A stretch of 60,417 nucleotides of DNA, filler included. It is 4 parts of 4 records of this genome, joined end to end, with 100 filler letters (N's around TTAATTAATTAA, not from the genome) between each part and the next. Parts side by side here need not be neighbours in the genome. Positions count along the whole stretch, not along the records: positions 20,917 to 35,446 come from DRR723986_6430; 3 more parts are not named here. One strand, 5' to 3'. Position 1 is the stretch's first letter. The number at the start of each line of letters is the position of its first letter. Position numbers and translations under genes: made by a program. The notes beneath the pieces were generated by a model. It saw nothing but the letters and a program-made list of their open reading frames with translations, ran no database searches and was not told where the DNA came from. This document shows positions 1-60,417 of the stretch, in pieces.

Positions 1-67
1 AACCCGCACGATCGCAATGATCGGGGGATTTTAAGTCCCCTGTGTCTACCAATTTCACCACCCGGGC
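1..67 (-). tRNA. tRNA-Leu(TAA), 3' end cut by window edge
   Basis: Reverse complement GCCCGGGTGGTGAAATTGGTAGACACAGGGGA-CTTAAAA-TCCCC, long variable arm, start of T-arm. Confidence 0.93.
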
Positions 68-148
68 GGCTGCTACCGGGCTACCCCGGAGGCCGCGAAT
101 TCTAGCACAGCAAACGGTCGGAGAAGACCCCGGCTGGCATCGACCATC

Positions 149-3100
149 GTGCTAGACTTGGAAAAATTCGGTCAATCACTGCAAGCAATGCGCAAGCGCT
201 TCCTGGTAACTACTCTCATCACCGTCCTGCTGGCACTGGCGCTGCTGACCATGGCTCTGCGCTCGGAGCGGTTCGTCCTCGCCAGCCTGGAGTGGACCGT
301 AGACACCTTCACTGATCTCGATATCGAATTCACCAACCCACGTATCGACCTGCTCAAGCGCCACGCCAGTGCGCAAGAGATTCATTTTTACCAGGACACC
401 GCCACCGGGCCGGCACTGGTTTCCATCCTCAACCTCGAGGCAGAGTTGAATCTGGCAGATCTGCTGAGCAGCAACCTGCAACGCACCCGGCTTAGCGCCG
501 GCGCGGTCATGATTTTTATCGCCAAGGGGGATGCCGTCGAGGACCCTCAGCCAGTGACCTGGCTGGGCCAACTGGGCTGGCTGCCCGACAGACTTGAGAT
601 CGGCTCGGTCCACCTCATCAACCAGGCCGAGGATGTCTGGATTTTCCCAATGAAAAACGTGCTCGGGCGGCGGGCAGGTGATAGCAGTTATCTGGCCTCT
701 GCTGAAGCAGACTACGAAGGGGAGCCACTGGGTATTCGCGCTGAATTGCTTGCGATTCGGGAAGGCTCCGCCTTTACCGGTGTGGAGTTACGGGCTGACA
801 TCGATGCCCCCCTGAGCAACAGCAAGGTATCCCTGGCCGGCGAAGTGCGTGGCACGCTGGAAGACTACAGCTACCACGGCAGCATCAATGCCCGCTACCA
901 GAAGGTAGAGGACTTTCTCCGCGGGTTCACCCGGTCCGAGCGACGCCTCAGCGGCTCACTGCTCATCGAAGGCGAAATTTCCGGCGACTCACGGTCCTGC
1001 ACTGTGCAGGCCCGATCGGTGGTGCTCGACAATATGCCGGCCTACGGCTTTGAAGCATCCGGTGAGCTGTCCTATGACTTTGCTACCGGCGCGTCCGACA
1101 TGCGCGCGGTCACCGCAGGTGAGATCGCATCGCTGGAGGTTCTCGGCAACGCACTGGGGGTTGATTTCAGTGGCTTCGACAGGGCTGTGGCCAGTGCGAA
1201 CATCTCCGGCTCACTGGAGCAGCCCAGGATCGACCAGTTCACGCTGATCACCAGCAATCGCAGCGGCTTCAACGTCAAGATGTCCGGACGCCTGTCGCGG
1301 GAAGAACTGAGAATGGGGACTGCCTCACCGGACAATGAATTGTTCGTGGACATCAACGGCGATAGCGTGGCCAATCTGGAGCAATGGACTGGCGGCCTGC
1401 CGTTCGAACCCGGCCCATGGGCAGCGTCAGCGCGCCTGACGCGAACGGCTTCAGGCCTTGCTGTTGACCGCTTGCTGGTCGAACTCGGAACTCCTGATAG
1501 CGTGCAGCTGCGCCTGGCCGGCGGTATCTCTGAGATAAACCTGAGCAGTACGCCGGCTACCCGGCAAAACGTAAGCGGCATCGACGTGGTGCTCAGCGGC
1601 AGCACCGACAACGCGGCGCTGGTGGGCGAATGGCTGGCTATCCCGCTCCCGCCCTACCATGCCATCGATGCATCGGTTCAACTGCGAGGCGATGGCGGCC
1701 TGCTTGAGGCCCGCAATGGCCAGGTCGTCGTGAGGGGTAGCGATGCAGAAGCCCGCCTCGATGAGGTAAGCCTGGATATTGTGGTGGCAGAGCAGCCCCA
1801 AATTCGTAATTTCTCCGCTGCACTGACGGCCGAGCTTAGCGACACCAGCGCCATCTCGCAGTACAGCACACAGGCAGCCATCTCCCTCGGACCAGTGAGC
1901 GCGAGCGCCCGGCTCATCCAGGAGGCATCACGCTTCGCAGCAAGGGATGTCAGGATCCAGGTTGAAGGACCAGAACTGGCGCTCGACAGCACGGGACAGA
2001 TAGACGATCTGGGCTCACTGAGCGGAGTCACGCTGGTGAACCGCTTTTCGGGGATTCAAACCCGCGAAGCCCTGGCGACCTGGCTGGAGGACTTCAGCTA
2101 TCCGACATCGATAGGCAGCCTGCAGGGCGACTTCACCCTGACACGACCCGCAGACAGCTGGATGCTGAAGGCGCTTACCGTTGAAAACACCGGGAGCGAG
2201 GTACTCAGCTTCGCCCTGCAGGGCAAGCAGATTGATCTGTCAGACCTCAGTGCCGACCTGCGGGCGAGCTACAGCATTAGCGATACTGACCTGCTGGAAG
2301 CGCTGCTGGGCCTGCGCGTAGCTCCCACCATGGGAACGCTGACCGCGAGAACGCAGGCTGGCCAGCTTGCTATCGATGCCGCGCTGCAAGCCGGCGGAAC
2401 CACCATCAATGCAAACGCCGAAATCAGTGGCGAAGACAAGGAGATCACCGGCCTCAAACTGCGCCTGCAGTCACCCCATCTGCACCTGAATGACCTGGGC
2501 CTGCAGGCGACCTCCGGCACAGGAGACGCATACCGGCCGGCAGCGCAACTGCAGCCCGCCCTCGACCGGCAAACAGAACAACTCACCAGCCGAGCGCCGG
2601 CTTATCCGACGCAGATCCGTCTGGACATCGAGCAGATCAGCGGTCTCAACTCCAGCATCGACAGCCTGAGCCTTGAGCTTACCGGCCGGGACAAGGCCTA
2701 CACCCTGCGCGAGTTCAACCTGACCTATGCTTCCGGCAGTGCGGAGGCGCGTGGCATTATCGATCTCAATCCGGATCCAATCGCCATCAGCCTGGCGGGG
2801 CTAGGCATCGCCATCCCCCTCAACCAGCTGAGCACGGACCTGGGCATTGAGACCGATATCCAGGGCACCCTGAGCTTTCGCGGCGGGGTTACGGCACGGG
2901 ACGTTGAGCCGACCGCATTGCTTGATAGCCTCGCCGGTTCGGTCGCCTTTGCCCTGGAGGATGCCACCATAGAAGGCGCCGCCTATGATGTGCTGGCAAC
3001 CGGCATCCTGGAGTGGATGTACTCGGGCGCGGCACTGGAGAAGTCGACCCGGATCGACTGCACAATGGCACGCTTTGATATCGCGGGCGGGGTAGCGAGA

Positions 3101-3406
3101 AGCGAAGACATCTTCGTGGAGACCCGGAATATGATCGCCACCGGCGAGGCGCGAATCGACCTGACCAGGGAAGAACTGGACCTGACCCTGGTCCCGAGAT
3201 CAAAGTCCCGGGCGATCCAGATTCCATCCAATATCCGGATCAGGGGTCCGTTCTCCAAGCCTAGAACCATCGTCTCTCCCATTACCGCGACCGCAGATGC
3301 CTATGCCGAAGCCGTGCTGCTGATCCCCAATCTCGCGCTCAAACTGTTCGGCATCGAGAAGCGAGCCCCGCGCAGCTCACGGCCCTGCGAGGCCAGCGTC
3401 AACTGA
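149..3406 (+). CDS. AsmA-family / AsmA-like C-terminal domain protein
   Basis: 1085 aa, N-terminal TM anchor, beta-rich body, C-terminal 'TRIDCTMARFDIAGGVARSEDIFVET...GEARIDL...LDLTLVP' typical of AsmA_2. Confidence 0.75.
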   Translation: MLDLEKFGQSLQAMRKRFLVTTLITVLLALALLTMALRSERFVLASLEWTVDTFTDLDIEFTNPRIDLLKRHASAQEIHFYQDTATGPALVSILNLEAELNLADLLSSNLQRTRLSAGAVMIFIAKGDAVEDPQPVTWLGQLGWLPDRLEIGSVHLINQAEDVWIFPMKNVLGRRAGDSSYLASAEADYEGEPLGIRAELLAIREGSAFTGVELRADIDAPLSNSKVSLAGEVRGTLEDYSYHGSINARYQKVEDFLRGFTRSERRLSGSLLIEGEISGDSRSCTVQARSVVLDNMPAYGFEASGELSYDFATGASDMRAVTAGEIASLEVLGNALGVDFSGFDRAVASANISGSLEQPRIDQFTLITSNRSGFNVKMSGRLSREELRMGTASPDNELFVDINGDSVANLEQWTGGLPFEPGPWAASARLTRTASGLAVDRLLVELGTPDSVQLRLAGGISEINLSSTPATRQNVSGIDVVLSGSTDNAALVGEWLAIPLPPYHAIDASVQLRGDGGLLEARNGQVVVRGSDAEARLDEVSLDIVVAEQPQIRNFSAALTAELSDTSAISQYSTQAAISLGPVSASARLIQEASRFAARDVRIQVEGPELALDSTGQIDDLGSLSGVTLVNRFSGIQTREALATWLEDFSYPTSIGSLQGDFTLTRPADSWMLKALTVENTGSEVLSFALQGKQIDLSDLSADLRASYSISDTDLLEALLGLRVAPTMGTLTARTQAGQLAIDAALQAGGTTINANAEISGEDKEITGLKLRLQSPHLHLNDLGLQATSGTGDAYRPAAQLQPALDRQTEQLTSRAPAYPTQIRLDIEQISGLNSSIDSLSLELTGRDKAYTLREFNLTYASGSAEARGIIDLNPDPIAISLAGLGIAIPLNQLSTDLGIETDIQGTLSFRGGVTARDVEPTALLDSLAGSVAFALEDATIEGAAYDVLATGILEWMYSGAALEKSTRIDCTMARFDIAGGVARSEDIFVETRNMIATGEARIDLTREELDLTLVPRSKSRAIQIPSNIRIRGPFSKPRTIVSPITATADAYAEAVLLIPNLALKLFGIEKRAPRSSRPCEASVN

Positions 3407-3491
3407 ACGCCGGGCATAAACGCCCCCCTTCACCACCCGCGGTGTCATGCTAAACTCACCGCTCCAATAACAAGTCATTACCGGGGTATTT

Positions 3492-4844
3492 ATGGCCGGC
3501 GCTCGCGGCGAATTCAGTTCCCGCCTTGGGTTTATCATGGCCGCAGCAGGCAGCGCGGTCGGTCTCGGTAATATCTGGGGATTCCCGACCCAGGCTGCCA
3601 GCAACGGTGGTGCGGCGTTCCTCCTGGTGTATCTGGTACTGGCTTTTACCCTCGCTTACCCTGCGCTGATGGCGGAACTGATTATTGGTCGCCATGCCCA
3701 TGCCAATGCCGTAAGCGCCCTGCGCCAGATAGCCAACGGGCCGGCCACACGAGGCATCGGCGCGGCCACCGGCATGATCGGTTTTATCGTCGCCAGCCTG
3801 ATCCTGAGTTTCTACGCGATTGTTGCAGGCTGGATGATCGCCCACTGCCTGGCCTCGATAGCCGAGTTATTCGGCATAGCGTCAGCCAGCGACTGGCTCA
3901 CGGAATTCAGCTTTACCCGCAATGCCCTGTTCATGGTCGGGTTCATGCTGCTGACCGTGGGCATCATCTCTGAGGGTGTACGCGAAGGTATCGAGCGCTG
4001 GTCCAGCCGGCTCATGCCGATGCTGCTGGTAACCCTGGTACTGCTGGTCTTCTACGTGATGACCCTGGACGGCGCAATGGAGGGACTCAAGGTATACCTG
4101 TTACCGGATTTCGAGCGCGCCCTGTCCCCCAAACTGATTATCAGCGCCCTCGGCTCGGCGTTCTTTTCCCTATCGCTTGGTGTCGGGACCATGCTGATCT
4201 ATGGCTCCTACATCAGCGACCGGGAGAATCTTCCCATGGCCGGGGGCATGGTAACCCTGGTGGACATTGCCATCGCAGTACTGGCCGGTTTCCTGGTGCT
4301 ACCTGCCATGTACGTTGCGGTACACAACGGCATCGAGATTTTTGCCAGCGATGGCACGCTGATATCCGGCGACACGCTGATTTTTACTGTTCTTCCAGAG
4401 CTGTTCGCCACCATCGGCACCGCCGGCATTGTCGTCTCGATCATCTTCTTTTTCCTGATGAGTATCGCAGCACTGACGTCCTCCATATCGATGCTGGAAG
4501 TACCGGTGGCTTATGTAATCGAAGAACACGGCTTTGGACGCAAACCCGCGGTCTTTGCGATCGGCCTGGCGATCACTGCGGTCAGCACGCTGATCCTGCT
4601 GAATTTCGACGTGCTATTCGGTGCGGTTATCACTATCACTACCCGCTACAGTCAGCCACTGCTGGGCTTTATGTTCTGCATCTATGCGGGCTGGATATGG
4701 CATCGGGATACGCTACTACAGGAGTTGCGCAAAGGCAGCCCCGAGGTTGAGCGGGGCTTGTTCTGGAAAATCTGGCCCTGGCACGTCAAGCTGGTATGCC
4801 CGGTTATTATCCTGGCAATCTTTTTCCAAAGCCTGTTCGGCTAG
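3492..4844 (+). CDS. Sodium-dependent transporter, NSS/SNF family
   Basis: 'FSSRLGFIMAAAGSAVGLGNIWGFP' and 'AFFSLSLG' signatures, multiple TM helices. Confidence 0.95.
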   Translation: MAGARGEFSSRLGFIMAAAGSAVGLGNIWGFPTQAASNGGAAFLLVYLVLAFTLAYPALMAELIIGRHAHANAVSALRQIANGPATRGIGAATGMIGFIVASLILSFYAIVAGWMIAHCLASIAELFGIASASDWLTEFSFTRNALFMVGFMLLTVGIISEGVREGIERWSSRLMPMLLVTLVLLVFYVMTLDGAMEGLKVYLLPDFERALSPKLIISALGSAFFSLSLGVGTMLIYGSYISDRENLPMAGGMVTLVDIAIAVLAGFLVLPAMYVAVHNGIEIFASDGTLISGDTLIFTVLPELFATIGTAGIVVSIIFFFLMSIAALTSSISMLEVPVAYVIEEHGFGRKPAVFAIGLAITAVSTLILLNFDVLFGAVITITTRYSQPLLGFMFCIYAGWIWHRDTLLQELRKGSPEVERGLFWKIWPWHVKLVCPVIILAIFFQSLFG

Positions 4845-4846
4845 CC

Positions 4847-5536
4847 TCAGTAAGCCGCTCCTGCCTCGCCGCCACTGACGATCGCAACACCGGAGCTGGT
4901 CCCGAGTCGCGTCGCCCCTGCCGCGATCATGGCGCGCGCCGTCGAGGCGTCTCTGACGCCTCCGGACGCCTTGACTTCCACCCTGTCACCAACCGCAGCG
5001 TGCATGAGCTGCACATCCTCGAGGGTAGCACCACCGCTGCTGAAGCCCGTTGAGGTTTTGACGAAGGCCACGCCGATATCGCGACAGATACCGCACAAGC
5101 GGGTTTTCTCCGCATCGCTTAGCAGGCAGGTCTCGAAGATGACCTTCAGAGGTCGAGCACCGCATGTGGCAAATACAGCGCCAATATCAGCGGCGACCTC
5201 CACCCAGTCGCCGGACTTGACCCGCCCTATGGCCACGACCATATCGATTTCTGACGCACCCGCAGCAATAGCTGCCCGGGCTTCTGCAACCTTTGCCTCA
5301 GTGCACATGGCTCCCAGCGGAAAACCCACTACCGAGCAAACCAGTACCTCGCTGTCTCGCAACAGGCCACTGGCCAGCTCCACGTAACAGGAATTCACGC
5401 AGACCGTGCGGAACCGGTGCGCCCGTGCCTCAGCGCAGAGCTGCTCGATATCTGCAGGGGTCGCTTCCGGCTTGAGCAAGGTGTGATCAATAAAACCGGC
5501 AAGATCGGCGGCTGGGAGATCGCTTGGCATGATCAT
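4847..5536 (-). CDS. deoC: Deoxyribose-phosphate aldolase
   Basis: 'IDHTLLKP', 'VVGFPLGA', 'KVIFETCLL', 'FVKTSTGF', 'VKASGGVR', 'RLGTSSG'. Confidence 0.97.
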
Positions 5537-5613
5537 CTTCCGGGGACACCCTTGGATCCCCGCCTCGGCTATACTTGGCTCCAGTATAGCCGCCTATGGG
5601 AGTGAACACCGAC

Positions 5614-6525
5614 ATGGATATCGCCGTCATCGGCTCCAACATGGTTGACCTGATTGCCTACATCGACGAAATGCCCAAGGTGGGCGAAACGCTTGAGGCT
5701 GACGATTTTGCGATGGGTTGCGGCGGCAAGGGAGCCAACCAGGCGGTTGCCGCTGCAAGGCTAGGCGCGTCGGTGATGATGATGAGCCGGGTAGGCGACG
5801 ATATGTTCGCCGACAACACCATTCACAACCTGGCTTCCCACGGCGTCGATACCCGGCATGTGCGCAAGGTTCACGGGGTATCCAGTGGGGTCGCACCGAT
5901 TATGGTTGACCGGGCATCCCACAACCGGATTCTCATCATCCCCGGCGCCAACAAACACCTGCTGCCGGAGGACATCGACGAGGCCGCCGACGACCTGCGC
6001 CACTGCAAACTGATCGTGCTGCAACTCGAGATACCGCTACCGACGATTTACCGCGCGATCGAATTTGCCAACACCGAGGGCATTCCGGTACTGCTCAATC
6101 CGGCGCCTGCCAATCCCGCCCTCAATCTGGACTATGCCTGCCGCTGCGACTTTTTCGTTCCCAACGAGACCGAACTGGAAATACTCACCGGCATGCCCGT
6201 GTCCAGCCTCGATGAGGTAGAGGCAGCCGCGCAGCGGCTGTTGGAGCATGGGCTGAAGCACCTGGTGGTAACGCTCGGTGCGCGCGGCGCGCTGCATCTT
6301 CAAGGTAGCGAACGACAACACATCACCGCGCCAACGGTTGACGCTGTCGACACCACCGGCGCCGGTGACGCCTTTATCGGCTGTTTCGCGGCGCACTATA
6401 TTGCCACCGGCGACATTGACGGCGCGATCCAGCAGGCTGTGCGCTACGCCTCGCACAGTGTCACCAGCCGCGGGACCCAGACCTCCTACGCCAGCGCCAC
6501 CGAGTTTGCCCGCTGGCAGCCCTGA
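5614..6525 (+). CDS. deoK: Ribokinase family, deoxyribokinase (DeoK)-like
   Basis: PfkB motifs 'GGKGANQAVAAARLG' and 'DTTGAGDAFIG'; N-terminus 'MDIAVIGSNMVDL' and 'YACRCDFFVPNETELEILTGM' recall enterobacterial DeoK; divergent from deoC. Confidence 0.8.
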   Translation: MDIAVIGSNMVDLIAYIDEMPKVGETLEADDFAMGCGGKGANQAVAAARLGASVMMMSRVGDDMFADNTIHNLASHGVDTRHVRKVHGVSSGVAPIMVDRASHNRILIIPGANKHLLPEDIDEAADDLRHCKLIVLQLEIPLPTIYRAIEFANTEGIPVLLNPAPANPALNLDYACRCDFFVPNETELEILTGMPVSSLDEVEAAAQRLLEHGLKHLVVTLGARGALHLQGSERQHITAPTVDAVDTTGAGDAFIGCFAAHYIATGDIDGAIQQAVRYASHSVTSRGTQTSYASATEFARWQP

Positions 6526-6527
6526 CG

Positions 6528-6977
6528 CTACTTGAGTGCGATTACCCCGGACTCCTCCACCCGCTGGGTTGGCAGCAAGCCTTTGAAGTCGATCTTGGCA
6601 ATGAGCCGGTAGTCCAACTGGTCGGTGGGCTCCATACCGAGGCTCGCCAGCAGTCTGAGTAACTCGAACAGGCGCACGCCGGCTTCGATATCCACTGTTT
6701 CCTCGCTATAGGCCTCGATCCGGGGTACCTGGTTGCTGACTCCGCTGACCAGTTCCTTACCGAGGATTTCCAGACGATAACTCACGCCGACAATATCCAG
6801 CGCCTGCTTGTTCGGATTGGCAATCCTCAGGGTGATCAGGAAGCGAGGGGAGCTGCCCTGCCCGGGCAGGCTGCGCACATTCTCAACCGACACCTGGGGC
6901 GGATCAAAGTCGCTGACAAGGCTGGCGCAAGAGCTCAGCAACAGCGCCAGCAACAGCATCAGACCGCAGCGAATCAT
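6528..6977 (-). CDS. LEA type 2 / WHy domain lipoprotein
   Basis: Lipobox LSSC, 'PPQVSV...LRIANPN' motif. Confidence 0.85.
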   Translation of the reverse strand: MIRCGLMLLLALLLSSCASLVSDFDPPQVSVENVRSLPGQGSSPRFLITLRIANPNKQALDIVGVSYRLEILGKELVSGVSNQVPRIEAYSEETVDIEAGVRLFELLRLLASLGMEPTDQLDYRLIAKIDFKGLLPTQRVEESGVIALK

Positions 6978-7144
6978 GGCTGCTTGTCCCGTCCGGTTCC
7001 GGCGAGGAAAAACAGCCCGTAGGCCAGGCTGGCGATGGCAAATACCGCCGCTACCCAGTCGCCGGTCCGAATATAAACCCAGGAACTGAAAGCGAGCATG
7101 GCTGCGGTAATCGCCAGGGCGATCAGTCGAGCGGTCGTGGACAT
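6974..7144 (-). CDS. Small two-TM membrane protein
   Basis: Two hydrophobic segments; stop overlaps the LEA gene start. Confidence 0.6.
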   Translation of the reverse strand: MSTTARLIALAITAAMLAFSSWVYIRTGDWVAAVFAIASLAYGLFFLAGTGRDKQP

Positions 7145-7261
7145 GTCAGGTTTACCCTCAAGCACTACTGCGTGACAGGTGATTGTACCTCAGCGGCGAA
7201 TCACCCCGGGAAAGCTTATTCGCCGCCGCCGATTTTGCTATCCTGCGTGCAAGGAGCGCTA

Positions 7262-7756
7262 ATGACCCGTTTTATCGTCTTGTTTACCGCCATTCTGGTG
7301 GGCCTGTTCACCCTCGAGATGCTCGAGCCGGTTCAGGCTGCGGTCATCCAGCCATTTACCGGCTGGCTGGCATACATCAGCGCAGCGATGATTATCCCCT
7401 TCGACGATGCCGTTGTGGCCTCCGGCAGGATTATCCAGCACACCGATGCCCAGTTCGCTGTGTCCATCGAGTCGGGCTGCAACGGGGTGGAAGCGGCCAT
7501 TGTGTTGATTGCCGGGGTGCTGGCCTTCCCGGCTAACTGGCGCCAACGGGTGGCGGCGATCGTGCTGGGCTTTCTCGCTATCCAGGTGATGAACCTCGCC
7601 CGCATTATCAGCCTGTTCTACCTCGGCCAGTGGAATCTTGAAATTTTTACCTGGACCCACCTCTACCTCTGGCCGGTGCTGATCATGCTCGACGTACTGG
7701 TGGTGTTCATGCTGTACCTGCGTTATCTCGCGCCGGAACCGGCGCCAGCAGCATGA
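7262..7756 (+). CDS. xrtH: Exosortase H (IPTLxxWG-CTERM specific)
   Basis: Catalytic 'SGCNGVEA', 'NLARI', 'HLYLW' triad motifs; RBS AAGGAG before ATG 7262. Confidence 0.85.
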   Translation: MTRFIVLFTAILVGLFTLEMLEPVQAAVIQPFTGWLAYISAAMIIPFDDAVVASGRIIQHTDAQFAVSIESGCNGVEAAIVLIAGVLAFPANWRQRVAAIVLGFLAIQVMNLARIISLFYLGQWNLEIFTWTHLYLWPVLIMLDVLVVFMLYLRYLAPEPAPAA

Positions 7757-8376
7757 GCCGCCGGCCGCTGTACCGTTTTATCGGCCTGGTCTTCCTGATC
7801 CTGCCGGCGGCGTTTATTGTCTGGCATGCCCTGGCCTCAGTTCTTGCAGCTCCTGCCGTCTGGATCGCCGGCAAAATCCTGCTGCTGTGGCTACCTGACC
7901 TGGTGGCCAGCGTGCACCTTGAAGGCACCAACATGGTCATGGCCAGCCAGTTTGGGGAAGCCGCCGGGCAAGTGGTCAGCCTGGATAAGGCGGAGTTCCA
8001 GCTCGGCTTCCACCAGGAGACACGCCTGCTCTCCTACTCGATTCCATTCTTCGCGGCGCTCCATTTCGCCACGCCAATGCCCCACAGTCTGGAGCGCTTC
8101 GCCCGCAGCCTGTTGGTGCTGTGGCTGCTGATGATCCTGGGCCTGGTGGCGGTTGCGCTGAAAAACCTGATGCTGGCGCTGGGCGAGACCCTGTTCGCCA
8201 ATGGCATCCTGCCACCCGCTCCGGTGATCGCGCTTCTATACCAGTTCAGTATCCTGATTGTTCCCACCGTAGCACCCCTGGCACTGTGGGCCTGGGAAGC
8301 GCGCAAACTACCGGCCATGCAGGCCTTGCTGCCGGCGGCGCTCGCAGCCGGTCAGGCCCCTGTCGAGGCGGACTGA
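7753..8376 (+). CDS. Exosortase H-associated membrane protein
   Basis: Multi-TM protein, ATGA overlap with xrtH. Confidence 0.75.
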   Translation: MSRRPLYRFIGLVFLILPAAFIVWHALASVLAAPAVWIAGKILLLWLPDLVASVHLEGTNMVMASQFGEAAGQVVSLDKAEFQLGFHQETRLLSYSIPFFAALHFATPMPHSLERFARSLLVLWLLMILGLVAVALKNLMLALGETLFANGILPPAPVIALLYQFSILIVPTVAPLALWAWEARKLPAMQALLPAALAAGQAPVEAD

Positions 8377-8493
8377 GGAAGCGGTTTCACGGTTGCCGGG
8401 TCCTGCCGCCAGGGGCGGCCGTCGCAGGTCAGGTAATTGGGGCAGTGCAGGGTGCAACCGCGGCACGGCAGCCGCGGCTCTACGCCTTCTTGC

Positions 8494-9504
8494 TCAGGCT
8501 GCATCGTCCAGCCCCTTGCGCTTTTCTTCTGCCACCAGTTTGACGAATTCCTCGGTGCGCTCCTCGAGCACCGCCTGGAGCGCCTTCTCCATCAGCCACC
8601 GGGCCTGGCCGGTATAGGCGTAAATCGAGGAATGAACAGCGGCATCGTGCCAGTTCTCCACCGAGCAACTCGCGGAGTACTCTTCAAAATTGGCCAGCGC
8701 GCGAATGAGATCGCTGATGTGACGCGGGCACTCGCAATCCAGCGTGTTCTGCAACTGACGGGCCGCGGACAGTTCCGCCTCTGAGAACTGGCGCGGTTTG
8801 GCATTGACCAGATCACCGAGATTCGACTCACCCAGCCGGGTAGCCTTCTCGGTCACGCTGCGACTGATTTCAAACGCCACGAAGGCCGGATCCGGGGGAA
8901 AGGCCGTCGCCGCGACGTCCCGCGATTTCAATTCCTCCAGCCAGCGCTCATTGCCAAACTGGTAGGTAACAAGAATCCGGGACGGTGCCAGCTGGGCCAC
9001 CAGCGTAAAGAGAACATCCACGCTGGCCGATGACAGGTTGGGACAGTCGATCATCAGGGTGTCGACCCCCTCCGCGTCGGCGAGTCGCTCGAGACTATCC
9101 GCCAGAGGAAACCGCCCCAGCAAGGCATCCGCGTTACTGATACAGCCCTGATGCTCGTCCAGCCATTCACACAGCCTTTCACCCACGACCAGCACACGGG
9201 GCTTGCCCGGAAGCATGCCGCCTCTGGTGCTGGTGCCACGGCTTCGCAGCAGCATCTCCAGGGTCTTGCGCTCGGAGGAAGCAATTTCACCGATCCGGGC
9301 TCCGGCCCCAACCAGGGCTGAAACCAATTGCAGATGCTCAAGGTCCGCCTGGGTGTACTGACGCCGGCCTGTCGCGCTTTTGTGGCTGGCCCCCAGTCCG
9401 TAGCGGCGCTCCCAGACCCGGAGGGTGTCTGGCTTCAACCCGGTCAGGCGGGCAACAGTGCCGATCCCGTACAAGGGTCGAGGTTCGAGGCTTGCTGATG
9501 ACAT
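8494..9504 (-). CDS. litR: MerR-family regulator, B12-independent (class III) LitR/CarH-like
   Basis: MerR HTH 'YGIGTVARLTGLKPDTLRVWERRYG'; C-terminal 'CECPRH-x17-C'; no ExH B12 motif seen; next to a sigma factor and photolyase. Confidence 0.75.
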   Translation of the reverse strand: MSSASLEPRPLYGIGTVARLTGLKPDTLRVWERRYGLGASHKSATGRRQYTQADLEHLQLVSALVGAGARIGEIASSERKTLEMLLRSRGTSTRGGMLPGKPRVLVVGERLCEWLDEHQGCISNADALLGRFPLADSLERLADAEGVDTLMIDCPNLSSASVDVLFTLVAQLAPSRILVTYQFGNERWLEELKSRDVAATAFPPDPAFVAFEISRSVTEKATRLGESNLGDLVNAKPRQFSEAELSAARQLQNTLDCECPRHISDLIRALANFEEYSASCSVENWHDAAVHSSIYAYTGQARWLMEKALQAVLEERTEEFVKLVAEEKRKGLDDAA

Positions 9505-9527
9505 AAGGCGTTCTCCAGGGGGTTACC

Positions 9528-9611
9528 TGGACAAGATACGGGACAAACCGATAAGCGGATGGTAAGCCCCGCCCATTTTGTCCATACCTTGTCGAAATAC
9601 ATGGTGGACAA
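9528..9611. promoter_or_regulatory. Putative LitR/CarH-type operator repeats (T/G)nGACAA
   Basis: TGGACAA 9528, GGGACAA 9540, TTGTCCA 9578, TTGTCGA 9589, TGGACAA 9605; pairs spaced 11-12 bp. Confidence 0.6.
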
Positions 9612-9683
9612 GTGGTGGTTTTGGACTGCTCCGGGGAGCCCCGACGTCGTATACCTTCTACAACCCAACGCTGGAGCTTTACC

Positions 9684-10979
9684 TTGGAATCCTGGGCAAA
9701 AGATACGGATGATCGCGATCTCGAACGACTCTTCGCCGAAGCACGTCGCTACCCTCTGCTGACCGCGGAGGAAGAACGGGAGATTGATGAGCGCAAATGG
9801 GGTGCGGTGGCAGCGCTCCAGGACGCGATGGTATCTGACAGCGCGGCCCGCGGCTGGCTAACGGCCTGGGCTGATCACTGCGGCCACGTGGCACCCGACA
9901 TTAACCGTTTTCGCAGCCGTGACCTGCACTTCGTACTCCGCCGGGAACTGGTCGATTATCTGGATGGCGGGGACCGCGCCACCGAGGCAGCATCGCTGGG
10001 CGCGCGGCTGCGCAAGGCTCGCTCAGCAGAAACCCGTCGCGGCGTGGTGGCGGAGCTTGCACTGCCCGCCAGCCTGGCCGTCGGCCTGGCGGTGTGGATC
10101 CTGCGCAAGCAGGGCCGACACACGGCAGACACTGTGGCTGACGGACTGGAGGACTGGGAATCGCAGTGGCCAGCCCCGGAAGTACACACCGCCGTCAGCG
10201 CAAGCTGGCTTAAAGACATGGCGGAAGCGCTGCGCAACTACACCGAGGCACGGGACACCCTCGTCATGCATAACCTGCGTCTCGTCTACTCGATTGCCGG
10301 ACGCAATACAGGCCGCGGAATCGCCTACCTGGACCTGATCCAGGAAGGCACCCTGGGCCTGCTGCGAGCCGCAGAGAAGTACGAAAGCGCCAAGGGTTTC
10401 CGCTTCAGCACCTACTGCTTCAACTGGATCACGCAATCCGTGCGCCGGTTCATCGGCGATTCCGGAGGCCTCATCCGCTACCCAACCCATGTCCAGGAGC
10501 AGGTCGCCAGGCTTTACCGGGAGCGCTCGCAGCAGAAAGCGCTGACCGGGACTGAGCCGCAGGACGTGGACCTCGCGCGGGCCGCCGGCATCAGCCTGGA
10601 TAAAACCCGCGAGCTGCTCCAGCTACGCAACCTGGGGGTCTCTCTGGACGCCCCCCAGTTCGACGACGATGACGGCAGCCTGCTCGACACCATCCCCGGC
10701 GGCCCCTTCGGGGATACCCGGGAGACTGCGGAGATCGACTCCCTGAACCGCTGCCTGCTGTCGAGCATGGACGCGCTGGAACCGGCGGAACGTGAGGTGG
10801 TGATCGCCCGCTGGGGACTGCACTCCGGTCCACCGCTGTCCCGGGCGGAGATAGCCGACCGCATGTCGGTCAGCCGTGAGTGGGTACGCCAGCTGGAACG
10901 CTCCGCACTGGACAAGCTGAGCCGCTCCAACACCATCCGCGATGCCTATGAGGATTATGGCAGCGTCTCCTCCTGGTAG
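9684..10979 (+). CDS. RNA polymerase sigma-70 family factor (RpoD/RpoS-like, regions 1.2-4)
   Basis: 'YPLLTAEEE', 'HNLRLVYSIA', 'DLIQEGTLGLLRAAEKY..KGFRFSTY', 'VSREWVRQLERSALDKL'; TTG start chosen after GGAG (track start 9612). Confidence 0.9.
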   Translation: MESWAKDTDDRDLERLFAEARRYPLLTAEEEREIDERKWGAVAALQDAMVSDSAARGWLTAWADHCGHVAPDINRFRSRDLHFVLRRELVDYLDGGDRATEAASLGARLRKARSAETRRGVVAELALPASLAVGLAVWILRKQGRHTADTVADGLEDWESQWPAPEVHTAVSASWLKDMAEALRNYTEARDTLVMHNLRLVYSIAGRNTGRGIAYLDLIQEGTLGLLRAAEKYESAKGFRFSTYCFNWITQSVRRFIGDSGGLIRYPTHVQEQVARLYRERSQQKALTGTEPQDVDLARAAGISLDKTRELLQLRNLGVSLDAPQFDDDDGSLLDTIPGGPFGDTRETAEIDSLNRCLLSSMDALEPAEREVVIARWGLHSGPPLSRAEIADRMSVSREWVRQLERSALDKLSRSNTIRDAYEDYGSVSSW

Positions 10980-10987
10980 GCCCGCGC

Positions 10988-11872
10988 TTACAGGCTGGCT
11001 GCCAGGGCTTCGTCAATGGCGGGAAACTGGAACTCGAAGCCAGCAGCAAGTAGCGCCCGGGGCAACACCCGTTGCCCCGTAATCAGCAGTTCCTCGGCCA
11101 TTTCTCCAACCAGCAAGCGCATCACCGGTGCCGGCATCGGAGCGGTGACCAGGGTGCGCAGCTGTCGCTTCATGGCAGTGCATAGCTGACGGCTGGTTAC
11201 CGGCTCCGGCGCGGTGAGGTTGAACGGACCCGAGAGGTCATCACGGCGCAGCAGAAAGAGCATCGCCGCAACAACATCGGCGCGGTGAACCCAACTCAGC
11301 CACTGTTGACCGGAGCCAATCCAGTTGGCAAGCCCGAAACGGAAGGGTCGAGCCATTTCCTTAAGTGCGCCACCGTCCCTGTCGAGCACCACGCCCAGCC
11401 GCAGCAGACAGGTCCTCAGGCCGGCAGACGCCAGTGCCGCTGCTTCCTGCTCCCAGGCAACACACAGCGTCGCCGCGAAGCCGTCACCCGCCGGTGAGGA
11501 TTCATCCAGGCGTGTATCGTCCTGCGGACCGTAATAGCCGATGGCACTGGCGCTGAGCAGTATCCCCGGGGGCCGTTGCAAGCGCCGGCATAGCTGTGCC
11601 AGGGCGCGGGTTGTGTCGATACGGCTGGCGACGATTTCCCGCTTGTAAGCGCTATTCCAGCGTCGACCAGCGAGGGAGGCGCCGGCGAGGTTGATGATGG
11701 CGTCGATGTCTGCGGTATCTTCCAGCTCGTCGAAGTGACGCAGGTAGACCAGCCCCGCTTGCGACGTATGGGTGCTGCGACTCAACACCAGCAGCTCGTG
11801 CCCGGCGGCGCGCAGGGCCGGCAGCAGTGCCTCGCCGATGAAGCCCGTTCCCCCAGTTACCAGTATCCGCAT
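10988..11872 (-). CDS. TIGR01777 family epimerase/oxidoreductase
   Basis: 'ILVTGGTGFIG', 'INLAGA', 'SASAIGYYG', 'GSGQQWLSWVH'. Confidence 0.93.
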   Translation of the reverse strand: MRILVTGGTGFIGEALLPALRAAGHELLVLSRSTHTSQAGLVYLRHFDELEDTADIDAIINLAGASLAGRRWNSAYKREIVASRIDTTRALAQLCRRLQRPPGILLSASAIGYYGPQDDTRLDESSPAGDGFAATLCVAWEQEAAALASAGLRTCLLRLGVVLDRDGGALKEMARPFRFGLANWIGSGQQWLSWVHRADVVAAMLFLLRRDDLSGPFNLTAPEPVTSRQLCTAMKRQLRTLVTAPMPAPVMRLLVGEMAEELLITGQRVLPRALLAAGFEFQFPAIDEALAASL

Positions 11873-11899
11873 TAGCCAATCCTCGTCTTTACCTGCAGT

Positions 11900-11925
11900 T
11901 TACGCCTTGGGGGTGATTCGGATCA
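11900..11925 (-). promoter_or_regulatory. Putative sigmaE(ChrR)-type promoter TGATCC-N15-CGTAA
   Basis: Minus strand TGATCC gaatcacccccaagg CGTAA, 27 bp upstream of TIGR01777. Confidence 0.65.
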
Positions 11926-11974
11926 GCCTGGCCCCGGGGAATCCCCCACGCGGCTGCCACCGTATAATCCCCTG

Positions 11975-12850
11975 ATGAACGCCCTTCCCGACCCACGCGA
12001 CAGCCACCGCCTACTCGACTTTTTCGAGCGCCACCGGCGTGTGGTCGTGCTGACCGGAGCTGGCGTCAGTGTCCAATCCGGCATACCGACCTACCGCGAT
12101 CACCAGGGCAGCTGGCTGCGCTCAGACCCTATCCAACACCAGGCTTTTGTCAGCCAGTCTGCAGCCAGGCAGCGCTATTGGGGTCGCTCGATGATCGGCT
12201 GGCCCGGGGTACGGGATGCGCGCCCCAATGACGCCCACCGGGCGCTGGCCCGCCTCGAGGCGCTGGGCAGGATCGAACTGCTCATAACCCAGAATGTCGA
12301 TCGTTTGCATCAGCGGGCCGGGAGCAGTGCGGTCGTCGACCTGCACGGTCGCCTGGACCGCGTAATCTGTCTCGCTTGCGGTGATGGGAACGCGCGGGAG
12401 AACATGCAACACCGGCTCGAGCGCAGCAACCCGCAGTTGCTCAGCCACCCTTCCCTGCCCAGACCGGACGGCGATGCCGACCTTGAAGAAGCGCTGGTTG
12501 CGACTATCCGCGTTCCTGATTGTCAGCTCTGCAGCGGCACGCTGATGCCTGACGTGGTGTTTTTCGGCGGCTCCGTACCCCGGGACCGGGTCGATCACTG
12601 CCTCGCCGCGATTGAGCGTGCCGACGCCCTGCTGGTCGTCGGCAGCTCCCTGAAGGTCTACTCTGGTTACCGCTTCTGCCGCAAGGCGGCGGCGTGCGGC
12701 CGGCCGATCGCTATCGTGAATCCGGGTATCACCCGGGCCGACGAACTGGCGACGGTGAAACTGCGTGCCGACTGCGGGCCACTCCTGGCCCAGGCCGCCG
12801 AGACGCTGGCCAGCGGCAGCAACTCAAGCGCCCCCGGCACGCACGTCTGA
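11975..12850 (+). CDS. NAD-dependent deacylase, sirtuin (SIRT4-like class II)
   Basis: 'LTGAGVSVQSGIPTYR', 'YWGRSMIGW', 'ITQNVDRLH', 'DLHG', two CxxC, 'RPDGDAD', 'GSSL'. Confidence 0.93.
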   Translation: MNALPDPRDSHRLLDFFERHRRVVVLTGAGVSVQSGIPTYRDHQGSWLRSDPIQHQAFVSQSAARQRYWGRSMIGWPGVRDARPNDAHRALARLEALGRIELLITQNVDRLHQRAGSSAVVDLHGRLDRVICLACGDGNARENMQHRLERSNPQLLSHPSLPRPDGDADLEEALVATIRVPDCQLCSGTLMPDVVFFGGSVPRDRVDHCLAAIERADALLVVGSSLKVYSGYRFCRKAAACGRPIAIVNPGITRADELATVKLRADCGPLLAQAAETLASGSNSSAPGTHV

Positions 12851-13288
12851 CATACGCTCCCGGTAGTCCCAACTGAAGATCCGGGATGGCGTGATCGATA
12901 AAACCAATTCCTCTTCCCGGCGCGACAACAGCCACTGGGCCACGCTCGACTCGCTACTGCCCAGATAGCGCTGAATCAGCCGATCCAGGATATCGCTATC
13001 CCCCAAGGGGGCCATTTCCACGAGACCCTGACCGCGCACACCGTGATAAGGCGGCTCATTGGGCGCTATTTCGAAGCCCGCGCGCGGATTTCGGTTGAGC
13101 AGCTTTACCAGCGGGGACTCGCGGTGGGACACACAGTGCAACTGCCCGGCATCGGCGGAATACCACAGTGAGACAACCCGGGGAAAGCCGTCCTTCCCGA
13201 CACAGGCCAGGCGCAGGGGGAAGTTAACTGCGGCGAGAAAATCCCACACCCCGGCCTCTGGCCAGGGTCCCTTGAACTGGGTGCTCAT
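12824..13288 (-). CDS. Pyridoxamine 5'-phosphate oxidase-like (FMN split barrel) protein
   Basis: 'LRLACVGKDGFPRVVSLWY', 'RNPRAGFEI', 'GVRGQG', 'SWDY'. Confidence 0.8.
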   Translation of the reverse strand: MSTQFKGPWPEAGVWDFLAAVNFPLRLACVGKDGFPRVVSLWYSADAGQLHCVSHRESPLVKLLNRNPRAGFEIAPNEPPYHGVRGQGLVEMAPLGDSDILDRLIQRYLGSSESSVAQWLLSRREEELVLSITPSRIFSWDYRERMSDVRAGGA

Positions 13289-13351
13289 GAATGGCTGTCC
13301 TCGTCCAAAATCACTAAAGCGCGCAGTATAAACGCATAATCCGTCACCGTA

Positions 13352-13378
13352 TGATCCCCAGCGCTCCCCAAGGCGTAA
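13352..13378 (+). promoter_or_regulatory. Putative sigmaE(ChrR)-type promoter TGATCC-N16-CGTAA
   Basis: TGATCC ccagcgctccccaagg CGTAA ending 7 bp before the photolyase ATG (near-leaderless). Confidence 0.65.
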
Positions 13379-13385
13379 TACTGGC

Positions 13386-14840
13386 ATGACCACACCGCTA
13401 ATCTACTGGTTCCGACAGGATTTACGCACCCAGGATCTGCCAGGGCTGGCAGCCGCGCTGGCGACCGGCCGCCCGGTTATCCCTGTCTATATCCTCGACG
13501 ACGAGAGCCCCGGAGACTGGTCACTGGGCAGCGCCAGTCGCTGGTGGCTGCACCACAGCCTGCAGGCTTTGGCACAGGACATCGCCGAGCTTGGCGGCTC
13601 ATTGGTCCTGCGCCGCGGTAATGCGCTGAACTGCCTGTCTGAGCTGCTGCGGGAAACCGGCGCAGAGGGCGTTTACTGCAGCCAGCTGTTTGAGCCCTGG
13701 GCCAGTGCACTCGAACAGCGCCTGCATCAGGCCTTGAGCGCTGATGGGCAGGAGATTCGGCGCTTCCCCGGCACCTTGTTGTTTCAGCCGGACGCTGTGC
13801 GCAATCAGTCGGGGCTGCCCTTCAAGGTGTACACCCCGTTCTGGCGCGCCTGCCGCCGCATGGATCCCCCACCTCGACCTCGCGCCCTGCCCACCGACGG
13901 CAGCTGGTTCCAGGAACCCTGCACCAGCGAAGCCCTGGCAGACTGGCAACTCCTCCCCCGCAACCCCGACTGGGCAGCAGGCTGGGAGGCGCTCTGGACC
14001 CCCGGCCAGGCCGGGGCCAAGGACCGACTGCAGCAGTTCCTAAACGGCCCGGTGGCCGACTACGCCGAGGGTCGCGACCAACCCGCCCTGGAGTGCACAT
14101 CGAAACTGTCGCCACACCTTCGCTTTGGGGAAATTTCCCCCAGGACTATCTGGCACAGCGCCCTGGAGCATGGACGGCAGCAGCCATCAATCAACTCGGC
14201 CACTGACAAGTTCCTGAGTGAATTGGGATGGCGGGAGTTTTCCTACCACCTTCTCGCCCACTTTCCGAACATTCCGGAGCAGCCGTTCAAGGCACAGTTC
14301 GAAGCGTTTCCATGGCTGGGCCAGCAACAGAACCTGCTCGCCTGGCAGCGCGGCCAGACAGGCTACCCGGTAGTGGATGCAGGGATGCGCGAACTCTGGC
14401 ACACCGGCTATATGCACAATCGTATTCGCATGGTGGTTGCCTCTTTTCTTACCAAGCACCTGCTCACGCACTGGCGCGCCGGCGAGAACTGGTTCTGGGA
14501 CACGCTGCTTGATGCCGACCTGGCCAATAACGCCTGCAGCTGGCAGTGGGTTGCGGGCTCGGGAGCGGATGCATCGCCTTACTTTCGGATCTTCAACCCG
14601 GTCGCCCAGGGCGAAAAGTTTGACAAGCAGGGCGAGTACGTCAGGCGCTGGGTGCCGGAACTGGCCGCAATGCCCGACAAATACCTGCACCGCCCGTGGG
14701 AGGCGCCCGAGGATGTGTTGCGCTCCGCCGGGGTAAGCCTCGGCGACAGTTACCCGGAGCCTATCGTCGAGCATAAGGCGGCCAGAGAGGCCGCACTCGC
14801 CGCCTATGGCGCAATCCGCAATGATCCCGGAAGCAGCTAG
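13386..14840 (+). CDS. phrB: Deoxyribodipyrimidine photolyase
   Basis: 'WFRQDLR', 'SKLSPHLRFGEIS', 'LGWREF', 'TGYMHNRIRM', 'DADLANN..SWQW', 'YFRIFNP'. Confidence 0.97.
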   Translation: MTTPLIYWFRQDLRTQDLPGLAAALATGRPVIPVYILDDESPGDWSLGSASRWWLHHSLQALAQDIAELGGSLVLRRGNALNCLSELLRETGAEGVYCSQLFEPWASALEQRLHQALSADGQEIRRFPGTLLFQPDAVRNQSGLPFKVYTPFWRACRRMDPPPRPRALPTDGSWFQEPCTSEALADWQLLPRNPDWAAGWEALWTPGQAGAKDRLQQFLNGPVADYAEGRDQPALECTSKLSPHLRFGEISPRTIWHSALEHGRQQPSINSATDKFLSELGWREFSYHLLAHFPNIPEQPFKAQFEAFPWLGQQQNLLAWQRGQTGYPVVDAGMRELWHTGYMHNRIRMVVASFLTKHLLTHWRAGENWFWDTLLDADLANNACSWQWVAGSGADASPYFRIFNPVAQGEKFDKQGEYVRRWVPELAAMPDKYLHRPWEAPEDVLRSAGVSLGDSYPEPIVEHKAAREAALAAYGAIRNDPGSS

Positions 14841-14935
14841 GGCTGGCGGGCGACATCTGCCAAAGGCCCATATTTGTAATTTGGCAAAAAGCGCCTAGCA
14901 TGAAGGCAAGATCACCTCGATTCGGAGACGCACAC

Positions 14936-15202
14936 ATGACTTCACTTAAACTCCTGGTTGCTGGCCTCGCCCTGACGCTGCCTGTGCTTGCGGTACATGC
15001 CCAGGATCTGGGTAAGCTGGTAGAAGCTGTTGATACAGACAAGGCTGCAGACTCGGTCGATACCGAGAAGATGAAGGATGCGGTCAGCACCGATGGCGTG
15101 GACTATGAGAAGGCCTACGATGCGGTGGACAAGGAAAAAGCCGCGGATTCCGTCGACATGGACAAGGTCAAGGGAGCGCTGATGGGGGACGACGGCGAGT
15201 AA
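14936..15202 (+). CDS. Small secreted acidic protein with internal 'AVDxxKAADSVD' repeat
   Basis: Signal peptide, GGAG RBS, duplicated motif. Confidence 0.7.
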   Translation: MTSLKLLVAGLALTLPVLAVHAQDLGKLVEAVDTDKAADSVDTEKMKDAVSTDGVDYEKAYDAVDKEKAADSVDMDKVKGALMGDDGE

Positions 15203-15226
15203 CAAACACCGCCGCCCCGCCCCGAC

Positions 15227-15850
15227 TTAACGGTTCCTGCGACGCCAGTCCCAGGGTGGCTCAGGGTCGGGGTCTGCCCACAAACCACGTCCTTCGGCGC
15301 GCGCCTGCGTCTCGGCATCTTGCAGGTCCTGCCGGTTCCGGGCGTGGTAGCGGTACCACCAGGCATAACCCTGGGCCACCATCGCCGTATTGATATTTTC
15401 GGCGCCCACATAAACTGTTGCCACCTGGCGCTGGTAATCATCCACATCGACCACAACGAGGCTCACATCTGCGCCATCGAGCAAGCCCGTGAGTGCCTTG
15501 CGGGCTGCTTTTCCGTAGGCCTGCCCGAGTTCGGGGGCGTCGATGCCGTAGAAGCGAATCTTGTATTGCTGTTTATTGTGATCCAGGACCGAGATGGTAT
15601 CGCCATCTGAAATTCGCACCACCCTCCCCTCGATATCGAACTTACGCGGCGTGCCGGGTGCCGCCTCATTGAGGGCATCCGTTGCCTTGCGCCAGCCCGA
15701 CTCGGGTCGGTTTAGATAGGTAGCAAGTTCCTGCTGAACAGCAGCCAGCCATTTCACTTCCCCGGTATCAACGAACTGGTACAGGGATAAACCTCCGAGC
15801 GCCAGAACGACGTAAAACACATGACGTTTACGGGCCGTTCGTTTCGTCAC
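15227..15850 (-). CDS. Thermonuclease (SNase-like) family protein
   Basis: 'ISDGDTI', 'IRFYGIDAPELGQAYG', 'ARAEGRGLW..PPWDWR'. Confidence 0.93.
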   Translation of the reverse strand: MTKRTARKRHVFYVVLALGGLSLYQFVDTGEVKWLAAVQQELATYLNRPESGWRKATDALNEAAPGTPRKFDIEGRVVRISDGDTISVLDHNKQQYKIRFYGIDAPELGQAYGKAARKALTGLLDGADVSLVVVDVDDYQRQVATVYVGAENINTAMVAQGYAWWYRYHARNRQDLQDAETQARAEGRGLWADPDPEPPWDWRRRNR

Positions 15851-16148
15851 TTGCAGGAACTCCGGTGTTGATGCGCCACAGCCAGTATGCCTGAGTCGCT
15901 CGGTCTCAGCGACAAATCCACAGCCCGCTGTTCAACAATATTAAACACTCGCCATCTCCCGGCCTGCGTATAGTCAGTTAGCCAATTGTTTGCCGAGAGA
16001 GATCGCCAAACCAAAAAGCTTACTGGATGCCGTTTCATCGGCCGACCTAAAGGTTGCAGCACTTTGACTAGATAATCAGTCAAGGAACACGGGTGCCGCG
16101 GCCCTCAGCCAGGCACTTGATCATTGCTCAAACGCACGAGGTGCGCTT

Positions 16149-17186
16149 ATGACATACCGTCTACCTTTACTGCTGCTTCTTGGCTGCAGCCAAAGCCTTG
16201 CCCAAAGCACCCCGTCCGAACTTGCTGAAATGAGCTTCGACGAACTTTTTTTCATTGACGCGAGCGATAGCGGCTCAACGACCCCATGGACCGTGGGCTA
16301 TCTGTACAAAATGGCCGAATACAAGGGCTATCTCGATGGCGACTCCGCCTTGAGCAACGAGGAGGTGTTGTGGCGCCCGCCCGGCGAAGCCAGAACATCC
16401 GATAACTTTCCGGTTGTCCCTACCTGTATTATTCAGGAGGTGCATACCGTTTCCATAGGGTATGAGATCTCTCCCAAGTGGCACGTCAATGTCTTGGTGC
16501 CCTATATCCGCCAGGAGACCGATCACATCAGTATCGTGGGTGGTTACGACACCTTTATCATTGAGACCGATGGACTTGGCGATATAACCACCCAGGCAAG
16601 CTACAGGTGGAACAGTAGCAGCTCGGAAGCGTGGTTGTTCGGGTTTGGCGTGAGACTGCCGACCGGCTCAATTGATGAAGAGGGTGACACACCGCGCGCT
16701 CCGGGGGACCAGCAGCTTCCCTATACCATGCAGCTGGGTTCAGGCACTTATGATTTTCCACTTGATCTCAGGTATCAACTGACAGGGGAGCACCAGTTAA
16801 CGTTTGGCGCCTCAGCCAACATACGAACCGGGACCAACGATCGTGGCTACCGATTGGGCAACAACTACAAGCTGTCCAGCCAATATTCCACCGACCTATC
16901 ACCAACCGTAGAGTTCTTTAGTGGCGCCAGCTTGGAGTACAGCGACTCAATTCACGGAAAGGACGACGCCTTGCTGTTTCCCGGCCCCTACCCATACCCG
17001 GCATCAATCACCAATCCGGATCTGTTTGGCGGGAAAAAAGTGAACTTCAATATCGGCTTGTTGTGGGAAGCTACCAGTGACTTCTTTGTGAAACTGGATA
17101 TCAATAAGCCGCTCTACCAGCATCTGAATGGGCCACAGCCAAAGGAGAATTGGACTGGCGCATTTTCTCTGAGTAAAAAACTTTAG
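16149..17186 (+). CDS. Putative outer-membrane beta-barrel protein (MetA/SphA-like transporter)
   Basis: Signal peptide, 'GLGDI', 'LPTG', 'MQLGSGTYD', amphipathic strands. Confidence 0.7.
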   Translation: MTYRLPLLLLLGCSQSLAQSTPSELAEMSFDELFFIDASDSGSTTPWTVGYLYKMAEYKGYLDGDSALSNEEVLWRPPGEARTSDNFPVVPTCIIQEVHTVSIGYEISPKWHVNVLVPYIRQETDHISIVGGYDTFIIETDGLGDITTQASYRWNSSSSEAWLFGFGVRLPTGSIDEEGDTPRAPGDQQLPYTMQLGSGTYDFPLDLRYQLTGEHQLTFGASANIRTGTNDRGYRLGNNYKLSSQYSTDLSPTVEFFSGASLEYSDSIHGKDDALLFPGPYPYPASITNPDLFGGKKVNFNIGLLWEATSDFFVKLDINKPLYQHLNGPQPKENWTGAFSLSKKL

Positions 17187-17213
17187 TCGGGCTTCGGCGG
17201 GCTATCTCAGGAC

Positions 17214-17741
17214 ATGACCGATCCAGTAATAAAGATACTGGTCTTTAGCTTTGGGCTAATCCTCAGCTCAACGGTCACGTCTGGTGTACATGCTGCGGGT
17301 GATCTTGGAAAGAGCGGACAGCTGAAAGCGGCCTATCTGTTCAATTTCACAAAGTATATCTCCTGGCCGAGCGCTGATGATAATTCAAAGGCTCCCGTAC
17401 TTCGTCTTTGTGTCGACGCTACCGCACCCTTTAAGAATTTTCTGGACGAGATTAGCAATGGCAAACGTGTGGGCAGGTCGCGCTACCGTTTGAATATCGA
17501 AAACCTGGAGACGGCGAGCAGCTGCGACTTGATTTACCTCAGCAGGGAGACGAGCAAACTGGCCGAACCGTTGAGCGACGCTGTAATCGTCGCCGACGCA
17601 GCCAGCGTCTATCCAGCAGGACCCGATATCACTTTTTATTATCTGGACAAAAAACTACGCTTTGAAATAAATCTCGAGCAGGCTAGCCGGAAAAACGTGT
17701 CCATAAGCTCTGAGCTACTGAAGCTTGCGAGAATCAAATGA
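17214..17741 (+). CDS. YfiR family protein (DUF4154)
   Basis: 'LKAAYLFNFTKYISWP' and 'KLRFEINL..A....ISSELLKLA'. Confidence 0.92.
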   Translation: MTDPVIKILVFSFGLILSSTVTSGVHAAGDLGKSGQLKAAYLFNFTKYISWPSADDNSKAPVLRLCVDATAPFKNFLDEISNGKRVGRSRYRLNIENLETASSCDLIYLSRETSKLAEPLSDAVIVADAASVYPAGPDITFYYLDKKLRFEINLEQASRKNVSISSELLKLARIK

Positions 17742-19171
17742 ATCCTCTGCTAAAAAAATTCCGATTTGGATTCGTTTCCAGGCAACTGATAGCGCTGGTT
17801 TTTATCAATTCCATACCTTTGATTTTCGTTTCAACAGAGCTGCTTTCAGAGAGCTATTCCCATCTTGAAGAAAGACAGGAATTCATGCTGAGCGAACGCC
17901 TGTCATTTATCTCATCAACTGTCGCATCGGCGGTTCTCTTTGACGACGATAGTGCCGCCCAGGAGATACTGTCGGCTCTGAAGCAGGATTCCGACGTTCG
18001 GTACGCCAGAATATACAATCCGGATAACACGCTTTTCTCAGAATATTCCCGACTCGAGAAGATTGACGATACGGGATTCGATACGAGTAATGAGGAAATT
18101 GCTTATGACGGGAGCAAAATCTATCTGCGCAGACAGATCGTGCTTGATGACGAGTATCTCGGTTTTGTGACCATGTCGGCGGATATCTACTATCCGGGCT
18201 ATGGTGGGAGAAACGAGTTCTACCTGGCGCTATTAGCAGTGATCTTCGGCAGTCTTTCCGTGGTCTTTTTCCTGAACTGGTTCGTCCAGAGACGGCTGAA
18301 TGCACCGATCAACAGCTTGATTGAGCTCGTAAGCTATGTATCTCAGACCAAGCGCTACGACAGGCAGCTCAAGGTGCCGGGCGATGAGGATTTCAGCAGG
18401 TTGTTTATCGTCCTCAACGAGATGCTCAACAATCTCAACCTGTATGAAAAAGAGCGTCAAGCCGCATCGGCCCAGATGATTCAGGCGTCGAAGCTTGCAA
18501 CCCTGGGGGAAATGGCAACCTCAGTCGCACACGAATTGAACCAGCCACTGCAAATCATCCGCCTCGCCGTCGCCAACCTGCGACAGAAGCCCGCAGAGTT
18601 TGGCTCCGACCCAGACTATCTGCTGGGCAAACTGGATCGCATTGATGGCCAGGCTGAACGCGCAGCCGTCATCATTGATCACATGCGGATGTTTGGCCGG
18701 GAAGCCAAAGAAGCACTGGAACCGGTTGATCCTCGACGGGTAATAACCAATGCGCTTGAACTCATGGGAGAGCAATTGCGACTGGACGACATCGAGGTTG
18801 TGATGGAGCTTCCGGAAGACTGTTCGTTGGTCATGGGCCATGTCATTCAAATGGAGCAGATCATATTGAATCTGTTGACTAATTCACGCGATGCCATCGA
18901 TGATAACGGCGGAGAGAGAATCATTACCTTGCGTGTGTTCGAAAGCCCTGATGGCGTGCACATTAGCTCAGAGGATACCGGTGGCGGCATTCCCGAGGAG
19001 GTACTGCCCCGTATTTTCGAACCCTTCTACACCACCAAGGGGATCGATCGAGGTACTGGCCTGGGCCTGTCTGTGGCGTACGGCATAGTGCGGGACATGA
19101 AAGGGGCGATTGCCGCAGAAAATACTGACGCGGGTGCCCGGTTCACCATCACCCTGCCACCGGTCCACTGA
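17738..19171 (+). CDS. Sensor histidine kinase with CHASE8-like periplasmic and HAMP domains
   Basis: 'AVLFDDDSAAQEILSAL', H-box 'VAHELNQPL', N-box 'NLLTNSRDA', G-boxes 'DTGGGI', 'GTGLGLS'. Confidence 0.92.
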   Translation: MNPLLKKFRFGFVSRQLIALVFINSIPLIFVSTELLSESYSHLEERQEFMLSERLSFISSTVASAVLFDDDSAAQEILSALKQDSDVRYARIYNPDNTLFSEYSRLEKIDDTGFDTSNEEIAYDGSKIYLRRQIVLDDEYLGFVTMSADIYYPGYGGRNEFYLALLAVIFGSLSVVFFLNWFVQRRLNAPINSLIELVSYVSQTKRYDRQLKVPGDEDFSRLFIVLNEMLNNLNLYEKERQAASAQMIQASKLATLGEMATSVAHELNQPLQIIRLAVANLRQKPAEFGSDPDYLLGKLDRIDGQAERAAVIIDHMRMFGREAKEALEPVDPRRVITNALELMGEQLRLDDIEVVMELPEDCSLVMGHVIQMEQIILNLLTNSRDAIDDNGGERIITLRVFESPDGVHISSEDTGGGIPEEVLPRIFEPFYTTKGIDRGTGLGLSVAYGIVRDMKGAIAAENTDAGARFTITLPPVH

Positions 19172-19249
19172 ACGTCAAAGCGGCCATGAGCCGCTGTTTC
19201 TCACTCCAGCCAGCCTCTACTGCGCTCGCCTGCTGCGTCTGGGATCACC

Positions 19250-20434
19250 TGTCCATGGCGAATTCGCAAATCAGGCCGCCGCAGGTAACTGAAAAAGGCC
19301 GCGACATAGCTTCTTCCATCGATAATTGTTGAGATCAGCTACTTTGTCGGTGTCCGATGGAGCAGGAGTGAGGCCACCACGGCTCGAATGACACCGATGG
19401 CCGTTGTAGTAGCGCTGATAATGCCGGAGCTTGTTCTCGAGATCAGTCGCAGTCCAGAAGAAGGTCTGATCCAGCAATTCCCGCCTGATGCTGCCAATCA
19501 ACCGCTCGACAAAGGGATGCGACAACGGCACATGTGGGAGTGATTTGATCTCCTCGATATCGAGTACCCGTAGATTCGCTTTCCATTGTTTGTATTGATA
19601 GAGCGGATCATTATCGGTACTGATTCGTTCAGGCCAGCCTTGCTCTCTGGTGGCCTCATTTAACATACGGCAAATAGTAGGCCCATCCACATACCCTTCA
19701 TGGACGGCAAAGCCGATGATCCTTCGCGTGCACTGATCCATGACCACCATTATCCAGTGTGTTTTCAAGGTAATTGATTCAGCGCGAAACAGATCGATGC
19801 TCCACAGACTGTCTTTGGCATGGCCGAGGGTAGTTAGCCAGGCAGGGCCTTGATCGTCTTGATCGGGTTTGTAATGGGTGGCCAGCACCCGCCGGACAGT
19901 GTCCTTGTCCAATTCAAGACCGAATGCTAGGTTGATCTGTTGAGCGATACGAGGGCAGCCGAATCGTGGATTTCGTTGTTTTATTTCAACGATGGCTTTG
20001 ATGACTTCCCCGGATGGACCTTTGGGTCCAGGCCTCCTGCCTCCACGAGGCGAATATAACTGGCGGTATTTTCGTTTCTTCAGTGCACTGTGAAATAACA
20101 GTAGGGTGGAAGGCTTGATGATAACCGCGGTCCTTACGATGCGGCGTGGAGATAAGAACAAAGACAAGAAGCCGAGGAGGGCGCGATCCTGGGTGGTTAG
20201 ATTGGGTGCGCGCTGCCGGGACCTCCTGTGGATAATTAGTTGCTGCTTTAAAAGAAGGTTCTCAGCAATGACTGCTCGGCGACCGCCCGGCTGTATCAAC
20301 TTGGCGATGGTTGTGAGTAGGTGAAGCAGTAGATAAATAACGTCTTTCATGTCACCGAGCGTAGTAAAGCTCTCCGAAGGTGGCAACATTCAAGTCTTTG
20401 ATACTATTGAACAATTAGTATTTCGCCAGGCACA
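19250..20434 (-). mobile_element. IS481-like insertion sequence
   Basis: Ends TGT...ACA; imperfect IRs TGTCCATGGCGAA / TGTGCCTGGCGAA around one rve transposase; no clear target duplication. Confidence 0.75.
19271..20350 (-). CDS. Integrase-core (rve, DDE) transposase
   Basis: 'NPRFGCPRIA' HTH, 'WSIDLF', 'ISTDND', 'FVERLIGSIRRELLD', 'YYNGHRCH'. Confidence 0.9.
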   Translation of the reverse strand: MKDVIYLLLHLLTTIAKLIQPGGRRAVIAENLLLKQQLIIHRRSRQRAPNLTTQDRALLGFLSLFLSPRRIVRTAVIIKPSTLLLFHSALKKRKYRQLYSPRGGRRPGPKGPSGEVIKAIVEIKQRNPRFGCPRIAQQINLAFGLELDKDTVRRVLATHYKPDQDDQGPAWLTTLGHAKDSLWSIDLFRAESITLKTHWIMVVMDQCTRRIIGFAVHEGYVDGPTICRMLNEATREQGWPERISTDNDPLYQYKQWKANLRVLDIEEIKSLPHVPLSHPFVERLIGSIRRELLDQTFFWTATDLENKLRHYQRYYNGHRCHSSRGGLTPAPSDTDKVADLNNYRWKKLCRGLFQLPAAA

Positions 20435-20538
20435 GGCTGATCTGCAGGTAAAGGCCGTTGCCGTAGCCATAGCGACCTGGCGGGCGCTTCCCATAGCCAA
20501 GCTTCTCGGCACTCTTACTCACGATTGCAGTTACTCAT
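20435..20538 (-). pseudogene. N-terminal fragment of P4-type tyrosine integrase (arm-binding domain), frameshifted and cut by the IS
   Basis: Minus strand translates 'KRPPGRYGYGNGLYLQIS' up to the IS end; sits just downstream of tRNA-Cys. Confidence 0.7.
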
Positions 20539-20684
20539 CGTTTTTACTTCCAGATTGCTAATTTTCTCAAGATCCGGAAGAAAACTTTAACACTGACTTA
20601 GTTCGATTAAAATCAGTAAAAGCCAGTGATTCCGCGGCCTGCAGGCCGGGATCACCATAAGTCATTGATTCCCCGTAGAGGGGG

Positions 20685-20758
20685 TGGAGGCTCGGGTCGG
20701 AATCGAACCGGCGTAGACGGATTTGCAATCCGCTGCATGACCACTCTGCCACCGAGCC
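20685..20758 (-). tRNA. tRNA-Cys(GCA)
   Basis: GGCTCGGTGGCAGAGTGG...GCGGA-TTGCAAA-TCCGT...GGTTCGATTCC...GAGCCTCCA. Confidence 0.97.
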
Positions 20759-20787
20759 AAATCGAGTAAGAACTACTCCTGAGAACT

Positions 20788-20816
20788 TGGAGCGGGAAAC
20801 CGGGTTCGAACCGGCG
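20788..20816 (-). tRNA. tRNA 3' portion, probably tRNA-Gly (partial)
   Basis: CGCCGGTTCGAACCCGGTTTCCCGCTCCA; Gly-type acceptor, Gly-Cys order is common; anticodon not visible. Confidence 0.75.
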
Positions 20817-20916
20817 NNNNNNNNNNNNNNNNNNNNNNNNNNNNNNNNNNNNNNNNNNNNTTAATTAATTAANNNNNNNNNNNNNNNNNNNNNNNNNNNN
20901 NNNNNNNNNNNNNNNN
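20817..20916. other. Artificial contig linker (N44-TTAATTAATTAA-N44)
   Basis: N runs with all-frame stop linker; gene content changes across it. Confidence 0.98.
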
Positions 20917-21555
20917 GGTGTTCTTGGTCGACAGGTAGACCGGCCACTTGCGCTGCAGGCCATAGTTCATGCTGGCGCGGGCGAAGTCACGGATCGACTC
21001 GTCGAGGTTATACATGCCCATCGCGATGCCGGAGCTCGGGAAGTCGAATACTTCGAATTCCTTTGAGTCGGAGCCATCTTCAGCTTCCCACTTCATGGTC
21101 AGCTTGCCTTTGCCCGGCACGAGGAAGTCGGTGGCCTTGTACTGGTCGCCGAAAGCGTGACGGCCAACAACGACCGGCTTCGTCCAGCCCGGCACGAGGC
21201 GCGGAATGTTCGAGATCACGATCGGCTCGCGGAACACAACGCCGCCGAGGATGTTTCGGATCGTGCCGTTCGGCGAGCGCCACATCTTCTTCAGGCCGAA
21301 TTCTTCCACACGGGCTTCGTCCGGCGTGATCGTCGCGCACTTCACAGCCACGCCGTATTGCTTGGTGGCGTTGGCGGCGTCGATGGTGATCTGGTCGTCG
21401 GTTTCGTCGCGCTTCTGGATCGACAGGTCGTAATACTTCAGGTCGACGTCCAGGTAGGGGTGGATCAGCTTGTCCTTGATAAGCTGCCAGATGATGCGGG
21501 TCATTTCGTCCCCGTCCATCTCGACGATCGGGTTCTTGACCTTGATTTTCGCCAT
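20917..21555 (-). CDS. icd: NADP-dependent isocitrate dehydrogenase (3' truncated)
   Basis: '[13 protein letters not shown]', '[15 protein letters not shown]', '[12 protein letters not shown]'. Confidence 0.97.
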
Positions 21556-21632
21556 ATTTGGAAGTCCTTGCGCTTGTAATTGTCTGGCAGGCCTATAGCA
21601 GAGCCCGGGCAGGCGTCAAAACAGGTTACGAC

Positions 21633-22394
21633 ATGGCAGATCACCGCAGCCCGGCCATCATTCTCCACTCGCCCCAATTGGGTGAAAATATCGGCGCCGC
21701 TGCCCGTGTCATGCGCAACTTTGGTCTGACGGATCTGCGCCTTGTGACGCCCCGCGACGGCTGGCCGAATCCCGCTGCGGACACAATGTCGGCCGGTGCC
21801 TTTGAGGCGGGCGTGACGGTGTCTGTGCATGAAACACTACAGGATGCGCTGGAAGGTATCACCTGGCTCGCCGCCGCGACGGCGCGGCTGCGGGGCATCG
21901 AGAAGCGGGTGGGAGATGCGCAGGATGCGGCCGAGGTCGCGCACCAGCGGCTCGGCACCGGGAAATCGGCCATCATGTTCGGGGCGGAGAAGTCCGGTCT
22001 GCCGAATGATGCCGTGGCGGTCTCCGATTTCCTGATGACCTATCCGGTCGATGTGGATTTCAAGAGCCTGAACCTCGCGCAGGCCGTCTGCGTGTTCTGC
22101 GCGGAGTGGGGGAAACTGGCCATCGGGCCGCGCGCTGACGAGGGGGACAACAAGGCCGGTCTCGGTGACCTCGCCCCGCGTGACGAGCTTTACCGCATGT
22201 TCGAGCACTTTGAGGAAGAGCTTGAAAGAGCAGGATATTTCTTCCCGCCGGAGAAGACGCCGCTGATGAAGGACAATCTCCGCGCTGCGCTGATCCGGGC
22301 GGACTGGACGCGGCAGGAAGTGCAGACGTTCCGTGGCGCGATCAAGGCACTGGCGCTCGGCCGGGGCAAGGCGCGGGTGATCCGTGACGACTGA
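21633..22394 (+). CDS. trmJ: TrmJ/LasT-family SPOUT RNA methyltransferase
   Basis: 'PQLGENIGAAARVMRNFG', 'FGAEKSGL', 'SLNLAQAV'. Confidence 0.88.
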   Translation: MADHRSPAIILHSPQLGENIGAAARVMRNFGLTDLRLVTPRDGWPNPAADTMSAGAFEAGVTVSVHETLQDALEGITWLAAATARLRGIEKRVGDAQDAAEVAHQRLGTGKSAIMFGAEKSGLPNDAVAVSDFLMTYPVDVDFKSLNLAQAVCVFCAEWGKLAIGPRADEGDNKAGLGDLAPRDELYRMFEHFEEELERAGYFFPPEKTPLMKDNLRAALIRADWTRQEVQTFRGAIKALALGRGKARVIRDD

Positions 22395-23619
22395 CCCGAA
22401 GACTGGCCGGGTCGCAGTCGTCGGCTCCGGCCCGGCCGGCCTGATGGCCGCTGAAATGTTGTCGGAAACGGGTGTCGGCGTGGACGTCTTTGAGGCGATG
22501 CCGAGCGCGGGGCGCAAATTCCTGATGGCCGGGAAAAGCGGACTGAACATATCCCATGCCGGATCATCGCATGACTTCCTCGTGCGATACCATGACTATA
22601 TCGGACTATTCGCTGACCATATCAGAGCTTTCGGACCGGACGAGGTGACCCGCTGGATGGAAGGCCTCGGCATGCTGGCGCATGTCGGCCCAACGGGGCG
22701 AATCTTCCCGCAGTCTATGAAGGCTTCTCCGCTACTCCGCGCCTGGCTGACGCGGCTGGCAGACAAGGGCGTAAGACTTCATCTGAAACACCGCTGGACG
22801 GGCTGGGCGCCTGACGGCGCGCTCGCCTTCGGCACGCCGGAGGGAGGCGTGACGGTTACACCTGCCGCGACAGTGTTCGCGCTCGGCGGCGGCAGCTGGC
22901 GGCGGCTGGGATCGGATGGCGCGTGGGCCAGCCTGTTCGATCAGGCGGGAATCGAAGTGGCGCCATTCCGGCCCTCCAATTGCGGGTTCACGGTCGACTG
23001 GTCGGAGCGGATGCGGGCGCAGTTTGCCGGCGCGCCGGTGAAGGGCGTGCAGCTTGTCGCAGCCGGGCAGGCAACGCGTGAGGAATTTGCGATCACGGCG
23101 CGCGGTGTGGAGAGCGGGGGCGTCTACACGCTTTCCGCCGTGCTTCGCGATGAGATCGAAGCGGCCGGCAGCGCGACGCTGTGGCTGGACTTGCTGCCGG
23201 ACCTGGACGTGGCGGAGATTGCGCGGCGGCTCGCGGCGGCCCCGGCAAAGCAGTCGTTTTCCAACCGGCTCCGCAAGGCGGTCAAGATCACAGGCGTGAA
23301 AGCGGCCCTGTTGTTCGAATGTGAGGCGCGGGATGCGCTAAACGATCCAGCGCGCGCGGCCGAGGCGATCAAGTCGCTGCCGCTTAAGCTGACGGGGACG
23401 GTGCCGCTCGATGAGGCGATTTCGACGGCGGGCGGTGTTGCGTGGACCGCGCTGGACGAGAGACTGATGCTGAAAGCGAAGCCCGGCCATTTCTGCGCGG
23501 GCGAGATGATCGCATGGGATGCGCCGACGGGCGGCTACCTGATCACGGCCTGCATGGCGACGGGCCGGGCGGCCGGACGCGGCGTGCTTGATTGGCTCGC
23601 ACGCCGCGCCGCGGACTAG
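22384..23619 (+). CDS. HI0933/BaiN-like flavoprotein (TIGR03862 family)
   Basis: 'GSGPAGLMAA', 'GRKFLMAGKSGLN', 'AISTAGGV', 'WDAPTGGYLITAC'. Confidence 0.9.
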   Translation: MTTDPKTGRVAVVGSGPAGLMAAEMLSETGVGVDVFEAMPSAGRKFLMAGKSGLNISHAGSSHDFLVRYHDYIGLFADHIRAFGPDEVTRWMEGLGMLAHVGPTGRIFPQSMKASPLLRAWLTRLADKGVRLHLKHRWTGWAPDGALAFGTPEGGVTVTPAATVFALGGGSWRRLGSDGAWASLFDQAGIEVAPFRPSNCGFTVDWSERMRAQFAGAPVKGVQLVAAGQATREEFAITARGVESGGVYTLSAVLRDEIEAAGSATLWLDLLPDLDVAEIARRLAAAPAKQSFSNRLRKAVKITGVKAALLFECEARDALNDPARAAEAIKSLPLKLTGTVPLDEAISTAGGVAWTALDERLMLKAKPGHFCAGEMIAWDAPTGGYLITACMATGRAAGRGVLDWLARRAAD

Positions 23620-23625
23620 TCCGGA

Positions 23626-24390
23626 TTACTTGCCCTTCCAGACGGGGGCGCGTTTTTCGATGAAGGCTTTCGGGCCTTCCTTGAAATCTTCCGTGCCGAC
23701 GATGCTGGCGAAGGCCTTGCCGCTGTCCTTCCAGAGTTCTTCGTCGGTCTTGCTGGTAGCCTCGATCGCGACCGAACGGCTGGCAGCGACGGCGAGCGGT
23801 GCATTGGCCGTGATGCGGGCGGCGAGCTTTTCAGCTTCGGCCATCACTTCGGCTTCCGGGGCAACCTTGTTGACCATGCCGAGCTCATAAGCGCGCTGGG
23901 CCGGCAGCGGATCGCCGGTGAGGATGACTTCGAGTGCCATCGACTTGCCGATAACGCGCGGCAGGCGGAACAGGCCGCCGGCGCCGGCGACGAGCGAGCG
24001 CTTCACTTCCGGCAGACCGAAATTCGTATCGTCCGCGCAAATGATCATGTCGCAGGAAAGGGCGACTTCCGTGCCGCCTGCGAGGGCCGAGCCGGTGATC
24101 GCGGCAATCAGCGGCTTGGTACGCTCGCGCCTTGCGATGCCTGCAAACCCGCCTTTCTTGGTGGAAAGGGCGGCGCCATTGCCAGCCGAGATTTCTTTCA
24201 GGTCGGCACCCGCGCAGAAGGCCTTGCCGACGGCGGTAAGAATGCCCACCCACACTTCCGGGTCGGATTCCATCTGGTCGAGCGCGGCCTCCATCGTCTG
24301 GGCCATTTCGCCATTGATGGCGTTGCGGGCTTCCGGTCGGTTCATCGTGATGATGGCGACGTTACCCTTTTTCTCATATTCGACTGGCAT
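23626..24390 (-). CDS. Enoyl-CoA hydratase / crotonase family
   Basis: 'NRPEARNAI', 'FCAGADLKE', 'ALAGGTE', 'FGLPEV'. Confidence 0.95.
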   Translation of the reverse strand: MPVEYEKKGNVAIITMNRPEARNAINGEMAQTMEAALDQMESDPEVWVGILTAVGKAFCAGADLKEISAGNGAALSTKKGGFAGIARRERTKPLIAAITGSALAGGTEVALSCDMIICADDTNFGLPEVKRSLVAGAGGLFRLPRVIGKSMALEVILTGDPLPAQRAYELGMVNKVAPEAEVMAEAEKLAARITANAPLAVAASRSVAIEATSKTDEELWKDSGKAFASIVGTEDFKEGPKAFIEKRAPVWKGK

Positions 24391-24469
24391 TTGATTTCCT
24401 CCTTAGGGGTTCTTTTCCAAGAGCTAGAAGCGTTTCCCCGACGTCGCGCAAGCACGGTTTTGGCGGGCT

Positions 24470-25036
24470 TTATTGCGTTTCCCGCGGCTCGGTCGTCAGC
24501 GTGAATTGAAGGTGGGCGTTGTAGAGCGGCGGTTCGCCATACTGCATGACGCTCATGTCCGCCCCGATCGCGTCTTCCGGGCGCGTCTTGCCTTCGGCTT
24601 TCAGAAATGCCCGGAAATTGCCTTTTCCGACATGGCCATAGCTGCTCCAATGCTCCCTCGCTGCGAGGCAGCTGGAGATATCGTGAAAGCGGGCGAACTC
24701 GTTCTGGCCGAAAGCCGCACGGCTTTCCTGGGTGATGGGACCGACATCGGATTCGTTCATTCCGCAGGTAAGAACCGAGCTGGTCCGGCCCGCATCGTCG
24801 ACCTTGTCCTGGACGGTGCATTTGGAAAAGAGGCCCAGCAGAGGTTTGGCCGGATAGATATTGTCGTTTCGCAGCTTACCATTCCGCGGCTTGAACAGGT
24901 CTTCCCACGACACGTCCTGCTGGCCGGACACGATCAACGCATCAACAGAGTCGCAAAGCGCTTCATCCGCGGCAGCGGGTGTCGCTAGGACGAGAAGGCA
25001 GGCGAGGCCTGCGAGCGGGGACCGGATTGTGGACAT
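24470..25036 (-). CDS. Hypothetical secreted protein
   Basis: Signal peptide ending AAA-D, four Cys in the mature part. Confidence 0.65.
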   Translation of the reverse strand: MSTIRSPLAGLACLLVLATPAAADEALCDSVDALIVSGQQDVSWEDLFKPRNGKLRNDNIYPAKPLLGLFSKCTVQDKVDDAGRTSSVLTCGMNESDVGPITQESRAAFGQNEFARFHDISSCLAAREHWSSYGHVGKGNFRAFLKAEGKTRPEDAIGADMSVMQYGEPPLYNAHLQFTLTTEPRETQ

Positions 25037-25182
25037 GTAGGGAATCTCCTCTGGACGCGTTCAGGCTAGAGCGTCCGATCGAAGCGGTCACCCCCGGAAT
25101 GGGGACGTCGCGGCGAGCCTTCCCCAACGTCGCGCGCGCAAGCCTCTTGCCGAACCTTGGGGCAAGAGTTTGTAATGGCGAG

Positions 25183-26376
25183 ATGGAACTGAATCTGAGC
25201 CCCGAATACGAAGCCTTCCGGCAGGACGTGAACCGTATCCTGACGGAAAATTTTCATCTTGCCCCCGGGCCGGAAGACAGAGGGATGAAACATCCCAAGC
25301 GTCTCGCCTGGCAGAAATTCCTGATCGAGAACGGGCTGACAGCCCGGACCATCCCGAAGGAATATGGCGGCTATGGCGCCGAGCCCGATCTGTTGAAGTC
25401 CCGCATCATCGCGGAAGAGTTCGCGCGTACCGGCATCGCACGCCCCATGGGCGGGCAGGGTATCTCCATGCTGGTGCCGACCCTGCTGGAACTCGGCACG
25501 CCAGAGCAGAAGGAAGCCTACATTCGCCCAACGCTGTATGGTGAGATGATCTGGTGCCAGGGCTATTCCGAGCCGGGCGCAGGATCGGACCTTGCTGCGG
25601 TGCGCACGGCGGCAGTGGAAGACGGCGACGATTTCATCATCAACGGCCAGAAAATCTGGACCTCGACGGCCAAACAGGCCGACATGATTTTCTGCCTTGT
25701 GAGGACTGACCCTGACGCGAAGAAGCACGAGGGCATCAGCTATGTCCTGTTCTCCATGGAGACGCCGGGCATTGAAGTGCGTCCGCTGGTCGACATGACG
25801 GAGAACGCGAACTTCAACGAAGTGTTCTTTACCGATGTCCGCGTGCCGCAGAGCGGGATTGTGTTCGAGAAGAACAAGGGCTGGCAGGTGGCAAACGCCA
25901 CGCTGACGCATGAGCGCGGCATGCTGGGTGACCCGAACGCCACCAAGGCGCGTTTCCTTGAACTCGTCGAACTGATGAAGGCCGAGACGCTGAATGGCGA
26001 ACGTCTGATCGACAACCCGTTGCTGCGCGACCGGCTGATCAAGCTGCAAGGTGAAGTCTATGCGATGCAGGCCAATGGCCTGCGCGTGACGACCGCCAGC
26101 CTGAAGCGCGAGAGCGCGGGGCTCGCGGGTCTGATCGTCAAGCTGCAGGGCTGTGAACTGAATCACCAGATCGCGGGCCTCGCCATCGACGCGCTGGGCG
26201 AGCTCGGCATTCTTTATGGCGAGGGAGATCATCTGAGAGCGGATGGGTCCTGGCAGTGGCGCTACATGTATGACCTCGGCCTGATCATTGGCGGCGGCAC
26301 GGCGCAGATCCAGAAGAACATCATTTCCGAACGTGGCCTTGGCATGCCGCGCGAACCGAAACCGGCGAAGGTTTAA
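25183..26376 (+). CDS. Acyl-CoA dehydrogenase family protein
   Basis: 'WCQGYSEPGAGSDLA', 'NGQKIWTS', 'FNEVFF', 'IGGGTAQIQKNII'. Confidence 0.95.
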   Translation: MELNLSPEYEAFRQDVNRILTENFHLAPGPEDRGMKHPKRLAWQKFLIENGLTARTIPKEYGGYGAEPDLLKSRIIAEEFARTGIARPMGGQGISMLVPTLLELGTPEQKEAYIRPTLYGEMIWCQGYSEPGAGSDLAAVRTAAVEDGDDFIINGQKIWTSTAKQADMIFCLVRTDPDAKKHEGISYVLFSMETPGIEVRPLVDMTENANFNEVFFTDVRVPQSGIVFEKNKGWQVANATLTHERGMLGDPNATKARFLELVELMKAETLNGERLIDNPLLRDRLIKLQGEVYAMQANGLRVTTASLKRESAGLAGLIVKLQGCELNHQIAGLAIDALGELGILYGEGDHLRADGSWQWRYMYDLGLIIGGGTAQIQKNIISERGLGMPREPKPAKV

Positions 26377-26379
26377 GTC

Positions 26380-27426
26380 ATGGAATTCGCACTCTCAGAA
26401 GATCAGCGCATGCTGCAGGATTCGATCAGCGGATTCCTGAAGGACAATGCGTCCCTCGATAGGATCCGCAAGATCGCCGATGGCGATGCGCAGGCGAAAG
26501 CCGGACTGGATGCCGGCCTCGCGGAAATGGGCATTATGGGCCTGCACGTGCCAGAGGCGATGGGCGGTTCCGGTCTCGGCTTGCTGGAAGCCTGCCTTGT
26601 GCAGGAAGCGTTGGGCTACACTGTCGCGCCTTCCGGCTTTCTTGCAGCGACGGTCGCGGCGGATCTGCTGCCGAACTATCAGGAAGATTATCCGCGCGGT
26701 ATTGCGGACGGGGAGATGGTGTTCGGCCTTGCACTCACCGAGCTCTCCTCGCGCCGGGATGGCGCCGGTGTGACAGCTGAAAATGGCCGCCTGAATGGCA
26801 CCAGCCTGCTCGCCGACGTGCCAGATGGGGCGACCCATGTCCTCGTCGCAGACACGAGCGGCAGTTTCCATGTCGCGGACGACTGGTCAGCCGAATCTAT
26901 GCGTACGATTGACCGGATACGTACGTTCCGGGAACTCGCGTTCGACGGCGTCGCTGCGGAAGCCAGTACACAGCCCGACCCGTCAGCGCTGGCGGTCGCC
27001 CGTCTTCTAATCGCCGCGGATACGCTGGGCGCGGCTCAGGCGATGATCGACAAGGCGGTGGAGTACGCGAAAGAGCGCAAGCAGTTCGGCCGCGTCATCG
27101 GTTCGTTCCAGGCGGTGAAGCATCTCTGCGCCGAAATGGCAGCAAAGCTGGAGCCTGCACGGGCGCTCGTCTGGCACGCGGCCTATGCGATGGACACGAA
27201 TGACCCGGAAGCGCTGGTGATGGCGAACCTCGCTAAGGCGCACATCGCTGAGGTCGGCACGTTCGTCGCGAAGACGGCGACCGAAGTGCATGGCGGTATG
27301 GGCTTCACGGACCTCTTGGGCCTGCACTACTGGTTCAAGCGCATTGGTGTGAACCGGCAACTGTTCGGCAGCCCGGAGCAGGTGCGTCAGACCGCGGCAG
27401 AGCTGCAGGGCCTGGTCGCCGCCTGA
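26380..27426 (+). CDS. Acyl-CoA dehydrogenase family protein (short partner subunit)
   Basis: 'YAKERKQFGRVIGSFQAVKH', 'VHGGMGFT'; adjacent pair typical of heteromeric ACADs. Confidence 0.93.
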   Translation: MEFALSEDQRMLQDSISGFLKDNASLDRIRKIADGDAQAKAGLDAGLAEMGIMGLHVPEAMGGSGLGLLEACLVQEALGYTVAPSGFLAATVAADLLPNYQEDYPRGIADGEMVFGLALTELSSRRDGAGVTAENGRLNGTSLLADVPDGATHVLVADTSGSFHVADDWSAESMRTIDRIRTFRELAFDGVAAEASTQPDPSALAVARLLIAADTLGAAQAMIDKAVEYAKERKQFGRVIGSFQAVKHLCAEMAAKLEPARALVWHAAYAMDTNDPEALVMANLAKAHIAEVGTFVAKTATEVHGGMGFTDLLGLHYWFKRIGVNRQLFGSPEQVRQTAAELQGLVAA

Positions 27427-27506
27427 TCAGGCGCACTCCGTAAGGCCTGGCGGCGCAGGACCGTATCCGGTTCCGCCCGCAGGGCCTGCACGGGACATTG
27501 CCGTAA

Positions 27507-27845
27507 GCAAAGACGGTCTTCCGCGTCCAGCAATCCGCGGAGCCAACCGAGCACGCTGACGCAGCGCTCCAGCTGGCGCGAACGTTCCGGGAAGGACAGA
27601 TTCAGGCGCGTCTGCGGCCCTTCTGGTCGCGGGCCTTCAAGTGCCGGCTCCTACCCGGGCGAGGGCCGTTCTGGTTTTCCGACTATGAGTACCGCGAAAT
27701 CGAGATCCTCGTGCCGGAACATCCCGAAGCCCTGCCGATTGTGGCAGACCCCTATGTCATTATCCGTCCTGAGGGTACCAGGGGCATTCCCGGCATGCTG
27801 GATGCCTCAGCCGAACGCGGTCCGGGAGAGGACGAGGCGGCGTAA
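27507..27845 (+). pseudogene. Possible start-less ORF remnant
   Basis: About 112 open codons '...GPFWFSDYEYREIEILVPEHPEALP...EDEAA*' with no upstream start; ends just before the att-like site. Confidence 0.3.
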
Positions 27846-27862
27846 CGAATTGTTCTGGGAAA

Positions 27863-27879
27863 TGGTGCCCGGGGGCGGA
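27863..27879 (-). other. att-like core: isolated 3' end of a tRNA-Leu
   Basis: Minus strand TCCGCCCCCGGGCACCA with no remaining tRNA body; lies at the switch from core to accessory genes. Confidence 0.75.
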
Positions 27880-27937
27880 GCGACTTAGGGAGTGGTGTCC
27901 CGAGAAAACCCAATAGATTCAGGTGTTCGCAAGGACG

Positions 27938-28002
27938 TGAGTACACTGATACACCGGCCTTGGCAAGCGCTGGTGTATCACTTGGTGGGCTCTGAGTGTA
28001 TC
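27938..28002. repeat. GTGTATCA motif cluster 1
   Basis: TGAGTACAC-TGATACACC (27938-55), TGGTGTATCA (27971-80), AGTGTATC (27995-28002). Confidence 0.8.
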
Positions 28003-28109
28003 GCTTTGCTTATCGCGTGCGCTTGCTTTCCGTTGCTATCCATTCAAGCTTGAGCCTTCAGACATGCGCTTCTAGATTGAGTGCGGTTTAGCTGAAGGGG
28101 ACCGGAACA

Positions 28110-28415
28110 ATGCAGAAGTCCAGCAATATGAAGCGGATGTTAGCGGGGAGTGCTTTGATTGCTCTCACGGGATGCGTTGCCGCGTGGGGCGGTTCGTACA
28201 ACGTGGCGGCGGCGAACAGTCGGTCGGTGGTGATCGAATACGATCCTGTCGTGGTGAATATGCCCGCGCTCTTGCAAGCCGCGCAATCAGCGTGTGATGA
28301 GTATGGCAAGGACGCGGTGCTGGACCGTACCGACAAAGGAAATCTTGGAATTCGCGTGAACACCTACAGGTGCGAAACCAGAGAAGCGGATACGGTCGTT
28401 GACGTCCAAGGCTAA
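28110..28415 (+). CDS. Small lipoprotein, hypothetical
   Basis: Lipobox LTGC, two further Cys. Confidence 0.75.
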   Translation: MQKSSNMKRMLAGSALIALTGCVAAWGGSYNVAAANSRSVVIEYDPVVVNMPALLQAAQSACDEYGKDAVLDRTDKGNLGIRVNTYRCETREADTVVDVQG

Positions 28416-29331
28416 GACTGTCGCCCGCGCAGCTCGCAGGAAACTTGCTAAACTGAAAGCGGCAATGGTTATTCGCTGGGCGCTGGTCTGTGCCTTCGTG
28501 TTGGTCGTCTTTACGGGGTGGTACGCTTGGGATCGCTTCAATGCCTACCAGGCGCAGCACTTAGCGGAGCGAGAGAGAGTCAGTGAGAGTCAGTCGTATC
28601 TCTACGATCTGAAAGCGCAGCAGGACATCGCCGAGTGGTCGTATTCGATGCTTGGCGTGGGAGTCGTAGGCTTCCTTGCGAGTATTGTCGGGATTGGGTT
28701 CGTCTACGAGAACCTACGTCAGATGCGTCGTCAGACACTTGTCACAAGAGAGGTGGGTGAGAAGCAAACTCGTGCATACGTTTTCGCTAGTAGTGCAAGT
28801 GTAGAGGTTCCAGAATCCGAGGGAATTTCACTGCTCGCAAGGCTACCTACATTCATATTCGTAACCGTTGAAAACACAGGCAGCACTCCGGCAACAATTC
28901 TTGCTGGAAAAGCCACGCTGAAGATTGAAACAGGCCTGGCGAATGAACGAATAGTTTCTGCGGAATTGGAACAAGACTCTTCCATCGACGCGCTCATCAC
29001 CGACCATCCACAAAGAATGCGTTTCATTATCCCGCGCGACCACTTCGATATTGAAGAGAAGGCTACCGCTCAAAATGCGTTTGCAAAGATTCAACAGCCG
29101 CAGGCAAAACCAAGTCCCGAGAATGCCTTTGGTCTTTTGAGTGTTTCCGCAAAGATCAAAAAGGTGACGTGCCGTGGAGCGATCACTTACTTTGATGTCT
29201 TCGGTGATCAATTCTCCACCGAATTCCACTTCGAATTCTTCGGATTCCCGAAACAGGGAGCGGTGAACATGCAACCGATTTGGAGCGGCCTTCACATGTT
29301 CAAGAAAGTCAAAGATCGAGAATCCGAGTAG
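28399..29331 (+). CDS. Hypothetical two-TM membrane protein
   Basis: Two TM segments, then 'QTRAYV', 'ENTGSTPA', 'ITYFDVFG' beta domain; start uncertain. Confidence 0.7.
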   Translation: MTSKAKTVARAARRKLAKLKAAMVIRWALVCAFVLVVFTGWYAWDRFNAYQAQHLAERERVSESQSYLYDLKAQQDIAEWSYSMLGVGVVGFLASIVGIGFVYENLRQMRRQTLVTREVGEKQTRAYVFASSASVEVPESEGISLLARLPTFIFVTVENTGSTPATILAGKATLKIETGLANERIVSAELEQDSSIDALITDHPQRMRFIIPRDHFDIEEKATAQNAFAKIQQPQAKPSPENAFGLLSVSAKIKKVTCRGAITYFDVFGDQFSTEFHFEFFGFPKQGAVNMQPIWSGLHMFKKVKDRESE

Positions 29332-29422
29332 GTGGTGCCCTGACCCGGCATCGATATTGGCGAGCGTATTCCTAACAACCACGGGCGATTGCGTCTCTGT
29401 AGCGCGTGCCTGGGGCCGCTGA

Positions 29423-29446
29423 GTGATACACCAGTGATACACTTGG
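29423..29446 (-). repeat. GTGTATCA motif cluster 2 (tandem, 11-bp period)
   Basis: GTGATACACCA-GTGATACACTTGG. Confidence 0.85.
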
Positions 29447-29504
29447 CGGACGGCCAGCGTTCTGGTTGTATGGCAATCTACTTAACGAATGCTGGGGACC
29501 GGAC

Positions 29505-29915
29505 ATGTTGAAGACTTGCGCACTATTGATCGCAGCAGCGCTGGGGGCCGCTTCGGCGACAGCAGACCCTTGCGAAGCGCCGCTGCCCTCCAAGGCGGGG
29601 ACAGTATTCACCGGAACCGTTCAATACATCGTTGATGGTGATGGCATCTGCGTGGGGACTTCCGCTGATGAGAACACTTGGATTGAAGTGCGCTTGGTAG
29701 ACTTCAATGCACCTGAGTTGAGCACTTCCGATGGCGCCTTCGCCAAGAAGGAAATGGAGAAGCTGGCGATGGGGAAGCAGGCTGAATGCGTAACGACGCC
29801 GGGACGAGCCGGGCGGACGACTTCATGGGATCGCGTACATGCTAGCTGCATGATCAACGGCGCCAGCTTGGCACGCCTTCTGCGTGAGGCAGGCGTCCCC
29901 GAGGGCGGGAACTAA
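29505..29915 (+). CDS. Secreted thermonuclease (SNase-like) protein
   Basis: Signal peptide, 'IVDGDGICV', 'VRLVDFNAPEL', 'DRVHASC'. Confidence 0.8.
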   Translation: MLKTCALLIAAALGAASATADPCEAPLPSKAGTVFTGTVQYIVDGDGICVGTSADENTWIEVRLVDFNAPELSTSDGAFAKKEMEKLAMGKQAECVTTPGRAGRTTSWDRVHASCMINGASLARLLREAGVPEGGN

Positions 29916-30181
29916 ACCCACAGGCATTTGAGGTGACGCTGCAAAAGTCCTCGTATTTGGAGACCGAGACCAAGACCCCCGGTAATTGGAGACACACTCC
30001 ACCCGCAGCGGACCAGAGACCCGCTCGCCCCCAGCCCACAACCGCATTGGCTTTTTTGTGATAGCCTGACGCCCCCCTCATCAATGCGTTGTGACCAGAC
30101 ACCAGCCCCACGCCAGTTCACCTTGATAGTGACACCCCCCGCAGACCGATCCGCTAAACCTTGGTTGAGACACCGAGAACA

Positions 30182-30426
30182 GGAACGGGCCTGAGGGGGG
30201 CGAGGCGTGTGCCCCCTCAGGGTTGGTTATCACCATAGATAACCTAACCCCTAGGGTCTAACGCTATGTCTTCTCAAAGTAAGCACACTGAGTTTTCCTT
30301 GTAGGTGTTTCTTTGAGTGAACATAGCGTTCCACCCAGCGTGTATCCCTAGTGTTTGGTTGCCTTGCCGTGGCAACCGTTACCAGTGTCCCGGCTTAGGG
30401 CCGACCCTGAGTAGGCCTAGTGTTCC
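30182..30426. other. Multi-hairpin structured non-coding element
   Basis: Four consecutive inverted repeats plus two enclosing stems (see findings). Confidence 0.6.
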
Positions 30427-31089
30427 GTCCACGTGTTCCATCCATGTGACCCGGCGCCAAGGAAGCCGCAGAGAAGGCCAAGGACAAGGTCTTTGAGAAG
30501 CTGCTGAAGAAGCACATAGCCGAGCAGATAAGCGCGTCAGAGAGCCTCTCAGCGTCCCGCAAGAGGAAGCGCAGGGACGGCTTTATGCTGGGTTGATTTT
30601 ATTGGGGAAATCAAAACGCCCCGTAACCGGAGAGAGTGACCAAGCCCCCACCCCCGGTCCAACCTACCAGTGTTACTCTAAGTGTTACCTTATGTAGACT
30701 TCAAGTCAGTACGCTTGGTGGCCTCAGAGTGGACACTGGGCATGGGGATACCCAATCCCCCAATACACTATGACCTCCCCTGGGTGGACCCTGAGGCAGG
30801 CTTAGGGCCGTCTCCGTGTACGGTGGTATCCAACCACCACCCCATCAATGTCCTAGCCCAGTGACTAGCTCGGGCAACACTCGCGTGTGCTCCCGTGTGA
30901 GCAGCACCGCAGCAATGAACACCTCTCTACAGAACAGCCTAGGAGCGCCCCAGAGAGCCGCCGTGAGCGTGGCAAGGCGATGGGTCCAACGCTCCACAGA
31001 AGCCGCCCAGCGGCGCTCCTAGGCCTTCCCTGAGTCCTTCACGGGCTCGGCCCATCACCCATCGCATCCCAATCAAGGAAACCCATCCC

Positions 31090-31338
31090 ATGTCTACCCG
31101 TGTCCCCACCCGTTCCGTGGGCAGAGGGCGTAGCACCCGTGTGCTGCCCGCAGCCTACCGGAAGGAACAACAGGTGTTGAACCAGAGTGCCCGCAACAAT
31201 GCCTGGAAGGCTGGCGCCGTCGCCTCCGCTGTCACTGGCAAGCTACTGAGGCAGTTCACACCGCCGCCCATGCAAACCCGTGCCCATGCCTACAGCCGCT
31301 ACCTCATCAACAATGGTTGGAGGCCGTACCAGCAATGA
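31090..31338 (+). CDS. Hypothetical basic protein
   Basis: AAGGA RBS; ATGA overlap with the next ORF. Confidence 0.6.
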   Translation: MSTRVPTRSVGRGRSTRVLPAAYRKEQQVLNQSARNNAWKAGAVASAVTGKLLRQFTPPPMQTRAHAYSRYLINNGWRPYQQ

Positions 31339-31547
31339 GCGATCTCAACAAACCACCCCACCTGCGTGCTCCCATGATCAACGTGGATGTGCCCAGCGAT
31401 GCAGTGGAATTCATTGGTGTGAACAACGCCAACAAGCCGCGCGCAGAGAAGGCCCCTAGGCCGGTCGTTGAGTTGTCCTATAGCGACGATAACGACGCCC
31501 TTACAGGCGAGTTCAGCAAACACCACAGCCACGTCTACGGACGATAG
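31335..31547 (+). CDS. Hypothetical protein
   Basis: ATGA translational coupling. Confidence 0.5.
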   Translation: MSDLNKPPHLRAPMINVDVPSDAVEFIGVNNANKPRAEKAPRPVVELSYSDDNDALTGEFSKHHSHVYGR

Positions 31548-31603
31548 CGCATCCCCCAACAATCCATCACCCATCCCAATCCTGACAAAGGAAACCCATC
31601 TCC

Positions 31604-32071
31604 ATGACCAAGAAATCAAACACCGCCGCCGACGTGGAATTGCGGGCTGACCGTACCCCCGGCTCAGAGGCAAAGGCCCCCAGACTGACCATCGCCGCTA
31701 CCGAAGCCGCGAATGAAACGCTTTACCTTGGGAAGCTCACCTCTACAGAGGGCCGTGTGGCCTACCTCCGCATCTGGCAGGCGGGCTACCGCATCCTGTT
31801 CCAGAACCGCTCCGGCACATGGAAGCCCGACGGCTTTGGTGACACCCACTCCGCTGCCATCGGCAACCGGGATCACGTGTTCAACTGTTTGGAAGCCGTA
31901 GGGTTCACCCCAGACGACTACTCAAAGGCAATCATTGCCAACCTCCCACGTAATCCGGTTGTGGCCTACGGCGCCATCGTTGGCTCCCGTGCACCGCTGA
32001 GGTATATCCCCGCTGACCTTGCCCTAGCGCGTGAGGCCGTCCCCGGCCAAAACTTGATCCGGGGCTACTGA
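31604..32071 (+). CDS. Hypothetical protein
   Basis: AAGGA RBS, 155 aa globular-looking ORF. Confidence 0.7.
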   Translation: MTKKSNTAADVELRADRTPGSEAKAPRLTIAATEAANETLYLGKLTSTEGRVAYLRIWQAGYRILFQNRSGTWKPDGFGDTHSAAIGNRDHVFNCLEAVGFTPDDYSKAIIANLPRNPVVAYGAIVGSRAPLRYIPADLALAREAVPGQNLIRGY

Positions 32072-32072
32072 T

Positions 32073-32384
32073 ATGCCCGGCAACACAGATCACAGCCGCA
32101 GCCCATCGAAGCCCACCAAAGTGTGCAGCGCTTGCGGCAAGGCCTTCCCAGCAACGCGGGCGTGGTTCTTTGAGGACAAGTCACAACCCGATGGCCTCAG
32201 CTATAGGTGTTTCTCATGTACGCTCCGTGGGAAGCCCGCAGCGGACAAGCTCCCAAGCAATATTCCCCCAGAGGACAAACCAAAGAAACGCCGCAGGGGC
32301 TGCCGGGGTGGACGCAACTACAACCGCGCTGCCAAGGCCGCCGCTCGTGCCGCTGCCGCCACGAACACCAATCACCAGACATAG
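32073..32384 (+). CDS. C4 zinc-finger protein with basic tail
   Basis: 'KVCSACG...F..DKSQPDGL.YRCFSC' as seen at the N-terminus of phage HNH/endoVII proteins; tail 'KKRRRGCRGGR'. Confidence 0.7.
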   Translation: MPGNTDHSRSPSKPTKVCSACGKAFPATRAWFFEDKSQPDGLSYRCFSCTLRGKPAADKLPSNIPPEDKPKKRRRGCRGGRNYNRAAKAAARAAAATNTNHQT

Positions 32385-32751
32385 GTTGGCTCTGTGAGAC
32401 TCTAGGAAGCCCGTGAAAGGTACGGCGAGCTTCCTTGAGTCCTCACCTAGGCAAATCCCTCAGATGCCCACCAGACGGACTCTGTGGCTCTCCAAGCAGG
32501 GCTCCCTGAGGGATGGGTGTAACCGGTGGGGCAGATCGAAATATGCAGCAAAAATTCGTGGCCCTTTAATAAGGGGTCGCCGCCACCCGTTCCCCCCGTG
32601 GGGGGCCTCTGTTTCGTCCTTGATCAGAGGCCCTTTCGGGGCGCCATGGGGCCTCGGCACCACACGTCATGCCGCAGACGCGCGGGGATTGCCCGTCAGC
32701 ATTGGGTGTTGCTCTGGATTGTGAGTCTAGGGACGCCTCCAGGAAGCGCTC

Positions 32752-32772
32752 AGTGTACCTCTGGTGTATCAC
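32752..32772 (+). repeat. GTGTATCA motif cluster 3 (tandem, 11-bp period)
   Basis: AGTGTACCTC-TGGTGTATCAC. Confidence 0.75.
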
Positions 32773-33104
32773 TTTGGGCTGATGGCACCGTGCTGGCACC
32801 GTACCGTTCCGCTCCAATCTGTAGCAGCCACGAGCGATGTAGCCCCGCGATGCCTGGGCAACGCTGTTCCTGAGGAAGGCACCCACCGACGCGCGATGCC
32901 GAGAGGAGTTCGCTATGGTTTTCGCACGCGCGTGTGATGCACTGTCGTTTTCATCACCAACAGATCGCCCACTCAGAAGACGTTCGGAGACGCATTCACA
33001 GCGGATTGGCGGTTTATGCCTCATTAACCGTTGGCGCCCATACGAATTGGACGAAATGATTCGTGTGGGGCGAAATGTAAAGAATCTGACGTCGAGGTGA
33101 TAAC

Positions 33105-33338
33105 ATGCTTACGGGCAACGAACTAAAGTCAATTCGAGAGCAAACTCTAAAGTGGACCCAAGCGGATTTAGCGCGGGAACTCGGTGTATCCCGACCCACA
33201 ATATCGTCGTGGGAAAAGTTAGGCGATCTCTATCTCAGTCGCACGGCGGACTTGGCGATGCAGGCGTTGATCCGGTTGCCGGATACGCGCGGGTGGGGGA
33301 ATGACGGGAAGAATACCTACGGGGAGCTGGACGAGTGA
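33105..33338 (+). CDS. XRE/Cro-family HTH regulator
   Basis: 'ELKSIREQTLKWTQADLARELGVSRPTISSWEK'; GAGG RBS. Confidence 0.9.
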   Translation: MLTGNELKSIREQTLKWTQADLARELGVSRPTISSWEKLGDLYLSRTADLAMQALIRLPDTRGWGNDGKNTYGELDE

Positions 33339-33565
33339 TTGGTCTCGTACTTTTGCCCCTCGCAATTGTGCTGATCATGGTGTTAGCGCCAGTGGCGTTC
33401 TTATCCTTGAAGTCCCCAGCACATCCGGTGAAGATCGATACACGCGGTCTCAAGTATGATGGCCCGGTAGTGGCATTGTTGCCAGTTCTGTTTTGTCGCG
33501 GACTGATCTTCGTGGGCGTTTACGTTCTTTGGGCGGCATCACCTCTTGCCGGGCTATGGAGTTAG
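33335..33565 (+). CDS. Small two-TM membrane protein
   Basis: GTGA overlap with the HTH gene; two hydrophobic helices. Confidence 0.55.
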   Translation: MIGLVLLPLAIVLIMVLAPVAFLSLKSPAHPVKIDTRGLKYDGPVVALLPVLFCRGLIFVGVYVLWAASPLAGLWS

Positions 33566-33586
33566 TTCCGTTGCGATTGATCGCAT

Positions 33587-35086
33587 CTACACCCATTCCT
33601 CTGGCGTGTAGATGTAATCGGGGGCTTCACCGAGCCGCTCAAAGGCCAACTCCATGGCTGCCTTGAGTTCTCCCATGTCCACGCCGCCAGCTCCGTACAC
33701 CGCATTCACGGCGCCCTCAGTGTGGCCTAGGAGCGAATAGCGTAGGTGTTGCCTGGCATCGCTCACCAGCATGGCTTGGTTCACAGTGTGCCGGAAGGAA
33801 TACACCACCAGGCGGCGCTCCTTGGGAATGCCTGCGGTCCTCAAAGCCTTGTTAGCTCGGTTGGATAGCTTGGTGGTGTCGTGGAAGTTCTCAGGGAACA
33901 GCGGTGTGCTGGGCATTGATGCACCGTCCACCAGTGCCTTCACCTCAGAGAGCGCAGAGCCGACGATGGGTACACGCCTCTCACTGCCTTTGGTCTTGAG
34001 CCCGCGAATTACGTTGGCCTTGATACGCAGGTACGGCGTGGGCACGTCCAACACTACATCGCTCCGCAGCAACCCGCCAATCTCCAGCGGCCTTGCGCCT
34101 GTGTACATCAGCAGGCGGAGAAAGGCCCGCATGTACCGGTCAGTGTCATTGCGCATGAAGTACGCGTTGAGAAGGTCCAAGTGGCCCCGAGTGAATGGGA
34201 GGCGCTTCTGTGATGCAACCTTCTCCGCATCAACCGCTGCCCGGGGCGGTCCCTGACGTGCCCACGGGTTTTTGTTCCTGAGCGTCTCGTCTTCAAAGTG
34301 ATCCGATGCCCAGTTCCACAATGCCTTGAGTGGGCCAACACGCCGTCGGATTGTCTCAGCGCCGTTGCCGCGAACAGTGTGGAGGTAGTCAACGAACTCA
34401 CGTGCCAACGCCCTGTTGATCTCATTGAGTGGCAACAAGCGCGGGTCGCCTTTCGTTTTCTTGCTGAGTGTGGGGTGTGCGGTGATCCATTCCTCAAAGC
34501 GAGGCCAGGTGGCCGCCTCTGCCTTGTCCTCAGTGCCGCCCCAGTAGTGCTTCAGGCGTTCGTCTATGGCGCGACCTAGGGTCAACGCTGCGGGGACTTT
34601 GCTGCCGCGTTTCACCGTCTCAATCCGCACACGCAACTCATCGTGAAGTTCGTGTAGTTCGGGATCGCGCTGAAGCTTCTGGCGGTAGGGCGCCAACTCG
34701 CTGTCTAGCCACCGGTCGTAGTCGCTATCCATCGCGGGGCTATCATACATCCCATGCTCATCAGGCCCGGTGCCATCGTCGTAGCGTCCCTGTGGGTCAG
34801 TCCCGATGTACTTGTTGCGCAGCGCCCATTGTTCCATGCGCTCCGCCATCGCGTGCGGGTCTTCTCCGGCACGGAATGCTTTCTCGGCCTTTAGGAACTC
34901 GGGATCGTAATGGCGGTCTAGCTTCTCCACCTCCAGCAACGCGCGTGCCTTTTGGTCAGCGCTCAGCCCCAAAGACTTCACGATCTCGCTTTTGCCGTTG
35001 AAGTACGGGCGGAGGTGGGCAGGAACCTTGCGGCGATAGCGGAGTTTGCCGTTCCGGTTCTGTAGTCGATTGATGGTCATGCGCAT
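33587..35086 (-). CDS. Tyrosine recombinase/integrase with N-terminal DUF6538-like domain
   Basis: N-term 'YRRKVPAHLR...EIVKSLG'; catalytic 'TGARPLEI', 'LKT...RRVP', 'YSFRH', 'LLGH', 'VYG'. Confidence 0.93.
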   Translation of the reverse strand: MRMTINRLQNRNGKLRYRRKVPAHLRPYFNGKSEIVKSLGLSADQKARALLEVEKLDRHYDPEFLKAEKAFRAGEDPHAMAERMEQWALRNKYIGTDPQGRYDDGTGPDEHGMYDSPAMDSDYDRWLDSELAPYRQKLQRDPELHELHDELRVRIETVKRGSKVPAALTLGRAIDERLKHYWGGTEDKAEAATWPRFEEWITAHPTLSKKTKGDPRLLPLNEINRALAREFVDYLHTVRGNGAETIRRRVGPLKALWNWASDHFEDETLRNKNPWARQGPPRAAVDAEKVASQKRLPFTRGHLDLLNAYFMRNDTDRYMRAFLRLLMYTGARPLEIGGLLRSDVVLDVPTPYLRIKANVIRGLKTKGSERRVPIVGSALSEVKALVDGASMPSTPLFPENFHDTTKLSNRANKALRTAGIPKERRLVVYSFRHTVNQAMLVSDARQHLRYSLLGHTEGAVNAVYGAGGVDMGELKAAMELAFERLGEAPDYIYTPEEWV

Positions 35087-35108
35087 GGAGGTACCTCCAG
35101 AGTCACTA

Positions 35109-35158
35109 AGAAAGAACCCCCACGGCTGCGCTGGGCAGAACCCGGAGCCGTGAGGGCT
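35109..35158 (-). terminator. Hairpin plus U-rich tract upstream of the integrase (possible terminator/attenuator)
   Basis: Minus strand AGCCCTCACGGCT...AGCCGTGGGGGTT followed by CTTTCTT. Confidence 0.5.
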
Positions 35159-35179
35159 GAGAGTGTGTGAAGGTGGCCT

Positions 35180-35410
35180 CTAGCGGCGTGCCATCTCGTG
35201 ACGGGTCACCCGCATTTCGCCTTCAATCCGGAACAGCCGTTCGGCGTTCGCTTCCTCACGCTCTGTGAGCTTGGCTTGAGCGTGGGCGAGGCGTTCCAGG
35301 CGCCACTCAGTGAACCCCTGAGCGACCCACAGGAAGGCGCGGTAAACGCCCAACCCGATGGAGCGAGTCGTGGAGGTCTTACCGGTGGTGGCGATGGTCT
35401 GGTGTATCAT
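35180..35410 (-). CDS. Hypothetical small coiled-coil protein upstream of the integrase
   Basis: GGAG RBS, ATG at 35410, 76 aa. Confidence 0.6.
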   Translation of the reverse strand: MIHQTIATTGKTSTTRSIGLGVYRAFLWVAQGFTEWRLERLAHAQAKLTEREEANAERLFRIEGEMRVTRHEMARR

Positions 35411-35432
35411 TGGTGTATCTCCAAGTGTATCA
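35400..35432 (+). repeat. GTGTATCA motif cluster 4 (triple tandem, 11-12 bp period)
   Basis: TGGTGTATCA-T-TGGTGTATCT-CC-AAGTGTATCA overlapping the RBS and start of the ORF above. Confidence 0.88.
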
Positions 35433-35446
35433 GTGTTGGCGCGCAA

Positions 35447-35546
35447 NNNNNNNNNNNNNNNNNNNNNNNNNNNNNNNNNNNNNNNNNNNNTTAATTAATT
35501 AANNNNNNNNNNNNNNNNNNNNNNNNNNNNNNNNNNNNNNNNNNNN
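35447..35546. other. Artificial contig linker
   Basis: N44-TTAATTAATTAA-N44. Confidence 0.98.
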
Positions 35547-36189
35547 GGCAAAAATGTACGCCTACTGGATTACGGTGAATTACCGCGAAAGCTATGGCAT
35601 GTACGCCTGCAACGGCATTTTGTTTAACCACGAAAGCCCGCGCCGTGGCGAAACTTTTGTAACCCGAAAAATTACACGCGGCATGAGCAATATTGCGGTG
35701 GGCCTGGAGCAATGCCTGTACATGGGCAATATGGACGCGCTGCGCGATTGGGGCCATGCGAAAGACTACGTTGAAATGCAATGGCTAATGCTGCAACAGG
35801 ACACACCCGACGATTTTGTAATTGCCACCGGTGTGCAATACAGCGTGCGCCAGTTTATTGAAATGACGGCTGCTGAATTGGGCGTAACCCTGCGCTGGGA
35901 AGGCAGTGGCGTGGATGAAAAAGGCATTGTAGTGAAAGTGCAAGGCGACAAGGCACCTGCCTTGAAAGAAGGCGATGTGGTGGTGCAGGTTGACCCGCGT
36001 TACTTCCGCCCTGCGGAAGTGGAAACCTTGTTGGGCGACCCCAGCAAGGCGAAAAATAAACTGGGTTGGACGCCGAAAATTACTTTGCAGGAAATGGTGC
36101 AGGAAATGGTGCAGGTAGACCTGGATGCGGCACGTCAACACGCCCTGCTCAAGCAACACGGCTACAGCGTTGCAGTAAGCCGCGAGTAA
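35547..36189 (+). CDS. gmd: GDP-mannose 4,6-dehydratase (5' truncated)
   Basis: '[23 protein letters not shown]', 'RDWGHAKDY', '[13 protein letters not shown]'. Confidence 0.97.
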
Positions 36190-36201
36190 AGGCTGCCATT
36201 C

Positions 36202-37176
36202 ATGTTGAACTTCAATTCAAAAATATATGTGGCGGGCCACCGGGGCATGGTGGGCAGCGCGATTGTGCGTCGCCTGAATGCTTTGGGTTACAGCAATATT
36301 GTGGTGCGCACCCACGCCGAACTTGACCTGTGCAACCAGGCTGCCGTGAATGAATTTTTCGCAGCTGAGAAGCCCGACGCCGTGGTGTTGGCCGCAGCCA
36401 AGGTAGGTGGCATACACGCCAATAACACCTACCCGGCCGAGTTTATTTTTCAGAACCTGATGATGGAATGCAATGTGGTGCATGCAGCCCATGCCAACGA
36501 TTGCCAGCATTTGTTGTTTCTGGGTTCAAGCTGTATTTACCCCAAGTTGGCTGAGCAGCCGATGACAGAAACTGCGTTGCTGACAGGTACTTTGGAAAGC
36601 ACCAACGAGCCCTACGCGGTGGCGAAAATTGCAGGCATTAAATTGTGCGAAAGTTACAACCGCCAGTATGGCCGCAACTATCGCAGTGTAATGCCCACCA
36701 ATTTGTATGGCGAGAATGACAACTTTCACCCCGAAAACAGCCATGTGATACCGGCGATGATGCGCCGTTTTCATGAAGCCAAATTGCGGGGTGACGCCGA
36801 GGTGGTGGTGTGGGGTACAGGCACGCCCATGCGTGAATTTTTGTATGTCGACGACATGGCCGCAGCCAGTGTGCATGTGTTGTTGCTGGATGAGCAAACC
36901 TACAAAGCCAATACTCAGCCCATGTTGAGCCACATCAATGTGGGCACAGGCGTAGATTGCACCATTCGCGAATTGGCGGAGACCATGCAGCGCGTGGTGG
37001 GCTTTGAAGGCAAGTTGGTGTTTGATACCACCAAGCCCGATGGCACCCCGCGCAAGTTGATGAACGTGGACCGTTTGAAAAATTTGGGTTGGCAATACAG
37101 CATTAACCTGGAAGCTGGGTTGAAGAAAACCTATGCCTGGTTTTTGAACAATGTTGAAGGTTTGCGAGAAGCCTGA
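36202..37176 (+). CDS. fcl: GDP-L-fucose synthase
   Basis: '[11 protein letters not shown]', '[11 protein letters not shown]', 'LGSSCIYP', 'MPTNLYG', 'KPDGTPRK'. Confidence 0.97.
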
Positions 37177-37664
37177 TGGTGTGGTGGAACCCGCAGCAAT
37201 GGGCTGAAGTGGTTGAACGCACGCCATTGGTTTCAATTGACCTTGTTGTAACCAATGCGCGCAGTGAAGTGTTACTGGGTTGGCGAAACAACAAACCCGC
37301 GCAACACTGCTGGTTTGTGCCCGGCGGCGTGGTGCGCAAAGGTGAAACATTGCAGCAGGCCTTTGAGCGCTTGTTGTGGGTTGAGCTGGGCGTACAGGTG
37401 AAACTTGCCCGAACCGGTTTTTTTGCGGGTGTGTACGAACACCACTACCTCGACAACTTTGCGGGTACTGAGGGTGTGGGCACCCACTATGTGGTGTTGG
37501 CCCACCGCTTGAATGTCGAGCAGCATTTGCCGGCCTTGAGTGATTTGAATGGTCTGCCTAAAGACCAGCACAACAATTATCAATGGATGCCCGTGGCCGA
37601 GTTGTTGAGTAATCCGCAAGTGCATGACCACACGAAAGCATATTTTCAGGAACAGGCAAAATAA
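37176..37664 (+). CDS. gmm: GDP-mannose mannosyl hydrolase (Nudix)
   Basis: 'TPLVSIDL', 'WFVPGG', 'THYVVL', 'VHDHTKAYF'. Confidence 0.9.
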   Translation: MVWWNPQQWAEVVERTPLVSIDLVVTNARSEVLLGWRNNKPAQHCWFVPGGVVRKGETLQQAFERLLWVELGVQVKLARTGFFAGVYEHHYLDNFAGTEGVGTHYVVLAHRLNVEQHLPALSDLNGLPKDQHNNYQWMPVAELLSNPQVHDHTKAYFQEQAK

Positions 37665-39181
37665 TGAGTAACAGCGCCATGAGTAACAGCACCATAAGCA
37701 ACAGCACTCGAGTAATTCCCGTCATTCTGTGCGGCGGCGCAGGCACACGCTTGTGGCCCTTGTCCCGCAAAAATTTTCCGAAGCCCTTTTTGAAAGTGGG
37801 TGCTGAAAGCCTGATTGCGCAAACCGTGCGGCGTGCGGCAGCGGTGACCAAGGCGGCTGATTCAAACGATGTGTTGTTGGTGAGCAATGAGAGCTATCAA
37901 TTCCTGCTGCAAGATGAATGCATGCCTGTGTTGAAAAGCGAGGGTGGCAACATGGCCCTGCACCAGTTGCTGGAGCCACAGGGTCGCAACACTGCACCTG
38001 CAATTGCACTGGCTGCACAGTGGGCGCAGGCTCGTTACCCCGGTGAAAACCCGGTGTTGTTGGTGCTGCCCGCTGATCATTTAATCAATCCCGTGGCTGA
38101 GTTTGTGCGTGTGGCGCAGCAAGCTGTGGCCGCTGCACGCAAGGGCTGGCTCACTTGTTTTGGTATTACGCCCAGCACACCCGAGACTGGTTTTGGTTAC
38201 ATTCAGCAAGGTACGCCTGTCGACGAAATCAACGGTGCATTTGCTGTGCAGCGCTTTGTTGAAAAACCAAAACTTGAAGTGGCCATGGAATATTTGGCCA
38301 GTGGCCAGTATGTGTGGAATGGCGGCATGTTTGCCTTGCGCGCAAGCGACCTGTTACAGGCGCTCGAAAACAACGAGCCCAGCGTGGCCAGCCAGGCGAG
38401 TGTTGTTTGGGCCAGTGCAAAGGAAAGCAAAAACGCCAAGGCAAGCGGCAGCGTATTCACCTTCAACAAAGATGAATTTGCGAAGTTGCCCGACATCAGC
38501 ATCGACTATGCGGTGATGGAAAAGGCCAGCAATGTGGCGGTGGTGGCCGCCAGTTTTCAGTGGAGCGACATTGGCAGCTGGGCGGCCCTGGCTGAACAAT
38601 GCACGCCCGATACACAGGGCAACACGGTGCAGCAGGAAGGCGAAGGCCAGTTGATTTCAATTGACAGCAGCAACACCCACGTGCGCTTGGGTAACCGGGC
38701 TGTGGCCACGTTGGGTGTTGAGAACCTGTTGATTGTGGACACGCCCGACGCTTTGCTGGTGGCTGACAAAAGCCGCCATCAGGATGTGAAAAAGGTGGTT
38801 GAAACCTTGAAGGCGCAGGGCAGTGAACTGGTGAACTTTCACCCCACCGTGCACCGGCCTTGGGGCACCTACACGGTGCTTGAAGATTCCGCAGGCTACA
38901 AAATCAAACGCATTGAGGTAAAGCCAGGCGCATCCCTGAGTTTGCAAATGCACCACCACCGAAGCGAACACTGGATTGTGGTCAGTGGTACAGCCGAGGT
39001 CACCAATGGCGAGAATGTGTTTTTGGTGCGCAAGAATGAATCAACCTACATTCCCGCAGGAAACAAACACCGCTTGGTCAACCCGGGCGTAATGAACCTC
39101 GTGATGATTGAAGTGCAAAGTGGCGACTACCTCGAAGAAGACGACATTGTGCGTTTTGACGATGTGTACGGGCGGGCTTGA
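37664..39181 (+). CDS. manC: Mannose-1-phosphate guanylyltransferase / mannose-6-phosphate isomerase
   Basis: 'LCGGAGTRLWPLSR', 'GRNTAPA', 'FVEKP', cupin 'SLQMHHHRSEHW'. Confidence 0.97.
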   Translation: MSNSAMSNSTISNSTRVIPVILCGGAGTRLWPLSRKNFPKPFLKVGAESLIAQTVRRAAAVTKAADSNDVLLVSNESYQFLLQDECMPVLKSEGGNMALHQLLEPQGRNTAPAIALAAQWAQARYPGENPVLLVLPADHLINPVAEFVRVAQQAVAAARKGWLTCFGITPSTPETGFGYIQQGTPVDEINGAFAVQRFVEKPKLEVAMEYLASGQYVWNGGMFALRASDLLQALENNEPSVASQASVVWASAKESKNAKASGSVFTFNKDEFAKLPDISIDYAVMEKASNVAVVAASFQWSDIGSWAALAEQCTPDTQGNTVQQEGEGQLISIDSSNTHVRLGNRAVATLGVENLLIVDTPDALLVADKSRHQDVKKVVETLKAQGSELVNFHPTVHRPWGTYTVLEDSAGYKIKRIEVKPGASLSLQMHHHRSEHWIVVSGTAEVTNGENVFLVRKNESTYIPAGNKHRLVNPGVMNLVMIEVQSGDYLEEDDIVRFDDVYGRA

Positions 39182-39228
39182 ATTAGAATTAAAGCCACCA
39201 GGGCGAGTATTTAGGGTATTGGGCAAAT

Positions 39229-39618
39229 ATGGAACGTTTGAATGAAAGATCAGCCGATTTTCTAAAAGCCAGTCAGAGGTTAACCGAGGCTTGTGAGCGG
39301 CCTCTGGATTCGTTCATTCGAGATTCGGTGATTCAACGCTTCGAGTTTTGTTGGGAGCTGGCCTGGAAAACACTAAAATTGCGACTTGAAGAGTTGGGTA
39401 TTGTGGCCCTGAACCCCCGTGATGTTTTCAAAGAGGCTTTGGTTGCGGGGTTGATACACGATGGTAACGCCTGGAGCGAGGCCCAACGAATGCGGAATTT
39501 GTCCAGCCATACTTACGACGAGAAACTGGCGGATCAGGTGTACGAGTTTGTGAAAAACCGTGGTGACACGATGTTTCAGAATTTGGCCGGTGAAGTACGG
39601 CGATGGAGTGAAAATTGA
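39229..39618 (+). CDS. HEPN (HI0074-family) putative RNase toxin
   Basis: 'IQRFEFCWELAWK' and RX4HXY 'RNLSSHTY'. Confidence 0.9.
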   Translation: MERLNERSADFLKASQRLTEACERPLDSFIRDSVIQRFEFCWELAWKTLKLRLEELGIVALNPRDVFKEALVAGLIHDGNAWSEAQRMRNLSSHTYDEKLADQVYEFVKNRGDTMFQNLAGEVRRWSEN

Positions 39619-39923
39619 CTGTGAGGTATGGCTTGTCGAGCCAGGTAATTGAACAGTTGAGGACTGTATTCTCCAAATATCCGACTATTGAAGTGGTCTA
39701 TTTGTTCGGTTCGCGTGCCTCGGGTCACTTTAAAGATGGCAGTGATATCGACCTTGCAGTGGTTGCGTCCGCAATGACCGAGTCGAATTTTAATTCCCTG
39801 TGGAATGAAATAGATGCTTTGCCCTTGGTGTTTAAAGTTGACTGCATTCACTTTGAGAAACTGGAAAACGAAGCCTTGAAAAAAAATATTCTGAAAAACG
39901 GCGTTCAGTTTTATCCCGCTTAA
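39615..39923 (+). CDS. Minimal nucleotidyltransferase (MNT) putative antitoxin
   Basis: GSX10DXD 'GSRASGHFKDGSDID'. Confidence 0.9.
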   Translation: MTVRYGLSSQVIEQLRTVFSKYPTIEVVYLFGSRASGHFKDGSDIDLAVVASAMTESNFNSLWNEIDALPLVFKVDCIHFEKLENEALKKNILKNGVQFYPA

Positions 39924-39926
39924 TTT

Positions 39927-41717
39927 TTATCCCGTGGTTTGGGTACTCATCAATTCACTCAAAGTACTTCGAAGTTGCACACCACTGAGCGGTTTGTGCA
40001 AAATCAGGAAGCCTGAGTTTCTGGCCTCCTGAATTCGACTGGGTGCGGTGTCCCCAGTCAATATTACAGCGGGTACGTTTCCAAGTTGTGCTTGTAATGA
40101 TTGTATGGCTTGCACGCCGGTGCTTTTGTTGCGCAGGCGGTAGTCAGCCACAATCGCGTCGGGCATGCGGCCCCGGGCCATGAGTATACGCAAGGCAGTT
40201 TCCGCATCTTCTGCGGCAATGGTTGAACATTGCCAGCGGCTGAGCATTTCGGTGACGCTGGCACGCACCAAATCGTCATCATCAATCAACAACACAGTTT
40301 TGCCGGTCAATGGGGTTTTGCCGCCCGCCTGCACTCGGCCGGGTTCATCCATCAAGTGGCTGGCATCGCCTTGGGGTACGGTCACGTAAAACATTGAACC
40401 TTTGCCCACGGTAGAGTTCACGCCGATGTCGTGGTTCAGCAATTTGCCCAGGCTGTGCGCAATGTACAGGCCCAGCCCCAAGCCTTTGGCTTTGTCGCGC
40501 TCGGGGTTGCCCAGTTGATAGAACTCTTGAAACACGGTTTCTTGTGCGCTGGCGGGTATGCCAATACCGGTGTCGTGCACTTCAATCCGGATGTGCCCGC
40601 CCTGTTTGCGGCAACCAATCAGCACACGCCCCTCTGGTGTGTACTTGATCGCATTTTCTACATAGTTGCGAACAATCAGTTCAAGCAAGGCGGGGTCGGT
40701 GTAGGCGCAAGCTTTGGTTTTGGCCACGCGAATATCAAGGCCTTTGTGTTGTGCCTGGGTGGCCATTTCATTGCAAATGCGTTTGAGCAGCGGGGCCAAC
40801 TGAACGTGGCGTGGCTTGGCAGTAATGGCAGCCGCGTTTATTTTTGCGGAATCCAGCAAGGCATTCAGCAGGTTGCGCAAGCCATAGCCTGCTTCCTGAA
40901 TTCGATCCAGCAAACCTTTGCTGGGGTGGTTGGCCAGGTCTTCGCCCAGTGCATCGACCAACAGTTCGATGGCTTGAACGGGTTGCCGAAGATCGTGGCT
41001 GGCTGCGGCCAAAAAGCGTGTTTTGGCCACACTGGCTTGCTCGGCCACTCGCTTTTGCAAGGTCAGCTCGCTGATGAGTTCTGCATTTTGAAAGCGCAAG
41101 CGAATGGACTGGATCACCATATTTTGCAGGTTGCGCCCGTAGTGAATATTGATCAACACATACACAAAGGCCACGGTACCCAGCACCCAGAAGAAGGGGG
41201 TGTTTTCCCACAAACAGCGTGCAATGAAAGGCAGTGAAGCGGGTAGCGCAAATGCTGCGTAAGCGGGTGTGTGACAGGCATGAGAGGACACTGCACCCGC
41301 AACCATGGCAGCCAGAAAAATGGCCAGGGTCATCAGCACCAAAGGGTCGGTGGAGAAAAACACGACACCTGCGAACCCCCACAAAATGCCGGATGCCGCT
41401 GTGAACTGAATGGCCACTTGTATCCAGTGATGTGGATCGAAATGGGCCCCGAGTTTGTTGAAATGCCGGCGCACCCACCACCGCAAACCAGTCAGCATGT
41501 ACACCGCCAACAACCACAACAGCAGCGCAGTGCCCTGGCCGGTGTGCCAAAGCACTGCAACCAAGCCAGCCGATGAAGCCATCACACCATACAAAACAAA
41601 AGGGAGGTGTTCGAATAGAAGCTTGGTTTGCTCTCGCAGAATGGTGAGTTGGTGCGGGTCTTCGGCTTTCATAAATAGAGCAATGAGAGAGAGCAATAAG
41701 TAGTTTGCACTAAGCAT
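39927..41717 (-). CDS. Hybrid sensor histidine kinase / receiver
   Basis: Multi-TM N-term, 'ASHDLRQP', 'NAIKYT', 'DTGIGI', 'GLGLGL', C-terminal REC; start may be 41672. Confidence 0.93.
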   Translation of the reverse strand: MLSANYLLLSLIALFMKAEDPHQLTILREQTKLLFEHLPFVLYGVMASSAGLVAVLWHTGQGTALLLWLLAVYMLTGLRWWVRRHFNKLGAHFDPHHWIQVAIQFTAASGILWGFAGVVFFSTDPLVLMTLAIFLAAMVAGAVSSHACHTPAYAAFALPASLPFIARCLWENTPFFWVLGTVAFVYVLINIHYGRNLQNMVIQSIRLRFQNAELISELTLQKRVAEQASVAKTRFLAAASHDLRQPVQAIELLVDALGEDLANHPSKGLLDRIQEAGYGLRNLLNALLDSAKINAAAITAKPRHVQLAPLLKRICNEMATQAQHKGLDIRVAKTKACAYTDPALLELIVRNYVENAIKYTPEGRVLIGCRKQGGHIRIEVHDTGIGIPASAQETVFQEFYQLGNPERDKAKGLGLGLYIAHSLGKLLNHDIGVNSTVGKGSMFYVTVPQGDASHLMDEPGRVQAGGKTPLTGKTVLLIDDDDLVRASVTEMLSRWQCSTIAAEDAETALRILMARGRMPDAIVADYRLRNKSTGVQAIQSLQAQLGNVPAVILTGDTAPSRIQEARNSGFLILHKPLSGVQLRSTLSELMSTQTTG

Positions 41718-41852
41718 AAGTGGTGATGCGCTTGGCAGGCAATGTCTAAATGGGTGACCCCTGGTTTTTGTAACCCAAATTAGTGGTTATCACCCTGGAA
41801 AGTTTCCACGTATCTTGGGTGCCCCATTCGATTTCAGGCTCTGGAGGTTTCT

Positions 41853-42713
41853 TTGCTTCAATTGATTTCACGATTTGCGGTGTGTTTTGCCTTGGTATTG
41901 ACCGCGGCATGCGCCAGCAAAACTCCCTTGCAGGTGGATGGTTTGGCCGCCACAGGCAAGCAGTACACCACCACCTTGAAAAAGGTAAACAGCTTTGCGC
42001 TGGACCACACGCTTGAATTTACAGCGGGCCTGCTGCCCAATTTGCCCCGCGACAATGCAACGCTGTTGGTGCACACGCAAGCCATGCAACAAAGGGCGGC
42101 CTTGCTGCAAACCACCAGCGATTACTTGGATATGCAAGCACTTTATTTTGCTGAGCTTAGTGCGCTGGCGAAAGGCGACACCGGAACGGGTACCACGCGG
42201 GCCTTGCGAAAGCTGGTGGAGGCATTGAACAAAGCGCCCGATGTGGGCGGAATACCCCGTGTGAGCAAAGAGGCTGTGGCAGGTTTGGCCGGGCATGTGG
42301 CCAGTTGGAAGCACAGTGCCCAAGTGCGCGAAGAACTGCAACGCAGCGCTGAGCCTGTGGCGCACGCCTTGTTGTTGAACCAGCACATTTTGCAGGAACA
42401 AATACAGTGGATTACCCAACGCGAGGAGCTGGCTCGCCAGGTTGAATATCGAGAGAAAGTATTGAAGCCTTTTGTGGAGGATAAAAAGCTGGGCGAAACC
42501 TGGAAGAACGCCTGGATGAAATACATCAAACAGGTGCCGACCATTGAACTGTTGGAGCAGGCCAAAGCAGCCAGTATTGACATGCAACAGGCGTGGGTGA
42601 ATGTGCTGCGGGGCGAGGGAAGTTTTGAGCATTTGCAGGGCGTTTTTGATCAACTCAATTCCAACATTCAGGCGGCCTATAACCGTGAGCCCATTACCCA
42701 TGACCCCCAGTGA
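41853..42713 (+). CDS. Hypothetical alpha-helical lipoprotein
   Basis: Lipobox LTAAC, long amphipathic helices. Confidence 0.75.
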   Translation: MLQLISRFAVCFALVLTAACASKTPLQVDGLAATGKQYTTTLKKVNSFALDHTLEFTAGLLPNLPRDNATLLVHTQAMQQRAALLQTTSDYLDMQALYFAELSALAKGDTGTGTTRALRKLVEALNKAPDVGGIPRVSKEAVAGLAGHVASWKHSAQVREELQRSAEPVAHALLLNQHILQEQIQWITQREELARQVEYREKVLKPFVEDKKLGETWKNAWMKYIKQVPTIELLEQAKAASIDMQQAWVNVLRGEGSFEHLQGVFDQLNSNIQAAYNREPITHDPQ

Positions 42714-43023
42714 TTTTGAAGCCTTGCAAAACAATGTGCATGCCGTGTTTTCGGCTTTGTATTTGATTGATGTAGACCTGTTAAGCGTAGAGGAACGCAA
42801 ACAACACCAACAGGTTTTGGCAGCGGCTTACCTTGCCTTCGTGAACGCCGAGAACGCCCGCTATACCGCTTTGAGCACCAAGGCGAAAAGCGAACTTGGA
42901 GAATTGGCTGGGCATGTAAAAACCATGCGTACGCAGTTGGCTGAGCTGGAAGCCCCGAGCGAACAACTGGGAGTTTTGGGCAAAGGCCTGGATGCCTTGG
43001 CACGGTTGGCGAAGCTGTTGTAG
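42700..43023 (+). CDS. Hypothetical helical protein
   Basis: ATG 42700 overlaps the lipoprotein gene end. Confidence 0.65.
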   Translation: MTPSDFEALQNNVHAVFSALYLIDVDLLSVEERKQHQQVLAAAYLAFVNAENARYTALSTKAKSELGELAGHVKTMRTQLAELEAPSEQLGVLGKGLDALARLAKLL

Positions 43024-43092
43024 GTGCCAAGCGGTTTTCCTGGCCTACTTCACATAAGATATGAAACATGCAAGGTTAACCAAGGTGAAAAC

Positions 43093-43959
43093 ATGAACCG
43101 CAAAGGCATAGTGTTGGCCGGTGGGCAAGCCACCCGCTTGTACCCGGCTACTGCCGCTGTGAGCAAGCAGCTGCTGCCCGTTTACGACAAGCCCATGATT
43201 TACTACCCCCTGAGCACGCTGATGTTGGCAGGTGTAAGGGAGGTTCTGGTGATTTCAACCCCGCACGACACTCCGCGATTTGAACAATTGCTGGGCGATG
43301 GCAGCCGTTGGGGCATGCGAATTGATTATGCAGTGCAGGCCACACCCGGTGGTGTTGCGCAATCACTGATTGTGGCAGAACCTTTTTTGCAGGGCGCGCC
43401 CTGTGCCTTGGTGTTGGGTGACAACCTGTTTTATGGTCAAAACCTGGTGCGCCAAATGCAATATGCCTACGGGCAAAAACAGGGTGCCACCGTGTTTGCG
43501 TATTCTGTGGCCAACCCGCAAGCTTATGGCGTGCTTGAGCTGAACGCTGAAGGTTCAGTGATTGGTGTGGAAGAGAAACCTGCGCAGCCCAAAAGCAAAC
43601 AGGCGGTGACCGGCTTGTATTTCTTTGACGGGCAGGCCGCTACCATTGCCAAAGGCTTGACACCCTCAGCACGAGGCGAGCTTGAAATCACCGATGTCAT
43701 TCGAACCTACTTGACCATGGGGCAGCTTGAAGTTCAACACATGGGGCGTGGGCAGGCCTGGCTTGATACGGGTACCGCAGACAGCTTGCTGGACGCGGCC
43801 AACTTCATTCAAACGATTGAGCGCAGGCAAGGCTTAAAGGTCAGTTGCCCTGAAGAAATTGCCTGGCGCAACCAGTGGATTACTTCGGCACAGTTGGCTG
43901 CGCTGGCCAAGCCATTGCGCAACAGCGGTTATGGCGATTACTTGCTGGGCTTGCTGTAG
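43093..43959 (+). CDS. rfbA: Glucose-1-phosphate thymidylyltransferase
   Basis: 'KGIVLAGGQATRLYP', 'SKQLLPVYDKPMIYYPL', 'SARGELEITD', 'WLDTGT'. Confidence 0.97.
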   Translation: MNRKGIVLAGGQATRLYPATAAVSKQLLPVYDKPMIYYPLSTLMLAGVREVLVISTPHDTPRFEQLLGDGSRWGMRIDYAVQATPGGVAQSLIVAEPFLQGAPCALVLGDNLFYGQNLVRQMQYAYGQKQGATVFAYSVANPQAYGVLELNAEGSVIGVEEKPAQPKSKQAVTGLYFFDGQAATIAKGLTPSARGELEITDVIRTYLTMGQLEVQHMGRGQAWLDTGTADSLLDAANFIQTIERRQGLKVSCPEEIAWRNQWITSAQLAALAKPLRNSGYGDYLLGLL

Positions 43960-44255
43960 GCGGGTATCTGAATAACCTCGTAATTTGTTTGAATGATTTT
44001 CTGAAATTGGGGCGAGATGCTGTGCCAGTCAACCAGGTCTACTTTCCAGGGTAAGTCTGATTCAGAAAAAGCCTCTGCCAAATTTGCACGAGTATCCAAG
44101 GGAATGGCCTGATAATCAATCAAGACAAGGTCGAGGTCTGAGAACGGCTTGGGGTTTCCGTTAACCCTGGATCCAAATGCCCACACTTCACACTGCGGGA
44201 CTATTTCAGCAAGAATTTGTTGAATCAGGGCGAGCTGTTTGTCCAGTAGTTTCAC
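43938..44255 (-). CDS. Minimal nucleotidyltransferase (MNT) putative antitoxin
   Basis: GSX10DXD 'GSRVNGNPKPFSDLD', 'SDLPWKVDLVD'. Confidence 0.9.
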   Translation of the reverse strand: MKLLDKQLALIQQILAEIVPQCEVWAFGSRVNGNPKPFSDLDLVLIDYQAIPLDTRANLAEAFSESDLPWKVDLVDWHSISPQFQKIIQTNYEVIQIPAYSKPSK

Positions 44256-44656
44256 TTGTTTCTCGCGTGAAGTTGCGCATTCAGAAACCTGGCCTCTTGC
44301 AAAAAAGCTGGAATTTCGGCCACCACTTGCAAGGCCACGGATTCGTCATAGGTGTGGCTGGTGCGCGATCGCATCTCCCTGTATTTTTTCCACCGTGCCC
44401 AGTCGCTCAAAAGCAGCCCTTGTTCGTTGCCAGTGCGAATAAGGTCTTGGAAAGCCATTTCGTCAATGTTGGCTGGGCTGGCTGAAGTCGACTCCAGAAA
44501 ACGTTTCAGCATTTTGTGACTCAGCTCATACGTGAACTCGAAGCGTTGGATTAGTCCGTCCCGAATCTGGGTGTCGGTGATGTCTTTCTGGTAGCGTTGA
44601 ATACCTTCGTCGAGTCGAAGTATGGCATTGTCGAAGGAGCTGAGTTCTAGGATCAT
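44252..44656 (-). CDS. HEPN (HI0074-family) putative RNase toxin
   Basis: 'RDGLIQRFEFTYEL' and RX4HXY 'RSRTSHTY'. Confidence 0.9.
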   Translation of the reverse strand: MILELSSFDNAILRLDEGIQRYQKDITDTQIRDGLIQRFEFTYELSHKMLKRFLESTSASPANIDEMAFQDLIRTGNEQGLLLSDWARWKKYREMRSRTSHTYDESVALQVVAEIPAFLQEARFLNAQLHARNK

Positions 44657-44682
44657 TCTGGAATAATTAATTGGTGATATGC

Positions 44683-45234
44683 ATGAATTGTAACCTTACT
44701 CCTTTAAAAGGCTTATTGCTTCTAACACCCACGGTGCACGCCGATGCACGCGGCCACTTTTTTGAAAGCTTCAACGCGAAAACTTTCAAGCAGGTGGCTG
44801 GCATTCAGCCCGAGTTTGTACAAACCAATGAATCGCTTTCAAAGCGCGGGGTGTTGCGCGGCCTGCACTGGCAAACTGCCCCCAAGGCCCAGGGCAAACT
44901 GGTGCGCGTGGTGCATGGTGCTGTGTTTGATGTGGCTGTGGACCTGCGCGAAAATTCGGAAACATTTGGCCAGTGGTATGGCTGTGAGTTAAGCGATACC
45001 AACCATGTGCAGTTGTGGATACCGCCTGGTTTTGCGCACGGTTTTTTAACGCTGAGCGACACCGCAATTACCAGTTACCAGGTGACCGAGCACCACAGCC
45101 CCGAACACGAGCATTGCATGGCCTGGAACGACCCGGTGTTGAACATTGAGTGGCCTTTGAGGCAGGCGGGTGTAGCGAAGCCAACCCTGTCGCCCAAGGA
45201 CGAACAGGGTGTGGCGTTTACAAGTTTGGGTTGA
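44683..45234 (+). CDS. rfbC: dTDP-4-dehydrorhamnose 3,5-epimerase
   Basis: 'DARGHFFESF', 'VLRGLHWQ', 'QGKLVRV', 'IPPGFAHGF'. Confidence 0.96.
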   Translation: MNCNLTPLKGLLLLTPTVHADARGHFFESFNAKTFKQVAGIQPEFVQTNESLSKRGVLRGLHWQTAPKAQGKLVRVVHGAVFDVAVDLRENSETFGQWYGCELSDTNHVQLWIPPGFAHGFLTLSDTAITSYQVTEHHSPEHEHCMAWNDPVLNIEWPLRQAGVAKPTLSPKDEQGVAFTSLG

Positions 45235-47370
45235 TTACAAATCGACGCTGACAATCGCCTTGATGGTTCGCGGTGTGCCCACACCAATCAAGCCGTTGCC
45301 GGCGGTGCTGTAGTAGTTTTTGTCGGTGGGGTTATCAACCACCAATTGGAACTGTGTGGGCGTACTGCCAATGACAGTGGAGTAACGTGCGCCTAGCGAG
45401 GCCACGGTATAGCCGCCAATAAATGCCTGGTTTTGATCGTTCACAGCGCGCTCGCCGGTGTAGTACAAACCGCCACTGAAGCTTAAGCCCGGTACACTGA
45501 TTAAGCGATATTCCGCAAACAGGCTGGCGGTTTTTTCGGCGGTGTTTTCAGGCACACGCCCCACAGTGGCTGGGTTGCCGTCGTTTTGTAATTCCGCATC
45601 CATCAACAAGGCTGAGGCAGCAATGGACAATTGTTTGTTCAATTCGCCGGTCCAGGCCATTTCGAACCCGCTGTAGTTTGCTTTACCGTTCAGGCCAAAT
45701 ACGCCGGGTGTTCCGGGGGGTGAGCCCGCTGGGGCGGGTTGTAAAAATGTAGATGCACGATCAATGTCGAAATAGGCAATTTGTGCCAGGCTGTTTTGAC
45801 CAATATTGAACTTGACACCCACTTCACGTTGTTCCGATTCTGCGGGGTCGAGCAACTGGAATGCATTGGCCGCATTGGCAGGTGCCTGGCCCGATTCCTC
45901 AAGGCCTTCCACATAGCTGGCATACAGCGACACATCCTGGCGAGGCTTGTACATGACAGCGAGTGAGGGGGTTGTTTCTTGTGCGTTGTACAGGCGAACA
46001 GTTCGGGTACCGTTGGCAGCCACGCTCAGGTTCTCAGTGCGGTAGTCGCCTCGGCGAAGACCAGCCAACACCTGCCATCGTTCTCCCAGTTGCATGCGGT
46101 CGAATACATACAAGCCTTGATCATCAATGGTGACTGATGAATAGGCACCTGTGAAGGTGACGCTTTGTGGCGCAATTTCTCGGGGGTTGTACAGGTTTTG
46201 ATTGAAGATGCTTTGAGTACCAGTTACGCCCGGTGTGTTGCTGGCCCGGGTGTTGGTGGTGTAGCCAAAAGACAGGTTGTGCGTAACTGGCCCAGTGACC
46301 ACTTCGCCGTAAACTTCACCCCGGTAGTTGGTGTTGTCGAATTGTTGGTCGCGGCTGTAGAAAATTCGCAGCTCGCCCTCGCCTGTGTTCAGGTCGTAGT
46401 TTTGAAATTGGGAAAAGGCACGATCGCGTGTGGTTTCGGCGTAACCGGCTTCAAACAACACCCCCCAGGAATCGCTCAACACATAGTCCACGCGGGCCAG
46501 GTAGTTCTGTGCGTTGGCATCGTATTGTTGCCATTCGCCAGCCAGGTTGGTTTTGCTGTCGGGCACCGGGGGCAGGGTTACCCTGCCATTGACAGCAGGC
46601 AGCAAAGCAATGGCGGCCTGCTCGCTCACTGATTTCTCGTAATGTTCCACATCGAAGCGAAAGCTTAAGCGGTCGGTGATTTTCCAGTCGTAAGCAATGC
46701 TGGCCAATTCGCGTTCGCCGCTGTAATTGTTCACGCCAATATCTTCTGCGCCTTTCACCAAATTAACCCGAAGACCCTGGTTGTTGTTCTCGCCAAATTT
46801 GCGGCCCCAGTCGAGGTGGGTGGTGGCACCGCCATGTTCATTCACACTTTGGCTCAGGCTGAGCACGGGTTTGTTGCCCGCACGCTTGGTGACCAGGTTT
46901 ACAACGCCCGAGGGTGGAATAAAACCGTAATACAGTGAAGATGCACCCTTCAGCACTTCCACTTGCTGTTTGTTTTCAAGGGGTACGTCGACCAGGTTGA
47001 TAATGGGCAGGGAACCATTGAGGCGGTAGTTGCCCCGGTTCTCAACCAGAATGCCGCGAATGGCAATGTTGTCGTAAGTAGAGCCATTCAGTTGCGAGCG
47101 GGTAACGCCGGCGGTGTTGCGCAGTGCGCCGAACAGGGTGGTGGCTGATTGTGCATCCAGAACCTCGCGGGTTACCGAGTTCACGGTAAGCGGCACATCA
47201 ATGGGGGCTGTGTCGCGGAAGGTGCCCACTTGTACGGCGTTGCTGGAGTAGCTGCCTTGTTCGCGGGCTTGAACTTCGACTTCTTCGAGCTGATTGTTGG
47301 TGGTTTGGGCCATGGCCAAAGCCGGCAGGCCCAGGCTGAGCAGGGCCAGTGAGACAGGTTTGAGTTTCAT
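45235..47370 (-). CDS. TonB-dependent siderophore receptor
   Basis: Signal peptide, TonB box 'EEVEVQA', plug 'VEVLKGASSLYYG', beta-barrel. Confidence 0.93.
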   Translation of the reverse strand: MKLKPVSLALLSLGLPALAMAQTTNNQLEEVEVQAREQGSYSSNAVQVGTFRDTAPIDVPLTVNSVTREVLDAQSATTLFGALRNTAGVTRSQLNGSTYDNIAIRGILVENRGNYRLNGSLPIINLVDVPLENKQQVEVLKGASSLYYGFIPPSGVVNLVTKRAGNKPVLSLSQSVNEHGGATTHLDWGRKFGENNNQGLRVNLVKGAEDIGVNNYSGERELASIAYDWKITDRLSFRFDVEHYEKSVSEQAAIALLPAVNGRVTLPPVPDSKTNLAGEWQQYDANAQNYLARVDYVLSDSWGVLFEAGYAETTRDRAFSQFQNYDLNTGEGELRIFYSRDQQFDNTNYRGEVYGEVVTGPVTHNLSFGYTTNTRASNTPGVTGTQSIFNQNLYNPREIAPQSVTFTGAYSSVTIDDQGLYVFDRMQLGERWQVLAGLRRGDYRTENLSVAANGTRTVRLYNAQETTPSLAVMYKPRQDVSLYASYVEGLEESGQAPANAANAFQLLDPAESEQREVGVKFNIGQNSLAQIAYFDIDRASTFLQPAPAGSPPGTPGVFGLNGKANYSGFEMAWTGELNKQLSIAASALLMDAELQNDGNPATVGRVPENTAEKTASLFAEYRLISVPGLSFSGGLYYTGERAVNDQNQAFIGGYTVASLGARYSTVIGSTPTQFQLVVDNPTDKNYYSTAGNGLIGVGTPRTIKAIVSVDL

Positions 47371-47418
47371 GTTGATTGCTGCGGTGGATTTATATTTTAT
47401 GAAGATAGAATACTAAAC

Positions 47419-47437
47419 GATAATGACTCGTATTACG
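47419..47437. promoter_or_regulatory. Putative Fur box
   Basis: GATAATGACTCGTATTACG, 12/19 to consensus, upstream of the TonB receptor. Confidence 0.65.
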
Positions 47438-47523
47438 AATACTATTTATCAAAACTGTTGTTTATCCCGCGCTTTGAAGGGTTTAGAATGCGGCCTGTGC
47501 CTTATTTTGAAGAATGCAACACC

Positions 47524-48027
47524 ATGGCCCAGTGGTATGTGATGTACACCAAGCCCCGCCAGGAAACAGTGGCGCTGGAAAACCTGCAACGCCAGAACTA
47601 CAACGTGTTTTTTCCGCAAGCCCGCGTGCAAAAACGCAAGACCGGGCAGGGCACTGTGCAGGTAGTAGAGCCGCTGTTTCCCCGCTACATGTTTATTCAC
47701 TTGGAAGTGGGTGTGAGCGATTTTTCAAAGCTGCGCTCTACCAAAGGCTGTGTGGACTTGGTGAAGTTTGGCGGCAAGCCTTCAGTGGTGCCTGTTGAGT
47801 TGATTGAGTTGATTCAACACCAGGTCGACTCCGATTCCGTGATCGATTTGCTGAAATTGAATGCGCTTGAAATAGGTGGTGAGGTGCGTGTGGCCGAGGG
47901 CCCGTTCGAAGGCATGATGGGCAAAATTGCAGCCCAAAAAAGTGATCAACGCGTGATTGTGCTGCTCAACGTACTGGGCGCCGAACGCAGCGTGGAACTG
48001 GCCCGTAGTCAACTGGACAAGGCCTGA
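47524..48027 (+). CDS. rfaH: RfaH-like transcription antiterminator (NusG paralog)
   Basis: 'WYVMYTKPRQETVALENLQRQ', 'EPLFPRYMF', KOW 'VRVAEGPFEG'; start could be 47488. Confidence 0.88.
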   Translation: MAQWYVMYTKPRQETVALENLQRQNYNVFFPQARVQKRKTGQGTVQVVEPLFPRYMFIHLEVGVSDFSKLRSTKGCVDLVKFGGKPSVVPVELIELIQHQVDSDSVIDLLKLNALEIGGEVRVAEGPFEGMMGKIAAQKSDQRVIVLLNVLGAERSVELARSQLDKA

Positions 48028-48407
48028 GTTTCACCGAGTATTGACTTGAGTTTATTCAAGAAGTATTCAGGTTCGACGGGTTTCAGCAGCCAGCCTTGAA
48101 CGCCAAATGTTTTTGCCTCAGCCACCAGGCCTTTGTCTGACAGCGCGCTCATGACAATGATGGGTGTGTGCTTGGCCACATGCCGAACCCGTTTGCAAAA
48201 CTCCATGCCGCTGATACCTGGCATGTTGATGTCGGTGATGATCAGGTCGGGCGTGCCATGGTCGACAATATATCGCAGACCTTCCTCGGCGCTGGATGCG
48301 GTTTGAGCATCGAACCCGGCTTGGCGAATTACCTCGGCATACACGCTGCGAATGGAGCGTGCGTCATCAAGCAACAGGACTGTTTTCATACTGATTTTCC
48401 ATTTCAC
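48009..48407 (-). CDS. Single-domain CheY-like response regulator
   Basis: 'LLLDD', 'ITDINMPG', 'LLKP'. Confidence 0.92.
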   Translation of the reverse strand: MKWKISMKTVLLLDDARSIRSVYAEVIRQAGFDAQTASSAEEGLRYIVDHGTPDLIITDINMPGISGMEFCKRVRHVAKHTPIIVMSALSDKGLVAEAKTFGVQGWLLKPVEPEYFLNKLKSILGETQALSS

Positions 48408-48493
48408 TGAAAAGTAGCTACAACGGAATGTTAAATCAGTACGAAATGTCTAAGACAACTTTTAACTAAAGTTAACGATGGCTTACGCTGTCC

Positions 48494-48892
48494 TTACTTG
48501 GGGCGGTTCCAGTCGTTGATGCAACCTACTTGCACTGTGTTGCGCGCCACTGGGCCTGTTTGAGTCAGGGTACGGTTTTCACCGGGCATGATGTAAAGCT
48601 CGGTCATTTGTGCGCCCACCAGCACGCGGCAACGCTTGGGGTGCTCTTTGTGCTGGTTTTCAATGTAAATCACGGTTTCTTCGCAAGACTGAGTCACGTT
48701 GGCCTTGGTGGTGCCGTCGGACAAATCCTGTTGCTGCTTGCCTTCGATGTTGCACATTGTGGCCGATGTGCTGCTGTTCTCGGCAGGCGGATTGTTGTTG
48801 GGCAGCGGCGCTACAGCCACGCATGCGGCTGCAAGTGAAGAGGCCGCGGCGATGAAGCCCAAGCGTGTGATGAGTTTCCCATTGATAGTCAT
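48494..48892 (-). CDS. Hypothetical Cys-containing lipoprotein
   Basis: Lipobox LAAAC, four additional Cys. Confidence 0.7.
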   Translation of the reverse strand: MTINGKLITRLGFIAAASSLAAACVAVAPLPNNNPPAENSSTSATMCNIEGKQQQDLSDGTTKANVTQSCEETVIYIENQHKEHPKRCRVLVGAQMTELYIMPGENRTLTQTGPVARNTVQVGCINDWNRPK

Positions 48893-49030
48893 GTTCTGTC
48901 CCTAATAAATTAAAAAGCTGGCTGATGCCTGTGATAATTGAAATACTGCCCTGACCTGCACAATTGCTATTGTGACTTATTGTGTATTTTTTTAGTTCAG
49001 GTTTTATTCTAAGCAATTTACTGATCAATC

Positions 49031-50059
49031 ATGACTTTACTTGTGACGGGTTCTGCCGGTTTTATTGGCTCGTGTTATGTGCGCCAACATTTTGAGCACA
49101 GCGCTGAGCCGGTTGTTAGCCTGGATGCGTTGACCTACGCAGGCCACTTGAGCACTTTGGGCCCTGCATTGAAGCGACCGGAGCACACCTTCGTGCATGC
49201 CTCGATTGGCGATATCCATGCCGTTCGCGCTATTTTTGAAAAGCACAAACCCCGCGCTGTGTTGAACTTTGCAGCGGAAAGTCATGTGGACAGGTCCATT
49301 CTTGGACCCGGTGAATTTATTGAAACCAATGTGGTGGGCACTTACCGTTTGCTGGAATGCGCACGAGAGTATTGGAATGGTTTGGAAGGTGAGGCCAAGG
49401 CGGGTTTTCGGTTCTTGCATGTGAGCACCGACGAGGTATACGGCACGCTAAAACCAGAAGACGCGCCATTTTCAGAAACCAACCGATACGAACCCAACAG
49501 TCCTTACTCGGCCAGCAAAGCAGCCAGCGACCACCTTGTGCGCGCCTGGCACCACACCTATGGCTTGCCGGTGCTAACCACCAATTGCAGCAACAATTAT
49601 GGGCCTTACCATTTTCCGGAAAAGCTGATCCCGCTGTGCATCATGAATGCCTTGAACGGAAAGCAGTTGCCCGTGTATGGCGATGGGCAGCAAATTCGCG
49701 ACTGGCTTTTTGTGGAAGACCACACCCGCGGCATACGCACCGTGCTTGAAAACGGTGTGCTGGGTGAAACTTACAACATTGGTGGCTGGAATGAAAAAGC
49801 CAACATCGACGTGGTGAAATTGATTTGTGCCCTGCTGGATGAACTCCAACCCCGAGCAGATGGCGTTTCGTATTCAACGCAAATTGCCTTTGTGACCGAT
49901 CGGCCCGGGCATGACCGTCGATACGCCATTGATGCACGAAAAATTCAACGCGAGTTGGGGTGGAAGCCGGTTGAAACTTTTGAGACGGGCATTCGAAAAA
50001 CCGTGCAGTGGTATTTAGCAAACCAGGCCTGGGTTGCTGAAGTGACCGCTGAACGGTGA
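49031..50059 (+). CDS. rfbB: dTDP-glucose 4,6-dehydratase
   Basis: 'VTGSAGFIG', '[11 protein letters not shown]', 'HVSTDEVYG', 'YSASKA', 'DRPGHDRRY'. Confidence 0.97.
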
Positions 50060-50127
50060 CTTGGGAGCCAAACTTGAATGGTCACCGATGTATTCAGTGC
50101 CCAATCGGCGGCGGTGTTTCGATCGCC

Positions 50128-50227
50128 NNNNNNNNNNNNNNNNNNNNNNNNNNNNNNNNNNNNNNNNNNNNTTAATTAATTAANNNNNNNNNNNNNNNNN
50201 NNNNNNNNNNNNNNNNNNNNNNNNNNN
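50128..50227. other. Artificial contig linker
   Basis: N44-TTAATTAATTAA-N44. Confidence 0.98.
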
Positions 50228-50499
50228 TTCCCGGCTGACATTTATGTACAGCGGGGCGGATCGCTTTCGTTAACTTTTTGTACTGCGTGTACATCCAATT
50301 AAGCTGAACGGCGAAGACAACTGCGCGACGCCTTCGCCGCCCATTTCTGCTCCGGTTTTCCCGGCATGGATTATTCCCGGAGCAAAACTTAGGTCTTTCG
50401 ATCGGGCGAACTTTAACACATTCCGCCAACATTCTATCTGCTCAAAACCGGCTCCTGAACTACTCACAGCCAATGGCGACGTCTAGATTAACGACATCT

Positions 50500-51144
50500 C
50501 TACAGTGCGATGCTGATTCCCGCTCCAGAAAACAGCCCATATTTTCCGCTGTCATGGATGCGTTCAATTCCCAGGTCAGCAACCAGGCGCATTCTTGGGG
50601 ATGTTCCCAGCGCCAGTTTAACACCGGCATTGCTGCTGAAAAGGAAACGTGTGTCGCCATCCTGTCCAGGCGCATATGTGAAGTTAACCGGACTGATATA
50701 GGGTGAGAGTCGCAACATGTCCAGGGGGTAAACATGCAGTGCCAATGTGCTGGGCAGCAAACTCGATAGAATCGCTACACCAACCGCAACAGCGGGCTCA
50801 TCCAGGTCATCGTCACAGTCTGGGTCAAGGTTAAAGCCATTCTCATCTTCTTGACAGTCATCATCGTAGTCATCAAGGCCCGTCAATGCCCAACCCGCCA
50901 GGCGTAAGCCGCCCGTAACCCGCCCATATTCCAGTTCACCATCTACGCCGATGGCAAGGTTCCAGTTAAGGCTGACGCTTTCACTTAAGAAAAGGTCGAG
51001 GCCCACTTTTAACACTCCGTGATTTAAGTCACCCTGTGTTAAATGGCCGGCGGCCAGGTTGAGTTCAAAGTCCGAGCTTTGCGCTTCTAAACTCGTTGTA
51101 ATTGTCAAAGAACAGACACAGAAACAAACAATTAACTTTTCCAT
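50500..51144 (-). CDS. Hypothetical exported beta-barrel-like protein with acidic loop
   Basis: Signal peptide, alternating strands, 'DDYDDDCQEDENG..DPDCDDD' insert. Confidence 0.65.
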   Translation of the reverse strand: MEKLIVCFCVCSLTITTSLEAQSSDFELNLAAGHLTQGDLNHGVLKVGLDLFLSESVSLNWNLAIGVDGELEYGRVTGGLRLAGWALTGLDDYDDDCQEDENGFNLDPDCDDDLDEPAVAVGVAILSSLLPSTLALHVYPLDMLRLSPYISPVNFTYAPGQDGDTRFLFSSNAGVKLALGTSPRMRLVADLGIERIHDSGKYGLFSGAGISIAL

Positions 51145-51757
51145 TACCCAATCAATTCGGCTTAAACACTCTGGATCAAATAGTTTGACTTAAACAAGCG
51201 GGGAGCGGACCGACCGTACACGACACCATTCCATTTCGTCGTATATCTCTTCCTTCTTCGTACCTTCTTCCGAGCTGCATCTGGTTAACATTTTCAGGAA
51301 ACTCCATCCCAGTTTTCTGAAGCGTTGTACCCATCTGCCTTTGAAGTGTACGGCCGGCTATCATTCCCTCATCTATGTGTTCAGGTCGTTGTCTCAAGTA
51401 ACTGGTACAAATATGCATTATCCAAGGCGCGACTTCAATGGCCCCTCTACGGTCGGGGCATATGGTTGTATATCTGGTCAATTTCAACCGATATTTGGCC
51501 AAAATCTGGTTGGCGGCGGATGTGTGGAGCCCTTTTGTGCCGTGCTAAAACGGTGTTTTCACGTGATAAACAGACGTATTTCAGCCTCGATTTTTGCCGT
51601 TTTTGGCTTGTTTTGGACGTAATTGCGAATGCAGGGCTTCATCAGACCAAGATCGCTTTGAGCTTGGCACTTGCCCTGGCGGGCGGCGCACCACACTCAG
51701 GCTCTTTGATTTTCTTGTTTGTCACCGGGTGAGAAGCGCCGATTCCAAGCGACTTTG

Positions 51758-51820
51758 AACTGTTGCGTGCGCAACCATTGCACTCACAGCCATTGCGTCT
51801 GCAACTGTTGCACCAACAGC
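51758..51820. repeat. Imperfect 15-bp tandem repeat, about 4 copies
   Basis: AACTGTTGCgtgcgc AACCATTGCactcac AGCCATTGCgtctgc AACTGTTGCaccaac. Confidence 0.7.
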
Positions 51821-51994
51821 AATCTACCAGAATGCAAGCCCAGAGACGTAAGACTGAATAAAATGCTACAGACTGTAAACTCAGTGCAAAACAAGAAAAA
51901 GCAGCAAGCCCAACCGAAAAGCCAGAAGTGCCAACGCAGGGCGCAGGCGGGAGGCGAAGCGCTCAAGAATCCATCAACAACATTAAACAATTAT

Positions 51995-52768
51995 CTAGCG
52001 CAGAAGCTCTGACAAACGTTTGATCAGTTCGTCCTTTTTACGGCGCGAAACGGCTATCGTGGCAGCATCGCGCATCTCCACACGACCGCCGTCACTGCGG
52101 ATGTACTTAACAACGTGATCCAGGTTAACAAGGTGTGAATTGTGCACGCGGAAAAAATCGGAATCGCCCAGCATGTCGTCGTAGGTTTTAATCGGTTTGG
52201 ATACGACAATTTTATCACCGCTAAGCAGCACTACTTCGGTATACGAGCCGGAAGCCTCAAAACGCACAATATCCTTGATTTCCACAAACTGCAGGCCATC
52301 GCTAAACGGAAGTGCAATTTTGGCATTTGCGGGCGAAGCCGCTTTAACATTTTCGAGGAGGCCCTGCAGCGCTACCTGCGTCTCGACCGGATCCGATGAA
52401 GCGGGATTCGAGAGTTCCGTGCGTGCGCGTCCAACGGCCTGCACAAGTTCTTCACCATCAATGGGTTTAAGCAGATAGTCCAGCGCGGCAAATTTTATGG
52501 CCTTGAGTGCATATTCGCCATGTGCCGTCGTAAAAATCACTTTAAAACCGAGATCGCCAACCTGTTCCAGCAGCTGAAAGCCACTGCCGCCCGGCATTTG
52601 AATATCCAGAAAAACGATGCTCGGCTGATGTTCGCGTACGGCTTCCACGCCGGCGGCAGCCGAATCTGCCTCACCTAAAATTTTAACATCGGGACAGTGC
52701 ATTTCCAGGAGTGTGCGGAGCGTTTTACGCCCACGGGGTTCGTCATCGACGATCAGAGCGGTCAGCAT
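51995..52768 (-). CDS. LytTR-family response regulator
   Basis: REC 'IVDDE', 'FLDIQMPG', 'DYLLKP' plus LytTR 'FFRVHNSHLVN', 'VSRRK'. Confidence 0.96.
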   Translation of the reverse strand: MLTALIVDDEPRGRKTLRTLLEMHCPDVKILGEADSAAAGVEAVREHQPSIVFLDIQMPGGSGFQLLEQVGDLGFKVIFTTAHGEYALKAIKFAALDYLLKPIDGEELVQAVGRARTELSNPASSDPVETQVALQGLLENVKAASPANAKIALPFSDGLQFVEIKDIVRFEASGSYTEVVLLSGDKIVVSKPIKTYDDMLGDSDFFRVHNSHLVNLDHVVKYIRSDGGRVEMRDAATIAVSRRKKDELIKRLSELLR

Positions 52769-52852
52769 GCGGGTGCATTCCAGCTAATATGGATGAAGTC
52801 GGGCCGGGAAATCATCTGCAGCAACATCGCGCTTGTTACAGAAGCCACTAAG

Positions 52853-55800
52853 TTAGTGCAGCGGAACCAATATTTCTACTTTTGTGCCGCAGGCAGTGCC
52901 GTCATCATTGTACAGATCACGCACGGTAACCCGAAATTTATTGGAACGCCCCTGGGACATAACGTCCATTCGCTGGCGGGTGACGTCCATGCCGACGGAC
53001 TTACGATCCAGGTCATCGCGTTTGCGCAGCTCCTGCGCCTTGGCGCGGCCTATTCCATTATCCTCCACGCAGATGCGCACAGTGTTTTCATCGGCAGGCG
53101 CAACCTGTACCAGCAGCAAACCACGTTCGCTGCGATTGGCCAGGCCGTGCAGGATTGCATTTTCCACATAGGGCTGTATCAGCAGCGGCGGCACGTTAAT
53201 TTCATCGAGCGACACACTCGGATCGATGCGAAACTCGGTAGCGTATTTGTGCTCAAAACGCAGTCCTTCCAGATCCGTATAATAGCGCAGAGCGTCAAGT
53301 TCTTCAGCCAGCGTAATCAGATCGCGCTGCGAATTTTCGAGCACCAGCCGCATCAGGCGTGCAAATTTTGTGAGGTACTGCAGCGCTCCGCGCGTATCAC
53401 TTTCAACAATCAGACTTACGATTGAGTTGAGCGAGTTAAACATGAAGTGCGGATTCATCTGCGAACGCAGTGCCTGCAGTCGGTAAGACAGGACTTTACC
53501 CTGCAGTTCGGCACGTTCGCGCACCACCCGCAAGCGCAGCCAAACAGCCCCAATTATCAGTCCAAGCAGCAATACCACAGCCGAGACTTTGAACCACAGG
53601 GTCTGGTAAATCGCCGGGTGAATCACGATGCGAAGCGTTGCCGAACGCCCCGCCACGCCGTCGGTATTGCGGCCCATCACGCGGAAAGTGTAGTCACCGG
53701 GCGGCACGGATGTGTACTGCGCTACGCGGCGTGCTCCCGAGCTTCCACGCGGGCGTGTTTCAAAGTTCTCCAGCTGATACGAATAGCCGTTTTGCGTGGG
53801 GTTGGTAAAATCCAGGGCGGCAAACTCAATGCTGAAGAAGTTTTGATCGTGCTCCAAATCTATGCGGCGCTGGTAGACAATGGAAGAGTCGAGTGGCAGC
53901 TCCTCCTCATAGACCTTAAACCCGGTAATGTGTACTGAAGGCGGCGCGCTAATTTCACGGACGTTAAATGGATGAAAAATCACCATGCCGCTGCTGCCAC
54001 CAAAATACAGTTCGCCAACATTGTTGCGGAATCGCGATCCAAACACAAAGTCGCTGACAAGCAGACCGTCGGCCTGTGTATAATGCTGGAAAAGATTGGC
54101 TGAAGGCGTAAAACGCGTAATTCCGGTATTTGTGCTCAGCCACAGCTGCCCGGATTCACCAGGCAAAATCGCTGTGACAATTGCAGCGCCCAGGCCGCGG
54201 CTGCGGTCAAATATCTCGCCCTCGGCGGTCTCGGGATTGTAGGCTATCAGCCCTGCACCAGTGGCCAGCCAGACCGTCCCATCGGGTCCAACGCGAATAT
54301 CGCGAACTCGTTCGGCCCCCGGGCCGGCGCTGCTTAAGAGTTTGAGCGGCACGCGCTGCATCTGATAGTCGAGCGTGGAGAGTGCCGCCAGGCCGTTGTA
54401 GGTCCCAATCCAGAGCGTCGAGTGCTCAGCGTCGAGCGCCAGCGCGCCGATGCGGTTGCCGGGAAGTGAAGCCGGATTCTGCGGATCGTGACTAAAGCGG
54501 CGCAATTGTCCGGTGCTGGGCTCGTAGAGATACACGCCGCGCCGGTTGGAGCCGATCCAGAGGCGGCCGGCGACATCTTCGAGCAAGCGTTGTATGCGCA
54601 TGCCACCACCGACATAGCCGGGGACGGAATCGAGGAAAAAACGCTCAAATTCCTGTGTCTCAGGGTCAAAGTGGTTGAGGCCGCGGCTGGCGCCAATCCA
54701 CATCCCGCCGTTGCGCGCAGGCACAATTGCGTTGATCACATTATCGCTGACCGTTGTTGGGTCGTCGGATTCATGCTCAAAATACTGGACCTGGGGCTCA
54801 AAGGCGTCGATGCGGTTGAGTCCCCCGCCACCGGTTCCGACCCAGATAATGCCGTCATCGTCTTCGTAGATACTTTTAACGCGGCTATGGCTCAGCCCCT
54901 GCTGTTCGGTCGTATCACGTCCATAGTGTCCAAATATCCAGCGCCGACTGGTTAACTTGGCCAGGCCGCCGTTTGTGCCGATCCAGAGGTTGCCGGCGCG
55001 ATCTTTGTAGATGCTGTGCACGCGGCTGCCGGCCAGGCTAAAGGGATTTTCCGAGCGGACAAATTGGTCGGTTTTATTGGCGGCCAGATTGTGGCGCAGA
55101 AGCCCGGCGGAGCGCGTCCCCAGCCAGATTATTTCGGTACTGTCGCGATAGACTGACAGGATTTGCTGTGCGCCACTTTTCTCAAATTCCAGCGAATCGA
55201 GGCTGAATTTGTCGTAACTGTCCAGTTGTGGATCCACGCGGTAGAATTCCGGCCCGGCACCGGCCCAGAGCGCGCCGTGGCTATCGCGGAACAATGCTTT
55301 TGTGCTTTTGAAGCGTCCAAACTCCCAGGTGCGCGGTTCTACAGCCAAACTGAATTTGGCGGCTGCCGGATCCCATTTCCAGAGACCGCTGCCGTCCACG
55401 CCAACCCAAATGTTGCCGTCGGCATCGCTGTTAAGTGCCACTGGTTCGGTAAGGTTTACAAAGTCGCGCTTAAACAGTTCAGCAGGAAATTCGGTTACCT
55501 GCCCACTGCTTCTATCATATCTGCATAAAGGAATCTGCTCATCGTTCTGCAAAATCCAGATCTGCCCGGCGGTATCTTCAGCCAGGGCAATGATCGGCGC
55601 TAAAAGCTGCGACTCCAGCCTGTCTTGGCCGTCCGCGGACTTCGCTGAAGCACGGACTTCAGTTTCGCTTTCGTTTTTGGCGGCATCGCCAAGGTCATCA
55701 GCTTCGGCGAGTTTTGTAGCTGTTACGGTGCTCGCGGTCAGGCGCGCCAGCGGTTCAAAGCGCATTCGCCGGCGGTCGAGGCGCACGAGGCCGCCATTGG

Positions 55801-56194
55801 CAGTGCCAATCCACAAATAGCCGTCGCTGGATTCCAGCAGACACTCAACCTGCGAGTCGGTGATCGAAAATGAGTCGAGCGGATTGGGCCGGTAGGTCTT
55901 GAATGAATACGCATCAAAGCGGCAGAGCCCGTCACGCGTGCCCAGCCACAGGAAGTCATCACTGCATTGCAGAATCGCCAGGACGTGATTATCACTCAGG
56001 CCATCGACCGTCGTATAGGTCTCAAAACGCACTTCGCTGAACGGGGCCTGCGCCAGAGTGTTTGGCAAACACAGGAAGGTCGTCGCGAGCAGAATAACAA
56101 ACAACATAGATGCACCGCACGGCAGGCGACGCGCAGTAGTGGCCAAATGAATCTGCCATATACTTGTATGTTCTGTTTTCCCGGAATTGATCAT
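52853..56194 (-). CDS. Beta-propeller / Y_Y_Y sensor with LytS-type histidine kinase
   Basis: Repeated 'D..G.LWIGT..GL' blades, 'YTSVPPGDYTFRV', TM, 'LRSQMNPHFMFNSLN', 'QPYVENAILHG'; start uncertain. Confidence 0.93.
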   Translation of the reverse strand: MINSGKTEHTSIWQIHLATTARRLPCGASMLFVILLATTFLCLPNTLAQAPFSEVRFETYTTVDGLSDNHVLAILQCSDDFLWLGTRDGLCRFDAYSFKTYRPNPLDSFSITDSQVECLLESSDGYLWIGTANGGLVRLDRRRMRFEPLARLTASTVTATKLAEADDLGDAAKNESETEVRASAKSADGQDRLESQLLAPIIALAEDTAGQIWILQNDEQIPLCRYDRSSGQVTEFPAELFKRDFVNLTEPVALNSDADGNIWVGVDGSGLWKWDPAAAKFSLAVEPRTWEFGRFKSTKALFRDSHGALWAGAGPEFYRVDPQLDSYDKFSLDSLEFEKSGAQQILSVYRDSTEIIWLGTRSAGLLRHNLAANKTDQFVRSENPFSLAGSRVHSIYKDRAGNLWIGTNGGLAKLTSRRWIFGHYGRDTTEQQGLSHSRVKSIYEDDDGIIWVGTGGGGLNRIDAFEPQVQYFEHESDDPTTVSDNVINAIVPARNGGMWIGASRGLNHFDPETQEFERFFLDSVPGYVGGGMRIQRLLEDVAGRLWIGSNRRGVYLYEPSTGQLRRFSHDPQNPASLPGNRIGALALDAEHSTLWIGTYNGLAALSTLDYQMQRVPLKLLSSAGPGAERVRDIRVGPDGTVWLATGAGLIAYNPETAEGEIFDRSRGLGAAIVTAILPGESGQLWLSTNTGITRFTPSANLFQHYTQADGLLVSDFVFGSRFRNNVGELYFGGSSGMVIFHPFNVREISAPPSVHITGFKVYEEELPLDSSIVYQRRIDLEHDQNFFSIEFAALDFTNPTQNGYSYQLENFETRPRGSSGARRVAQYTSVPPGDYTFRVMGRNTDGVAGRSATLRIVIHPAIYQTLWFKVSAVVLLLGLIIGAVWLRLRVVRERAELQGKVLSYRLQALRSQMNPHFMFNSLNSIVSLIVESDTRGALQYLTKFARLMRLVLENSQRDLITLAEELDALRYYTDLEGLRFEHKYATEFRIDPSVSLDEINVPPLLIQPYVENAILHGLANRSERGLLLVQVAPADENTVRICVEDNGIGRAKAQELRKRDDLDRKSVGMDVTRQRMDVMSQGRSNKFRVTVRDLYNDDGTACGTKVEILVPLH

Positions 56195-56295
56195 TGCGCC
56201 GCAAAATAGGAAAATACGGCGCTTGTCCTGCCTGCAAAAATTGGTCGCTCCCCGGGCTCGTGATGTTTCCCTGGAATTTCATCAACAAAATGACA

Positions 56296-56317
56296 CAGGC
56301 CGGTAAATACCGGCCTG
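56296..56317 (-). terminator. Probable intrinsic terminator after the META gene
   Basis: CAGGCCGGTA-AA-TACCGGCCTG hairpin, T-rich downstream on minus strand. Confidence 0.5.
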
Positions 56318-56392
56318 GACTTACAGAAATTGTTTTTTGAGTTCTAGGTGTTTAACAGAAAACTAAAACACCTCTCTCTATGAGAACTTTAT

Positions 56393-57355
56393 TTACTCAT
56401 TTGGCAATTGCAAAGTAAATTTCGTCGTCGGCACACCACCTTCTACCGTCACGATCGTAGTCTCAGTTTCCGGACCATCTGGATTTTGCTGGAGATTGCG
56501 GACAATAACTGTCTCTACTGGAGCAAGGGTAAACCGCAGCGTTTCTGTGATTTCGGAATCACAGGGGTCATTAACTTCGTTTTTGCTGATTTGCAGCGCA
56601 ACTGTGTTCAAACTTGCCGAGAAAATCGGACTGCGCCTAACATCAAAAGTATGCTCTTCGCAGCCGCCGCTGTACCGTACTTCCACGACTAAGATGTAGC
56701 CTGTCTGCGGTGGCGGCGCGGTTTCTATGCGTGCATCAAGGAGCTTAAACGGCCCAGTTGAATAGCTGGTGGCATCCGTTCCACCATTGAGTATCACCGG
56801 TTTGATCTTAAACAAGGGGTCGGTTGCTTCCTTGAAAATCAGGGTGCGCTCCTGATTTGAAGAAGGGTCAACGAAGTACAACTCTAATTCGGTCGCACTC
56901 AGCCGGTAATTTGTGGCGTCACGCAGCAGCTCAAGGTATGTTTCAGATAGGCCATCCTGGCACTTTTCGCCATTGGTTTGCGGTTCGATCAGATCAACCT
57001 GCTTACCTTCTTTATCACCTGAATATGGCGCAGTAAACGTATCACAGGCCACCGTGCCGCGGCAAGTAGAGTCGTTCCTGAATTCGATCGTGTAGACCGC
57101 CGATTGCGGCGGCGTCACCCAGCCATTTTCATCAGGAATCATCAGAAACAAACGCCATTGTTTGCCCTGGATTTCAGTAAATGGGTTTGCGGGATCCACG
57201 GGTGTGACCGAAGGTTCACTCGGATTGATCGTAGCTTCGCCACAGCCTTTGAACAGTGCCGCGCCGCAGAGCAGCAGCACAAAAGCCAAGGCCCTGGAAA
57301 GTTGAACCTTGCGGCTCAAATCCAGTCGAGTGTGTATAAGTCTATTAATCTGCAT
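56393..57355 (-). CDS. META/HslJ-domain lipoprotein
   Basis: Lipobox FKGC, 'WRL...YTIEF...GTVACDTF...C...YLELL'; second domain 'YSGGCEEHTF...DPC'. Confidence 0.75.
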   Translation of the reverse strand: MQINRLIHTRLDLSRKVQLSRALAFVLLLCGAALFKGCGEATINPSEPSVTPVDPANPFTEIQGKQWRLFLMIPDENGWVTPPQSAVYTIEFRNDSTCRGTVACDTFTAPYSGDKEGKQVDLIEPQTNGEKCQDGLSETYLELLRDATNYRLSATELELYFVDPSSNQERTLIFKEATDPLFKIKPVILNGGTDATSYSTGPFKLLDARIETAPPPQTGYILVVEVRYSGGCEEHTFDVRRSPIFSASLNTVALQISKNEVNDPCDSEITETLRFTLAPVETVIVRNLQQNPDGPETETTIVTVEGGVPTTKFTLQLPNE

Positions 57356-57379
57356 TGTGTGAGCCTCTTTCGCAGTGCA

Positions 57380-58846
57380 TCAAAATTTGATGCGCATTCC
57401 ATACGCCGCACCAAGTTTTGCGGCGCTAAATATTTGACCATCTAACTGATAAAACAACATGCTGCCATCCAGCCCAACATCAAAGGAGATACGCTCTGAT
57501 GCCTGCCAGGACAGCGCCGTATACAAGCGGCCAAGCGGACCGCTGCGGCTGCCGGCCAAACCCAGCTGAGTCAATACATCAACATCAATCGGAACAAAAT
57601 GTAGTGGAAGACGCATCTCTGCAGCAGCACCCAGCCACCAATGACGCTCTTCCAGGCTAAATCCAAGTTCAGAGTCATCTGCAATATATAACGGGAAGGT
57701 CTCCTGCCCACCTTCAATTCCCAGCGACCAGGTGTCATCCAGGTTGAGCATAAGTGCCATAGAAAGATTGTTGAACCAGGGCCCCACCTGCTCGCGACCA
57801 ATGGAGCGCAGTGGATACCACTCCAGATTTTCGAGTCCACGAATCTGAAATGAAATGCCGTCGAACAAACCGGAATCCGTCCAGAGTGGCGAAGGCAGGG
57901 ATTCGGATTGTGGCAAGACACCTGTCAGAGCATCGGCGGAGACGCGCGCTACCATCGGCTGATCCGCGCGCCGGAAGTCTGCCAGCAGCACATCCGCAGC
58001 ACTACGCGTGGCATTCATGGCGGCTGAGTTGCCGGCGGCATCTGCGTCGGCAGCATTCTCGCTGCCGGCCGCACGAGAATTGGCCTGCGCCAGCTCATTT
58101 GTCAACATCTGAATCGCCGCGAGAAGTTCGGCTTCGCGCGCTGCAGTTGCCAGCGCAACCCCGTCCAGTCTTCGATCAACTTCTTTATTGAATTCGGCAG
58201 AATCAAATGCCGCGGTCGCGCCATTCTGCGCAGATGCCAAATTTTCCCGTTGACTGCTGAGCGCCAGCAGCTCGCGCTGCAGTTGCAGGTTTTTAGACTC
58301 GAATTCCGTACGCTCTGCCAGAGCGGAATGCAGGGCGCTATGCATCGCGGCCAGACTGTCGGCCATAAAACTGTTTTCGCCTTCGACACTTGCGAAACCG
58401 TTTTGTGACTCGGCGTGTGCCCCCCCGGGACCGCCGTCAAACCACAGATACATCAGCATAGCGCCCAACAGCAGTCCACCAACCATCGCAATTGGCACTG
58501 GCCAGTTACGACGTCTGTTCTTATCAGATTTTTCTGTGGCAGCTCCTACGGGCACATCGTTGGAGCCCGCGCCTGAGCCTATAGCACTCGTTCCTGTCAG
58601 GAGTGACGCAGGTGGCGTCATTCCGGCGCGCGTAAAGAGATTTTGCGCTACGGGAATCGGCGTCTGCACGTCTGCGCGATCCTGCTCAAGAGCAGAACGA
58701 ATGCGCATCGCCTCCGCAAACTCGGCCTGGAGTTCATCATCCCTTGAGAGCGCCGCAAACAGTACAGACTGTTCTGTGGACGTCGCCTCATTATCGATAA
58801 ACAGATCGATAAGTTCGGATGGAGAATAATTGTGCGAATCTGCCAT
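57380..58846 (-). CDS. Putative anti-sigma factor with TM, coiled coil and C-terminal beta-barrel
   Basis: 'ELIDLFIDNEAT' N-term directly after the ECF gene, single TM, amphipathic strands ending 'YGMRIKF'. Confidence 0.7.
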   Translation of the reverse strand: MADSHNYSPSELIDLFIDNEATSTEQSVLFAALSRDDELQAEFAEAMRIRSALEQDRADVQTPIPVAQNLFTRAGMTPPASLLTGTSAIGSGAGSNDVPVGAATEKSDKNRRRNWPVPIAMVGGLLLGAMLMYLWFDGGPGGAHAESQNGFASVEGENSFMADSLAAMHSALHSALAERTEFESKNLQLQRELLALSSQRENLASAQNGATAAFDSAEFNKEVDRRLDGVALATAAREAELLAAIQMLTNELAQANSRAAGSENAADADAAGNSAAMNATRSAADVLLADFRRADQPMVARVSADALTGVLPQSESLPSPLWTDSGLFDGISFQIRGLENLEWYPLRSIGREQVGPWFNNLSMALMLNLDDTWSLGIEGGQETFPLYIADDSELGFSLEERHWWLGAAAEMRLPLHFVPIDVDVLTQLGLAGSRSGPLGRLYTALSWQASERISFDVGLDGSMLFYQLDGQIFSAAKLGAAYGMRIKF

Positions 58847-58871
58847 TATGCTTTATCCATTTCAGATAGAT

Positions 58872-59435
58872 TCATCTTCTATATTCCTCAAGGTACGGAG
58901 CCAATACTTCGCGAATTTTGCGTTTGGCGCGTACAACCCAGTTGCGCACACTGCTCAGCGGCACGTCCAGTACATCTGCGATTTCTTTGTATGACATCCC
59001 ATTGTAGGTCTGCATAACAAAAGCCTCGCGATGGTTGTCCGGCAGCAGATCCAGCGCCAGCGTCACGAGCCTTGCTAACTCTTTGGACTCCAGTGACACG
59101 TCTTCAACTGGTATGATCAACTCTTCAATCGGCACCAACTCGCGGGCATTCCGCTTGCGGTAGTCAAAACAGAGGTTGCGGGCAATGCGCAGTATGTACG
59201 CCGCAACATTTTCAACACTTTCGACTCGTTCAGCCGTTTTCAAGAGGCGCAGGAAAGTCTCCTGAAACACGTCATTGGCCTGTTCTTCATCACCCAGAAT
59301 TCGCAGACAGTACAAATACATTCGGCGCGAATGCCGGTTGTATAGCTCGGCAAATGCATCCTCACGCTCTTGAGCCGGGCCGCGCAGACGGCCAAACAAC
59401 TCCGGATCGCTTGTATTGCGCAAATCTTTTGCCAT
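58872..59435 (-). CDS. ECF RNA polymerase sigma factor
   Basis: 'AFAELYNRH', 'DVFQETF', 'ILRIARN', 'GMSYKEIADVL'. Confidence 0.95.
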   Translation of the reverse strand: MAKDLRNTSDPELFGRLRGPAQEREDAFAELYNRHSRRMYLYCLRILGDEEQANDVFQETFLRLLKTAERVESVENVAAYILRIARNLCFDYRKRNARELVPIEELIIPVEDVSLESKELARLVTLALDLLPDNHREAFVMQTYNGMSYKEIADVLDVPLSSVRNWVVRAKRKIREVLAPYLEEYRR

Positions 59436-60392
59436 GCGTACTGCTTAATCCTTGACTCACTCGATAATTCGGCGGCGGGCCACGTGCAGGCTTTCTGCCC
59501 CCATCGCTGCCAATGACGCCGATTGCGACATCTTGATTCACCTGCAAGGGCGATTTTTGTATAAATCTTTGCTTTTCTTTCATCGCAGGCCCTGGAGCGC
59601 AGCACTCACCGAGGGTGGCGTCTCTTCTTCCAGCGCATACAGGGCCACGTCGCGCAGCTCGGCAAAACTGTATTGCAGTCCTGCACACAGGCAATGATCA
59701 TGCCCGACTGCAGAATCTAACAAAAACACCGCCGCCGCAATAACCGACTCATGCACTGCAATCTTTTGGTGCAGAAGCTCAATCGCATCGTCTTCATCAG
59801 CTGCATATCCAAACCTTGGCAGTCGTTTCGTTTCCATCACTTGCCCTCCACTTTATCTCGTTTTACATCAACTTCACACGCCGGAGCCTGAATCGTATCG
59901 ACCGGTCTACGCTACACACTTCATCTCCTGCGATAACTAATGGTGAATTTATCGCCTCTCCCCACGCATTTCCCCGATTTTTTACTGAACGGGCGGTTTT
60001 TCTTTTCAGAAATTATCGCTGACAGCCTCCCCAACTCCATCCAATCCAAGCATGACCTCTTGTTAGTCACTGGGTCAAAATCGTCGATTCATGGAGCTGC
60101 AAGCCTCTTTTTCACCGATTCACCAATCAAAATCCAAAGGGTCAAGTGGTACAAATATCACTAAAGCTATAGTTTTTAGGGCTTGCAATTACACCGAAAT
60201 ATTGCCCAACGGACAGTGATCCACGCCAAACGTTTTTTACTTTCGACGAATTGCGCTGTCCCCCGCCGGCGGCTGGCTTTGGATTTTGCACACAACGACC
60301 AAGCACTTTGCAATAACGGCAATAACTTCAGCACAGATGAGAAAGGCTACGCACAGCTGGGTTTGGAAAACTCCAAGACCCACAAACTTCCG

Positions 60393-60417
60393 GCTCACAG
60401 CCCTAAGGGCTGTGAGC
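60393..60417. repeat. Perfect 11-bp-stem palindrome at contig end
   Basis: GCTCACAGCCC-TAA-GGGCTGTGAGC. Confidence 0.7.

Follow-up and report, generated by a model that had tools for sequence, protein, structure and literature searches.

The locus examined here raises the question of why an att-like core with its accompanying repeats occurs twice beside a tyrosine-integrase gene, and what the second, internal copy does. The preliminary description of the window (the whole 60,417-nucleotide stretch of DNA that was analysed) had reported two tandem three-part modules at a tRNA-Leu att site, each made of a core, TGATACAC repeats and a GGGGACCGGA leader opening an exported-protein gene, and had attributed them either to repeated integration of related elements or to an integron-like array of short cassettes built by the DUF6538 recombinase. 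All six motif occurrences were found at the positions and distances reported. The outer core at 27863 reads TGGTGCCCGGGGGCGGA and is followed by TGATACAC 84 bp further on at 27947 and by GGGGACCGGA at 28097, ahead of the ATG at 28110, while the inner unit has TGGTGCCC at 29333 (one base past the TAG at 29329-29331), TGATACAC at 29424 (91 bp from 29333) and again at 29435, and GGGGACCGGA at 29494, ahead of the ATG at 29505. As had been noted, the two modules have no sequence relationship in the stretches that separate the motifs.

The island and its target tRNA

In the window, N...TTAATTAATTAA...N spacers separate several contigs, of which the one at 20917-35447 bears an integrative island of approximately 7.6 kb that extends from 27880 to past the contig end at 35447, so that its right end is cut off. 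Judged by comparison with its relatives, the island is located in the 3' end of tRNA-Phe(GAA), and a direct repeat of that tRNA end is its boundary. The outer core at 27863-27879 is a 17-nt direct repeat corresponding to the reverse complement of the tRNA-Phe(GAA) 3' end and identical to that tRNA end in L001, L002 and L052; the tRNA copy of this repeat lies beyond the contig end and was read from these three relatives. In all three close relatives that cover that side (L001, L002 and L052), tRNA-Phe(GAA) stands just upstream of int, and the contig ends about 45 bp short of the tRNA-Phe position seen in L001. The unoccupied site in a related genome (G111/L102) is composed of the flank, the core and the rest of an intact tRNA-Phe, and the X1 and X6 contigs continue from 27879 into ATCGAACCAC, a loose end in the unoccupied-site configuration. 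The proposal that 27863 is an att core was correct, as 27863-27879 is the true distal end of the island. The tRNA-Leu target was ruled out by the identity of the 17-mer with the tRNA-Phe(GAA) end in the relatives and by the empty site. Integration at tRNA-Leu(CAA) is nevertheless seen in one strain of more distant relationship (the group L010-L013), in the opposite orientation.

On the chromosomal side, a full-length 210-aa homologue of the truncated flanking gene flanks the island in L002, and the stretch 27599-27836 is replaced in L001 and skipped in the X1 and X6 contigs. A search for integrase-less outer-end remnants elsewhere was unproductive; the 174-nt query had matches in 47 of 262 family genomes, in 46 of them only over the tRNA end or flank, and the outer arm block was present in G001 only.

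Table 1 Features of the island and its flank, in window coordinates
Feature	Position	Strand	Details
Chromosomal flank	27600..27846	+	Gene 3' fragment, 81 codons, no start
Outer (distal) att core	27863..27879	-	Equals tRNA-Phe(GAA) 3' end; island left edge 27879/27880
Conserved ~34-bp block between core and arms	27897..27930	.	By-eye comparison, unscored
Outer arm-type repeats (putative)	27948..28002	.	GATACAC 27948-27954 (+), GTGTATC 27973-27979, GTGTATC 27996-28002
Cargo bay V1	28003..29332	+	Lipoprotein gene 28110-28415 (LTGC lipobox); membrane-protein gene 28399-29331
Inner core	29333..29354	-	GGTGCC 29334-29339, N7 CTGACCC 29340-29346, GGCATC 29347-29352
Inner arm pair (putative)	29425..29442	+	Two GATACAC 11 bp apart, 92 and 103 bp from core
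Cargo bay V2	29445..29988	+	Exported SNase-like protein 29505-29915
Island backbone	29989..32883	+	Non-coding stretch, then ORFs 31604-32071 and 32073-32384; 85-89% identical to L001
Third core-plus-arm unit, inverted	32753..32883	.	GTGTACC 32753-32759, GTGTATC 32764-32770, TGTTCC-N7-GGCACC 32865-32883
Cargo bay V3	32884..33586	+	HTH regulator 33105-33338, small membrane protein 33335-33565
Tyrosine integrase, 499 aa, N-terminal DUF6538	33587..35086	-	PF00589 E 5e-8, PF20172 E 1.7e-7
Small conserved ORF, 76 aa, upstream of int	35180..35410	-	Start codon among proximal arm repeats
Proximal arm repeats (putative)	35402..35431	-	Three GTGTATC, 11-12 bp apart

Gene content of the island

The integrase residues R332, K364, R432, H455 and Y464, which we take to be the tyrosine recombinase catalytic set, are invariant across 16 homologues. 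A search of viral contigs returned no relative of this integrase, and a literature search for DUF6538 returned no paper. The 76-aa ORF upstream of int is conserved in L001 and matched no family in domain and family model searches. Iteron-like direct repeats occur in the non-coding stretch of the backbone (29942-29993 and 30612-30634).

V1 contains two genes and no recombinase, and is an integrase-less segment between two att-like sites. Its genes belong to no Pfam, NCBIfam, PHROG or PADLOC family, and the membrane-protein gene possibly starts at the ATG at 28466. The V2 protein matched the phrog_452 endonuclease (E 3.7e-4) and an EcnA model (E 0.043); its best fold matches were to staphylococcal nuclease (E 4e-3 or weaker, TM ~0.4), matches that amount to a hint because the predicted structure has a pLDDT of only 60 (low confidence). 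PADLOC found no match in the window's cargo except a weak HTH match. Small tRNA islands often carry defence and niche genes, and the V1 bay of the Hyphomonas relative L052 contains a methylase with PRTase-CE and ORC-CDC6-like defence-type genes.

Both core-plus-repeat units are real and conserved

The TGATACAC repeat was found eight times in the window against 0.81 expected, a count reached in 0 of 100 shuffles. Seven of the eight matches lie within the element (27947, 27973, 29424, 29435, 32764, 35402 and 35425) and one in another contig (39452). The repeats form three clusters, one at each end of the island and one at the inner site, and this layout is common to all four tRNA-Phe lineages, each of which has exactly one inner and one outer unit. 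The outer block at 27837-28002 is 94% identical to L001; the outer core-spacer-arm block as a whole keeps its position in the tRNA-Phe relatives L001 (94%) and L002/L052 (~68-76%). The distance from GGCACC to the core-nearest outer arm (start to start, in integrase orientation) is 85 bp in all three lineages scored, namely the window, L002 and L052, with L001 left out on account of a 1-nt change in its outer core. By eye, the conserved block between the outer core and its arms recurs in L001, L002 and L052, imperfectly and in inverted orientation, next to the tRNA-proximal core.

The inner core reads GATGCC-GGGTCAG-GGCACC-A in the tRNA sense, is palindromic (GATGCC-N7-GGCACC) and shares 16 of 21 positions with the tRNA-Phe 3' end; it is not a copy of the 17-mer at three or fewer mismatches. 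By itself TGGTGCCC occurs at the chance rate (3 matches against 3.40 expected, with 70 of 100 shuffles reaching 3), as would be expected if the resemblance at 29333 were accidental. We nevertheless regard an accidental resemblance as scarcely credible. The pattern GAT[GT]CC-N7-GGCACC, for which 200 shuffles gave a count of 0.03, has one match in the window and is also kept by relatives, the unit is present at the same place in L001, L002, L052 and L033, and an arm pair with GGCACC within 130 bp was found at 10 of 94 loci against none in 20 shuffles. These results confirm both core-plus-TGATACAC units of the preliminary description, including the conservation of the 29333 site that it had proposed to check.

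The third element of the proposed module fared differently. Core and TGATACAC are conserved, whereas the GGGGACCGGA leader belongs to no conserved unit. GGGGACCGGA has three exact copies against 0.14 expected, the third of which (25017) lies inside a minus-strand ORF. The motif falls in the variable part; none of the related islands has it, and the L002 nuclease homologue lacks it in its leader. A promoter scan of 27700-30100 gave 0 sites against 1.2 expected, and one terminator-like site was found in the same interval (29443-29457) against 2.6 expected; neither count is informative.

A third, inverted unit was found solely in the window and L001/L004. It has a loose core pattern, and its core lies 114 and 125 bp from its arms.

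Cargo is exchanged beside stationary sites

Relatives were found by alignment-based scans of genome contigs, a single-sequence scan having given none. Besides the window itself, the small set of close relatives comprises L001/L004 (one lineage), L002 and L052. Further comparisons came from Logan metagenome contigs of X1, X5, X6 and X23, which are short and one of which may stem from the window's own sample. The sequencing runs contain at most 0.24 of the sampled words, and uncovered parts carry no weight.

Between L001 and the window, the integrase proteins are 96% identical and the int-orfX block is 93% identical in DNA, while the bays at 28003-29332, 29445-29988 and 32884-33586 are devoid of homology and the intervening blocks are 76-94% identical. 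Homology to L001 before V3 ends at 32883, the end of the third unit. V1 is also replaced in L004. In the X1 contig V1 is swapped for 1422 other letters, with breakpoints at 28002/29334; the X5 contig retains V1 and diverges after 29449; and X23 retains V1 and V2 with V3 replaced. The cargo-swap breakpoints at 28002 and 29444-29449 lie beside arm clusters. A comparison of L003 and L013 gave 99% identity until the proximal arms, followed by an integrase gene of 65% identity (realigned from ~135 bp on). At three places in the island, the outer edge of a GGCACC half-site is the exact point from which the DNA becomes variable, which fits site-specific capture as well as ordinary recombination. V1 begins directly after ...GGCACCA in the X1 contig as in the window, L001, L002 and L052.

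Read from these alignments, the exchanged unit is the cargo alone and not a core, arms and cargo together. This bears on the suggestion that the DUF6538 recombinase serially adds short core-arm-gene cassettes at the tRNA-distal end. Two units of the same orientation, each preceding outward-reading genes, would suit such a scheme, as would the different cargo of relatives and a nuclease homologue that sits in the outer bay in L002 and in the inner bay in the window. However, the homology of the nuclease gene covers the coding part only, the outer core-arm block is stationary while cargo changes, and the arm layouts of the two units differ (+,+,- at 85 bp for the outer, two direct repeats at 92/103 bp for the inner). 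The number of units is constant in four of four lineages. A scan of 401 genomes of the order for the inner-unit pattern gave a single match in each of 2 genomes (control count 1), and no arrays. In addition, the integrase scored 23.4 bits against the XerA/integron-integrase model, for which the cut-off is 220, and there was no attC-like local palindrome at 27863-28003 or 29333-29450 among the 25 longest inverted repeats of 27400-35447. We therefore consider serial cassette addition very improbable. The predicted variation between strains was borne out for the cargo beside both units, which differs, and not for the number and order of units, which are constant in all four tRNA-Phe lineages.

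What the inner site may be

Comparison of the inner site among the window, L002, L052 and L033 gave pairwise identities of 0.76 for the arms and 0.76 for the core against 0.35 for the spacer and 0.22-0.27 for the flanks. The cores and arms are kept, and the spacer is not, in relatives whose integrases are only 40-70% identical. The two inner arms are always 11 bp apart in these four loci, and their distances to the core (92/103, 101/112, 112/123 and 113/124) change in steps of ~10.5 bp, a helical-phase argument that has three distinct distance classes only. The site also occurs in elements at tRNA-Thr (L033, L054, L055) and tRNA-Leu (L013), where it is unlike the target. The central 7 nt vary among lineages (GGGTCAG, GGGTCAC, GGACTAC, GGGCTAG and TTCCTCC) and differ from the tRNA GCCCCCG, with which those of the window's inner core agree at three of seven positions. 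A partner site with an identical central 7-mer plus half-sites was found in none of the loci searched.

One explanation sees in the inner site the remains, without function, of a former tandem integration that accreted, decayed and was inherited with the island. Its resemblance to a degenerate tRNA 3' end is compatible with this origin, and passages of PMC5704250 describe tandem integration at tRNA genes followed by decay as common. The preferential conservation of arms and core over the spacer among such divergent integrases argues against decay, as does the presence of the site in elements whose target it does not resemble. Moreover, the tRNA-proximal arm remnant expected after the inner core, inside V1, was absent in four of four lineages (best short match E 0.17). 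This absence also speaks against the earlier proposal that repeated integration had left end-plus-cargo units. A relic is, in our judgment, improbable.

The explanation that we hold to be somewhat better than an even prospect is a composite island into which a second integrase-binding site, attL-like in kind, is built as the boundary of two cargo bays. In this scheme the GATACAC/TGATACAC repeats would be arm-type integrase sites, and the core would comprise two half-sites (GATTCC and GGCACC) around a 7-bp crossover stretch (GCCCCCG); the assignments of arm sites and of the N7 crossover are made by analogy with lambda-type systems. Recombination of the outer core with the tRNA core would lead to integration and excision of the whole island. 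The half-sites and phased arms are kept in every lineage compared, while the central 7 nt drift and are never target-like, which suggests that the inner site at 29333-29442 is an integrase-binding site held by selection and that it does not regularly cross over with the tRNA core. Together with the outer arms it would bound V1 and V2, with the third bay V3 following int. Bay content would most likely be replaced when related islands recombine in the ordinary way, with the short conserved patches of arm and core as anchors, and cassette insertion would be a less likely route.

A different role would make the inner site a working alternative recombination site, which permits backbone-only excision or the exchange of V1 between islands. 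Recombination between the inner core and the tRNA core would then leave V1 and the outer end behind, as in ICE-CIME composites and PAISt, for which PMC5704250 and PMC4057263 provide precedents. With its half-sites and phased arms the inner site has the parts required for recombination, V1 starts exactly at the GGCACCA edge, and the combinations of V1 and V2 in X1, X5 and X23 show the two bays assorting independently. The inner block also tracks the V1 type, with 76% (L001) and ~81% (X1) identity where V1 differs and ~97% (X5) where V1 is the same. Against this role, the central 7 nt match the tRNA core poorly and differ in every lineage, and neither backbone alone nor V1 alone next to the tRNA was seen in 262 family genomes or at the X-contig joints listed. 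Tyrosine recombinases usually require overlap identity between recombining cores, which makes recombination of the inner core with the tRNA core unlikely at three matches of seven. Some tyrosine recombinases, those of conjugative transposons, accept unlike overlaps, and the 7-nt mismatch is therefore still compatible with crossover at the inner site. We view a working alternative site as rather unlikely.

In a bolder version, islands with DUF6538 integrases would carry a dedicated internal docking site at which an overlap-tolerant integrase captures or swaps DNA beyond the GGCACC edge. Under the same joint reading, the docking site would combine attB-like half-sites with phased arm sites and have a free central spacer. 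We rate this reading as a whole, components included, as unlikely and speculative. It would account for variable DNA starting at the core edge at three sites in the island and, if true, would describe a device for cargo exchange with two or three bays, different both from integrons and from simple accretion.

Comparison with known systems

Composite islands formed by site-specific accretion (ICE/IME plus CIME) include ICESt1/ICESt3 of Streptococcus thermophilus, as described in passages of PMC5704250. The present island resembles them as a tyrosine-integrase element at a gene 3' end with one internal att-like and two end sites, with an integrase-less segment (V1) between the internal and outer sites, and in that the composite would move as a whole. 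It differs in that the internal core shares the half-sites and not the central 7 nt (3/7), so that three identical cores are lacking, and in having no chimeric internal junction bearing proximal-arm remains. The internal site is also kept throughout the integrase family, even in elements that occupy other tRNAs, and therefore looks built in and not left by recent accretion. If true, a family-wide internal integrase-binding site marking cargo turnover would be a defined feature of island modularity and would offer a first functional handle on the DUF6538 domain.

According to PMC4057263, PAISt of Streptomyces turgidiscabies is excised in modules by means of two flanking repeats and an internal one. 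The likeness lies in one internal and two flanking sites that divide the island into modules and in a tyrosine recombinase gene at one end. However, all three PAISt sites share an identical 8-bp palindrome, whereas the inner core of the present island differs, and the modular excision of PAISt was demonstrated experimentally while the present island is known from sequence.

An attP of the lambda/P4 type combines arm-type and core-type integrase sites. The island likewise has a core flanked on either side by short repeats at constant spacing, and this core lies in the tRNA 3' end and is duplicated upon integration, but it has an extra internal core-plus-arm unit, plus the third inverted one in this lineage, and the N-terminal domain of its integrase is DUF6538.

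Integrons have an IntI-type integrase, attC-like hairpin sites and a cassette array of variable length. A tyrosine recombinase and variable gene loads beside recombination-site-like sequences recall them, although the island is devoid of an IntI-type integrase, attC-like hairpin sites and a variable-length array, and its recombination-site blocks do not travel with the cargo. Should the inner site prove to be a crossover site, it would represent a second, integron-independent tyrosine-recombinase route of cargo exchange. The mobile island is a variation on known genomic islands and not a new cassette system.

Integration target and island ends

The presence of TTAATTAATTAA in the N spacers at 20861, 35491 and 50172 marks the window as separate contigs joined. 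All of the motif positions given in the preliminary description were confirmed, and all fall within the contig 20917-35447. G+C content is 0.58-0.70 in 21000-27500 but about 0.42-0.52 up to 20800 and from 35550 on, and this contrast of adjoining contigs suggests a binned assembly. The break at 35447 lies inside the att region, about 45 bp from where tRNA-Phe would be expected. ARAGORN and Rfam searches of the window returned a tRNA-Cys, in another contig, as the sole tRNA.

The preliminary description had named tRNA-Leu as the attachment site; comparison with related islands identifies tRNA-Phe(GAA) instead. The integrase (33587-35086; PF00589 plus DUF6538) has a homologue, 96% identical, in locus L001 on a 234-kb metagenome contig. 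In L001, a tRNA-Phe(GAA) ends 45 bp before the start of homology with the window's contig end, and 27863-27879 is the reverse complement of its final 17 nt. The relative loci L002 (integrase 64% identical) and L052 (Hyphomonas MAG, integrase 68% identical) likewise show tRNA-Phe(GAA), the far-end repeat and then TTTCC, as in L001. The island flank directly abuts an intact tRNA-Phe in the related genome G111, and contigs of two metagenome runs pass from 27879 straight into the T-arm of the tRNA. The segment 27863-27879 is thus a true island end. Because of the 17-nt tRNA-Phe repeat in relatives and the empty site in G111 and the metagenome contigs, the island is put at about 7.6 kb, from 27880 past the contig break at 35447, with its right end beyond the window.

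At 27599-27846, the chromosomal flank beside the island retains only the 3' part of a gene, without its start; L002 has this gene at full length (210 aa). This flank is replaced in L001 and different in G111, and the tRNA-Phe flank is therefore itself a variable spot. Two TARA contigs (L003 and L013) share 99% identity over a 6.1-kb flank, through the proximal arm repeats, beyond which identity drops to 65% in the integrase gene. This fall in identity beside the arms therefore indicates different island variants at one tRNA-Leu(CAA) site.

Features located in the window and in related loci
Feature	Position	Orientation	Remark
tRNA-Cys	20685-20817	minus	then what seems to be another tRNA, truncated near its start where the first contig ends
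N run with TTAATTAATTAA	20818-20916
N run with TTAATTAATTAA	35448-35546
N run with TTAATTAATTAA	50172-50183
Segment aligned with L001	35446-33587		93% identity
Segment aligned with L001	32883-30795		89% identity
Segment aligned with L001	30732-29989		85% identity
Segment aligned with L001	29444-29333		76% identity
Segment aligned with L001	28002-27837		94% identity
Segment aligned with L001	27598-27011		91% identity
Cargo bay V1	28003-29332		no homology to L001
Cargo bay V2	29445-29988		no homology to L001
Cargo bay V3	32884-33586		no homology to L001
Third core-plus-arm unit	32753-32883	inverted	GTGTACC, GTGTATC, then TGTTCC-N7-GGCACC at 114 and 125 bp
CAAAAATCTGAGCGCC/TTTCCCCCCG motif	L052 6344
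CAAAAATCTGAGCGCC/TTTCCCCCCG motif	L033 3338
CAAAAATCTGAGCGCC/TTTCCCCCCG motif	L055 5879
CAAAAATCTGAGCGCC/TTTCCCCCCG motif	L054 11562

Putative arm repeats and the inner site

Within the window, TGATACAC occurs in 8 copies versus 0.81 expected, a count reached in 0/100 shuffles, and seven of the eight lie between 27947 and 35432, while TGGTGCCC by itself is at chance level (3 versus 3.40 expected). The TGATACAC repeats form an identical three-cluster layout in the window, L001, L002 and L052. In the proximal cluster, three copies in direct orientation lie 66-89 bp past the tRNA core and overlap the beginning of a conserved 76-aa ORF that precedes the integrase gene. The outer cluster runs +,+,- with its nearest copy 85 bp from the core, as scored in the window, L002 and L052 (the L001 outer core has a 1-nt change and was left out), and the inner cluster is a pair of direct copies. 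At each island end, an imperfect inverted repeat of about 34 bp was recognised by eye between the core and the arms. Lambda-type integrases have arm-type sites, and the TGATACAC repeats are putative sites of this kind.

The unit at 29333 reads, in tRNA sense, GATGCC-GGGTCAG-GGCACC-A, two inverted half-sites flanking 7 nt, and matches the tRNA-Phe 3' end (GATTCC-GCCCCCG-GGCACC-A) at 16/21 positions. Its strict core pattern occurs once in the window versus 0.03 in shuffles, and once per relative, not counting the tRNA itself. The unit is real and conserved at the same position in L001/L004 (one lineage), L002, L052 and L033, the last of which sits at tRNA-Thr and has an integrase 40% identical; looser versions occur in L054, L055 and L013. 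In pairwise comparison of the window, L002, L052 and L033, identity is 0.76 for the arm pair and 0.76 for the core versus 0.35 for the spacer and 0.22-0.27 outside. The two arms of the pair are consistently spaced 11 bp apart, and arm-to-core distances are 92/103, 101/112, 112/123 and 113/124. Steps of about 10.5 bp may hint at helical phasing, among three distinct distance classes only. Each lineage has its own central 7 nt, none of them equal to those of the target tRNA, and a second site combining the inner 7-mer with half-sites was found in none of the loci examined. The unit does not duplicate the outer end.

Between the integrase gene and the inner arm pair, four relatives carry a conserved non-coding motif, CAAAAATCTGAGCGCC followed by TTTCCCCCCG about 20-40 nt on; the window, L001 and L002 lack it. 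The third core-plus-arm unit is confined to the window and L001/L004; homology with L001 stops exactly at it. Together with the inner site it brackets a 3.5-kb backbone, like inverted ends. Iteron-like direct repeats of about 23 nt, in three copies, lie at 29942-29993 and 30612-30634. Their ORF-poor home, 29989-30795, is 85% conserved in L001, similar repeats follow the integrase gene in L052, and the stretch may serve as an origin or bind a regulator.

Cargo turnover

Comparison of metagenome contigs (X runs, read from short Logan contigs) reveals further cargo combinations. An X1 contig links 28002 with 29334 through 1422 other letters. An X5 contig is about 97% identical through V1 and the inner site and diverges past 29449, with a loose end of 62 letters. 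An X23 contig retains V1 and V2 at about 90-93%, but has 634 additional letters beyond 29914 and differs from the window in its allele of 31618-32116 and in its V3. In one X1 contig only 33 other letters separate 32900 from 34015, so that V3 is missing and the integrase gene has lost its 3' part; it is therefore a decayed island copy.

The V1 lipoprotein and membrane protein of the window had no family match; the V2 protein shows a weak likeness to SNase, and in L002 a homologue 76% identical to it sits among other genes in the outer bay. The L052 outer bay holds defence-type genes (methylase, PRTase-CE and ORC-CDC6-like protein). PADLOC and Pfam label its four genes (6560-12150) Type II methylase, PRTase-CE/PRTase_III-A, ORC-CDC6-like and 'CARF6', a candidate anti-phage system.

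The 10-mer GGGGACCGGA (3 exact copies in the window versus 0.14 expected) lies at 28097-28106 and 29494-29503, 1-3 bases before the ATG of two unrelated cargo genes, and at 25017 within a minus-strand ORF. It was absent from all related islands searched, and the leader of the nuclease homologue in L002 differs from that of the window; the proposed leader belongs to no conserved unit.

Cargo varies between relatives, as the preliminary description predicted for an array, but unit number and order do not: 4/4 tRNA-Phe lineages carry exactly one inner and one outer unit in fixed order. The inner-unit pattern was found in 2/401 genomes of the order, once each, one being the L052 genome, with 1 hit for the reversed-pattern control. 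Among 262 genomes of the family, only five have a related integrase (E <= 1e-40) and a single one the outer arm block. In L001 the outer core-arm block keeps its position while V1 changes, and therefore the mobile unit is not core plus arms plus cargo. Fixed unit number, this static outer block and unlike inner and outer arm layouts led us to reject an array or cassette system. A decayed tandem element, left by repeated integration, is also unlikely; a tRNA-proximal arm remnant was expected after the inner core, and none was found in 4/4 lineages.

Proposed mechanism

The outer core has the 7-nt stretch of the tRNA core, and these two cores would be the sites of whole-island integration and excision. 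The inner unit is a putative integrase-binding site under selection. Tyrosine recombinases usually follow an overlap-identity rule, relaxed by some conjugative-transposon integrases. Because the central 7 nt are free, this rule argues that the inner unit does not regularly recombine with the tRNA core; its role could be architectural, regulatory for the adjacent cargo, or that of an occasional alternative end.

Cargo would be swapped by ordinary recombination between related islands, anchored on a few conserved patches, since breakpoints adjoin arm clusters (28002, 29444-29449 and the L003-versus-L013 switch) and inner-block divergence tracks V1 type; few independent relatives stand behind these lineage comparisons (window, L001/L004, L002, L052). 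Site-specific exchange at the GGCACC edge is kept alive by one fact, that variable DNA begins exactly at this edge at three sites, one of them the third unit.

Comparison with known systems

The nearest described systems are composite islands formed by accretion of an ICE or IME with a CIME (PMC5704250) and PAISt, with its modular excision (PMC4057263). The likeness lies in the arrangement of three sites and in an outer segment that lacks an integrase. The defining features of accretion composites are an identical core at all three sites, which the island lacks, and a chimeric internal junction, which was not found in it. The island also fails the integron tests that were run. It belongs to the broad kind of tRNA-targeting tyrosine-integrase islands, and its unusual feature is a built-in inner site conserved across the integrase family.
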